Shown here: piece by piece, positions 1-64,000 of the stretch | Position numbering within the stretch: the stretch's first letter is position 1 | How the letters are laid out: the number at the start of each line of letters is the position of its first letter | NCBI GenBank assembly: GCA_964016885.1 | Contig: OZ024743.1 | Span: 304,172,001 to 304,236,000 of the forward strand | Direction: 5' to 3' | DNA length: 64,000 bases | DNA from: Eledone cirrhosa | Lineage: Eukaryota | Translations under genes and position numbers: made by a program | The notes under the pieces: generated by a model | Told to the model about the DNA's origin: nothing | Databases searched by the model: none | Seen by the model: only the letters and a program-made list of their open reading frames with translations

Positions 1-848
1 TATCTTGTTCGAGGCTAAATCTTATATAGTTGGCCGCCGTCCATGCTATTTATGCCCGGAAGAAGCCATCAAGATTCGGTTCCGCAAAGAACATCTACTA
101 AATAAATAGAGCGAATTTGTGACTTCATGCAAGAACCGTACTTACAAAACATACCTCATCATCAGTCCTTCACACTATACATATATATATATATATATAT
201 ATATGGGGTAACAAATTATAGATATAGGTAATTCAACCCCATTAAGACAAGACAATCAGCAAAATTTTGACACACATTTGTCAAACCTCCCTTCACCATC
301 CACCCTTAGCCCTTGGGTCTCACACTAGTATCTCCCAATTAATCTCTAATTTATTGCTTTTTCTTTTATCTGTCACTACCTCAGACTTTCCACACGTATC
401 TATGTATGTTTCGAATATGACTTTTCATGTTAGCAATAAACCCACCACAGAATCCTTATACGGACAGTTACTCACCACCACCATTATCATATTCTGTACT
501 CATACACTCTCACTTATCATTATTTCTTTACATGTCTATTATTTTTCCATTTTCTTACGTTGTTACTCTATCTTTTTCTTATCTTTTACTTTTTACATTT
601 GTAACTTCTTTACCTATTTATCATATATATTTTATTATTGATGTTATTGTTTTGATTATAAGCTATTTCTCTATATATATCTTGGCTTGTATGAATTATT
701 TTTGTATTCTCAGGATTTGATCAGAGATAAATAAGTTAATGGAGATCGAGTGACGCAACTTCGAGCGATTACCTGATCAATGAAACAATTGTTAATACCT
801 GAAATAAAGCACCTTGTTGTACAGTCAGCCTTGTTACTCTTCATTCTT

Positions 849-850
<2 letters not shown>
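1..850 (+). mobile_element. 3' remnant of a Penelope-like element (GIY-YIG C-terminus, 3' UTR, hammerhead)
   Basis: Frame 2 of 2-150 reads ILFEAKSYIVGRRPCYLCPEEAIKIRFRKEHLLNK*SEFVTSCKNR, matching the CxLC..E...LN...C end of other PLE endonucleases in the window; AATAAA at ~803; ends at (TA)n. Confidence 0.75.
704..798 (+). ncRNA. Type I hammerhead, degenerate core, long helix II
   Basis: GTATT-CTCAGGA-T-TTGATCAG...CTGATCAA-T-GAA-ACAATTGT-T-AATAC; helix I GTATT/AATAC, palindromic helix III; core has C in place of G5. Confidence 0.6.
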
Positions 851-880
<30 letters not shown>

Positions 881-886
<6 letters not shown>

Positions 887-1043
887 CAAGGTTCAGCAAA
901 TAAGAAAGAGTTTTAAAATAATTTTTTAAAAATGCACTGTACCAGCTATGGTTGCCTTTACGGTAAAGTTAACCATAGAAGGTACAGTGAATTTTTAAAA
1001 ATTTATTTTAAAACTGTTTCTTATTTGCTAAACCTTAATTATA
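881..1043. repeat. Imperfect ~160-bp palindrome (fold-back) next to (TA)n
   Basis: tataatcaaggttcagcaaataagaaa...cactgtacc pairs with ggtacagtg...tttcttatttgctaaaccttaattata; centre ~962. Confidence 0.8.
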
Positions 1044-1152
1044 TATGTTCTGGCTCGTTAATTTATTAACCTGCCATAGAACCACATTGGCATATGGTTG
1101 GATAATACATGTGTCCCTATATGTATTTTGTTGTGTAGGGATATATACTTTA

Positions 1153-1204
<52 letters not shown>

Positions 1205-1210
<6 letters not shown>

Positions 1211-1478
1211 ACACGGGTGTGTATGATTGTATATAGAGGATTATATTAATAAAAGGAATTCCAACTTTGTCTGATTTCAGCTGTTAAAAATTGCAAACTT
1301 GACTGACACCACAAAATACGAACCTGAAGATTGCGAAAGCATTAAGGTACTTGTTCAATTAACACTTAACATTTAACATTCTACCATACTATTTCATTCT
1401 AATACCATTATAATTTTAAAGGATTGTAAATAAAACGATTAAATCAGACAAAGTTGGAATTCCTTTTATTAATATATA
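1205..1478 (+). mobile_element. PLE terminal (pLTR-like) fragment with inverted 5' piece
   Basis: 1241-1277 is the reverse complement of 1441-1478; homologous to 22365-22610; contains an HHR motif. Confidence 0.6.
1320..1356 (+). ncRNA. Minimal type I hammerhead (degenerate)
   Basis: GAAC-CTGAAGA-TTGC-GAAA-GCAT-TAAG-GTAC-TT-GTTC; with the 22421-22458 copy gives consensus GAAC CTGAAGA ATGC GAAA GCAT GAA AGTACT T GTTC. Confidence 0.55.
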
Positions 1479-1709
1479 TATATATATACGAGGTAACAAA
1501 TAATAGTTAAATGCAGTCACTTAGGTATAGTCCAGTTATGGTATTCCAGGTAGTGGATGATATCAAGGCTTGGCTTCGTTTGACTAAAAAGGCGTGTTCA
1601 TAGTGATGCTCCGGGTATGCTGTAATTCCTATGTTGTAAACACTTGGAGTAATAATAAATCAGGAAAGAAGGTTGACATGGTTTGCTATACAAAAAAGGT
1701 TTTTAATCT

Positions 1710-1822
1710 CATAGCTGACAATTGTTTCTCTGGGCTGGTAGGTCTAGAGATCGCTATTCGCTTATTTTCACGTTACTCGATCGCCAATACAAAATTATAA
1801 CCAGTCAGTTCTTCGGAGCATG
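1710..1822 (-). ncRNA. Type I hammerhead of PLE-A pLTR with ~80-nt helix II
   Basis: Minus strand: CAT-GCT-CCGAAGA-A-CTG.CTGGT...ACCAG..CAG-A-GAA-ACAATTGT-C-AGC.ATG; GUC cleavage triplet; U4C core variant. Confidence 0.75.
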
Positions 1823-2200
1823 CGAAAATGAACAGAATACACAGGCAAGAAAAGAATATACAGGCTACTATATGAAGTAGTAATGGCATTCAGTTAGAAC
1901 AATAACAACAATTACAACAATGCTATTAATAAATTATTTGAGGAGACACTGACATTACTTAGGTGGGGGGTATAGTGTATCTAAGATTTCGGCGTGTAAA
2001 ACTAGCTGTCATGAGGTAAAAGTAAAAGTTTGGCATGTACAGAGTATCGAAGTGTGTATCAATTTTAAATTATAAAGATAAGCCAGTGTTTATAGTCTTT
2101 CTTTTCATCTTCAATAACATACATGAGTGGGACAACACTGTCAAAGCTAAATAGTTGTTGAGTTAATACAGAGGTTAAGGAGGTAATATACGCATATATT

Positions 2201-2256
<56 letters not shown>

Positions 2257-2263
2257 TACACAT

Positions 2264-2305
<42 letters not shown>

Positions 2306-2599
2306 GCATGTGTACATAGACACATACATACACATCAATATACACTCGTACAAAAATATACAAACATGCAAAGACATAAGCGTGCTAATTGTAATTATGG
2401 CAAAAGGAAGGTAAAGTTACATTGTAGTAGTGATTTGAGAAAAACTAGGATTTAGGATCAAATGATGGCAGCAGTTGAGAAGGAATACGTTTGTGGGTTG
2501 ATGAGGTACTTACAGACATTTGTGTGGTATAGACTTGTGAAGGCTAGAGTATACTTAATGAATATATCCTAATTTAAAGCTATGTTGTGTTGGTTCGAT

Positions 2600-4950
2600 T
2601 CACGGAGGTTTGAATCTTATGAATTTAGTGGCAATTCTATGTCTGCAGAAGATAGATCTTTCTAACTTATTGTTAAGTAGCATTTTTACATTTTGGAGGA
2701 TATACAATAGCTCAAGATCACATAGCCCGCAGTGGGACATACCTGTACTATAGGTTTTAGCAGCCGACAACTTCGACCAGTTAATAATGTACTTAGTGCT
2801 GCTGTCCTTCAGTTCCCATATTTTTTTGGCGAGGGTTGTGGAAGCCATAAGTGCACGGTTTTTCATTGAGTTCCTGTGCACCTACCATCTTTTTTTAAAA
2901 GAACCCGCGGTGGATCCTATGTAGTTCCAGGTGGAGTTACCCGAGATGACCGTGCACATGTACACTAGGCTCGAATCGAGACATCTGTTCGCCAATGGGC
3001 ACCTATCTGGTAGGTGACAGTTACAGTTTGAGGCGCTATTTTGTGCAGCTTTTACATTCCTGTTTAGAACTCTGTTATAAGTGGGTTGTGATATATGTCC
3101 AATGGGGTTTTGCTGCTGCGCGTTTGTATGCGCTTGTGGTTGTGATGTTGTGATGTGTTTGTGCTTATAATTTGGTGCTACGTTATGTATAGGTGCAGTT
3201 GATTTACTAGAGATATTTCTGTGGTTGATCTTGCGTATGTGTGATTCTATGTTTGCTGCTGTTGAGTATGAGAGTTTTATATTAGATTTATTGAGTATTT
3301 TGTGATATCTATGCGAGATGGGGAAGTGTTTATCTATTAGTTTAAAGAATGTAGACGGCAGTCTAGTTTTTATAGAGGAGTTGAATATTGGGTTGAACCA
3401 TAGGTATTTTCTTTGTCTGTTTCTTCTATTGTTTCTTGGGTTTACGTTATTAGTGTTTTGGCCGTTTACTCCAGGTGTTACGTGTCTAACCCTATGTCTA
3501 GTCAAGTTATTTCTATTATTATGTGAGCGGTTGGAGTAGTAATTACTAGGATTGTTTACGTTGTCTTTATTCACTATATACTGCAGTTTATCTTTATGAC
3601 CGGCTCTACATAATGCTGCATTATAATAGTCAGCATGCTCGTTGAGGATTTCTAGGTTTGAGGATAAGCGGGATATTCAGAGGGATATAATATGTGCTAT
3701 GGATCTAATTATGGATTTGGGGTGGTTTGAGTTGTAACTAATGTTGGCAAGATTTTCATTATTTTTGTGGAAAGGTTCTATTAATCCAGTATTTAGATTT
3801 AGAGTCACATCTAGAAAATTTACCTTCTTATGGTTCAGTTCGTAGGTAATACTTAGGCCTAGTTTTTTTAAGAATATTCTAATATTTTTTCTTAGTCTTT
3901 CCATGCTCTGGTTTTTTAGGTTCCTAGCTATAAGTAACGTGTCATCCCTATAAATTCCTCCTTGGAGGTTACTGAATTCCTTATGTAGGTTGTGTGCTAT
4001 GAATAGCCCCACGATATCTGTGATTTGCGCAGAATCATTTGATTCCATTGTTATAGCGAAACTATTTATTCTATCCTTTCTTACCCAGTAGCTATTTTTA
4101 AAATGTATGATAGTCCTTCTAGCCGCTATTATTATTTCAATTTCATCATGGGTAAGATCAGAGTTATTTTGGGCAAATATAAGCTAGGGTGGGCTGGGGA
4201 TATGGATGCATAGTAGTCGTCTATATCAAATTGTATGAAGTTACACGTCTCCCTATTTTGTATTTTATTGAACCATTTAATTGCCTCGTTAGTGTTGCCC
4301 CATAAATTGATTTCTAGTTTACCCTTTATTTGTGCGATTACCCTATCTAGAATGTTCTTGCTAATTTTACCTATGTCTGACTTGGATGGGCATATTAATC
4401 TAATGGTGGGGTTAGTTTCAAAGTTATTTTTGTGATCCTTCAGGTTAAATGTTGGGTTGCACGGGGTTAGCGGTTCGGTCCTATCTGGAATTCCGAGTTT
4501 ATTAACTATCTTGAGGCCCTCCACGTTAATGCTGATGAGTGTAGATTCATTTGTTTTTTTATATTTTTCACGCTGGATAAAGCTATTGTATGTGTTAATG
4601 TCCATAGAGTATACGTTTGATGTTTTGTCTGCTTTTAGTGTCTTTTAGTTTTTTTAGTAGTGTATTTAAGTCATTTTGCAATTTGTTGTGATTTGTTCCT
4701 TTTATAAATTTAGTTTCAGTTATCATCTTCATAAGGTCCAGCTCGAAGGCATCGAGTGCGGGGTTGTTTGGCGGGTTTTGCAGGATTTAAACCCGTAATT
4801 CTCCTTAGAAAATTCCTTTGCGTTGGTATTCGGTCCCTTATCGAAATGGTAAGCTTTCCATCGGACCCTGCGGATGAAATCATTAGTCCGTCGTATCATG
4901 CCCAGTGTATAGTCCTTTTTTGTAGTTATAGGTATGTTTTTCAGTGACAT
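2600..4950 (-). pseudogene. PLE-A polyprotein (RT + GIY-YIG endonuclease), frameshifted
   Basis: Fragments with FIQFDIDDYYASI, GGIYRDD, VNFLDVTL, WFNPIF, CNC..CPL..CL, VY..NYIGST, CGLC..E..LNNK..CRH. Confidence 0.92.
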
Positions 4951-5242
4951 ACCTATACGGTGCTACTCCATGTTGTTGCCGTGCGTTAATGGTGTTGCTC
5001 AACCAGGTGGGAGCTAAATATACGGGGTAATAATTAATAGTTAAATGCAGTCCACTTAGGTATAGTCCAGTTATGGTATTCCAGGTAGTGGATGATATCA
5101 ACGCTTGGCTTGTTTTGACTCAACAAGGCGTGTTCATAGTGATGCTGCGGGTATACTGTAATTCCTATGTTGTAAACACTTGGAGTAATAATAAATCAGG
5201 AAAGATGGTTGACATGGTTTGCTATACAAAAAAGGTTTTTAA

Positions 5243-5363
5243 TCTCATAGCTGACAATTGTTTCTCTGAACTGGTAGGTCTAGAGATCGCTATTCGCTTA
5301 TTTTCACGTTACTCGATCGCCAATACAAAATTATAACCAGTCAGTTCTTCGGAGCATGCGAGA
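5243..5363 (-). ncRNA. Type I hammerhead of PLE-A upstream pLTR
   Basis: Second copy of 1710-1822; helix I extends TCTC.CAT.GCT/AGC.ATG.AGA. Confidence 0.75.
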
Positions 5364-5420
5364 ATAAAGAGAATGCACAGGCAAGAAAAGAATATACAGG
5401 CTACTATATGAAGTAATAAT

Positions 5421-5611
5421 TGTTTCTACTTTAGGCACTAGGCCAGCAATTACCCAGTACATTACTGGTACTTTATTTTATCGACCCCGTAAGGATGAAA
5501 GGCAAAGTTAACCTCGGCTGGATTTGAACTCAGACTGTAAAGGGACGTAACTATGCTAGAACGCATGGCGTCCAACCCTATACCGATACTGCCAGTTCAC
5601 CACCCTTTACC
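5421..5611 (-). mobile_element. tRNA-derived SINE inserted in PLE-A pLTR
   Basis: Minus-strand box A TGGCAGTATCGG and box B GAGTTCAAATCC; 15-bp TSD ATATGAAGTAATAAT at 5406-5420 and 5612-5626; empty site at ~1869-1885. Confidence 0.9.
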
Positions 5612-5939
5612 ATATGAAGTAATAATGGCATTCAGTTAGAACAATAACAACGATTACAACAATGCTATTAATAAATTATTTGAGGAGACCCTGACATTAC
5701 TTAGGTGGGGGGTATAGTGTATCTAAGATTTCGGCGTGTAAAACTAGCTGTCATGAGGCAAAAGTAAAAGTTTGGCATGTACAGAGTATCGAAGTGTGTA
5801 TCAATTTTAAATTATAAAGATAAGCCAGTGTTTACAGTCTTTCTTTTCATCTTCAATAACATACATGAGTGGGACAACACTGTCAAAGCTAAATAGTTGT
5901 TGAGTTAATACAGAGGTTAAGGAGGTAATATACGCATAT

Positions 5940-5984
<45 letters not shown>

Positions 5985-6548
5985 CACATGCATGTGTACA
6001 TAGACCCATACATACACATCAATATACACTCGTACAAAAATATACATACATGCAAAGAGATAAGCGTGCTAATTGTAATTATGGCAAAAGGAAGGTAAAG
6101 TTACATTGTAGTAGTGATTTGAGAAAAACTAGGATTTAGGATCAAATGATGGCAGCAGCTGAGAAGGAATAAGTTTGTCGGTTGATGAGGTACTTACAGA
6201 CATGTGTGTGGTATAGACTTGTGAAGGCTAGAGTATACTTAATGAATATATCTTAATTTAAAGCTATGTTGTGTTGGTTCGATTCACGGAGGTTTGAATC
6301 TTATGAATTTAGTGGCAATTCTATGTCTGCAGAAGATAGATCTTTCTAACTTATTGTTAAGTAGCCTTTTTACATTTTGGAGGATATACAATAGCTCAAG
6401 ATCACATAGCCCGCAGTGGGACATACCTGTACTATAGGTTTTAGCAGCCGACAACTTCGACCAGTTAATACTGTAGTTAGTGCTACTGTCCTTCAGTTCC
6501 CATATTTTTTTTTGGCGAGGGTTGTGGAACCCATAAGTGCACTGTTTT

Positions 6549-9290
6549 CATGAACATGATAAGTGAAACTAAATTTAAAAAAGGAACAAATCACAACAAA
6601 TTGCAAAATGACTTAAATACACTACTAAAAAAACTAAAAGACACTAACGGTATCATAGTAAAAGCAGACAAAGCATCAAACGTATACTCTATGGACATTA
6701 ACACATACAATAGCTTTATCCAGCGTGAACTACATAAAAAATATAAAAAACAAATGAATCTACACTCACCAGCATTAAGGTGGAGGGCCTCAAGATAGTT
6801 AATAAACTCGGAATTCCAGATAGGACCGAACCGCTAACCCCGTGCAACCCAACATTTAACCTGAAGGATCACAAAAATAACTTTGAAACTAACCCCACCA
6901 TTAAATTAATATGCCCATCCAAGTCAGACATAGGTAAAATTAGCAAGAACATTCTAGATAGGGTAATCGCACAAATAAAGGGTAAACTAGAAATCAATTT
7001 ATGGGGCAACACTAACGAGGCAATTAAATGGTTCAATAAAATACAAAATAGGGAGACGTGTAACTTCATACAATTTGATATAGACGACTACTATGCATCC
7101 ATATCCCCAGCCCACCCTAGATTATATTTGCCCAAAATAACTCTGATCTTACCCATGATGAAATTGAAATAATAATAGCGGCTAGAAGGACTATCATAAA
7201 ATTTTAAAATAGCTACTGGGTAAGAAAGGATAGAATAAATAGCTTCGATATAACAATGGGATCAAATGATTCTGCGCAAATCACAGATATCGTGGGGCTA
7301 TTCATAGCACACAACCTACATAAGGAATTCAGTAACCTCCAAGGAGGAATTTATAGGGACGACACGTTACTTATAGCTAGGAACCTAAACAACCAGAGCA
7401 TGGAAAGACTAAGAAAAAATATTAGAATATTCTTCAAAAAACTAAGCCTAAATATTACTTACGAACTGAACCATAAGAAGGTAAATTTTCTAGATGTGAC
7501 TCTAAATCTAAATACTGGATTAATAGAAGCTTTCAACAAAAATAATGAAAATCTTGCCTACATTAGTTACAACTCAAACCACCCCAAATCCATAATTAGA
7601 TCCATAGCACGTAGTATATCCCTCCGAATATGCCGCTTATCCTCAAACCTAGACATCTTTAACGAGCATGCTGACTATTATAATGCAGCATTACGTAGGG
7701 CCGGTCATAAAGATAAACTGCAGTATATAGTGAATACAGACAACGTAAACAATCCTAGTAATTACTACTCCAACCGCTCACATAATAATAGAAATAACTT
7801 GACTAGACATAGGGTTAGACACATAACACCTGGAGTAAACGGCCAAAACACTAATAACGTAAACCCAAGAAACAATAGAAGACACAGACAAAGAAAATAC
7901 CTATGGTTCAACCCAATATTCAACTCCTCTATAAAAACTAGACTGCCCTCTACATTCTTTAAACTAATAGATAAACACTTCCCTATCTCGCATAGATATC
8001 ACAAAATACTCAATAGATCTACTATAAAACTCTCATACTCAACAGCAGCAAACATAGAATCACACATACTCAAGATCAACCACAGAAATATCTCTAGTAA
8101 ATCAACTGCACCTATACATAACGTAGCACCAAATTATAAGCACAAACACATCACAACATCACAACCACAAGCGCATACAAACGCGCAGCAGCAAAACCCA
8201 ATTGGGCATATATCACAACCCACTTATATACAGAGTACTAAACAGGAATGTAAAAGCTGCACAAAATAGCGCCTCAAACTGTAACTGTCACCTACCAGAT
8301 AGGTGCCCATTGGCGAACAGATGTCTCGATTCGAGCCTAGTGTACATGTGCACGGTCATCTCGGGTAACTCCACCTGGAATTACATAGGATCCACCGCGG
8401 GTTCTTTTAAAAAAAGATGGCATGTGCACAGGCACTCAATGAAAAACCGTGCACTTATGGGTTCCACAACCCTCGCCAAAAAAATATGGGAACTGAAGGA
8501 CAGCAGCACTAACTACAGTATTAACTGGTCGAAGTTGTCGGCTGCTAAAACCTATAGTACAGGTATGTCCCACTGCGGGCTATGTGATCTTGAGCTATTG
8601 TATATCCTCCAAAATGTAAAAAGGCTACTTAACGATAAGTTAGAAAGATCTATCTTCTGCAGACATAGAATTGCCACTAAATTCATAAGATTCAAACCTC
8701 CGTGAATCGAACCAACACAACATAGCTTTAAATTAGGATACCTACTACCCACAGAAATATATTCATTAAGTATACTCAAGCCTTCACAAGTCTATACCAC
8801 ACAAATGTCTGTAAGTACCGCATCAACCCACAAACATATTCCTTCTCAGCTGCTGCCATCATTTGATCCTAAATCCTAGTTTTTCTCAAATCACTACTAC
8901 AATGTAACTTTACCTTCCTTTTGACATAATTACAATTAGCACGCTTATCTCTTTGCATGTATGTATATTTTTGTACTAGTGTATATTGATGTGTATGTAT
9001 GTGTCTATGTACACATGCATGTGTATATATATATATATGTGTGTGTATATATGTGTGTGTGTGTGTGTGTATACATATATGCGTATATTACCTCCTTAAC
9101 CTCTGTATTAACACAACAACTATTTAGCTTTGACAGTGTTGTCCCACTCATGTATGTTATTGAAGATGAAAAGAAAGACTGTAAACACTGGCTTATCTTT
9201 ATAATTTAAAATTGATACACACTTCGATACTCTGTACATGCCAAACTTTTACTTTTGCCTCATGACAGCTAGTTTTACACGCCGAAATCT
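6549..9290 (+). mobile_element. PLE family A, inverted copy truncated at both ends
   Basis: Reverse complement of ~1980-4735; joins the minus-strand copy at ~6549. Confidence 0.9.
6550..8705 (+). pseudogene. PLE-A polyprotein (RT + GIY-YIG), frameshifted
   Basis: ORFs 6550-6798 (IVKADK), 6780-7172, 7256-8269 (MGSNDSAQITD, YRDD), 8202-8705 (NYIGST). Confidence 0.92.
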
Positions 9291-9506
9291 GTGTGTGTGT
9301 GTCTATGCTGTTTGGCACGCGTATAGAAATTGGTTATACAAATTTTAGCATAACATTGTTCGATTAATTGGAGATAAATCTCTCTTGAAACATGTATAAC
9401 TAAAAATGATTTAAAAGGAAATTTTTACCATTCATATACATTATTATATATACTTATATATATACATTTTTCTCTCTCTCTCTCTCTATGACTTAACTGA
9501 GAATAG

Positions 9507-9588
9507 ACTCCCTGATGACGCAATGAATTCTCGACAGTTGGATTACGTAACTGTCTTTATCCCATTGCAGAAACTAATTAGTTGGAGT
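9507..9588 (+). ncRNA. Type I hammerhead ribozyme (array unit)
   Basis: ACTCC-CTGATGA-C-GCAATG..GACAGTT..AACTGTC..CATTGC-A-GAA-ACTAATTAGT-T-GGAGT; intact core, palindromic helix III, predicted cut after GUU (9583); outer stem ACTTAA/TTAAGT. Confidence 0.88.
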
Positions 9589-10088
9589 GAAAATTTAAGT
9601 AAGTAAAAAAAAAAAAAAAAATTTTTTTTTAAAATTTTTTAAAAATTTTTTTTAAAAAATATTTTCTTATTTTACGTCCTTTATATTATTGTTCTGCATT
9701 CTCCTGCATTGAACCACCTAGGTACTATGACATAACCTGTGTATTTGCTGGCATGGGCGTGCATCTGTGCGCTTATGTTAGTTGATATATTAAATTATCT
9801 ATATTTATCTCCAAATCACTGATTTGTCGAGCAAACTTGTCAAAACCACTTCTAAAAAAAAATTTTTTTGGGGTGTTAGTAGGCGTCAGTCATCTTACCA
9901 TCCCATTCCTTCTAACTAGCCTCTGTGTCACGTGATTGATTCTTTAGAATCGGCCATTTGACTTGAAGCAGTGAGAATTTCGGCACATAGAATCCAGTCC
10001 TCGCAAGCAGTTCGATCTACCGAATTATTATTATTTTTATATGAGCCGCCAGTGTCCGCGCATTGCCTGGAGACTTAACTGAGAATAG

Positions 10089-10170
10089 ACTCCCTGATGA
10101 CGCAATGAATTCTCGACAGTTGGATTACGTAACTGTCTTTATCCCATTGCAGAAACTAATTAGTTGGAGT
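10089..10170 (+). ncRNA. Type I hammerhead ribozyme (array unit)
   Basis: Identical to 9507-9588. Confidence 0.88.
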
Positions 10171-10662
10171 GAAAATTTAAGTAAGTAAAAAAAAATTTTT
10201 TAAAAAAATTTTTAAAAAATTTTTTTTAAAAAATATTTTCTTATTTTACGTCCTTTATATTATTGTTCTGCATTCTCCTGCATTGAACCACCTAGGTACT
10301 ATGACATAACCTGTGTATCTGCTGGCATGGGCGTGCATATGTGCGCTTATGTTAGTTGATATATTAAATTATCTATATTTATCTCCAAATCACTGATTTG
10401 TCGAGCAAACTTGTCAAAACCACTTCTAAAAAAAAATTTTTTTGGGGTGTTAGTAGGCGTCAGTCATCTTACCATCCCATTCCTTCTAACTAGCCTCTGT
10501 GTCACGTGATTGATTCTTTAGAATCGGCCATTTGACTTGAAGCAGTGAGAATTTCGGCACATAGAATCCAGTCCTCGCAAGCTGTTCGATCTACCGAATT
10601 ATTATTATTTTTATATGAGCCGCCAGTGTCCGCGCATTGCCTGGAGACTTAACTGAGAATAG

Positions 10663-10744
10663 ACTCCCTGATGACGCAATGAATTCTCGACAGTTGGATT
10701 ACGTAACTGTCTTTATCCCATTGCAGAAACTAATTAGTTGGAGT
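10663..10744 (+). ncRNA. Type I hammerhead ribozyme (array unit)
   Basis: Identical to 9507-9588. Confidence 0.88.
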
Positions 10745-11236
10745 GAAAATTTAAGTAAGTAAAAAAAAATTTTTTTAAAAAATTTTTAAAAAATTTTTTT
10801 TAAAAAATATTTTCTTATTTTACGTCCTTTATATTATTGTTCTGCATTCTCCTGCATTGAACCACCTAGGTACTATGACATAACCTGTGTATCTGCTGGC
10901 ATGGGCGTGCATATGTGCGCTTATGTTAGTTGATATATTAAATTATCTATATTTATCTCCAAATCACTGATTTGTCGAGCAAACTTGTCAAAACCACTTC
11001 TAAAAAAAAATTTTTTTGGGGTGTTAGTAGGCGTCAGTCATCTTACCATCCCATTCCTTCTAACTAGCCTCTGTGTCACGTGATTGATTCTTTAGAATCG
11101 GCCATTTGACTTGAAGCAGTGAGAATTTCGGCACATAGAATCCAGTCCTCGCAAGCTGTTCGATCTACCGAATTATTATTATTTTTATATGAGCCGCCAG
11201 TGTCCGCGCATTGCCTGGAGACTTAACTGAGAATAG

Positions 11237-11318
11237 ACTCCCTGATGACGCAATGAATTCTCGACAGTTGGATTACGTAACTGTCTTTATCCCATTGCAG
11301 AAACTAATTAGTTGGAGT
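11237..11318 (+). ncRNA. Type I hammerhead ribozyme (array unit)
   Basis: Identical to 9507-9588. Confidence 0.88.
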
Positions 11319-11810
11319 GAAAATTTAAGTAAGTAAAATAAAATTTTTTAAAAAAATTTTTTAAAAATTTTTTTTAAAAAATATTTTCTTATTTTACGTC
11401 CTTTATATTATTGTTCTGCATTCTCCTGCATTGAACCACCTAGGTACTATGACATAACCTGTGTATTTGCTGGCATGGGCGTGCATCTGTGCGCTTATGT
11501 TAGTTGATATATTAAATTATCTATATTTATCTCCAAATCACTGATTTGTCGAGCAAACTTGTCAAAACCACTTCTAAAAAAAAATTTTTTTGGGGTGTTA
11601 GTAGGCGTCAGTCATCTTACCATCCCATTCCTTCTAACTAGCCTCTGTGTCACGTGATTGATTCTTTAGAATCGGCCATTTGACTTGAAGCAGTGAGAAT
11701 TTCGGCACATAGAATCCAGTCCTCGCAAGCTGTTCGATCTACCGAATTATTATTATTTTTATATGAGCCGCCAGTGTCCGCGCATTGCCTGGAGACTTAA
11801 CTGAGAATAG

Positions 11811-11892
11811 ACTCCCTGATGACGCAATGAATTCTCGACAGTTGGATTACGTAACTGTCTTTATCCCATTGCAGAAACTAATTAGTTGGAGT
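11811..11892 (+). ncRNA. Type I hammerhead ribozyme (array unit)
   Basis: Identical to 9507-9588. Confidence 0.88.
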
Positions 11893-12209
11893 GAAAATTT
11901 AAGTAAGTAAAAAAAAAAAAAAAATTTTTTTTAAAAATTTTTAAAAATTTTTTTAAAAAAATATTTTCTTATTTTACGTCCTTTATATTATTGTTCTGCA
12001 TTCTCCTGCATTGAACCACCTAGGTACTATGACATAACCTGTGTATTTGCTGGCATGGGCGTGCATCTGTGCGCTTATGTTAGTTGATATATTAAATTAT
12101 CTATATTTATCTCCAAATCACTGATTTGTCGAGCAAACTTGTCAAAACCACTTCTAAAAAAAAATTTTTTGGGGGTGTTAGTAGGCGTCAGTCATCTTAC
12201 CATCCCATT

Positions 12210-12637
12210 CCTCGGCTGGATTTGAACTCAGACTGTAAAGGGACGTAACTATGCTAGAACGCATGGCGTCCAACCCTATACCGATACTGCCAGTTCACCA
12301 CCCTTTACCATATGAAGTAATAATGGCATTCAGTTAGAACAATAACAACGATTACAACAATGCTATTAATAAATTATTTGAGGAGACCCTGACATTACTT
12401 AGGTGGGGGGTATAGTGTATCTAAGATTTCGGCGTGTAAAACTAGCTGTCATGAGGCAAAAGTAAAAGTTTGGCATGTACAGAGTATCGAAGTGTGTATC
12501 AATTTTAAATTATAAAGATAAGCCAGTGTTTACAGTCTTTCTTTTCATCTTCAATAACATACATGAGTGGGACAACACTGTCAAAGCTAAATAGTTGTTG
12601 AGTTAATACAGAGGTTAAGGAGGTAATATACGCATAT

Positions 12638-12682
<45 letters not shown>

Positions 12683-15600
12683 CACATGCATGTGTACATA
12701 GACCCATACATACACATCAATATACACTCGTACAAAAATATACATACATGCAAAGAGATAAGCGTGCTAATTGTAATTATGGCAAAAGGAAGGTAAAGTT
12801 ACATTGTAGTAGTGATTTGAGAAAAACTAGGATTTAGGATCAAATGATGGCAGCAGCTGAGAAGGAATAAGTTTGTCGGTTGATGAGGTACTTACAGACA
12901 TGTGTGTGGTATAGACTTGTGAAGGCTAGAGTATACTTAATGAATATATCTTAATTTAAAGCTATGTTGTGTTGGTTCGATTCGCGGAGGTTTGAATCTT
13001 ATGAATTTAGTGGCAATTCTATGTCTGCAGAAGATAGATCTTTCTAACTTATTGTTAAGTAGCCTTTTTACATTTTGGAGGATATACAATAGCTCAAGAT
13101 CACATAGCCCGCAGTGGGACATACCTGTACTATAGGTTTTAGCAGCCGACAACTTCGACCAGTTAATACTGTAGTTAGTGCTACTGTCCTTCAGTTCCCA
13201 TATTTTTTTTTGGCGAGGGTTGTGGAACCCATAAGTGCACTGTTTTCATGAACATGATAAGTGAAACTAAATTTAAAAAAGGAACAAATCACAACAAATT
13301 GCAAAATGACTTAAATACACTACTAAAAAAACTAAAAGACACTAACGGTATCATAGTAAAAGCAGACAAAGCATCAAACGTATACTCTATGGACATTAAC
13401 ACATACAATAGCTTTATCCAGCGTGAACTACATAAAAAATATAAAAAACAAATGAATCTACACTCACCAGCATTAAGGTGGAGGGCCTCAAGATAGTTAA
13501 TAAACTCGGAATTCCAGATAGGACCGAACCGCTAACCCCGTGCAACCCAACATTTAACCTGAAGGATCACAAAAATAACTTTGAAACTAACCCCACCATT
13601 AAATTAATATGCCCATCCAAGTCAGACATAGGTAAAATTAGCAAGAACATTCTAGATAGGGTAATCGCACAAATAAAGGGTAAACTAGAAATCAATTTAT
13701 GGGGCAACACTAACGAGGCAATTAAATGGTTCAATAAAATACAAAATAGGGAGACGTGTAACTTCATACAATTTGATATAGACGACTACTATGCATCCAT
13801 ATCCCCAGCCCACCCTAGATTATATTTGCCCAAAATAACTCTGATCTTACCCATGATGAAATTGAAATAATAATAGCGGCTAGAAGGACTATCATAAAAT
13901 TTTAAAATAGCTACTGGGTAAGAAAGGATAGAATAAATAGCTTCGATATAACAATGGGATCAAATGATTCTGCGCAAATCACAGATATCGTGGGGCTATT
14001 CATAGCACACAACCTACATAAGGAATTCAGTAACCTCCAAGGAGGAATTTATAGGGACGACACGTTACTTATAGCTAGGAACCTAAACAACCAGAGCATG
14101 GAAAGACTAAGAAAAAATATTAGAATATTCTTCAAAAAACTAAGCCTAAATATTACTTACGAACTGAACCATAAGAAGGTAAATTTTCTAGATGTGACTC
14201 TAAATCTAAATACTGGATTAATAGAAGCTTTCAACAAAAATAATGAAAATCTTGCCTACATTAGTTACAACTCAAACCACCCCAAATCCATAATTAGATC
14301 CATAGCACGTAGTATATCCCTCCGAATATGCCGCTTATCCTCAAACCTAGACATCTTTAACGAGCATGCTGACTATTATAATGCAGCATTACGTAGGGCC
14401 GGTCATAAAGATAAACTGCAGTATATAGTGAATACAGACAACGTAAACAATCCTAGTAATTACTACTCCAACCGCTCACATAATAATAGAAATAACTTGA
14501 CTAGACATAGGGTTAGACACATAACACCTGGAGTAAACGGCCAAAACACTAATAACGTAAACCCAAGAAACAATAGAAGACACAGACAAAGAAAATACCT
14601 ATGGTTCAACCCAATATTCAACTCCTCTATAAAAACTAGACTGCCCTCTACATTCTTTAAACTAATAGATAAACACTTCCCTATCTCGCATAGATATCAC
14701 AAAATACTCAATAGATCTACTATAAAACTCTCATACTCAACAGCAGCAAACATAGAATCACACATACTCAAGATCAACCACAGAAATATCTCTAGTAAAT
14801 CAACTGCACCTATACATAACGTAGCACCAAATTATAAGCACAAACACATCACAACATCACAACCACAAGCGCATACAAACGCGCAGCAGCAAAACCCAAT
14901 TGGGCATATATCACAACCCACTTATATACAGAGTACTAAACAGGAATGTAAAAGCTGCACAAAATAGCGCCTCAAACTGTAACTGTCACCTACCAGATAG
15001 GTGCCCATTGGCGAACAGATGTCTCGATTCGAGCCTAGTGTACATGTGCACGGTCATCTCGGGTAACTCCACCTGGAATTACATAGGATCCACCGCGGGT
15101 TCTTTTAAAAAAAGATGGCATGTGCACAGGCACTCAATGAAAAACCGTGCACTTATGGGTTCCACAACCCTCGCCAAAAAAATATGGGAACTGAAGGACA
15201 GCAGCACTAACTACAGTATTAACTGGTCGAAGTTGTCGGCTGCTAAAACCTATAGTACAGGTATGTCCCACTGCGGGCTATGTGATCTTGAGCTATTGTA
15301 TATCCTCCAAAATGTAAAAAGGCTACTTAACGATAAGTTAGAAAGATCTATCTTCTGCAGACATAGAATTGCCACTAAATTCATAAGATTCAAACCTCCG
15401 TGAATCGAACCAACACAACATAGCTTTAAATTAGGATACCTACTACCCACAGAAATATATTCATTAAGTATACTCAAGCCTTCACAAGTCTATACCACAC
15501 AAATGTCTGTAAGTACCGCATCAACCCACAAACATATTCCTTCTCAGCTGCTGCCATCATTTGATCCTAAATCCTAGTTTTTCTCAAATCACTACTACAA

Positions 15601-15988
15601 TGTAACTTTACCTTCCTTTTGACATAATTACAATTAGCACGCTTATCTCTTTGCATGTATGTATATTTTTGTACTAGTGTATATTGATGTGTATGTATGT
15701 GTCTATGTACACATGCATGTGTATATATATATATATGTGTGTGTATATATGTGTGTGTGTGTGTGTGTATACATATATGCGTATATTACCTCCTTAACCT
15801 CTGTATTAACACAACAACTATTTAGCTTTGACAGTGTTGTCCCACTCATGTATGTTATTGAAGATGAAAAGAAAGACTGTAAACACTGGCTTATCTTTAT
15901 AATTTAAAATTGATACACACTTCGATACTCTGTACATGCCAAACTTTTACTTTTGCCTCATGACAGCTAGTTTTACACGCCGAAATCT
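12210..15988. mobile_element. Duplicated SINE half, PLE-A minus-strand 3' part and PLE-A plus-strand copy
   Basis: Copy of 5512-9290. Confidence 0.9.
13248..15403 (+). pseudogene. PLE-A polyprotein (RT + GIY-YIG), frameshifted, duplicate
   Basis: Translations identical to 6550-8705. Confidence 0.92.
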
Positions 15989-16204
15989 GTGTGTGTGTGT
16001 CTATGCTGTTTGGCACGCGTATAGAAATTGGTTATACAAATTTTAGCATAACATTGTTCGATTAATTGGAGATAAATCTCTCTTGAAACATGTATAACTA
16101 AAAATGATTTAAAAGGAAATTTTTACCATTCATATACATTATTATATATACTTATATATATACATTTTTCTCTCTCTCTCTCTCTATGACTTAACTGAGA
16201 ATAG

Positions 16205-16286
16205 ACTCCCTGATGACGCAATGAATTCTCGACAGTTGGATTACGTAACTGTCTTTATCCCATTGCAGAAACTAATTAGTTGGAGT
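16205..16286 (+). ncRNA. Type I hammerhead ribozyme (array unit)
   Basis: Identical to 9507-9588. Confidence 0.88.
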
Positions 16287-16786
16287 GAAAATTTAAGTAA
16301 GTAAAAAAAAAAAAAAAAATTTTTTTTTAAAATTTTTTAAAAATTTTTTTTAAAAAATATTTTCTTATTTTACGTCCTTTATATTATTGTTCTGCATTCT
16401 CCTGCATTGAACCACCTAGGTACTATGACATAACCTGTGTATTTGCTGGCATGGGCGTGCATCTGTGCGCTTATGTTAGTTGATATATTAAATTATCTAT
16501 ATTTATCTCCAAATCACTGATTTGTCGAGCAAACTTGTCAAAACCACTTCTAAAAAAAAATTTTTTTGGGGTGTTAGTAGGCGTCAGTCATCTTACCATC
16601 CCATTCCTTCTAACTAGCCTCTGTGTCACGTGATTGATTCTTTAGAATCGGCCATTTGACTTGAAGCAGTGAGAATTTCGGCACATAGAATCCAGTCCTC
16701 GCAAGCAGTTCGATCTACCGAATTATTATTATTTTTATATGAGCCGCCAGTGTCCGCGCATTGCCTGGAGACTTAACTGAGAATAG

Positions 16787-16868
16787 ACTCCCTGATGACG
16801 CAATGAATTCTCGACAGTTGGATTACGTAACTGTCTTTATCCCATTGCAGAAACTAATTAGTTGGAGT
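16787..16868 (+). ncRNA. Type I hammerhead ribozyme (array unit)
   Basis: Identical to 9507-9588. Confidence 0.88.
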
Positions 16869-17360
16869 GAAAATTTAAGTAAGTAAAAAAAAATTTTTTT
16901 AAAAATTTTTTAAAAAATTTTTTTTAAAAAATATTTTCTTATTTTACGTCCTTTATATTATTGTTCTGCATTCTCCTGCATTGAACCACCTAGGTACTAT
17001 GACATAACCTGTGTATCTGCTGGCATGGGCGTGCATATGTGCGCTTATGTTAGTTGATATATTAAATTATCTATATTTATCTCCAAATCACTGATTTGTC
17101 GAGCAAACTTGTCAAAACCACTTCTAAAAAAAAATTTTTTTGGGGTGTTAGTAGGCGTCAGTCATCTTACCATCCCATTCCTTCTAACTAGCCTCTGTGT
17201 CACGTGATTGATTCTTTAGAATCGGCCATTTGACTTGAAGCAGTGAGAATTTCGGCACATAGAATCCAGTCCTCGCAAGCTGTTCGATCTACCGAATTAT
17301 TATTATTTTTATATGAGCCGCCAGTGTCCGCGCATTGCCTGGAGACTTAACTGAGAATAG

Positions 17361-17442
17361 ACTCCCTGATGACGCAATGAATTCTCGACAGTTGGATTAC
17401 GTAACTGTCTTTATCCCATTGCAGAAACTAATTAGTTGGAGT
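17361..17442 (+). ncRNA. Type I hammerhead ribozyme (array unit)
   Basis: Identical to 9507-9588. Confidence 0.88.
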
Positions 17443-17934
17443 GAAAATTTAAGTAAGTAAAAAAAAATTTTTTTAAAAAATTTTTAAAAAATTTTTTTTA
17501 AAAAATATTTTCTTATTTTACGTCCTTTATATTATTGTTCTGCATTCTCCTGCATTGAACCACCTAGGTACTATGACATAACCTGTGTATCTGCTGGCAT
17601 GGGCGTGCATATGTGCGCTTATGTTAGTTGATATATTAAATTATCTATATTTATCTCCAAATCACTGATTTGTCGAGCAAACTTGTCAAAACCACTTCTA
17701 AAAAAAAATTTTTTTGGGGTGTTAGTAGGCGTCAGTCATCTTACCATCCCATTCCTTCTAACTAGCCTCTGTGTCACGTGATTGATTCTTTAGAATCGGC
17801 CATTTGACTTGAAGCAGTGAGAATTTCGGCACATAGAATCCAGTCCTCGCAAGCTGTTCGATCTACCGAATTATTATTATTTTTATATGAGCCGCCAGTG
17901 TCCGCGCATTGCCTGGAGACTTAACTGAGAATAG

Positions 17935-18016
17935 ACTCCCTGATGACGCAATGAATTCTCGACAGTTGGATTACGTAACTGTCTTTATCCCATTGCAGAA
18001 ACTAATTAGTTGGAGT
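17935..18016 (+). ncRNA. Type I hammerhead ribozyme (array unit)
   Basis: Identical to 9507-9588. Confidence 0.88.
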
Positions 18017-18508
18017 GAAAATTTAAGTAAGTAAAAAAAAATTTTTTAAAAAAATTTTTTTAAAATTTTTTTTAAAAAATATTTTCTTATTTTACGTCCT
18101 TTATATTATTGTTCTGCATTCTCCTGCATTGAACCACCTAGGTACTATGACATAACCTGTGTATTTGCTGGCATGGGCGTGCATCTGTGCGCTTATGTTA
18201 GTTGATATATTAAATTATCTATATTTATCTCCAAATCACTGATTTGTCGAGCAAACTTGTCAAAACCACTTCTAAAAAAAAATTTTTTTGGGGTGTTAGT
18301 AGGCGTCAGTCATCTTACCATCCCATTCCTTCTAACTAGCCTCTGTGTCACGTGATTGATTCTTTAGAATCGGCCATTTGACTTGAAGCAGTGAGAATTT
18401 CGGCACATAGAATCCAGTCCTCGCAAGCTGTTCGATCTACCGAATTATTATTATTTTTATATGAGCCGCCAGTGTCCGCGCATTGCCTGGAGACTTAACT
18501 GAGAATAG

Positions 18509-18590
18509 ACTCCCTGATGACGCAATGAATTCTCGACAGTTGGATTACGTAACTGTCTTTATCCCATTGCAGAAACTAATTAGTTGGAGT
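18509..18590 (+). ncRNA. Type I hammerhead ribozyme (array unit)
   Basis: Identical to 9507-9588. Confidence 0.88.
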
Positions 18591-19088
18591 GAAAATTTAA
18601 GTAAGTAAAAAAAAAAAAAAAATTTTTTTTAAAAATTTTTAAAAATTTTTTTAAAAAAATATTTTCTTATTTTACGTCCTTTATATTATTGTTCTGCATT
18701 CTCCTGCATTGAACCACCTAGGTACTATGACATAACCTGTGTATTTGCTGGCATGGGCGTGCATCTGTGCGCTTATGTTAGTTGATATATTAAATTATCT
18801 ATATTTATCTCCAAATCACTGATTTGTCGAGCAAACTTGTCAAAACCACTTCTAAAAAAAAATTTTTTGGGGGTGTTAGTAGGCGTCAGTCATCTTACCA
18901 TCCCATTCCTTCTAACTAGCCTCTGTGTCACGTGATTGATTCTTTAGAATCGGCCATTTGACTTGAAGCAGTGAGAATTTCGGCACATAGAATCCAGTCC
19001 TCGCAAGCTGTTCGATCTACCGAATTATTATTATTTTTATATGAGCCGCCAGTGTCCGCGCATTGCCTGGAGACTTAACTGAGAATAG

Positions 19089-19170
19089 ACTCCCTGATGA
19101 CGCAATGAATTCTCGACAGTTGGATTACGTAACTGTCTTTATCCCATTGCAGAAACTAATTAGTTGGAGT
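19089..19170 (+). ncRNA. Type I hammerhead ribozyme (array unit)
   Basis: Identical to 9507-9588. Confidence 0.88.
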
Positions 19171-19659
19171 GAAAATTTAAGTAAGTAAAAAAAGAAATTT
19201 TTTTTAAAAATTTTTTAAAAATTTTTTTAAAAAAATATTTTCTTATTTTACGTCCTTTATATTATTGTTCTGCATTCTCCTGCATTGAACCACCTAGGTA
19301 CTATGACATAACCTGTGTATTTGCTGGCATGGGCGTGCATCTGTGCGCTTATGTTAGTTGATATATTAAATTATCTATATTTATCTCCAAATCACTGATT
19401 TGTCGAGCAAACTTGTCAAAACCACTTCTAAAAAAAAATTTTTTTGGGGTGTTAGTAGGCGTCAGTCATCTTACCATTCCTTCTAACTAGCCTCTGTGTC
19501 ACGTGATTGATTCTTTAGAATCGGCCATTTGACTTGAAGCAGTGAGAATTTCGGCACATAGAATCCAGTCCTCGCAAGCTGTTCGATCTACCGAATTATT
19601 ATTATTTTTATATGAGCCGCCAGTGTCCGCGCATTGCCTGGAGACTTAACTGAGAATAG

Positions 19660-19741
19660 ACTCCCTGATGACGCAATGAATTCTCGACAGTTGGATTACG
19701 TAACTGTCTTTATCCCATTGCAGAAACTAATTAGTTGGAGT
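19660..19741 (+). ncRNA. Type I hammerhead ribozyme (array unit)
   Basis: Identical to 9507-9588. Confidence 0.88.
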
Positions 19742-20233
19742 GAAAATTTAAGTAAGTAAAAAAAAATTTTTTAAAAAAATTTTTTTTTAATTTTTTTTAA
19801 AAAATATTTTCTTATTTTACGTCCTTTATATTATTGTTCTGCATTCTCCTGCATTGAACCACCTAGGTACTATGACATAACCTGTGTATTTGCTGGCATG
19901 GGCGTGCATCTGTGCGCTTATGTTAGTTGATATATTAAATTATCTATATTTATCTCCAAATCACTGATTTGTCGAGCAAACTTGTCAAAACCACTTCTAA
20001 AAAAAAATTTTTTTGGGGTTTTCGTAGGCGTCAGTCATCTTACCATCCCATTCCTTCTAACTAGCCTCTGTGTCACGTGATTGATTCTTTAGAATCGGCC
20101 ATTTGACTTGAAGCAGTGAGAATTTCGGCACATAGAATCCAGTCCTCGCAAGCAGTTCGATCTACCGAATTATTATTATTTTTATATGAGCCGCCAGTGT
20201 CCGCGCATTGCCTGGAGACTTAACTGAGAATAG

Positions 20234-20315
20234 ACTCCCTGATGACGCAATGAATTCTCGACAGTTGGATTACGTAACTGTCTTTATCCCATTGCAGAAA
20301 CTAATTAGTTGGAGT
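20234..20315 (+). ncRNA. Type I hammerhead ribozyme (array unit)
   Basis: Identical to 9507-9588. Confidence 0.88.
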
Positions 20316-20785
20316 GAAAATTTAAGTAAGTAAAAAAAAAAATTTTTTTTTTAAAATATTTTCTTATTTTACGTCCTTTATATTATTGTTCTGCATTCTC
20401 CTGCATTGAACCACCTAGGTACTATGACATAACCTGTGTATTTGCTGGCATGGGCGTGCATCTGTGCGCTTATGTTAGTTGATATATTAAATTATCTATA
20501 TTTATCTCCAAATCACTGATTTGTCGAGCAAACTTGTCAAAACCACTTCTAAAAAAAAATTTTTTTGGGGTGTTAGTAGGCGTCAGTCATCTTACCATCC
20601 CATTCCTTCTAACTAGCCTCTGTGTCACGTGATTGATTCTTTAGAATCGGCCATTTGACTTGAAGCAGTGAGAATTTCGGCACATAGAATCCAGTCCTCG
20701 CAAGCTGTTCGATCTACCGAATTATTATTATTTTTATATGAGCCGCCAGTGTCCGCGCATTGCCTGGAGACTTAACTGAGAATAG

Positions 20786-20867
20786 ACTCCCTGATGACGC
20801 AATGAATTCTCGACAGTTGGATTACGTAACTGTCTTTATCCCATTGCAGAAACTAATTAGTTGGAGT
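20786..20867 (+). ncRNA. Type I hammerhead ribozyme (array unit)
   Basis: Identical to 9507-9588. Confidence 0.88.
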
Positions 20868-21067
20868 GAAAATTTAAGTAAGTAAAAAAAAATTTTTTTA
20901 AAAATTTTTTTAAAATTTTTTTAAAAAAATATTTTCTTATTTTACGTCCTTTATATTATTGTTCTGCATTCTCCTGCATTGAACCACCTAGGTACTATGA
21001 CATAACCTGTGTATTTGCTGGCATGGGCGTGCATCTGTGCGCTTATGTTAGTTGATATATTAAATTA

Positions 21068-21134
<67 letters not shown>

Positions 21135-21177
21135 CGAGAGAGAGAAAGAGAGAGATAAGTTATTCCGGGTTCAGTCA

Positions 21178-21215
<38 letters not shown>

Positions 21216-21339
21216 ATACATTATCCGGGAAAGCTTGTTTGTGATACTCCGGCCAAATTCCTACTCACTCAACAAACATTAGAAATAAGTGAGTATATTC
21301 CTAATTAAACGTTCCGGGTGCTAACTAAATGTGTGATTT

Positions 21340-22039
21340 ACCATCTGATTAACTGGTGAAATATATTTCTTTAATGGAATATATACAGGGAAGATTAATC
21401 ATATTAAAATGTATCTATTTATTTGTTACCCAACTAGCTATGCGTGGTTAAACGTTTGTAAAAAATATCTCCTGTGATTATTCATGTTTATATATGTTAA
21501 TCAATTTCTAGTTATTATAAAATGATCGGACCTATCTTTGAGCTTATTTCCGGGCGATATGGCGCACGCCGTTATGGCATGACACCCACAATTTCGATTT
21601 GGATTAAATTCATTTAATTTATCTTAATTTTGGATATACATATATATATACGGCTCCTTAATTGTAGAGCTAATTCTGTTGAAGGGAATTGACTGCTATT
21701 TCTAGTTGTCGAATACCTATTCACGCCACTGAGACGAGACTGCTGTCATGTGTAAGAGCAACACGTGGTAGCGGCCAGTTGGAGATTTGAACTCGCTGTG
21801 TGAGCATTGATAGCTGTCATTATTCCTCCATGTTGATAATCCAATAATATCCACTTTCTGTGAGTAACCATCTGATTAATTGGTGAAATATATTTCTTTA
21901 ATGGAATATATACAGGGAAGATTAATCATATTAAAAGGTATCTATGTATTTGTTACCCAACTAGCTATGCGTGGTTACACGCTTGTAAAAAATATCTCCT
22001 GTGATTATTCATGTTTATATATGTTAATCAATTTCTAGC

Positions 22040-22045
<6 letters not shown>
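21340..22045. repeat. ~180-bp direct repeats about 528 bp apart
   Basis: accatctgattaa...tttctag(t/c)tattata at ~21340-21518 and ~21867-22045. Confidence 0.75.
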
Positions 22046-22092
<47 letters not shown>

Positions 22093-22096
<4 letters not shown>

Positions 22097-22360
22097 TGCT
22101 TTGGGAGGGTCATGTTGCCAATAAGAAACACACGCACCATAGCTTTCATTCCAATTTATTATTAATTAAATTTATAAATTTAAGAATTTATAAATTTCCG
22201 GTTGGTTGGTTGGTTCCACAACCAGACGATTGTTCATATATTGTCAAAGTTCTTTCGTCACACAGTATGTGACCTCTTCACTGATTGGGGATTCTTTTCT
22301 TTCTATTTGTGCCTCTCCTTTGTTCTGTCCTACGCCATCTTGTTTTTCTTCTGTGGGGAC
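22093..22360 (-). mobile_element. PLE family B 3' terminus fragment with degenerate HHR (22243-22285)
   Basis: Homologous to 24367-24610 and 53382-53635. Confidence 0.8.
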
Positions 22361-22420
22361 TGTCAACTTTGCAATTTTCAACTGTAGAAAATTGTACACT
22401 TGAGTGTCACCACAGAATAT

Positions 22421-22458
22421 GAAGCTGAAGAATGTGAAAGCATGAAAGTACTTATTTT
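22421..22458 (+). ncRNA. Minimal type I hammerhead (helix I decayed)
   Basis: CTGAAGA-ATGT-GAAA-GCAT-GAA-AGTACT-T; paralog of 1320-1356. Confidence 0.55.
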
Positions 22459-22660
22459 ATTAACACTTAACATTTAACATTCTACCATTCTATTTTATTC
22501 TCATACCATTATAATTTTAAAGGATTGTAAATAAAACGAGTATATCAGACAAAGTTGGAATTCCTTTTATTAATATAATACTCTATACACAATCATACAC
22601 ACCCGTGAATATTTATGTATATATATATATATGTAGTGACAGAATGAAGAGTAACATGGT

Positions 22661-22733
<73 letters not shown>

Positions 22734-23079
22734 TAATACAGTATGTACAGAAGAAAAGAGAAAAAGGTGTATTTCTCAAATAGGAGGGTTAGGGAACCAC
22801 TAGATTAAAGAATATAAAGTATACGAAAGGTGTGGAAAATACAAGATAATTAAAAGTTAAATTAAAATATACAAACCCATATTTATAGCTATAAAACACC
22901 TGAACACCTGGACACCTCGAAAAGGAGAATATTTCCCCATAGACAATGTTGATACCATACCAACAGAAAAAACGCACATGGTGTAGGAAACGAGAACACG
23001 CGTTCCAGACACTCATAGTGGCTTGAATGGATTAAGAAATCACTAAAAAAAAAAAATATGTATATGCATGCATACATAT

Positions 23080-23176
<97 letters not shown>

Positions 23177-23325
23177 CATATATATTTTTTTTATCCCGTT
23201 TCTTGATCCATTCAAGCTACTATGTATATACATACACATATATATATCCAGGAGATTCCAACCAGAATGGTTGTTTTTTTTTAAGGGTATGTCAATATTT
23301 ATTTATAAAACTAACCTATATTATA

Positions 23326-23387
23326 TTTTATCTGATGAAAGCGCTCCATAGTTTGGTCTGGTGGCCCTTGAAATATGTATAATGAAA
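23326..23387 (+). ncRNA. Type I hammerhead related to the PLE-F terminus
   Basis: TTTTAT-CTGATGA-AAG...CTT-GAA-ATATGTAT-A-ATGAAA; flanks resemble 62070-62205. Confidence 0.7.
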
Positions 23388-23875
23388 TAAATATGGTTTT
23401 ATAAATATAGTTTCCATTTGTTATTATGTTGTATATATATATATATATATATATTGTATATGCATATATATTTGTTTTACCGGTTCCTTGATCCATTCCA
23501 GCCACTATGTATATACATACATATATATTCATACATATGGGTGTGTATGTGCGTGCGTGTGAGTGTGCGTGTGTGTGTATTCGTGTGTGTGCGTACGTGT
23601 GTGTGTGTGTGTGTGTGTATTTGCGTATGTGTGGTGTGTGTGTGTGTGTGTGTGTGTATTTGCGTATGTGTGGTGTGTGTGTGTGTGTGTGTGTCTGTGT
23701 TTGTGTGTGTGTCTATGCTGTTTGGCACGCGTATAGAAATTGTTTATACAAATTTTAGCATAACATTGTTCGATTAATTGGAGATTAAGCTCTATTGAAA
23801 CATGTGTAACTAAAAATGATTTAAAAGGAAATTTTTTCCATTCATGTACATGATTATATATACTTATGTATATAC

Positions 23876-24320
<445 letters not shown>

Positions 24321-24366
24321 TAAGTTATTCCGGGTTCAATCAGGGTTTATATATATATATATATAT

Positions 24367-26607
24367 TGTTATGCTTTGGAAGGGTCAATAAGGAAAACAT
24401 GCACCAGGTGCTTTCACTTCAATTTATTATAAATTAAATTTATAAATTTAAGAATGTATAAATTTCCGGTTGGTGGTTGGTTCCACAACCAGACGATTGT
24501 TCATATATTGTCAAATTTCTTTCGTCACACTTTATGTGACCTCTTCAGTGACTGGGGATTATTTTCTTGTTTTGTGCTTCTCCTTTGTTCTGTCCTACGC
24601 CATTTTGTTTTTGTGTGTGTTGTGTGTTTAGTTTGCGCATGTATTAAATCCGGGTGTCTGTGGGTGTTTATATTTGTTTATTTATTTGTTTATTTACATG
24701 TTACTGGTTGGTTGGTTGTTCTATTTGTGTGTGTTTTCATTTTGTCCTTAATTGTCAGTTGTGATGTTGCTATCCCATTCATGTTTTCTATTTAATTTTG
24801 TTTGGAGTTCATTTATGTTTATTGCCTCTGTGATTCGTCTAAACATTGCGTCTTTTCTGTGTGTAGATTCTATTTTTATTTCTATGTTCTCTAATGTAAC
24901 CTTATGTTCTATTTTAGCATGTTGGTGGAGTACAGATGATTCTTTACTATCTTGAAGCTCTCGCCAGTGTTCATTTATCCGTTCTCCTATACTGCTATAT
25001 GTCTCACCTATGTACACTATATTCTTATCTCTACATTGTCCTTCAGTAAATGTTATGCTATATACTACATTTCTAGTTTTACAGTTAATATGGGGGCTTA
25101 GTTTACAGATTATATATTTCTTATCTATACAGGGAGGTCTTTGAAAAGGGTATGTATTGCTAATAACTGTTTTTATGGAGGTAGCTGGTCTTTCTACTAT
25201 CTTAATATTGAGATTATGTTTATCTAGGGCCCTTCTAAATTTGTAAGCTAATTCACCTCTAGGGTTGTATTGATGAACATTACACTATGGTATTTACTGC
25301 TTTCATACCATGAGTTTATTCTATTAACCTTATTCCTAGTTCTTTCTATTCTATTCCAAAATGTGCTCCTATACAAGGGCAGGTCCCATTTGTATCATTA
25401 TTTACCATTTTTTTCCCATTTGTTTCTGGCTCTTCCATATATTCTGATTTTATCTCTCTGATTGTAAACTCAGAACTGCATACGGTGGATGAAGTGTTGT
25501 ATGTGTCTCTCTAGTTCTTTGGGGTTGCACATGCGGGACACGTTTCTCATCACCCGTACCAAATCCGCAATCAATATGTTGATTTTGGTGTGGTCCGAAA
25601 CAGCTGAGTTTCGGTGGATCAGATATTTGGAAGACATGGGTTTGGCATAATGGGAATGGAGAATTTGTTTTTTGTTATTAATGGTTTCTAACCAGAGCTC
25701 TGTGTCTAGTACAGGTAATCGATGGCTGGGGTGTTTGCTTGGATAGTCTATAGTAACTCTAATACTCTGGTGGATGCAGTTAGCTATTTGTTGGATGCTT
25801 TCCATGGTGTTTTTCTCTAATTCCTGACCTTTCTCTAGAGGGGGTGTTTTTCACTACGATGTTTATATCATCAACGTAGCGGGAGTACATTATCAGGTTT
25901 AAGAGGTTGCTGTCTTCTAATTGTTCTTTAAGTTTAAGTCTATTGTCCCACCATACCATGAATAGGTTAGCTATGTCACCTGCAATGCTAACACCAATGG
26001 CTGCTCCTTCCTCTTGGGCATATGTTTTTCCATTAAATTTGAACATATGTTCCTTAGGGTTAATTTTATACTGGCCCCCACCACATGTGCAATCATTTTC
26101 TTTAGTTCATCATGGTTTTGGGGGTTTCTATGGCTCTGGTCCACCCGTTCCATCTATCTGTGTGGGTTTTCTTGGCCATTGATGTAATGGTAGGTGGTCT
26201 GCCTCTTGCTGGTCTTGTAGCGCACAGGTTGCTAAGGTCATATGTATCTAGATAATCATTACTATAGGTAAGTTTAAGTAGGAGTCCCAGCTCACTGGTA
26301 TCAATCCCACGGAATTCAACATTGCTCTGACTGTTCATATCTACGCATTTCTCCACAGCAAAATCCACGTCAATGGATGGATATAAGGACACAACATCCA
26401 CACTTCCTATTATACGGTTTGTTAGGTCCCTAGATCGGTTACTTTCGGTGATTCTGCTGAGGATGTCCTCCGTGCTGTCACATATATCTGCGGACATTTC
26501 AATGATGGGGCGTATGATCAGGGAGATGAAGTAGGAAAGTCTGTAGTTACTAGCAATGATAGCTCCACAGACTGGCCGTGTTGGTGGTCCTGTGACAAAT
26601 TCAGAAA

Positions 26608-26610
<3 letters not shown>
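24367..26610 (-). mobile_element. PLE family B, 5'-truncated and decayed (RT + GIY-YIG, coding remnants 24748-~26600)
   Basis: IGSVDVVSLYPSID, QEEGAAIG, YSRYVDD, LPVLD, YIGET..ERINEH..R.I.EAI. Confidence 0.9.
24510..24552 (-). ncRNA. Minimal type I hammerhead of PLE-B
   Basis: GTCA-CTGAAGA-G-GTCACA..TGTGAC-GAA-AGAAAT-T-TGAC; helix III mutated. Confidence 0.65.
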
Positions 26611-26653
<43 letters not shown>

Positions 26654-26871
26654 GTGAGTTTCTTTTACAAAATGAAAAAATAACCGAGGTGTCCTACACG
26701 AGTGAAAGTATAAAGAAAAAAATATGAAATCGAAAATGCTACTGGCGTCTTATTTAAAATAATATATATTTATTTATTTGGTTCCTTTACCGGTTTCACC
26801 ATTCTTCTGCTTTTCAAGAGTAGAGTTGAGATGCAGGTTTTGTAGTTTTTCTCACATCTGTATATATATCT

Positions 26872-26940
<69 letters not shown>

Positions 26941-27000
26941 ACAGACGAGAAAACTATATATTATCGGTAGTCTTCTAGTCCAGCAGTCGCAAGCGGTGGG

Positions 27001-27056
27001 AGGGATCGTCCTGAAGAAGCCCTGTTAAGCCTGAAATGCATAGACGGTTGTTCCCC
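27001..27056 (+). ncRNA. Minimal type I hammerhead
   Basis: ATCGTC-CTGAAGA-AGC..GCCT-GAA-ATGCAT-A-GACGGT; palindromic helix III. Confidence 0.75.
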
Positions 27057-27100
27057 TTGTATGTATAAAAAAGAAAATTTCGCTCTACATGGCTGAATAC

Positions 27101-27661
27101 AATAAATGTAATCTGTGTTTTTCGAATATTAATATTAACATTCGATTCGTTTGCAATTGTGCAAACACTCTCAATTTTAAAGCCATGTCAGGAGAATGAA
27201 CACTTCATTCTTGCTCTTATGTTGGCATGCGAACAGAACTGCAGACACTAATGTTTCTGGGTATCACCCATCATCAGTACAACTCACTGTTCGCCTGCCA
27301 AACTGCCAGAGCTTGTGAAAATATATGCAAATCTGGCTGATCAGTGGATCTGCTAATATGCAGATTTGACTGATCAGCCAGTCTGCTAATATGCAAATCA
27401 GGCCGATCAGTCACTGTATATTTTTGAAAATAACATATATTTTCACTAGCTCAGACAGTTTGGCAGGTGAACAGTGAGCTGTACTGATAAACGGTGATAC
27501 CCAGAAACATTAGTGTCTGCATTTCTTTTCGCATGCCAACATAAAAGCAAGAAAGAGATGTTCATTCTCCTGACATGGCTATAAATTTGAGGATTGTTTG
27601 CAAAATTGCAAACGAATCGAATGTTATTATTAATATTCGAAAAGCTCAAATTACATTTATT
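27101..27661. repeat. ~228-bp inverted repeat with an HHR in each arm and a 33-bp x3 spacer
   Basis: 27101-27328 pairs with 27434-27661. Confidence 0.85.
27238..27283 (-). ncRNA. Type I hammerhead
   Basis: GTTGTA-CTGATGA-TGGG-TGATA-CCCA-GAA-ACATTAGTGT-C-TGCAGT; GUC site; mirror copy at 27478-27523 has core CTGATAA. Confidence 0.8.
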
Positions 27662-27664
27662 ATA

Positions 27665-28940
27665 TATATGTACATATAGTTTAATAAATAAACAGAGAAC
27701 AAAAAACAGAAAAAGGAAGAGGCAGTACAAATGATATTAGTATTAGTTTCACGCTTGAGAGTGGGTGGTGGTGGACGACGTTTCGGACATAAGCCCTTCA
27801 TCTGGAGAAAAGTGGGTACGAAGAGAGTGCCGAAGGTGTGGTGGCAATAATAGAAAGACATCTTTAAAAAATGGGGGTAGAGAAAAGTGACGAAAAAAAT
27901 GTTTAGAGTGTAAAGGATATGTTTTTAATAATAAAATTATAAATAAAAATAAAAATAAACAAGTAGTGAAAGGGTCTGAGGCATGTACGGGTGGTGGGGA
28001 GGAGAGTTTGGAGAGGGGAGATGGAGGCGGGGGTTCCGAGCGGGCAGGGCTGAAAGTGGTGTATGTGTATAAGTGTACGTGTGTGTGTGTGTGTGAATGA
28101 GAGAGTTGGGGGAAGAACGAGGTTCCATGTTCAGGTAAAAGGGAAACCGGTGTGTACATGGGGTGCGGTGTAAGTCGGTGTGTGCGTACGTGTGGATAGA
28201 GAAGGGGTCAGAGGGGTGGGGGAGAAGGGGGTGGAGTCCGTAGGCTGAGTGTGTGTATGTGTGGATACGCACGTGTGTGTTTGTGTTTATATGTCGTGTG
28301 GATGTAGGTGGCGTGGTTCGAAAATAATTTAAGTGTTTGTTCGTGAGTATGTTCCTAAGGTATTTCCTTGGAGTGAGTCAAGATGGAGATTCCACGTGTC
28401 GTAGGATAGATAGCTGGAACGATGACCGGTGGTGTAAAATAATGGTGTGGTTGTGCGGAAGTGGAGATGTGGAGTGCGCGCGCAACAGGAAGTGGTGAGA
28501 GGGTCAAGGCAGGGTGAAGAGATAGAAGTAGAGGAAGATGACAGGTAAAGAAAGGGTCTGTATGGAGTGTGGAATGTGTGTCTGTGTGTAAGGTGGACAA
28601 GGTAGAGGATGCGTAGGCATGAAAGGTGGAGGGAGAAGGTAGTGGTGTGGAGGGTTGTGTGTGGTGTTGTGTGGAGGGAGAAGGTGGTTTTGTGGTAGTG
28701 TGTTAGTATTATTAGTTGTGGGGTGGGCCAAGGGGGTTGGGGCGGTGAAACCGAGGAGTGTGTTAGTGCTGTTAGTGGGATATGTGGGGGGAGAGGTGGG
28801 CGGTCGAATGCTAAAGGAATGACGTGGGGAATTCAGTCCGGGGTGTTTGTGGGTCTGTAGGGTGAAGATGGTGTCTTGCCTGACCGTAAGGCGGGTGGCC
28901 GGTGTCCTATGGCATTGGATCAGGCCACAGACTGTGAGGT
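27665..28940 (-). mobile_element. 3' remnant of another PLE (end of GIY-YIG, long C-rich 3' UTR, partial HHR at ~27770-27810)
   Basis: Minus strand ~28935-28828 reads TVCGLIQCHRTPATRLTVRQDTIFTLQTHKHPGLN, like the I..L.T..P.GLN end of PLE endonucleases; CAGATGA-A-GGGC-TTAT-GTCC-GAAACGTC near the 3' end. Confidence 0.55.
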
Positions 28941-29207
28941 ATATATATATATATATATTTCCAAATTGAAGGATGAGTATTTGACCTTAATTTTATTCTG
29001 AGTTAAGACTCGATTGGTTTTTTCCCCTGGATTTCACAAAATCTGTGGATAAAATTTGTGTCTTGACATTTATTTTTTTTTTTATTTTAATTGAGTTTGA
29101 AATATTTTCCCATATCTTAAGTTAAATATTTTCCATCTTGACGTTATAGTCACTTATATAATATGAAATACTGTTGGCTTCTTGCTCACATTAATTTCTC
29201 TATTTTC

Positions 29208-29251
<44 letters not shown>

Positions 29252-30310
29252 GTATATATATATATATATATATATATAAATGTATATATATATAAATATA
29301 TATACAAATGTATATATATAAATATATATAATCGTGTATATGGATGGAAAAATAGTTCCTTTTAAATCATTTTTATTTACACGTTTCAAGAGAGATTTAT
29401 CTCCAATTAATCGAATAATGTTATGTGAAAATGTGTATAATCAATATCTATACATATGCATTGATATATATATAGTTATATATATATATATATATACATC
29501 TCCATAATATGAAGAATAAAAATATATATATTGAATAAAAGCGGAATACATCCGAAATACAATTCGCACCTTAGATATTTTGGAGGACCTTCTATTTAAT
29601 ATATTTCTTATTCCTCTGCATATGTATAGATATTGATAATACGAATTTTCACATAAGATCATTCGAATGATTGAATCATGTATAACGAACTAAAAATGCT
29701 TTAAAAGATAATTTTCCCATATAGATTCTTGATTATATTTGCTCTGTATAGATGTTTGCATTTTCAATAATTTCTCCTTACACAAACCTCTATCTCTTCA
29801 CACCAACACAATATGTGAACACATTGAGCTAATTTGTGAACAGACCTGACAAGTATATACTATAATTTTCGATCGCCTTCCCACTCACTCGATCTTTCAA
29901 TTAAGCTTGCATCTTTAAGATAGCAACCTAAATAAATACAGAGTGTACACTAATACGTTAAATAGTGAGTAGAACGATTTCGGGTGGGTAGAGAATTAGA
30001 TTCCTTCTTCCAGAACTAATTAATTATTTCTGTTCTCTCTGTTGGCGACAGACCATATGGAGCTGGCGTTCACAGAAAATTAGGTAATTCCATTAAGCCT
30101 TATGCAATTCCGGCTAAGGATGGTTTCACCAGCGAGGAAAATTAGTCCCTTTGGAACAAATTCGTCCCTGCCAGTCTTGGTATGAGATCATTATTACAGT
30201 AGTAATCTTCAATCTCAGTGTCATGTGACAGTAATGCGAAGGTACCAGGCAGCTACTGCCTCAATGATTACGTTGACACAATTTTTTTTTTATGTACAAA
30301 ACACTCGACG

Positions 30311-30831
30311 ATAAATGGAAAAAGTGAAACGAAATTTCATTTCTCACTCTTAGTACGGCTGTTACTTAAATATAAGTATGTATACGTACATACATATATG
30401 TATACAGACGTACAGTAGTATGTATATATATACAAACATGCACACATATGTATATGTACGTATGGATTCACCGAACATTTATTTACAGCCGTAATAAGAG
30501 TGAGACATTTCATTTCATTTCATTTTTTCCATTTCTCGTTTTCGGTGCGCCCGGCCGATTAACTCACTCGATATGCAAATTAGGCTGCTCAGCTGTTAAT
30601 ATGCATAAGGAAAGTATATACTGTCAGACGTACAGGAAGGTATACGGTGCTGATGATAGCTAATAAGCTTGAAACTAGTACATCTTTCCTTTGTCATTGT
30701 TAAACAAAAGGGCAACGATAGTTGCTAAACACTGTACGGCTTAATTAGGGGTGTTTGTTTACAAACAAACCGAGCATTATAATAAATGTTCGGTTAATCC
30801 ATACGTACACATATATATATGCGTGTGCATG

Positions 30832-30868
<37 letters not shown>

Positions 30869-30973
30869 TTCTGTACGTCTGTATACATATATGTATGTAC
30901 GTATACATACTTATATTTAAGTAACAGCCGTACTAAGAGTGAGAAATGAAATTTCGTTTTATTTTTTCCATTT
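30311..30973 (+). mobile_element. Second retrozyme-like family (~420-bp unit), >1 unit plus inverted 5' piece
   Basis: 30311-30482 is an inverted copy of ~30782-30973; homologous to 55748-56847; no ORF. Confidence 0.75.
30634..30690 (+). ncRNA. Minimal type I hammerhead
   Basis: AGGAAG..GGTG-CTGATGA-T-AGCT-AATA-AGCT-T-GAA-ACTAGT-A-CATC-TTTCCT. Confidence 0.85.
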
Positions 30974-30985
30974 ATATATATATAC

Positions 30986-31081
<96 letters not shown>

Positions 31082-31147
31082 GTTATTCCGGGTTGAATCG
31101 GAGGTAACCACAGTAAGTAAGGTACTCAATACATAGCAGAGTATAAC

Positions 31148-31397
<250 letters not shown>

Positions 31398-32889
31398 GTG
31401 TGTGTGTGTGTATTTGCGTGTATTGATAAGAAAATAATTTAATGAGAGCAATTTATAGAAAAATGCTATATTATCAGCATTAGATTTCTTCTGCAAATAT
31501 ATTTATCTTTAAATGATTCAAATTGAACAGCAAATGTAAATGTATTTCTTTTCACGTTATAGCATTTCTAAAATATTGTAACGCTGAGATGTGTTAGCTG
31601 TAAGTCAGTAGACATTTAGATTCAGTTTACAAGTTTGTATGGATATTATTTGACTGTTCATGTGTATTTGAATGTGTGTAGTAGTGAATCACGTTGTTTA
31701 ATTGATTTAATCCATACTTTGAATATGTTCATGCACAAGCATTTATACACACTACTGCATGAATGCTTGTGCAGTTATTTTTCTTGCTTATATACGTGAA
31801 ATATTTGCTAAATAATGCTTGGTGTTGCACTGTTACCTATGGATTTGTATGTTATTGGTGTGGTCTGACAACAATTGTCGAGAGATTTCTGCTGTTAGAG
31901 TTGTCATTGATGATTTTTCATATAGGAGTTTGTGTTTCTTGTTTGCTTGAGATAGTGACGTTAATAAAGTCATGTTTATTGTTGTCGATGATGTGGATGA
32001 TATATTCCTAATTATAATTGTAAAGGCTTTCGTGTTAGAGAACATAACAATAGTCGGTATGAGCGGTTTACTACGGTTTGTGTGTGATTCATGTGTTAAA
32101 AGCTAATATTGTTAATGGCAATATTACTGCCGGTGGGTGTAGTAGTACTTGTAAACTATATTGATGTGACTGTTAGGGTTAGGACGCTATTATATTTTAG
32201 AGAATTTGTCATTTAAGGAAATGTCATTTATTTGGTATTTATTATATTCATCATTCTTTTATTCATTTGGTGTTTGCTGTGGCATCAGGTTTTGCAACGC
32301 ATCTCCAAGCATGTGATGCTTCTTCTCTACACCAACGTTTCACACGACATCCTACACCAAGTTGAATAATTGCTGAAGGAGTACTTGATATGGTAGAGGC
32401 TGAATCAAATACCACAGATCCGATATTAAGCTGAAATATCTGAAGGCTTTGAACACTGGAGCTATTAATTATGAAGAATATGATTTTGCAAAATGTAACT
32501 GATACAAATGATCTCATCACTACGGCGCATTTCTGGCATAAGATTCGACTTCAACAAATGATTGTACGTGATTGTTTTATAAGCCAATGGGCCCTTCGGC
32601 TGCATGTCTGACATAACTATCCCGGCAGGATGCGAGTCTTATATTATTTTTTAAATAAAGATCCGTACGCCCAGTATAGCGTCCATTGCTTTCAGTCAAA
32701 GTCAGGTAAGACCCAGCTCACCTTTTAGGCAGGATATATATGGCATGAAGTAATGAATGATGTCACTATCCACTCACTTATTGTTTACTCTAAGGTAAAT
32801 CGAAATTTACCAGCACATTCCAACTGTGGCTACTATGTTTTAAGAGTGTAAGGGACATATTATTTAATGCGGTTTGCCTCATATAAAAT

Positions 32890-33068
32890 AATAGTTTCTA
32901 CTATTGGCACAAGGCCAGCAATTACCGAGTACATTACTGGCACTTTATTATATCGACCCCGTAAGGATGCAAGGCAAAGTTAACCTCGGCGGGATTTGAA
33001 CCCAGAATAGCAAGGGCCGTAACTCTATGCGTCAAAGCATGGCGTCCGACCCTCTACCGATACTGCCA
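32890..33068 (-). mobile_element. tRNA-derived SINE
   Basis: Same family as 5421-5611; box A and B on minus strand. Confidence 0.85.
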
Positions 33069-34904
33069 AATAAAATAATAAGTAGGATTTAAGAAATGTA
33101 CGGCAGTTAATTCTATACCGATTTAGGATACACGTAGACGTTGTTTTGTTGATTAAAGTGTATTCTGGCTAAGGACTTCATCAAGGATTATTGTGGAGCT
33201 GTTCACATTTCTCTCTATCGTGAAGTTATTCTTTGTTACTGTGTCACATATTAGTAGAGCCAGTTTCGTTGCTCTTTCTGTTTTGGTTTACCTAAAGGCT
33301 AACTGTGATATAGTTGATCAATCAGCAGGATCGTTTCAGTCCCATATTAAATCAGATATACCGTATCTAGGATTACATTATCCATTGTGGCCTATGTATT
33401 TTAAGAGAGATGTTGTGATTTGAGGGACATAGTTTTGCTTTTTCTAGCAAACATGCTAACATTTTGGCTCGTTTGCTACACCCAAGTAAGCCTTCTGTGA
33501 GCAAGATTTGATCAATGGCGTGTTAGCAATGACTATCTCATATATTTAAATATTAGAGTCAATTAGATCGTCCTATAATTGTTTCGGCTTGAAATTAAGG
33601 TTTTCCGTTTTTACACGTTCGAATAAGAATATAGAGGTTCACATATGTTGTTCCCATTAATGGAAAACGAAGTCATGGTGATTCTGGTGATGTTGTTATT
33701 TGGGAGAAATTAGTGTTGAAATGTTAACCAATCTTCTTCGTGATATTAGTAGTGTATGAAGCAGCTCTCATGTCAATTATGGTGGCGGCCGTGATGGCTG
33801 AAGTGTTTTTCATATTTGTGAAGAAGGTGAAGTGTTATATTAATTTTCGTTTGTAAGCAAAACAATTACTTTTAAATTTAACTTAGATGAATAAATAACT
33901 AAGACAAACACAGACACATTTATATATATATATATATTTATATATCATATATAGACATACATACATATGTGTGTGTATAAAATATTTTCACATCCTCTTG
34001 GTTATATTATAATCACGAACATCACCATCGCCGTCGTTATTTGTACCCTCAGCGTCATTAACAACAACATCCTGTTTATCAAATATTCGCTAGTCATCAA
34101 CCACTAAAAATACTATCGCAAGCACAATCACTTTGAGCCCGACTAAAAACACCAACACAATTACCACATTCGACACTTACAGAAACTCCTTATCCTCATT
34201 TTCATGATTGTTCTGGTCAAGTTCATCATCAACTTTCATCATATTATTCCACCTAATCCTCCTCCCACTCCTCTTCCTTATCATCATCGTCACCTGTATC
34301 TGTATGTCCCCATTATCATCATTAGCATTGTTAACATATTGAAACAGTATTTCAACATAGTGTTATTGTGTTAGAATAAGATTGAACAGCGTATAGATTG
34401 TTTCTATTTACTGTTCCTTTTTTATATTTCCGTTACTATTTCTTATTTTTCTTTTGTTTTAAGTCTTTGTGTGCTATGTCCGCATTGAGAATAATTCATA
34501 TCCGTATATCCGGAGAGTTTTATTAAGAGCTGAGTAAATTAAATCTTCTTCGACTAGTTGTCTTGCCAATTTTGTTATCCTTGTTGATTTTCCTTCAAGG
34601 CCTGTGCGAATTGTGTTGTCATTTGTTTTGCTCTTATTGTTCATTGTTGTTTCAAATTTTATAGAATTACTATTTCTCTATCTGTTCTGTATGTTTATCT
34701 TTATGTAGGTACGTGTGAATATGTACATATATAACAGTGTATATTTATGCGTGTGCGTATATACGTATGTTTGATTGTCTGATTTTGTCGATTACATATT
34801 CCTTACTCGGAATACTACTAACGATAATAATTCGAACGATAATAATTCGAACGATATTTGATAAAGAAACAATGTAATGCCACAGCAAATGTGATAATAA
34901 TAAT

Positions 34905-35062
34905 AATTGTTTCTATTTTAGGCACAAGGCCATCAATTTAAAGTAGTTTAAAACGACCCCAGTCTGTTAAAGGTGCTTTATTTTATCTACCGATCAAGGA
35001 CGAAAGGCAAAGCTACCTTCGGCGGGATTTGAACTCAGAGTGTAAAGGACTGTAACTCTATG
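34905..35062 (-). mobile_element. tRNA-derived SINE, diverged and truncated
   Basis: ggcgggatttgaactcaga and ttgtttctattttaggcacaaggcc motifs. Confidence 0.7.
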
Positions 35063-35952
35063 TCACAAAGTATATTTCCCGAAGCTCATCTGATGGGAAT
35101 ATAACTAAATTCCGGGGCTTGACCGAGAGCTTCCTTTTCATACCAGTCGCCGTCGGGGCCTCGGATGTTCTCGGCTGCTACACTGCTCATTTCCTCCGTA
35201 AAATCAAAAAGACTCTAGCCAGCCCGAGGAACGAGTGCCGAGAGCAGTTCTGTATCTGGTATAACCGAGAAATTTTAGGTTTATAGGTTTTTAATTCGTG
35301 GACATTACTTGTTTTATTATTCCATTTATATTGAATTTACGATGACATCATATAGTGTACACTTCCTTTGTGAAGAAAATAGATTGTGATGTGGTATGAG
35401 TAAGTGTTCTATGCTCGGTAAAATAGCGTATGTATTCACACAGATGCTAACTCGTCGACACATCGTCGTTTTATGAATAATTATCTGTTATACATGGATA
35501 ACTCTAGGATAGATAAAAATAGATATTAATGTGTTTTCTATATGGATGCGATAATGTCGGATATATACCTAAGTAGATACCTCTATATTGGAAAGAAAAT
35601 GTATATTTTTGGATAGATAGCCATAGCATAACCCTTAAATGAATTAGTAATTCCTAAAAGCAAAGGTTATTGTCGATAATGTCCTGTTTCCTACTTGGAG
35701 ATGTCATCATAAAAGAAGATGGATGCAACATTAATGATAACGAAATCGTTTACAAATAAGATTGAGTCAATGGGTGAGAACCGATTTAAGATAACAGTAC
35801 GTATCTCGTTGAATATAGCAGGTCCCTCGCTGTTCCAGGAAAACTATTACTGACACACAAATATATACACATGCAAACGCAAATAAACACATGTACACAC
35901 ATACACACAGACATACATACACACACACAGACACACACAAACACACACACAC

Positions 35953-35991
<39 letters not shown>

Positions 35992-36880
35992 TGTGTGTGT
36001 ATATGTGTGTTTGTGAGCGTGTGAATACGTCTATATGTGTATATTTCTCTCTATATATATATGTATGTATGTGTGTACGTATGTATGTATTCCTGGATGT
36101 ATGCATGTATGCATGAATGTATGTATGCATGTGTATATACGGGTCTAGAGATACGAAATAATAGAACAACCAACACTAAAATTGGAAGTTGAGAGTATTT
36201 TTATTAACAATATATTCATTTTATTTCTGTATTAACAGCGGTTTCAAGACGTAAATACGTGTTTTCGAAAATATTGGTTGATTCAAATTCTCTGATGATG
36301 CAAGTAAATCAGCGATATCAGTTATATGTGCCAACGGACGAACATTCTCAAGTTTGTGGTGCCAATTAATATCACAATATAATCATAGGCGCACTGGCAG
36401 CGTCATTGAAGCTGGCAGATATTCTACTGTATGTATTGTGTCACTGGTGGGGTGATTGTTCCATTGACATATGTGATGATCATTTAGTCCATTTGAAGCT
36501 GATGTCATACGGATGCAAGTGTCTTTATGGTGTAAATACTTATTCGAGTGTGTTGCCTGTCTGTTCCATGAACACGAATGAGCCAGGTAGAACAGTTTTT
36601 GTGGGATATCCGGCGCCACTGGTTTGAAGTTGGCGCCTTTAATTGGCGGGAGTTCAAAGATATGGTTTTCGATCGTCTGTAATCGATGTTAGCTGCTTAG
36701 TTTCTGTAGCTGAAGGTGTATCACCTGATTGTCTAACGTTTATATCATTCTCATTAGCAGTGTAGTGACTGTTTGGATATCAATATTTTCAAATTTTAAA
36801 TTATTCAAGCGCCCCGATAATCGTAATATATATATATATATATATATAAAAGAATAGAGGTGTAACACACAAGTTATTAT

Positions 36881-37548
36881 ATATTGGTAAACGGAATAGA
36901 AAATGCTGACAAATTGTTCACAGTTGAAAAATGGTATAATTAGGAATAAAAGAGTATTAGTGATTGTATGGGTTAGTATTCAGTTGTGGTTTTAAGTTTT
37001 TAAGTTTTTACCGGTTGCGCATTTCTAAATGCTTTTCAAAAATAATTTTGAGATAGAGTGTCCGTGCTGTTTGCTCTGATCTGATTAGTTTTGGGAATTC
37101 TACCTGTTTTTATGTTAAAATAGTGGCTCCATCGTTATTTTTGTGTTGCAAAAATTCTTGTGGTCAAAACAATTTTGATTGGTCGGTATGTGTATGTATA
37201 TATAGTGAATATCATTTCACACCTTTTATTGTTAAGATTTTTGATGTTCTATTAAGAGAACCGATTTTACTGAAAAAATCGAATAATGTACACCATTTTA
37301 CCAGGGGGGAAAAAATACTGGTCCACCCACACACACACACACACAGACACACACACACACACACATATATATACACAAACATATACACACGCGTACATCA
37401 ACATAGAAAGAGACTTATATACACACACACACACGCACTTCTCCGTATAAGACAAAAGCTGAAAGATATCTTTTGACATGCGAATATACCCCCCATTGCT
37501 TTCAGACACATTCTTACTGACCATCCTTGCCACCACAAATTACTCTGC

Positions 37549-37614
<66 letters not shown>

Positions 37615-37710
37615 CACGCACACACACTTATCTCTTGACATGCTAAAATACCCCCCATTGCTTTCAGACACATTCTTACTGACCATCCCTGCCACCACGA
37701 ATCACACTGC

Positions 37711-37745
<35 letters not shown>

Positions 37746-37835
37746 ATCTTAATAGCCATTTGATACACATCGCTGCTGGCCATTGTCGCAGCATCGAACA
37801 CCTTACTACTACTACTACTACTACACACACACACA

Positions 37836-37888
<53 letters not shown>

Positions 37889-38373
37889 ACACACACACAC
37901 ATATTTGTTGTGAAAGAGTCATTTCTCAATCTTGGCGCAAAACCAATTTTTTATTCACATGACCTCTACCGACCAATCAAAATTGTTTTGACCAAGAATG
38001 GTTGCTGAAGCCACTTTTTTAACATAAAAACAGTCTTGGCGCAAAATCAACTTTTTACATTCACATGACATCTACCGACCAATCAAAATTGTTTTGACCA
38101 CAAGAATTTTTGCAACACAAAAATAACGCTGGAGCCACTTTTTTAACATAAAAACAGGTAGAATTCAAAAAACTAATCAGATCAGAGCAAACAGCACGGA
38201 CACTCTATCTCAAAATTATTTTTGAAAAGCATTTAGAAATGCGCAACCGGTAAAAACTTAAAAACTTAAAACCACAACTGAATACTAACCCATACAATCA
38301 CTAATACTCTTTTATTCCTAATTAAACCATTTTTCAACTGTGAACAATTTGTCAGCATTCTCTATTCCGTTTA

Positions 38374-38380
<7 letters not shown>
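36881..38380 (+). mobile_element. Non-coding element with ~308-bp terminal inverted repeats (probably a PLE 3' UTR with inverted 3' end)
   Basis: 36881-37188 pairs with 38073-38380; internal duplications and (CA)n; HHR-like TTGAAAA-GCATT-TAGA-AATGC-GCA-ACCGGT-A at ~38222. Confidence 0.7.
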
Positions 38381-38462
<82 letters not shown>

Positions 38463-39581
38463 ATATATATAAAAATGAAAATCCGAAGGCAAGGTAAAAT
38501 TCCAATAATTTAATCACGACACATGTTTCAATAAGAGATAGATCGATCGTGAAGCCATGATCGATTATCACTGATCTCATCAAGTGAAAATGAATTGTCT
38601 TCAAATTCTTGATACGAGGGAGAAAATTAGCGATGTTCACTCACAGAGTTTATTCCCTTATATGAAGATCCAGGAGTCAGAAATACGGAGACTGCTATCA
38701 ACTTCTGTTGAGGTCATAAAAGCCGTCAGATTTATGTCGCTGCAAAAGACGCTGGATATCAATCAAATCTGTAGAGATATAATCGGTCATGGTTAATGTG
38801 AGTGGGTACACACACACTCCACACCAACATACACCGGCTCGAGGTCAGAGAAAAAAATATATATATATACACATATCAACACAGTATCAAATCTGTAGAA
38901 CTATAAAAGGTCACAGTTAGTGTGGGTGGGACACACACTCTCACACACACCGAAGCGATGTCAGAGAAAAAAACAATAAATATAAGAATATACCAACACA
39001 GCATTCACCGAAAGTTAGTTCACAAAACAACAGATGCTACATTAGTCAAAGCTCAATTTGACGATGTAAATTGGCAATATTGGGTTAACCACAGCACCAT
39101 ACACACACACACACACAAACACAAGCAAGTAAGTTCAGTTCAGTGTTCTGCTATACGTGTATAGATTGGATTGTAATATCCGTATCTGCAAATAGTGTAT
39201 GTTATGGTATAAACACATCCGTATCGTCCAAAAAGTGTATGTCTGGGCATATACTCACCCATGTGAAGAGCAATCAATCAGCTCATATCGAACTAAGTAT
39301 GTACCGCGGTCCCATTGAGAATCCGAGTCCCCATATATATATAACGTTTATCGAGGCTCTTGAATGATTTAAAATTTGAAAATATTGATATCCAAAGAGT
39401 CACTACACTGTTAATATATATATATATATATATTTATTAAAATAACATTAAATATTTACTATACGGATCTTATATATTTGATATATATTTATCCTTATCG
39501 AGCCCTCTTTGGATTTTAGTCTTCTAATTTATTATTATTACTATATATATATACATATATATCAATATCTCTCTCTCTCTC

Positions 39582-39667
<86 letters not shown>

Positions 39668-39686
39668 GAGATACACACACACACAT

Positions 39687-40806
39687 ATGGCTCACCACCA
39701 CTGACATCCACCAACACCTGTCCATCGTCGTCGACAACACCTACTTCGGATTCCTTGACCAAATATACCAACAAACCTCGGGATTGCCCATGGGATCAAG
39801 CCTATCAGGTGTGCTAGCGATCTCTTTCATGGACAACCTCGAACGCAAGGCACTCAACGCCTGCCACCCCAACGCCGTAGCCTTTTTCTCAAGGTACGTG
39901 GACGATATCCTCATCCTCACATCTTCCCAAGACATGGCGAACAGAATCTATGAGACGTTCAACAACACGGACGAGAACATTGACTTCAGTGTTGAACACC
40001 CCAACGAAGACGGGTCACTTGCCCTCCTCGACTTCCGAATCAACATCACGGAACAGGGAAGGATCCACTGCAACTTCTACCGACAGGCAGCCTGCAGGGA
40101 CCTATTCGTTCACTACAAGTCCGCCCTCCCTAACAGTGCCAAAAGAGGATACATCACGAACGAGATCGCGCGAATCAAAAACAGATGCAGCTATCCCGCG
40201 AGTGGTGTCACTCATACCAAGCGATTCCTCGAGGTGCTGGAGACGAACGTGTACACTACCTTGATCACAGACAGAATAGGAGACACCAGACGCAAGAGAC
40301 AGAGAAGCACCCAAGGCAAGTGCTTCCTTAAAATGCCACACCTGGGCGAGAAAACCACCAACGCTATCCGCAAGGCTATACGGAGGGAGGGCCTCGACAT
40401 CCACCTGGCCCACTCAGGCCCCTCCCTGCGAAGATGCCTCACCAAGAAACCCGAAAAATCTACTGACGCATGCTCCCTCAGAGACTGCCCGATACGCCAC
40501 ACGAACTGTTGCCTACGCACATACGTCGTGTATTAGATAGAATGTGACAGGTGCAACCAATACTACATAGGTAGCACAATTCGACCTTTGCACATCCGGA
40601 TGAAGGAACACACTAAAACCAATGCCTCGACTTTCCGGAAACACATAGACAAATGCGGAAACAAAGACGGAAGGCCCATTGTCACAATTCTAGCGACTGA
40701 AAGAAACGTCGGCACGTTACGTATCAAGGAAGCGCTTTTTATCAAACGACTGCAACCGCAAATAAACAACCGATCAGAGAGAAGCGAAATGAGATGGCTG
40801 GTTTAA
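39687..40806 (+). pseudogene. PLE-C RT C-terminal half + GIY-YIG, one in-frame stop at 40534-40536
   Basis: YQQTSGLPMGSSLS, FSRYVDD, LALLD, VVY*IECDRCNQYYIGST, RMKEH, IKEAL..PQIN. Confidence 0.9.
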
Positions 40807-40962
40807 GTTAACAAGCGATGCAACAACACCCAACACACGCACACACACACACACACACACACACGCAAACGAGACGACTACATACACACACGCACACACA
40901 CACAGTAGCATTCCACCATACGAACATACTACACTGCCAATACAGAGGAACAAGGCAATAAC

Positions 40963-41049
<87 letters not shown>

Positions 41050-41530
41050 CACACTCAAGCGAGACAACAACACACACACACACATACACAGTAACATTTA
41101 ACAAACAGGCAGAGAATGGACTGACCGCTAGCGCCATCCCACTCCCTCATTCGGCCGCTGCCCTGTGTACGACCGACCCCTTTCACGCGCTCGCGCGCTC
41201 TGCCGAATACCTCAGATATTCAAAACAACAAACAGCGAAGGACGCATTCCGGACCTGTCCGACAGACAACCTTTTCCCCCACCCCGGAAAAAAAACCCAG
41301 TTGATGGATGTGAATCCGAAATATATAGGGAATATTAAATCTCTCCCAAGTTAACTCTCTCTTGTGTTGTTATTTTTATTCTATCCTTTATACTCTTCCC
41401 TTCATTTTACACATCTCACACATCTTATACACACCACGCATCTCAACGTACACCCACTTACATCTCTCTCTCTCCACTACCGGACCTTGTTACCCGGAGA
41501 TTTACCCATTTGCATTGTCGAGGCTTCCAA
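39687..41530 (+). mobile_element. PLE family C, 5'-truncated
   Basis: RT, endonuclease, (CA)n-rich 3' UTR, degenerate HHR at 41296-41330 (CAGTTGA-T-GGAT-GTGA-ATCC-GAA-ATATAT-A-GGG). Confidence 0.88.
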
Positions 41531-41555
41531 ACGTATATATATGTATATGTATATA

Positions 41556-41626
<71 letters not shown>

Positions 41627-44600
41627 AAAAGAGAAAACACAGGTAAGCATTAAGAGAAGGATTTTATCCTGGCATTTACGACCGTTTCATTGGTAAGTGC
41701 AACCTTATATTGCTAGACTGCAAATAGCAGCCACTCAATTATAATTGTTGTTCACGTCCAAATTTTCAAAATAGTGAGTAAGTTACTCTTGAAATAGTTC
41801 TTAATATATAGAGAAAAACATTTTATTGGAATTGTATTTACTAGTATAGTGAGAGAGGGAGAGGAATTAGAAAGTGAGGGGACAAACGGAATAGTATAGA
41901 GAGAGGAAGGGGCAGAAGAGTTAGGAAGTAGAGTGACAAACTGAGATGGAGGGAAGGGTAGAGGTTGAAGGATTCCTTGATCAGTTTTGAGACGTAGACT
42001 TCATGTCGTCGATTGTAGTGAGTTAAAGAGAATTAAATTGATCATAGTGGGAGGGATGGAGAGAGAGAGTGAGAGGGGGATATATAAAGAAATAAGTATA
42101 TATATAAAAAAATAAAGACAAAAATAATAATAATAAAAATAAAAGTAAAGAAGGGGGAGAAAGAAGAAAAGAAAAGATAGCCAAATATGGGAGGGAAGAA
42201 AGGAAGAAAACGAAGAAATAGAAGAGGAATGAAGGAGAAGGGAGGGATATAGGTATTGGTTTTGTGGGTAATTAAAGGGGTTAGATATAATAAGAGGGTA
42301 TAAAGTCTAAGTATATGCAGTTTGTCAGTTGGTAGTAAGAGGTTAAGGGTTCGATTTGCAATTGTAGTGCGAAAACTTTTCTTTGAGTCTATGGTTACAA
42401 TAAATTGATATTTCGATTTTATTGTTGAGTAACTTATTCTTCGAACTCAAAATGTGGAACAGCTCAAGGTCACATAATCGACAGCTTCTCATACCACTCC
42501 GATATGGAGGCGCGTTCGATAGTTTTTTCCACTTCAAGGTGTATTGATGGTTACTTTCCCTCAGTTGCCAGGCCTTGTTTGCAAGGGTATTTACATAACG
42601 ATGCTGGGAATGTTTCATTGTGTAACGGTATGTATAACAACGGGCTTTAAATGTATTCCCAGTCGCTCCGATGTAATACCATTTCTGGTTGTCTGATTCC
42701 ACTGTGCATTGGTAAACCAAGTTAGACTGCATGCATTCATTATGTAATGGACAGGTTTCAGGTAGGTGGCAGTTACAATTCTTGTCATGGGCAACTTTGG
42801 CATTATTGGTGGGCTGCGATGCCTGTACAAGTGTGTTACGTTTTGTTTGCCGATTAGTGGGTGGCTGTGTATTAGATATTCTGTTTTGTTCAATGGTGAT
42901 TGTATTGTTATTGTTATGGATTTGTGTTCTGGTGTTGTTATGTATCTTTTTTAGCGTTAAGCATCTTAATGTGTGCCTCTATATTTGGTGCCGTGGAGTA
43001 AGATAGTCTAATAGACTTAGTGTTAAGGATTTTGCTGTATCTATGTGAATCTGGAAAGTACTTATTTGTTATTCTAAAGAAAGTAGAGGGTAGGTTAGTA
43101 CTAATAGAGGTGTTAAATATGGGGTTATACCAAATATATTTTCTACTGCGTGACTTGTTTCATTTCGATGTTGTATTTCTATTTACCGTATACTTTTTAG
43201 TTCTATGCGTAAATGCGTGTGTGCGTGTGTTTCTGGAGTTTGTGTTATGGGTGTTCGTGTGCGCTTTGCGGAGGCTTTCATCTATATATTCTACTCTATC
43301 TAAGTGGCCTGCCTTGTCTGATGCGGTATTGTAGTATTCTGCATGTTCCTCGAATATTTGTCGGTTAGCCGAGAGGCGGGAGATCATAAGGGATATGCTC
43401 CGTGGAATGGATTTAATTATGGATAGTGGGTAGTTTGAGTTACAGTTGATGTATGGTAAGTTTTCATTAATCTTGTGAAAAGGTGTTATAAGTCCCGTAT
43501 TTAGTTTAAGCGTCGCGTCTAGAAAGTTAACTGTTTTAGTGCTATACTCATACGTTATGCTAAGGCCTAGTTTCCCGAGAGTCTTTCTAATATTCTTACG
43601 GAGTCTTTCTATGCTCTGGTTATTTACGTTCTTAACTAGGAGAAGGGCGTCGTCTCTATAGATTCCACCGTGAAGGTCGTTAAACTCACTCTGTAAACTA
43701 TGGGCTATGTAAATACCTACTAAATCTGTGACTTGAGCCGAGTCGTTAGCCCCCATCGTGATGTCCAAGTTATTTAATCTATCTTTACGTTCCCAATAGG
43801 CGTTCTCAAATTTAATCATTGTTTTCCTAGCAGCTAATATGACTTTTATCTCGTCGTCTGTTAGGTCAGAATTGGCTTTGGCGAATGCTAAGGCTTTATC
43901 CAAAGTGTTGGGGGATATAGAGGAGTAATAGTCGTTAAAGTCAAATTGTATAAATTTAGATACTTTTTTGTTAGCTATATTGTTAAACCACTTAATTGTT
44001 TCGGTAGAGACCTCATAGTTTAATCACTAGTTTATTCTTCAATTGTGATATCACTCTGTCTAATATATGTTTACTAATTTTCCAGATGTCCGATTTGGAC
44101 GGGCATATAAGTCTAATTGTGGGGTTATAATCAATATTTATCTTGTGGTCCTTGAGATTAAATGTGGGGTACATGGCCTAAGTGGCTCCGTTCTGTCGTC
44201 TATTCCTAGCTGTTTGACTATATTGGTGTATCGTTGTTGACGTTTATCAGTGCCGCCTCATTAGTTTTTTTGTATTTCCTATGTAATTCTTTCCGTATGA
44301 AGCTATTGTATGTATTAACATCCATCGTATACACATTTGAGGTTTTGTCCGCTTTGAAATTAATTCCATTGGTAGTTCGCAGCTTTTTTAGGAATGTATT
44401 TATGTAATCGAAAGGTCAATTTATTGAAACCATAGACTCAAAGAAAGGTTTTCGCACTACAAGTGCAAATCGAACCCTTAACCTCTTACTACCAACTGAC
44501 AAACTGCATATACATAGACTTTATACCCCCTTATTATATCTACCTCCTTTCATTACCCACAAAAAACAATACCTATATCCCTCCCTTCTCCTTGATTCCT

Positions 44601-45190
44601 CTTCTATTTCTTCGTTTTCTTCCCTCCCATTTTTGGCTATCTTTTCTTTTCTTCTTTCACCCCCTTCTTTACTTTTATTGTTATCATTATTATTTTTGTC
44701 TTCATTTTTTATATATATACTTATCTCTTTATATATCCCCCTCTGTCTCTCTCCATCCCTCCCACTATGATCAATTTAATTCTCTTTAACTCACTACAAT
44801 CGACGACATGAAGTCTCTGTATCAAAACTGATCAAGGAATCCTTCCACCTCTACCCCTCCCTCCATCTCAGTTCGTCACTCTACTTCCTAACTCTTCTCC
44901 CCCTTCCTCTCTCTCTATACTATTCCGTTTGTCCCCTCACCTTCTAATTCCTCTTCCTCTCTCTCTATACTAGTAAATACAATTCCAAAAAAATGTTTTT
45001 CTCTATATATTAAGAACTATTTCAAGAGTAACTTACTCACTATTTTGAAAATTTGGACGTGAACAACAATTATAATTGAGAGGCTGCTATTTGCAGTCTA
45101 GCAATATAAGGTTGCACTTACCAATGACATGGTCGTAAATACCGGATAAAATCCTTCTCTTAATACTTACCTGTGATTTCTCTTCTATAC
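41627..45190 (-). mobile_element. PLE family D (relative of A), 5'-truncated, with ~790-bp inverted 3' end at 44404-45190
   Basis: 44404-45190 is the reverse complement of ~41627-42420. Confidence 0.88.
42343..44403 (-). pseudogene. PLE-D RT + GIY-YIG, disrupted
   Basis: ITMGANDSAQVTD, GGIYRDD, VNFLD, WYYIGAT, CRLC..E..LNNK..CNH. Confidence 0.9.
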
Positions 45191-45366
45191 TTTATACTCC
45201 AAGATTGAACGGAATTCTTACAAACTTGTGGAGTTACCCTAACCGTACGTTGACACCGTCCATGAAACTGGCTTTCTTAACCACGAACTGGATCACAATA
45301 AGCAATAGTATTTTAATTCTCATATATATATATATATATATATTTATTTATATATATATATATATA

Positions 45367-45484
<118 letters not shown>

Positions 45485-45945
45485 CATCAAAGGTATATTT
45501 TGAGTTAGAATCTCAAAATAGTATATTACAATAAAATAGCTCAAGGAAAGAGATTTTCCGAGCCGTATATTATAATTGAATATAAAAGAGAGATAAACAC
45601 AGATATATACATATTTGTGTTTAAATCGTAAGGGACCAGATTCGCTAAGGTGTAAAATATACTAACTATGGACAATAGGTTTTCCTGGCTCAATTTAAGA
45701 ATAAATCAAGAAAATAAGTACAAACCAGAATTGTGGTAACTACCATTCACCCAGATAGCGTTTGACGATGCTGTTTCGTAATCCAAGTATGAAGAGTATT
45801 ACCAATTTTTATTGGTTATCAGTCGGTGAAAATTTAGTAAACTCCTCACTTCTAAGTATATCAGAAAACTGAATAGTGTGCGTATATACAATAACGCACA
45901 TGGTATCAGAACCTAGCGTGTCTCACAAACTCATATATATATATA

Positions 45946-46454
<509 letters not shown>

Positions 46455-46496
46455 GATATTAAACAAATGGAAATTACATTTATAAAACCATATTTA

Positions 46497-46558
46497 TTTC
46501 ATTATATATATTTCAGGGATATCATATTAAAAATATGGTATGCCCTCTTCAGACAAAA
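46497..46558 (-). ncRNA. Type I hammerhead (PLE-F)
   Basis: Reverse complement of 46724-46785. Confidence 0.75.
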
Positions 46559-46723
46559 TACAATATATACACATTTTATAAATAAATTTGACATACCTTA
46601 GAGTTTACAACTTCCATTTAAAAAGTTGTTACGGTAGTGAAAATGTTAAGGACGGTTAGAAAGAAAGACGGAGAAAACTCTAAGGTATGTCAAATTTATT
46701 TATAAAACTGTCTATATATTGTA

Positions 46724-46785
46724 TTTTGTCTGAAGAGGGCATACCATATTTTTAATATGATATCCCTGAAATATATATAATGAAA
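46724..46785 (+). ncRNA. Type I hammerhead (PLE-F)
   Basis: TTTTGT-CTGAAGA-GGG..CATATT..AATATG..CCT-GAA-ATATATAT-A-ATGAAA. Confidence 0.75.
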
Positions 46786-46913
46786 TAAATATGGTTTTAT
46801 AAATGTAATTTCCATTTGTTTAATATCGTAAAATACTCCAAAACCTGTTGAGTGCTTTTATATCAGTTATAAAATATTTACTCGTTGTAACCCAACATTT
46901 TAAATAAAACTTT

Positions 46914-46954
<41 letters not shown>

Positions 46955-48370
46955 CACTTTGTGAGACACGCAAGGTTCTGATACCATGTGCGTTATTGTA
47001 TATACGCACACTATTCATATATTGAAATATATATCACAGCATTATTATTAAAATACTTGAATATCTGAAACTACTTCGCTTTTCCTTATTCGATATTTAC
47101 TCCGTCACTCCTATGTGGAATAAGTACGTTGAGTGCTTGAATTGAATTGCATCAATGTTTACCCTAAGAATTTAGCTCCAATTAGTTGAGCGCTGTATGA
47201 TGTAACCGATATAGTGGTGAAGAGAGGAACCAGCCACCAGCTACACAAGGATATTCCCTATACCATGGGGATGGAAATTCATGATACTGGACGGACATAA
47301 TAATAACTGTCGGCAGGATAAATACGCGGAAACAAAAACACCGATAAACCCCTATTTTCCTGCAGCAAATCGCATTTGAACAGAAGGCCTCCAAATTCAA
47401 TCTATATATGGACAAATTGACAATCATATTAATCAGTATCTCCTATTTCATTTTGCATGTGTGAACTGTATGAATTCGTTATATTTATTAGTTTTTCTCT
47501 TTTGTGTACATGATATCTGTGTTTTTTCAGTTTTGTTCCATGTGATGGAAATTCTAACTTATGTACCCGACTACCTACTACCTTTCATACTGTAATTTAC
47601 CCTCTGTTCTACTATACGGTACTTTCGTTCAGTATGTAGATAGTACCGTACTTTCTTCTTACTTAAACATCTCTCTACGTAGTAGATAGTATAAGTGAAT
47701 ATATTATTTACTCTCTCCAATCTATATGTTTTTACTCATCTCAATCTAAATTCTGACTTGAACATTTTTTAATTTTTAATTATCAATTTTTAATTCCTGA
47801 TTTCTAATTTTTAATATTTGATTTTCAATTTTTAATTTTTAATTGTAATTTCCAACTCTCATTCATAACTTCCACTGTGAAACCATGATACCTAGAATTA
47901 AGTATATTTTCTCTTGGAGGTTAATGGTCAGTTATGCTGTCCATGTTTAATGAGGGTAGTAATGAGACATATTGATACTCACACGCTCCCATCCCCCCTG
48001 GCTTTCGGCTGACTGCCACAGACGGGGTAGGTAGCAGTAAGCTATATATAAAAGGCCTGAATGGGTCATTGTCTGGGTAAGGGGGGGAGGAACTGACTAA
48101 GTGAATTTCGTTGAAATCTGCGGTAGCTAATGGTCAACTTCCTTCGGACCTGTGCCTGCGCAGACCGGTGGAGGTGAATTGGTACTCACAAGGGAACGGA
48201 TGAAGAACCTGAAAGCACACACTTCGTCTGTTCCCATGTCGATTCAACTTGAATTGCCTCGGAAACATTACCTTATTATGTAACAAGGTATCTGACGATG
48301 TCGCGGCACTGCCGCCTCGGAACAGTGTGGCTACTGTCGCCATTGAAATATATATCACAGCATGATTATT

Positions 48371-48764
48371 AAAACGGAGAATTGGCAGTATCGGTGGAGC
48401 GTCGGACGCCATGCTTTCCAGCATAGTTACGTCCCTTTACGATCTGAGTTCAAATCCCGCCGAGGTTGACTTAGCCTTTCATCCTTACGAGGTCGATAAA
48501 ATAAAGTACCAGTAATGAAAAGTGGGTAATTGCTGGCCTTGTGCCTAAAGTAGAAACAATTATTATTAAAACGGTGGATTGGCAGTATCGGTAGGGGTCG
48601 GACGCCATGCTTTCCAGCATAGATACGTCCCTTTACGATCTGAGTTCAAATCCCGCCAAGGTTGACTTTGCCTTTCATCCTTACGGGGTCGATAAAATAA
48701 AGTACCAGTAATACACTGGGTAATTGCTGGCCTTGTGCCTAACGTAGAAACAATTATTATTAAA
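48371..48764 (+). mobile_element. Head-to-tail dimer of tRNA-derived SINE
   Basis: Two ~197-bp units, each with TGGCAGTATCGG (box A) and GAGTTCAAATCC (box B); flanked by ATTATTAAAA; empty paralogous site at ~47020-47090. Confidence 0.88.
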
Positions 48765-48795
48765 AGACTTGAACATCTGAAACTACTTCGATTTT

Positions 48796-48857
<62 letters not shown>

Positions 48858-49228
48858 GTTTACATATATATATACATACACATACATATACGTGTTTTGC
48901 AACTGGTCACTTTTTGGCTCAATGAAAAATTAATAAATTAAACAATCAGAGCTATATATCATAAAAACATGTCTATAGAACCACAAGATAAAATATATAC
49001 TATTTCCTCTCCCAATTAGCATAATTAACTATATAAAAAATCGAATAGACCAGGCTATACGAATGAGGCTTCTATGAAGGAATCTCCAACAAATAACCAA
49101 AACTAGCGCTTCGCGTCGGCCGTAGTGGAATATTTATCGAATATTTCGACAGCGTAATCGCCTAGATACAGTCAACTAAGCAGAATTAGGTTTAAAATAA
49201 ACTAGGAGAAAATAGAATACACTTAAAT

Positions 49229-49316
49229 ACCTCTACCATGGTTTCGTCCGTGTTTTGAGTTATCCAATAATTATGTAATAATTATATAAACTCGAGCGCC
49301 GGATTCTTCAGGAAGC
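49229..49316 (-). ncRNA. Type I hammerhead with long helix II
   Basis: Reverse complement of 49581-49668. Confidence 0.85.
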
Positions 49317-49580
49317 TCGCTCATATCTAGATATTAAATTTTCAAAAACGATCGCGCCAAGAACTCATTTCAAAATGACTAAAAATCGTGACGTAGTCAC
49401 TGTCAAGTTGGAATGGGTGTGGTAGTTGCTTACGACTGGTGGCATTTTTGCTAGAAAGCACAGCACAATACAGCCAAATTTGTATCTCAACCTAGTGAGA
49501 GATTATTACATATAAAAGTTTACATATATATACATCTTGGCGCGATCGTTCTGGAAAATTTAAAGTCTAGATATGAGCGA

Positions 49581-49668
49581 GCTTCCTGAAGAATCCGGCG
49601 CTCGAGTTTATATAATTATTACATAATTATTGGATAACTCAAAACACGGACGAAACCATGGTAGAGGT
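49581..49668 (+). ncRNA. Type I hammerhead with long helix II
   Basis: GCTTC-CTGAAGA-A-TCCG..GAGTT..ATAATTAT-TAC-ATAATTAT..AACTC..CGGA-C-GAA-ACCATGGT-A-GAGGT; GUA site. Confidence 0.85.
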
Positions 49669-52394
49669 ATTTAAGTGTATTCTATTTTCTCCTAGTTTAT
49701 GTTAAACCTAATCCTGCTTAGTTGACTGTATCTAGGCGATTACGCTGTCGAAATATTCGATAAATATTCCACTACAGCCGACGCGAAGCGCTAGTTTTGG
49801 TTATTTGTTGGAGATTCCTTCATAGAAGCCTCATTCGTATAGCCTGGTCTATTCGATTTTTTATATAGTTAATTATGCTAATTGGGAGAGGAAATAGTAT
49901 ATATTTTATCTTGTGGTTCTATAGACATGTTTTTATGATATATATATATATATGCATATTTGTTGGTCTGTTTTATCTAATACGAATACAACACCATATT
50001 CTTGGTACGTATATATGTGTGTGTGTGGTTGCTTATGGTGGGAGGATATACTGGTGTGAAGAGATATGATATACTCAAAACCATGTTTATCTTGAAACAC
50101 CAGAGATGAAAATCATCTATATAGACGAAAAAGAATTTATTTAATTCGACAGTGTAGAATAGTGCAGACTGCTCGTCATCGTGCACTCCTATGGAAGTGT
50201 CTTATATGCAAGTTCTGAAACATGAGAATATGGATGGATGATGATTCTAGAGCAGAATTCCTCGTATCAAAGCAAAAGACCACTGATCTTTTACTCACAA
50301 AATCAGATCTCTGACAGCTTTTCCACTCTGAAAGCTGTATAAATCAAAGGAATTAAACGTAATATAACACATTATCACCGTTCATGACGGTTCCCAATGG
50401 TTCCGGGAAATCTATTTGATAGTAAAGAAAATGATAAATTCAGAATGTGTCGTATTGTTTGTTTAAAGTCATTGCAGGAGATTCTTTGCTGGAAAACTAT
50501 TTACATATTGATCAACTAGAATGATGATTCCAGTGAGAGAGGATGCTGAGACAATTTTTTAACAAAGTGACCAACAAATTTACAAATTTAGCATGCAAGA
50601 GGTAAAGGAAGGATATTTTTGACGATTTTTCTGTAAACTTAATAGTGATCCATTTAACAGAGCGCCTGAAAGTTATGCTATACTATGTAGGACTACAAGA
50701 GCTCATTGTCTTTGTAATGTGTATCTATCAATGGTTCTGAGTGTTGACTTCTATATAATTAATATACTGATATTAGCGAATATATCAGCAAGGAATGCTT
50801 GAATCTTGTTATTTATGTGATTCGATTGGAAATTGTCTCTATGGAATTCTATAGAATGATAAAAGTATTTAGCTTTAATATTCACTATGTTTACCGCATT
50901 CAATTAATGGGTGCTATAAAGCAATCGCCGAAAATAAGCATTAAAATAATGGACATTTACTAATGCAATTACTCATAAGCGTCGAGCAAATACCAAACAT
51001 ACATGTGATTCAAAACAAACAGATGAAATCAAGAAACACGAAAACTCTAGAAACATTGTTTGCCATGTTTATATGAAATCACCCAAAAATATTTGAGAAG
51101 GCCACACGCTATAAAAAGGGTTCACAGCAGAGAGAATGGAATGAGTGATAGAGAGATTACTATCATTGACGTCTGGACGAGCCAAGAAATTCAATCCTCA
51201 TATACAATTAAATAATTTATAGCAGAAAATATTCTTGGCTGGTGAAGAACCATATAAAATGGGAATCGAGTAAAAGGGCTATGTTACCATAACCATTACT
51301 TCAGTAGATACCAGTTATTTAAAACATTATTTAAAATACCACGCTTCTATTTACATTTCGGTCTATATTTAAATCCTTATTTTTGTAAACATTTCTTCTA
51401 ATTCCTGGTAAAGAAGCTATTTCTAGTAGTTAGTGAAGTATCCAGCAGGCGCGAAATCAAGTAAGGATATGCACATGCAAATTTTAGAAAATGACAAACA
51501 GAGAAACAAACTGCGATTTTTAAATTCCTTAACGAATCATGTTAAGGAGAAAAGTGTGATTGGTGAATATGATTGAAGAGTGTACGGTTTATAACGATCA
51601 GGCGCTTAAACCAATTATGTACGTTTTGTTTAAAAGAGATATACATAGAGTGATTGAAGAATTTTTTGTGATTGTAAATATCAATGACACTCAATGACAA
51701 GTAGTTCTCATGTTGGTGGGTATAAATGTCAATAATTAAATTACACATCCAGCTGAGGCATTTGATGTCTACTCGAATCAAATTAAGATGCACCACAGCA
51801 GCGCTTCCGATTAATGACTGAAATAAATAACAAAAATAGTAAATGAGTGAACATTTAAATAAAAGCTTTAATCTCAATGGTGTATGCAGGTCTTATAAAA
51901 ACTTCTGGCCTAATTTTGCATGAGCTCGAATGATTCCCTATATGATTGTGACCCAAATATTATGTAACTGCAGAAGTTAGTTACACCACTTCTATTAAAT
52001 CAAATAGGGCTATATATGAAGTGTGACACTTTCCTATAAACTGTGATGAGCTCAATTCTATTAATATGGTTGTCGATATTATTTATTACCCCAAATGACA
52101 AAAATCACTGCAATCTTCTGAAGGCTTATTATTCATAGCTATACATTTTACCACTCGTCAACACTGATATTCTTCGCTGGTGACCAAAGAATATCAATGA
52201 TGGAATGACTGCATCAGAATGATATAACTTTCTCTTCATTCACCTAAAGAACCAAACCCCGAAAGAGTGCCGCATCTCTAGAAAGTCAAAATCACATCCA
52301 CAAAAGAAACATGTGAAGGAGGTGCTGATTATCATACACATTTACACGTCACACAAATACATACAAACGCACACACTATCTCTCGATTTTTGTT

Positions 52395-52430
<36 letters not shown>

Positions 52431-52580
52431 TTCTCACTCTTACACAAATAAATACGCATACATACATATCGTAGATTGCATTGAAACCATGAACACATCT
52501 TGAACGTTATGGATTCATGTATCATCACAATACGATATCTGGCCTACTGACGTGCTGTTGTGTGTTACTCATGCTTTCCT

Positions 52581-52762
52581 AATAATTGTTTCTACTTTAG
52601 CCACAAGGCCCGCAATTACCCAGTACATTACTGGTATTTTATTTTATCGACCCGTAAGGATGAAAGTAAAAGTTAACCTCGGCGGGATTTGAACTCAGAC
52701 TGTAAAGGGACGTAAATATGCTAGAAAACATGGTGTTCAACCCTCTACCGATACTGCCAATT
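52581..52762 (-). mobile_element. tRNA-derived SINE
   Basis: Same family as 5421-5611. Confidence 0.88.
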
Positions 52763-53236
52763 CAGTGTCACCTGATACTTGGTGATGTCTCATTTATTCA
52801 GGCACACACATCATCTGTGTCCCACTAGCCACTCAGTTTACTCCGAACCGTCATTTTTCATCTGGAAAATTTTGCGCACATATTTTCATGTTCATTGATA
52901 TAATTTCTTTCACTCTCTGTAGCCGTCAAACAGCAGATGTTCGAGAGGAAAATCAAATACGTTTTCTTCAGTCCCTGAAGGGTTGCCAAGGCCATGTGAA
53001 AATGTTCCTCCTTCAGACAAAACTGTTGAATGTAAATTAAAATGAATGATAAATGAATAAATGAATACATCAGCTAAATACATCTCAATTACTATGCAAC
53101 ACACGGGAAAATTAGAAAGTTCTTCAAAAGTACAGTAAACATGTTTTTCATGATTACAGCGCGATGTCTTTCGGTGTACGTATTTTCTTTCTCAAAGGGA
53201 GAGAATTAAATTGAACATTTATTTAAGATTTAATGA

Positions 53237-53320
<84 letters not shown>

Positions 53321-53530
53321 TTCGGTTCTGAATTTGTTTAGCAAGATTCTTTATCTGAAAACGTCTGTTGAAACCGATATTGTTATACTTTGGGAGGCTC
53401 ATGTTGCCAATAAGAAACACACGCACCAGTTGCTTTCACTTCAATTTATTATAATAAATTTATAAATTTAGGAATTTATAAATTCCCGGTTGGTTGGTTG
53501 GTTCCAAAACCAGATAGTTGTTTATATATT

Positions 53531-53573
53531 GTCAAAGTTCTTTCGTCACATATTCTGTGACCTCTTCAGTGAC
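53531..53573 (-). ncRNA. Minimal type I hammerhead of PLE-B
   Basis: GTCA-CTGAAGA-G-GTCACA..TGTGAC-GAA-AGAACT-T-TGAC. Confidence 0.75.
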
Positions 53574-53773
53574 TGGGGATTATTTTCTTTTTTTTGTGCT
53601 TCTCTTTTGTTCTGCCCTACGCCATTTTGTTTCTGTGTGTGTGTTGTGTGCTCAGTCTGCGAATGCGCCACATCCGGGTGTCTGTGTGTGTTTATATTCG
53701 TTTATTTATTTGTTTATTTACATGTTACAGGTTGGTTGTTTGTTCTATGTGCGTGTGTGTTTTCATTTTGTCC

Positions 53774-55516
53774 TTAATTGTAAGTTGTGATGTTGCTGTT
53801 CCACTCATATTTTTTATTTAATTTTGGTTGTGATTCTTTTATGTTTATTGCTTCTGTGATTTGTCTAAACATTGCGTCTTTTCTGTGTGTAGATTCTATT
53901 TTTATTTCCATGTTCTCTATTTTACCCTTATGTTCTATTTTAACATGTTGGTAGAGTACAGATGATTCTTTACTATCTTGAAGGTCTCGCCAGTGATCAT
54001 TTATCCGTTCCCCTACACTACGAGCTGTCTCACCTATGTACACTATATTTTTGTCTCTACATTGTCCTTCAGTACATATTATGCTATATACTACATTTCT
54101 AGTTTTACAGTTAATATGGGGGCTTAATTTACAGGTTATACATTTCTTATCTATACAGGGGGGTCTTTGAAAAGGGTATGTCTTGCTAATAAGTGTTTTT
54201 ACGGAGGTACCTGGTCTTTCTACTATCTTAATATTGAGTTTATGTTTATCTAGGACCCTTCTAAATTTGCAAGCTAATTCATCTCTAGGGGTTGTATCGA
54301 TGAACATTACACTCTGGTATTTATTGCTATCATACCATGAGTTTATTCTATTAGCCTTATTCCTAGTTCTTTCTATTATATTCCAAAATGTGCTCCTATG
54401 CGAGGGGCAGGTCCCATTTGTGTCGTTATTTACCTTTTTTCCCATTTGGTTCTGGCTCCTCTATACACTCTGATTTTATCTCTCTGATTGTAACCAGAGA
54501 ACTGCATACTCTGGATGAAGTGTTGTATGTGTCTCTCTAGTTCTTCGGGGTTGCACATGCGGGACACGTTTCTCATCACCCGTACCAAATCCGCAATCAG
54601 TATGTTGATTTTGGTATGGTCCGAAACAGCTGAGTTTCGGTGTATCAGATGTTTGGAAGTCATGGGTTTGGCATAATGGGAATGGAGGATTTGTTTTTTG
54701 TTATTAATGGTATCTAACCAGAGCTCTGTGTCTAGTACAGGTAATCGATGGTTGGGGTGTTTACTTGGGTAGTCTATAGTAACTCTAATACTCTCGTGGA
54801 TGGAGTTAGCTATTTGCTTGATGCTTTCTATTGTGTTTTTCTCTAATTCCTGACTGTTCTCTAGTGGTGGTGTTTTAACTACAATGTTTATATCATCAAC
54901 GTAGCGGGAGTACATTATCAGGGTTAAGGGGTCTTCTAATTGTTCTTTAAGTTTAAGTTTAAGTCTACTGTCCCACCATACCATGAATAAGTTATTATGT
55001 CGCCTGCAATGCTAACACCAATGGCTGCTCCTTCCTCTTGGGCATATGTTTTTTCCATTAAATTTGAACATATGTTCCTTAAGGGTTAGTTTTATGCTGG
55101 CCCCTACCGCATGTGCAATCATTTTCTTCAGTTCATCGTGGTTTTCGGGTGTCCGTATGGCTCTGGTCCACCCGTTCCATCTATCTGTGTGGGTTTTCTT
55201 GGCCATTGAGGTAATGGTAAGTGGTCTGCCTCTTGCTGGTCTTGTAGGGCACAGGTTGCTAAGGTCATATGAGTCTAGGTAATTATTACTATAGGTAAGT
55301 TTAAGTAGGAGTCCCAGCTCACTGGTATCAATCCCACGGAACTCAACATTGCTCTCACTGACCATTTCTACGCATTTCTCCACAGCAAAATCCACGTCAA
55401 TAGATGGATACAGGGACACAACATCCATACTACCTATTATGCAGTTTGATAGGTCCCTAGATCGGTTACTCTCACCGATTCTGCTGAGGAGGTCCTCCGT
55501 GCTGTCGCATACATCA
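53774..55516 (-). pseudogene. PLE-B RT + Cys linker + GIY-YIG, frameshifted
   Basis: IGSMDVVSLYPSID, YSRYVDD, C...CITC....C.TRNVVY..C...C..VYIGET. Confidence 0.9.
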
Positions 55517-55543
55517 GAGAGGCACAAAAACAAAGAATCCCCA

Positions 55544-55586
55544 GTCACTGAAGAGGTCACAGAATGTGTGACGAAAGAACTGTGAC
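55544..55586 (+). ncRNA. PLE-B hammerhead in inverted copy (G at the cleavage position)
   Basis: GTCA-CTGAAGA-G-GTCACA-GAATG-TGTGAC-GAA-AGAACT-G-TGAC. Confidence 0.65.
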
Positions 55587-56008
55587 AATATATAAACAAC
55601 TATCTGGTTGTGGAACCAACCAACCAACGGGAAATTTATAAATTCCTAAATTTATAAATTTATTATAATAAATTGAAGTGAATGCACTCGTGCGTGTGTT
55701 TCTTATTGGCAACATGACACTCCCAAAGTATAACAATATATATATATAAACGGAAAAAATGAAACGAAATTTAATTTCCCACTATTAGTATGGCTGTTAC
55801 TTAAATATAAGTATGTACACGTGCATACATATATCTATACAGACGTACAGTAGTATGTATATATATATACATACATGCACACATATATATATGTACGTAT
55901 GGATTCACCGAACATTTATTATAATGCTCGGTGTGTTTGTAAACAAACATCCCGTATTAAGCCGTAGTGTCTAGCAACCTTCGTTGCTCGTTTGTTCAAC
56001 ACTGACAA

Positions 56009-56065
56009 AGGAACGCTGTACTAGTTTCAAGCTTATTAGCTATCGTCAGCAACGTATACCTTCCT
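56009..56065 (-). ncRNA. Minimal type I hammerhead
   Basis: Reverse complement of 56586-56642. Confidence 0.85.
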
Positions 56066-56428
56066 ACCAGATTGTTTGAACGTATATAATTACCTTATGC
56101 ATATTAACGGCTGAGTAGCCAATTTGCATATCGAGTGGGTTAATCGGCCGGGTGCACCGAAAACGATAAACGGAAAAAATGAAACGAAATTTCATTTCCC
56201 ACTCTTAGTACGGCTGTTACTTAAATATAACTATGTACACGTGCATACGTATATGTATACAGACGTACAGTAGTATGTATATATATATACATACATGCAC
56301 ACATATATATATGTACGTATGGATTCACCGAACATTTATTATAATGCTCGGTGTGTTTGTAAACAAACATTCCGTATTAAGTCGTAGTGTCTAGCAACCG
56401 TCGTTGCTCGTTTGTTCAACACTGACAA

Positions 56429-56471
56429 AGGAACGCTGTACTAGTTTCAAGCTTATTAGCTATCGTCAGCA
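56429..56471 (-). ncRNA. Minimal type I hammerhead, helix I truncated by the inversion junction
   Basis: Same core; break lies 2 nt upstream of CTGACGA. Confidence 0.7.
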
Positions 56472-56585
56472 TTTTTTCCTTTTATCGTTTTCGGTGCACC
56501 CGTCCGATTAACCCACTCGATATGCAAATTGGGCTACTCAGCCGTTAATATGCATAAGGTAAGTGTATACGTTCAACAATCTGGC

Positions 56586-56642
56586 AGGAAGGTATACGTT
56601 GCTGACGATAGCTAATAAGCTTGAAACTAGTACAGCGTTCCT
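56586..56642 (+). ncRNA. Minimal type I hammerhead
   Basis: AGGAA..CGTTG-CTGACGA-T-AGCT-AATA-AGCT-T-GAA-ACTAGT-A-CAGCG-TTCCT. Confidence 0.88.
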
Positions 56643-57050
56643 TTGTAAGTGTTGAACAAACGAGCAACGATGGTTGCTAGATACTACGGCTTAATACGGG
56701 ATGTTTGTTTACAAACACACCGAGCATTATAATAAATGTTCGGTGAATCCATACGTACATATATATATGTGTGCATGTATGTATATATATATACATACTA
56801 CTGTACGTCTGTATAGATATATGTATGCACGTGTACATACTTATATTTATATATATATATAAATATATATATATATACTTATGTGCATGTGCGCGTGTCT
56901 ATAAGTGTGTGTATTTATGTTTGTGCGTGTGTGTGTGTATGTATGTGTGTTATGTCCTCTTCCTTATATTGTATACGTGCGCGTGTATGTATTTATGTGT
57001 GTACGCATGTATATGCATGTACGCGTGTGTATGTATATGCTTATGTATGA

Positions 57051-57097
<47 letters not shown>

Positions 57098-57301
57098 CAT
57101 ATATATATATATGTGTATGTGTATGTGTGTGTGTGTGTTATATGCATGTATGCATTTAAGTATATGCGTATTAAAAGAATGACTTGTCTACATATGTACA
57201 CATTGTATGTATGCATATATATGTGTTCGTGTTTTTGTATATTTACGAGTTATTTTACGTATGTATACATATGTGTATATATGTTTATGTCTCTCTCTAT
57301 T

Positions 57302-57357
<56 letters not shown>

Positions 57358-57639
57358 GAGCGTGTGTTTGCGTATATACGTATGTTTGTATATATATATA
57401 TGTGTGTGTGTAAATATATATGTTTATTAATTTTCGCCCCCACCTTTCGTTATGAACCGGCCAATTTATGCTTTCAATTTTATATTTCTTATTCTTTATT
57501 CTTTGATTTTTTGGGGATATTTTTGATTTTATTTATTTATATCTATTCCGCCAACTATTTCCCAATTTGTCGTCGCTTGTAATTGTACATATGTAGTATA
57601 AAGCCTATACGTGTGCGCATATTTAAGTATTCACATTTA

Positions 57640-57694
<55 letters not shown>

Positions 57695-57797
57695 ATAATA
57701 ATAAATTTGAAGACTAACATCCAAAGATGGCTCGATAAGGATAAATATATATCAAATATATAAGAACCGTAGGGCAAATATTTATTAAAATAACAGA

Positions 57798-58946
57798 TTG
57801 GGCGGTGGTTTGTACCGTGATGATGGTCTTTTGACAATGACTAAGTGCGGCCCTTGTGCTTGCGACAGGTTCAGAAAAGAACTCACAGCCTTCTTTAAAG
57901 GCTTCAACCTCTCTATACAGGTTGAGGCCAACCTCTCTGTCGTTAATTACCTCGACGTTACCCTCAATTTATCGAATGACTTGTATTACTCGTATAGAAA
58001 GCCGAATGATACGCTTAATTACATAAGTAAGCATTCCAACCATCCTGCCAGCATAACCAAGATCCTGGTAAGAAACGGTTCGTTGAGGCTTTGCCGTCTA
58101 TCTTCTAACGAGCATATTTTCAACGACCATTCCACTTATTACAATGAAGCTCTTGCTCGGTGTGGATTTGTCGATAAGGTAGCATATACAGAGTACGAGA
58201 ATAGACCTAGAAGAAATAGATACCGTCGCTTTATATGGTATAACCCACCATATAATATGGAGGTGGCCACAACATTAGCTAAGATATTTCTATCCCTTAT
58301 TACGAAGCATTTTCCCCCTACACATAAATATAGTAAACTTTTTAATAGAAATACTATTAAAATTTCTTATTCTACGACTCCTAACATCGCACATAACATC
58401 ACAGTTTCAAATTTAGCTAAACTACCTAGCCGTAGGAACACGTGCAACCCTGTAGTTACTACTAACTTTAATTGTAGGAATCGGGTTGATTGCCCCCTAT
58501 CCGGGAAATGCCTCTCTAGTAACATTGTCTACGAATATAAGGTTGAAACACCCACGTCCCGTAGGGCCTACATAGGGTTAACCGCCAATAGATTCAAGCA
58601 ACGTCTTTACATGCATACCCATTCTTTTCGTTACCCTCTAAGAAGGAATGTGACGTCACTTTCAGCTTATATCTGGAGTCTAAAAGACAACCACACCCAA
58701 TATAAGTTACACTGGGAGATCCTAGCTAGGGCTAGAGCGTATAACGGAAATAAAAGACCATCTGACCTCTGCGCCGCTGAGGCCCTGGAAATACGCTACG
58801 CCACAGACCACATCTTAAACAAAAAATCTAAGGCAATTTCGGCTTGTAAACATAAATTGCACAAAACTTCCCTGTATTACAGCCCCACATTTTACCCAAC
58901 CGATAGTACGATCTATACGTGGATATTTTACGTCTTGATGTGGTAG
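57798..58946 (+). pseudogene. PLE-E RT C-terminus + GIY-YIG (5'-truncated open frame)
   Basis: GGLYRDD, VNYLDVTL, SNHP, WYNPPY, CPLSGKCL..IVY..AYIGLT..FKQR, LC..E..LNKK..CKH. Confidence 0.9.
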
Positions 58947-59818
58947 CTAAGTATATGTTATGTTTATACCATTACTTATTTGTATAGGTAAGTATATATT
59001 ACCTGTATGTTTTGTGAAGGTACTATACTTTCTCGTACGTATATTTGGTTGTATATGTTATGGCGTATATTTTAATATATTCTGGTACATATGCATTTGG
59101 TTATGTGTATACGGGAGTTTTGCGTCTGTGTGAGTATGCGGGTTCGTACGTATGTTGGGTGTGTGTATGTGTACTTCATGTTTTGGTTGACGTCGTATCC
59201 GAACATTTGTGTATTTAAATGTATGTATGTGTGTGCGCTTGTTATATACGTATTTATTTATATACGTTTATTTAATTATTTGTTTATTTGTATACACGCA
59301 AACACACACACACATAGCTATATGTGCGTGGTTTTTTATACCTATGGCGAGTGTTTTCGTGTATGCTTGTGTATGTACGTATTTGGACGCGTGTATGTAT
59401 TTATTTCATTTCAATTAACTCTGTATTGTATTTTATTTACTTTATTCTTAACTCTGAAGCGGACAATCATTCGGTTTCCTAGTCAGAATTTTAATCTACG
59501 ACTTCAGCAATACCCTTTACGTGGTTTTGTCTTTGCGCGCAATTGTTCTCCATGCTCTACATATGACGTATTATCTTCGTTTTTTTCGTCCATTGCCAGA
59601 GAACGTCTCTATGAACCACTTAAGAGAAGATTAGTAAACGTGGTCCTGTCTTTGCATGTAATTGTTTTTCACCGCTCCTATTAATGACGTATTATATTCG
59701 TTTTTTCCCGTTCTATTCCAGGGAACGTTTCCACGAACCAAAGTATCGTCTTCCTGTCTTCCTCCGGTTGCAACGTTTTTTGAAACATCCACTTCTGCGT
59801 TTACAGATTGACTTTGTT

Positions 59819-59869
59819 AGTTTCAGAAGATCCCGTTAAGGGTGAAAACAGCGATTCTTTGCTTAAACT
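59819..59869 (+). ncRNA. Type I hammerhead of PLE-E (CAGAAGA core)
   Basis: Paralog of 46336-46386. Confidence 0.65.
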
Positions 59870-60050
59870 TTAATCTGTTATTTTAATAAATAAATATATA
59901 TATATATATATATATATATGCAAAGTTTTATTTAAGTTATTGGGTTACAACGAGTAAATATTTATAACTGATATAAAAGCACTCAACAAGTATTTGGAGT
60001 ATATTTACAATATTAAATAAATGGAAACTATATTTATAAAACCATATTTA

Positions 60051-60112
60051 TTTCATTATATATATTTCAGGGATATCATATTAAAAATATGGTATGCCTT
60101 CATCAGACAAAA
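60051..60112 (-). ncRNA. Type I hammerhead (PLE-F)
   Basis: Near reverse complement of 62115-62173. Confidence 0.78.
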
Positions 60113-61449
60113 TACAATATAAACAGTCTTATAAATAGATAGATTTGACATACCTTACACTTCAACTTCCATTTAAAAAGTTGATTTGGTAGTGAAAAAA
60201 AAATGTTAGGGACAGTTATAGAGAAAAAAAGAAAGAAAGAAAGAAAGCGAAGAAAAAGAAGAAATGCATGCAACGAAAAACAGAGAGAGATAGATATAGA
60301 GAGATAGATAGAGAGAATAAGAAAATCATGTAAAGAAAAAACAGAGAGAGATAAATAGAGAGAGAAAAAACAGAGGGAGATAGATAGAGAGAGAGAGAGA
60401 GAAAAGAGAGAGAGAGAAAAAATAGAGAGAGATAGATATAGATAGAGATAGAGAGAGAGAAAAAATAGGTAGTTGGGCACCAGTTGAATGACGTATCAAT
60501 GATATATTTATTTTTTTTTTTTATTTATTTAGTTCTAGTATTAAGGTAGAGAGAGATATATGTGGTTAGGAGAGAAAACAGCCGTTACATAGAGAGAAAA
60601 GAAAAATATCCAGAGATAAACGAGGCAGATTTAAAACATTATGTTTCATCAATCTAAAACATCAACTCGCACGAATTAGGCACTACAATGCAAATATCAG
60701 CATTCATGAATGAGACACGTATCAATAATGTGTGAAAAAACAATGATCACATGTCTAGTTTAAAATTCCTAGGTTTATAATCAGAACTGAGTTAAAAAAC
60801 TTCTAAAAAATTGAAATACACAAGTATATATGCACTTTCATGAAAAAAGAAAAAGAAAATAGGTCATCCCAGATTCGATACCATAGACATCCATGTGAAT
60901 TCACGTGATCAACTCTGCAAACTCCCATTTCACATGAAAACATTCTCATTGTGCCATAAACATTCTAGTATACATACACACAAATATATATAGAATCTAC
61001 ATTATTTTTAACAATAATATTCTTGTCTTTACTCTACACGACTATCGTTCAAGCATAAAATAGACAACAGATATCAATACATCAATAAAAATATTAGAAA
61101 TATTAAAAAATAAAAAATAAAACACAGTATGCCCCGCAAAACAACCACAGAAATCCACCCCTCAAAATCAATTGACAACATATTGCCAAGCTCACCACAA
61201 GCATCAGAATCAAAAGCAAACAAAACCAAAATTATTCACCAAATCCTGTCTAGCAGAAATCATTCCAAAAGTTTAGGATACCCATTTGATCTACAGATGG
61301 TCTTATATCTATCATAGAAGTTTATCTAGCGCAAAATTTATTCGATATATTTGGAGCATCATCTTTTAGGGCAGTTTAATTATTCATGAAAAATGTTTAA
61401 AAAAAAGAAATCGAAAGATTTATCGGCGAGTTTCATAAATAATTACAAA

Positions 61450-62013
61450 TCATAAGTAAATATACCACACTTTAAATCCACACCCACATTCAAAAGCCGA
61501 GCTCAATCCACGTCTGCAGCAACCGAACAAATCCGTCCGTAAACCAAGGGAACCCCTAGATTCCAGTATAAAGAACATCTCCTCCGCGCAGAGGACACAT
61601 GTCCCAGAAGATGAATCAAAGGGAATCCCTCTTGAGACTACACTCCAAGCCGTCGAATATCCAACGCCATCATGCCCAAGCCGCCAGAGCAAGCCTGATA
61701 GCGATGCCGAAGACCCCCTGCCTGGATCTGCGAAAGAATTCCTGTGGCTAATATAGTGGAGCTCAAATTCTGCCGAGGCGGAACCAACATAGCCAAAAGA
61801 ATTCAAGTCCGTTTTAACACCACAGTTGTATACTACACCTTCAACTAAGCAATTGTTATCCAACGGACACCTAGATCCATCCCCACAGTCACATTCGTCT
61901 ACCTGGATACTATTTAGGCCACTATCGGTACCCCGGCCAGGTTCCAAATTCCTATTATCTACTCTATTAACACCCTGTGCTAAATCCCTGGTGGACGAGT
62001 AAGTCAATCCCAT
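61450..62013 (-). pseudogene. PLE-F GIY-YIG fragment, A-to-G hypermutated
   Basis: LTYSST, CDC..CPLDNNCL..VVY..GYVGS, CVLC..E; aligns to 63593-64000 with mostly A>G differences. Confidence 0.88.
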
Positions 62014-62114
62014 GTCCCTAACATTTTTTTTTCACTACCAAATCAATTTTTTAAATGTAAGTTGAAGTGTAAGGTATGTCAAATCTATCTATTTATAAGA
62101 CTGTTTATATTGTA

Positions 62115-62173
62115 TTTTGTCTGATGAAGGCATACCATATTTTTATGATATCCCTGAAATATATATAATGAAA
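62115..62173 (+). ncRNA. Type I hammerhead (PLE-F)
   Basis: TTTTGT-CTGATGA-AGG...CCT-GAA-ATATATAT-A-ATGAAA. Confidence 0.78.
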
Positions 62174-62216
62174 TAAATATGGTTTTATAAATATAGTTTC
62201 CATTTATTTAATATCG

Positions 62217-62248
<32 letters not shown>

Positions 62249-62339
62249 AAAGTTCTATTTAAATCTTGGGATACAACAAGCAAATATTTTTATAACTGAT
62301 ATAAAGCACTCAAAAAATATTTGGAGTAAACATACAATA

Positions 62340-64000
62340 TTAAAGGAATTAAGGAAGAAATACAAAGTAGCAAATAAAGACAACCTTGAAAAATTGAATA
62401 CAGATGCCTCTTATATAATGCATGTACTAGGCATTGAAAATAGGACACAACCCTTCATGCCAAGGAAACCTAAGATTAATATGAAGGATCATAAAAGGAA
62501 CTTCGAAACTGATTTACCAATCAGATTAATTGCACCATCTAAATCGGACCTTGGCAGACTTAGCAAAAATATTCTAGACAGAATAATACCACACATTAAG
62601 ATTTTATCTTATTTAAAATTATGGAAAGGAACTAGTGAAGTTATCGATTGGTTTAAAGAAATTAAATATAACTATATTAATAAGTTTATTCAGTTGGATA
62701 TTGCTAACTATTACTCATCTATCACTCCTAATCTACTGAATAAAGCACTAACCTACGCATTTAAACATACATACCTAACTAACATTACATTATCGGCACG
62801 GAAAACATTAATAGAATTTAATAACCAACTCTGGACTAGGGCAGATAGAAATAATAATTTCGATATAACTATGGGATCATCCGATTCCGCTCAGGTAACG
62901 GATCTTGTGGGCCTATTTATAAATAATTCTCTACATAGAAAATACCTGAGATAATCGGAGGTTTATATCGTGACGACATGCTTTTACTTATAGAAAATAA
63001 TAACTGTGAACTAAATAGATAAAGAAAACAAATTATACAATTTTTTTAATAACTTAATCTAAAAGTAGAAATAGAGAATAACCATAAAATAGTTAACTTT
63101 CTAGATGTAACACTACATCTTAACACATGTCTTCATTATCCATTTCACAAACTAAATGAGAACATAAATTACGTAAATTTTAACTCTAATCACCCCAGAT
63201 CCGTTAAAAATACTATAGTGAACTCTGTACAAGAACGAATTTCGAGAATTTCAGCTAATAAGAATATATTTGAGGAAAAAGCACATTATTACAACGAAGC
63301 GTTAGGTAGAGCTGGGTATAGAAATAAAATTAAATACATCGATAATAATAATAATATAACAACTATCCATAATCGTAACAATTTTAACTATGGTAACAAT
63401 TTTAACAACTATAATAGAAAACCTTACATTAATTCCGAAAGCCGAAAAAGAAATAGAACTCGGAACATATTATGGTTCGCTCCTCCTTTCTCATTAAATA
63501 TTAAAACCCCTATTGCTAAACTATTTTTTAAAGCTCTTGACAAATGCATAGATATTACTCATAGATATTACTCAATTTTTAATAGACATACTATAAAATT
63601 AACTTACTCTTCCACCAAAAATTTAGGGCAAAATATTAATAGAATTAATAATAGATATTTAAAACCTAACCAAAATACCACTAATAACCCAACCAATATC
63701 CAATTTGATAAATGTAACTATAGAAATGATGTAACTGTCCGTTAAATAACAATTGCTTAGCTAAAAATATAGTATATGTAAAAACTAATTTAAATTCATT
63801 TAATTATGAGTTTAAATCCCGCTTCAATAATCATAAAAATTATTTTACAGATCCAAACAAAAAATATTCAACTTCTCTATCTAGCCTATTATGGGACCTA
63901 AACAAAAGAACGTTGAATATTCGTTGATTTGGAATATTATTTCAAAAGCTACTCCTTTTATCTCCTCTTCAGAAAATTGTGATCTTTGTATAGAGGAAAT
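62340..64000 (+). pseudogene. PLE family F-related RT + GIY-YIG, disrupted, runs off the window
   Basis: KDHK.NF..IRLIAPSKSD, FIQLDIANYYSSI, ITMGSSDSAQVTD, GGLYRDD, WFAPPF, CDLCIEE. Confidence 0.9.

Follow-up and report, generated by a model that had tools for sequence, protein, structure and literature searches.

Hammerhead array in the window

The window, the whole 64,000-nt stretch of Eledone cirrhosa DNA analysed here, carries 14 plus-strand hammerhead motifs in two parts of five and nine copies (Table 1). All 14 are one and the same 82-nt string, made up of ACTCC, CTGATGA, a long helix II, GAAA, ACTAATTAGT, T, and GGAGT. A preliminary description of this DNA had listed 14 intact type I hammerheads in 5 + 9 copies; the motifs and both counts hold, but the two parts are not independent arrays. 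Positions 5512 to 12212 recur as 12210 to 18910 at 99.9% identity, with five differences, and the 5 + 9 split is a single nine-ribozyme insertion whose first five ribozymes were copied along with the neighbouring Penelope-like element (PLE). The 6.7-kb tandem duplication itself may be a real event or an assembly artefact. Cleavage is predicted after positions 9583, 10165, 10739, 11313, and 11887 in the five-copy part and after 16281, 16863, 17437, 18011, 18585, 19165, 19736, 20310, and 20862 in the nine-copy part. The 12 complete monomers in the window measure 552-582 bp, 7 of them exactly 574 bp. Neither window array contains a stop-to-stop frame of 120 aa or more, and GC content over the arrays is about 31-37% in 1-kb bins, below 50%.

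The array was inserted into an (AT)n tract, as shown by a paralogous empty site in the window. It is single-armed and 5'-truncated at monomer position 481, after which eight full monomers follow. It is because of this truncation that the units in the window seem to begin with the ribozyme, a phase that the preliminary description took for the start of the unit. The same description rightly saw an invariant hammerhead amid varying A/T tracts; as evidence for selection this is weak, since the 5' A/T tract takes up 36 of the 47 variable columns among the window units, which leaves just 11 for everything else. Nor is the adjacent PLE implicated as the supplier of machinery, as had been suggested; its adjacency results from nested insertion and duplication.

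Table 1. Positions of the array, its example unit, and associated features in the window
Feature	Start	End	Strand	Remark
Tandem duplication, 6,698 bp	5512	18910		PLE copy, host flank, and first five ribozymes
Copy of the array's first five hammerheads	9490	12212	+	Cut at duplication junction
Helix I loop strand GAGAAT	10081	10086	+	Predicted pseudoknot
Example type I hammerhead, 82 nt	10089	10170	+	GUU site; cut predicted after 10165
Helix II internal-loop strand ATTCTC	10109	10114	+	Predicted pseudoknot
118-nt "tail", unit 2	10261	10378	+	Between fixed 3' end points (monomer 95, 213)
Hairpin GTTC-TGCA...TGCA-TT-GAAC	10265	10288	+	
TGTCACGTGATTGATT block	10500	10519	+	Conservation across 31 divergent units
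Retrozyme array, nine hammerheads, eight full monomers	16188	21074	+	3' end at "long" site (213), fused to (AT)n
(AT)n target microsatellite	21075	21133		At 3' end of array
Paralogous empty site	23702	24370	+	Same two flanks around (TC)n-(AT)n-(AG)n; no array

Ribozyme fold

The example hammerhead combines helix I (ACTCC/GGAGT) and the CUGAUGA core with a bipartite helix II, which has a C-A mismatch at positions 10.1/11.1 that the preliminary description did not mention, and a palindromic helix III, ACUAAUUAGU. Structure prediction makes a pseudoknot between helices I and II likely; family Y gives it no support, with 4 bp and a shuffle p of 0.50, and three of five family-X representatives are individually non-significant. 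Among 37 variants, two-sided pair changes in helix II number 94 cells, compared with 33.9 after shuffling, and this covariation across subfamilies indicates that the ribozyme fold is maintained under selection. Since the search pattern itself fixes the core and helix III, their invariance in alignment A1 was left out of the evidence. The predicted active fold lies 4.7 kcal/mol above an alternative pairing of CUGAU with AUUAG, and GUU is a weaker cleavage site.

The Rfam scan that had been put forward as a check returned no hammerhead at gathering score over the whole window, and at E<=10 over positions 5000 to 11000 it returned only microsatellite-driven chance matches. The models probably miss this ribozyme because its helix II is long, and families with natural ribozymes of this kind are therefore probably undercounted. 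Outside the ribozyme, the TGTCACGTGATTGATT block is the best-conserved 20-nt bin (0.92, against a mean of 0.77) and could possibly be a promoter element. A Pol III B-box was also considered and dropped, as it is not conserved.

A dispersed family in the genome

The hammerhead motif has 9,073 matches genome-wide, against 0 for the control. The window array is one member of a young family of non-coding repeats, spread through the genome, whose units each carry a predicted self-cleaving hammerhead. Its units, about 520-585 bp long (531-585 bp in 131 monomers), occupy multiple dispersed loci in a genome that also holds PLEs, and its subfamilies diverge down to 63% identity, with the long helix II covarying among them. 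A PLE reverse transcriptase/GIY-YIG reading frame is contiguous with the unit at none of 40 divergent loci. The arrays have no LTR-type flanking repeats; their arms pass straight into (AT)n tracts, in which a target-site duplication of >4 bp would be hidden. The family fits the known animal non-LTR retrozymes. Two further retrozyme families, Y and Z, turned up in pattern searches and locus scans. The preliminary description was correct in proposing a dispersed, non-coding tandem family with type I hammerheads, one that is neither confined to this locus nor always an ordinary PLE pseudo-LTR (pLTR). Its further proposal, mobilisation by Penelope-like reverse transcriptases, is supported by the insertion marks described below.

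Insertions end at two fixed points

Arm ends were resolved at 36 loci, which are the best-scoring matches rather than a random sample. All 62 resolved ends lie at monomer position ~95 (short) or ~213 (long), and the 60 junctions captured in these loci by anchors, which missed some, enter (AT)n or AT-rich tracts. Every two-armed locus with both ends resolved (26/26) is head-to-head, with one end of each kind. The same pairing is seen on contig C1, where the complete pattern lists comprise 50 short and 86 long junctions. Among junctions within 10 kb of each other, 32 pairs combine a short with a long end, every one diverging; no pair is short-short, and a single one is long-long, with both members on the same strand. 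The 5' truncation points, in contrast to the fixed 3' ends, are scattered among arms. Nine young loci are single-armed, with (AT)n on either side.

The 118-nt tail between the two end points is predicted to fold as two hairpins. The hairpin listed in Table 1 is common to families Y and Z, with inner pairs changed, and is a candidate protein-recognition element. The two presumed priming sites beside the tail each end in or next to TAT.

A tail, an inverted arm, and a (TA)n bias are hallmarks of PLEs (Craig et al. 2021, PMC8557442), and the PLE tail marks two points at which reverse transcription starts, each strand being both cut and extended (Frangieh et al. 2024, PMC11167929). The two fixed ends, their one-of-each pairing, and the (AT)n targets are this PLE "tail" signature, for which the literature searched held no report in any retrozyme. 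Positive controls came from this genome: two PLE families whose long open frames reach 1,239 aa in one and measure 713-741 aa in the other. Two-armed copies of both have one end of each kind, both at (AT)n. Tails in two PLE families of this genome are about 66 and 89 nt long.

Search for a partner PLE

The retrozyme tail is not significantly similar to that of PLE-B, -C, or -D (p 0.25-0.83), and the PLE-C body shows no similarity to the retrozyme, these being few of many PLE families. Sought upstream of PLE open reading frame starts, the hairpin end gave 33 matches, compared with 7 in controls, and no hairpin-bearing PLE. Pattern searches and locus scans brought up PLE-F, and in none of the PLEs found did the tail carry the hairpin. 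An apparent 118-nt tail of the neighbouring PLE-A, at first taken to match, did not hold up: a SINE interrupts it, and the end of the element lies ~500 nt further. Two post hoc leads are that the PLE-D 3' region contains GTTC..GAACC hairpins and that a loose YTCY motif follows the end points in families X, Y, and Z and in PLE-B, -D, and -F and is absent in PLE-C.

Among 13 frames, Pfam gave a weak GIY-YIG match in one alone, and the PLE labels rest on this match, an Atlas look-up, and known motifs. PLE-A, -B, -D, and -F are presumably Nematis-like and PLE-C Neptune-like.

Proposed mechanism and alternatives

We propose, with a probability of about 0.7, that the family is a non-autonomous non-LTR retrozyme inserted by a PLE protein, probably from self-cleaved, circularised monomer RNA. 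The array would be transcribed and the transcript cut by its hammerheads into monomers, cleavage likely being aided by dimers through the palindromic helix III and by the helix I-II pseudoknot. Monomers would then be ligated into circles. A PLE reverse transcriptase/GIY-YIG endonuclease, probably a dimer, would bind the two-hairpin tail, cut both (AT)n strands, and start one cDNA on each DNA end, at the sites on either side of the tail. Each cDNA would travel round the one shared RNA, completing between 0 and about 10 laps, and the two would then be fused head to head through blunt or short-overlap end joining; failure of one priming would leave a single arm, as in the window array. Against a PLE as the driving enzyme stands the outcome of the tail comparisons and hairpin search, which found no partner.

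Sequence variants point to one template per locus. At 25 loci with at least two full units, 24 variants are fixed locus-wide and 3 are partly shared; of the 14 loci whose arms both contain full units, 12 have arms that do not differ; and differences amount to ~0.4-0.7 sites within loci versus 3.1 between loci. The window array is the only locus with partly shared variants (three, each in two of eight units), a pattern that requires later conversion or template switching if the template was a single circle.

The alternative that fares best, which we nevertheless consider unlikely, has a linear, uncleaved multimeric transcript as the template of PLE-driven insertion, with ribozyme and circles unneeded. 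A homogeneous multimer of this kind would give most of the same marks as a circle, homogeneous source arrays yielding homogeneous daughters, and the heterogeneous window array also suits it. The predicted active fold, being disfavoured, favours it too and, with the weaker GUU site, counts against cleaved circles. PAc insertion in vitro moreover proceeds without hammerhead cleavage and is unaffected by hammerhead mutants (PMC11167929). However, variants fixed in all units of both arms, as at L027, where one is present in 11 of 11 units, point to a one-unit bottleneck, and arms reach about 10 units, although linear templates truncated again and again at the 5' end should give ever shorter arrays. 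The compensatory changes likewise show that the ribozyme fold is maintained, and at L196 both arms halt within 1 nt of the predicted cleavage site, a single case with p about 0.04 given seven symmetric junctions.

Somewhat less probable again is an inverted arm made by fold-back self-priming on the first cDNA, without a second priming on RNA. It would account for identical arms and for the inner junctions that are symmetric within 2 nt (7/47, with 0.4 expected), and self-priming has been proposed for PLE palindromic junctions in the 2013 Adineta vaga Penelope paper (PMC3846280). Most inner junctions, however, are asymmetric and consist of blunt joins, few-base overlaps, or short insertions, and at two loci neither arm could template the other: the arms of L194 span 104-213 and 76-95, those of L198 span 137-213 and 335-574 plus 1-95, and in neither case does one contain the other, so that two independent primings are needed. 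Fold-back may lie behind the symmetric minority.

Improbable is the growth of satellites by DNA-level unequal exchange from detached PLE pseudo-LTR monomers inserted singly, a model discussed in the portion of Li et al. 2026 (bioRxiv 10.64898/2026.07.22.740005) considered here: the partly shared variants and the 6.7-kb duplication, which is DNA-level amplification at the locus, speak for it, whereas arrays of 1-10 units carry one variant set on both arms, differences within loci are far below those between loci, none of the 40 divergent loci joins the unit to a PLE frame, and the model alone gives no reason for multimeric arms on both sides in very young loci.

Returning to PLE-driven insertion from circles, we tentatively offer a more specific version, at rather less than even odds: a single PLE dimer would grip one circular ribozyme RNA at the two-hairpin tail and prime both (AT)n ends beside it, the two rolling-circle cDNA arms being joined head to head, and at least three retrozyme families (units ~457-585 nt) would share the hairpin as a portable hijack signal. 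If true, these loci are a genomic record of circular ribozyme RNAs being written into animal genomes, and the one-sided PLE tail is explained as obligate twin priming on one RNA.

On how animal retrozymes move, the retrozyme literature as sampled here proposes mobilisation by PLEs from co-occurrence and pLTR similarity only, and the portion of Li et al. 2026 considered states that the mechanism remains to be elucidated. The present insertions bear the PLE-specific mark itself, in thousands of copies: base-exact end points, paired strictly one of each, and two arms that derive from one template. The question becomes testable, as purified PLE protein is expected to initiate at monomer positions 95 and 213, and two primings per event would place a constraint on the PLE mechanism.

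Comparison with known systems

As animal retrozymes are described in the sections of Cervera and de la Pena 2020 (PMC7229834) and Li et al. 2026 (bioRxiv 10.64898/2026.07.22.740005) drawn on here, the family resembles them in its tandem non-coding units that each hold a single type I hammerhead, a GC content under 50%, copy numbers in the thousands, the presence of several families, co-occurrence with PLEs, and a mismatch at the base of helix II, as in axolotl HHR_Amex2 (U-U). Its units are longer than the 150-450 bp of the former paper; the early impression of an unusual length does not survive comparison with the 51-972 bp of the latter or the ~500 bp of pDo500. The bipartite helix II of ~50 nt, the C-A at 10.1/11.1, the GUU site, and the likely pseudoknot set the ribozyme apart. 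In Xenopus, 24 of 57 families match known elements, according to the same sections of Li et al. 2026; for the present family, in contrast, no parent pLTR was found. Just one of nine tested Xenopus dimers cleaved in that study, which counts against the cleaved-circle model. Fixed ends, tail, and inverted arms are not described in those sections of either paper, and insertion anatomy is what this family adds to the known retrozymes.

Endonuclease-bearing PLEs (PMC8557442, PMC11167929, PMC3846280) share the 5'-truncated partial tandems, inverted arm, one-end tail, (TA)n targets, and type I hammerhead upstream of the ends. The retrozyme differs in having no reading frame, a tail of 118 nt rather than the published 30-40 bp, and arms that both contain head-to-tail laps of whole units. 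MRC1 and other non-autonomous Chlamys elements (PMC8557442) are likewise PLE passengers with multicopy head-to-tail insertions; these come from algae, and their 3' ends are generally similar to those of the autonomous partners, whereas the present family has no detected partner similarity and carries a canonical-core hammerhead. Cave-cricket pDo500 (PMC2837043), for which double-hammerhead cleavage has been proposed, has a similar ~500-bp tandem unit, a conserved hammerhead, and compensatory changes. However, pDo500 is a satellite making up about 5% of its genome, with a 49-bp ribozyme, whereas the family described here has an 82-nt ribozyme and lies dispersed in short arrays whose junctions are those of retrotransposition.

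Retrozyme array in the window

All 14 hammerheads reported in the preliminary description are present, as type I motifs that share one identical 82-nt string, and their division into 5 and 9 also stands. The two arrays are not separate, however: as 5512-12212 recurs at 12210-18910 with 99.9% identity (5 differences), both represent a single insertion. Monomers are 552 to 582 bp long, neither array contains a coding frame of at least 120 aa, and an Rfam search of the window detected no hammerhead motif. Since a paralogous host repeat has the same flanks without the array, insertion was into an (AT)n tract. At 12210, the duplication junction, a retrozyme unit and a SINE-like repeat meet and overlap by 3 nt.

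Use of the adjacent Penelope-like element (PLE) had also been proposed, but no mechanistic tie connects that copy to the array. A hammerhead scan of this family, PLE-A, was negative across 1481-9290; the element is broken at about 5418-5612 by a SINE-like repeat with a ~14-bp duplication.

Features in the window and at loci elsewhere in the same genome (L-numbers)
Feature	Position	Strand	Remarks
Family Y mini-insertion	878-1118		Two-armed, without ribozyme part
PLE-A	1481-9290		Partial tandem on - strand plus inverted arm
PLE copy near array	5015-9290		Neighbour only
Retrozyme array, first part	9490-12212	+	5 hammerhead motifs
Retrozyme array, second part	16188-21074	+	9 hammerhead motifs
Hammerhead repeat family, 8-bp helix I	23286-23477, 46405-46948, 59886-60214, 62013-62344		
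Paralogous host-repeat copy, array-free	23702-24370		(TC)n-(AT)n-(AG)n between the same two flanks
PLE-C copies	53240-55750 and 24198-26488	-	Also L145-L152
306-bp tandem repeat	55746-56849 and 30308-30984		Head-to-head arms
410-bp inverted repeat, 98%	48953-49944		Long-helix-II hammerhead-like motif per arm
PLE-F	L141:760-3500; L163; L169-L193		Coding PLE family
Two more tandem hammerhead families	L058:5500-7250; L062:1800-3900		Periods about 470 and 311 bp; two-armed

A dispersed and recently active family

The expected dispersal was borne out: genome-wide, the ribozyme core pattern matches exactly at 9,073 places and its reversed control at none. With the 574-bp unit as query against 3.0 Gb, 962 candidate places were found; scoring of 40 of them produced 312 matches, and the full-length ones among those listed match at 89-100%. 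Forty divergent loci, chosen for divergent ribozymes among the first 100 matches listed, align to the unit at 63-90%. None of the 40 has a PLE frame contiguous with a retrozyme unit, which counters the possibility, raised earlier, that the unit is always attached to a PLE open reading frame. In a young set of 36 loci, full units compared over ~490 nt (129/131 monomers) differ at 3.1 sites when they come from different loci and at 0.4-0.7 when they share a locus, indicating recent activity.

Insertions have two fixed ends

Every resolved arm end at the young loci (62/62) lies at ~95 (short) or ~213 (long) nt from the predicted cut, bounding a 118-nt tail, and nearly all end junctions read TATAT leading into (AT)n at base level. 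Two head-to-head arms are found at 27/36 loci and a single arm with (AT)n at each side at 9/36; where both ends of two-armed loci are resolved, one is short and one long (26/26). As the young loci were top matches, one whole contig was also checked. Within a distance of 10 kb, its 50 short and 86 long junctions form 32 pairs of one short and one long end, every one of them diverging; no pair is short-short, and a single pair, on the same strand, is long-long. Genome-wide, exact junctions number 295 short and 541 long, with patterns that differ in subfamily breadth, and 0 in controls. The 5' truncation points are scattered through the unit: the A/T tract has 17/62 of them, and positions 2-5 have none. 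Inner joints between arms are mostly blunt or have few-base overlaps or short inserts.

The accessible portions of the PLE literature describe a one-end tail, an inverted 5'-truncated copy and a (TA)n bias (PMC8557442, PMC3846280) and, in vitro, a tail between two reverse transcriptase start sites, cutting and extension of both strands, and a protein predicted to be dimeric (PMC11167929). Two PLE families of this genome served as positive controls: PLE-C, with open frames to 1,239 aa, a pseudo-LTR (pLTR) hammerhead, an Asn/Thr-rich insert and a tail of about 66 nt, is very abundant (18,067 first-look candidates), and PLE-D has frames of 713-741 aa and an 89-nt tail. Both have two end points in (AT)n, and the two-armed copies seen in a set of 8 loci per family carry one of each. 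In PLE-F, the pLTR hammerhead combines a long helix II with a palindromic helix III.

Two further non-coding hammerhead families show the same two-end rule. The unit of family Y is 482 nt long, the end points are 81 and about 190, and among 20 loci the two-armed ones are all mixed (4/4). In family Z the unit measures 457-467 nt and the end points are 86 and about 192; among 16 loci, 7 two-armed ones are mixed and 3 irregular. The tails of all three families align (0/300 shuffles) and start with a GTTC...TT-GAAC-CAC hairpin, the inner pairs of which vary by family (TGCA/TGCA, TGGC/GCCA, TGGT/ACCA); a less strict version of the hairpin pattern occurs 12,042 times, versus 206 in controls. In a second tail hairpin pairing is kept across 17 variants, and both-side changes affect 4/30 tail pairs. 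This shared tail was found in no PLE among those examined.

Template and priming

In 25 loci with at least two full units, 24 variants are fixed locus-wide, 20 are confined to single units and another 3, all from the window's own array, are shared in part. No difference between arms is seen in 12/14 loci that have full units on each arm. A set of 20 short two-armed loci was drawn from the junction lists; in two of them (L194 and L198) neither arm could have served as template for the other, which requires two primings. At another locus, L196, both arms end at most 1 nt from the site of predicted cleavage (p about 0.04). The arm variants and these three loci fit a process in which one RNA, sometimes linear at the predicted cut, would give rise to two cDNAs. 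Symmetry to within 2 nt is found at 7/47 inner junctions versus 0.4 expected, and fold-back may account for some of these joints. A putative circular RNA is the favoured template.

Ribozyme structure

Covariation was analyzed in 37 ribozyme variants, hand-picked from 75 distinct ones. Pairing holds in 91.3% of cells, compared with 35-47% in slid controls, and both-side changes number 94 versus 33.9 in shuffles. One inner helix II pair occurs as U-A, A-U, G-C and C-G, and 6/9 outer helix II pairs have both-side changes. Invariance of the core and helix III was imposed by the search pattern and has no evidential value; the pattern left positions 10.1 and 11.1 free, where C (99/100) and A (100/100) were counted by eye among the matches listed.

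A pseudoknot that joins the loop of helix I to the internal loop of helix II is likely. Its two strands occur in three sequence forms: GAGAA/TTCTC, GGAAAA/TTTTCC (one subfamily) and TGGAAA/TTTCCA (family Z). In shuffle tests, 3/7 representatives have p values of 0.01-0.04 and the other 4 of 0.09-0.50, and a ribozyme alignment has a both-side change in 1/6 pairs. PMC3088659 puts the share of hammerheads with such a pseudoknot at about 40%. For a single motif, an inactive alternative is predicted to be 4.7 kcal/mol more stable than the active fold, and the palindrome of helix III to form a duplex of -9.0 kcal/mol, a modelled combination consistent with dimer-assisted cleavage. The folded circular monomer has z = -4.5 against 40 shuffles.

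Other hammerhead repeats

Scanning of about 1.0 Mb (L021-L128 plus the window) yielded 146 further hammerhead-like matches, a number that includes some double counts. They belong to many other repeat families, several of which have two preferred distances to (AT)n. The genome looks very rich in hammerhead repeats missed by Rfam. The 306-bp repeat has a compact type I hammerhead with a palindromic GAAACTAGT helix III and is probably another retrozyme family; the 8-bp-helix-I family ends at (AT)n about 50 or 137 nt past the cut.

Comparison with known retrozymes

The main text of a 2026 octopus repeat annotation mentions ribozyme, hammerhead or retrozyme 0 times, and the literature searched, mostly outside subscription journals and partly in excerpt, contains no report of tail or inverted-arm marks on retrozymes. 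The accessible text of PMC7229834 and Li et al. 2026 proposes PLE mobilisation of retrozymes from co-occurrence and pLTR similarity. Unit length, originally considered unusual, falls inside the range in the available part of Li et al. 2026 and is close to that of pDo500. The ribozyme of the main family is unusual, and its genomic marks of PLE-type twin-primed insertion are unusually clear. This family is real and has been active recently; as a retrozyme it is of a known kind, and it shares every genomic feature that could be assessed of the non-LTR retrozymes described in the accessible portion of PMC7229834.
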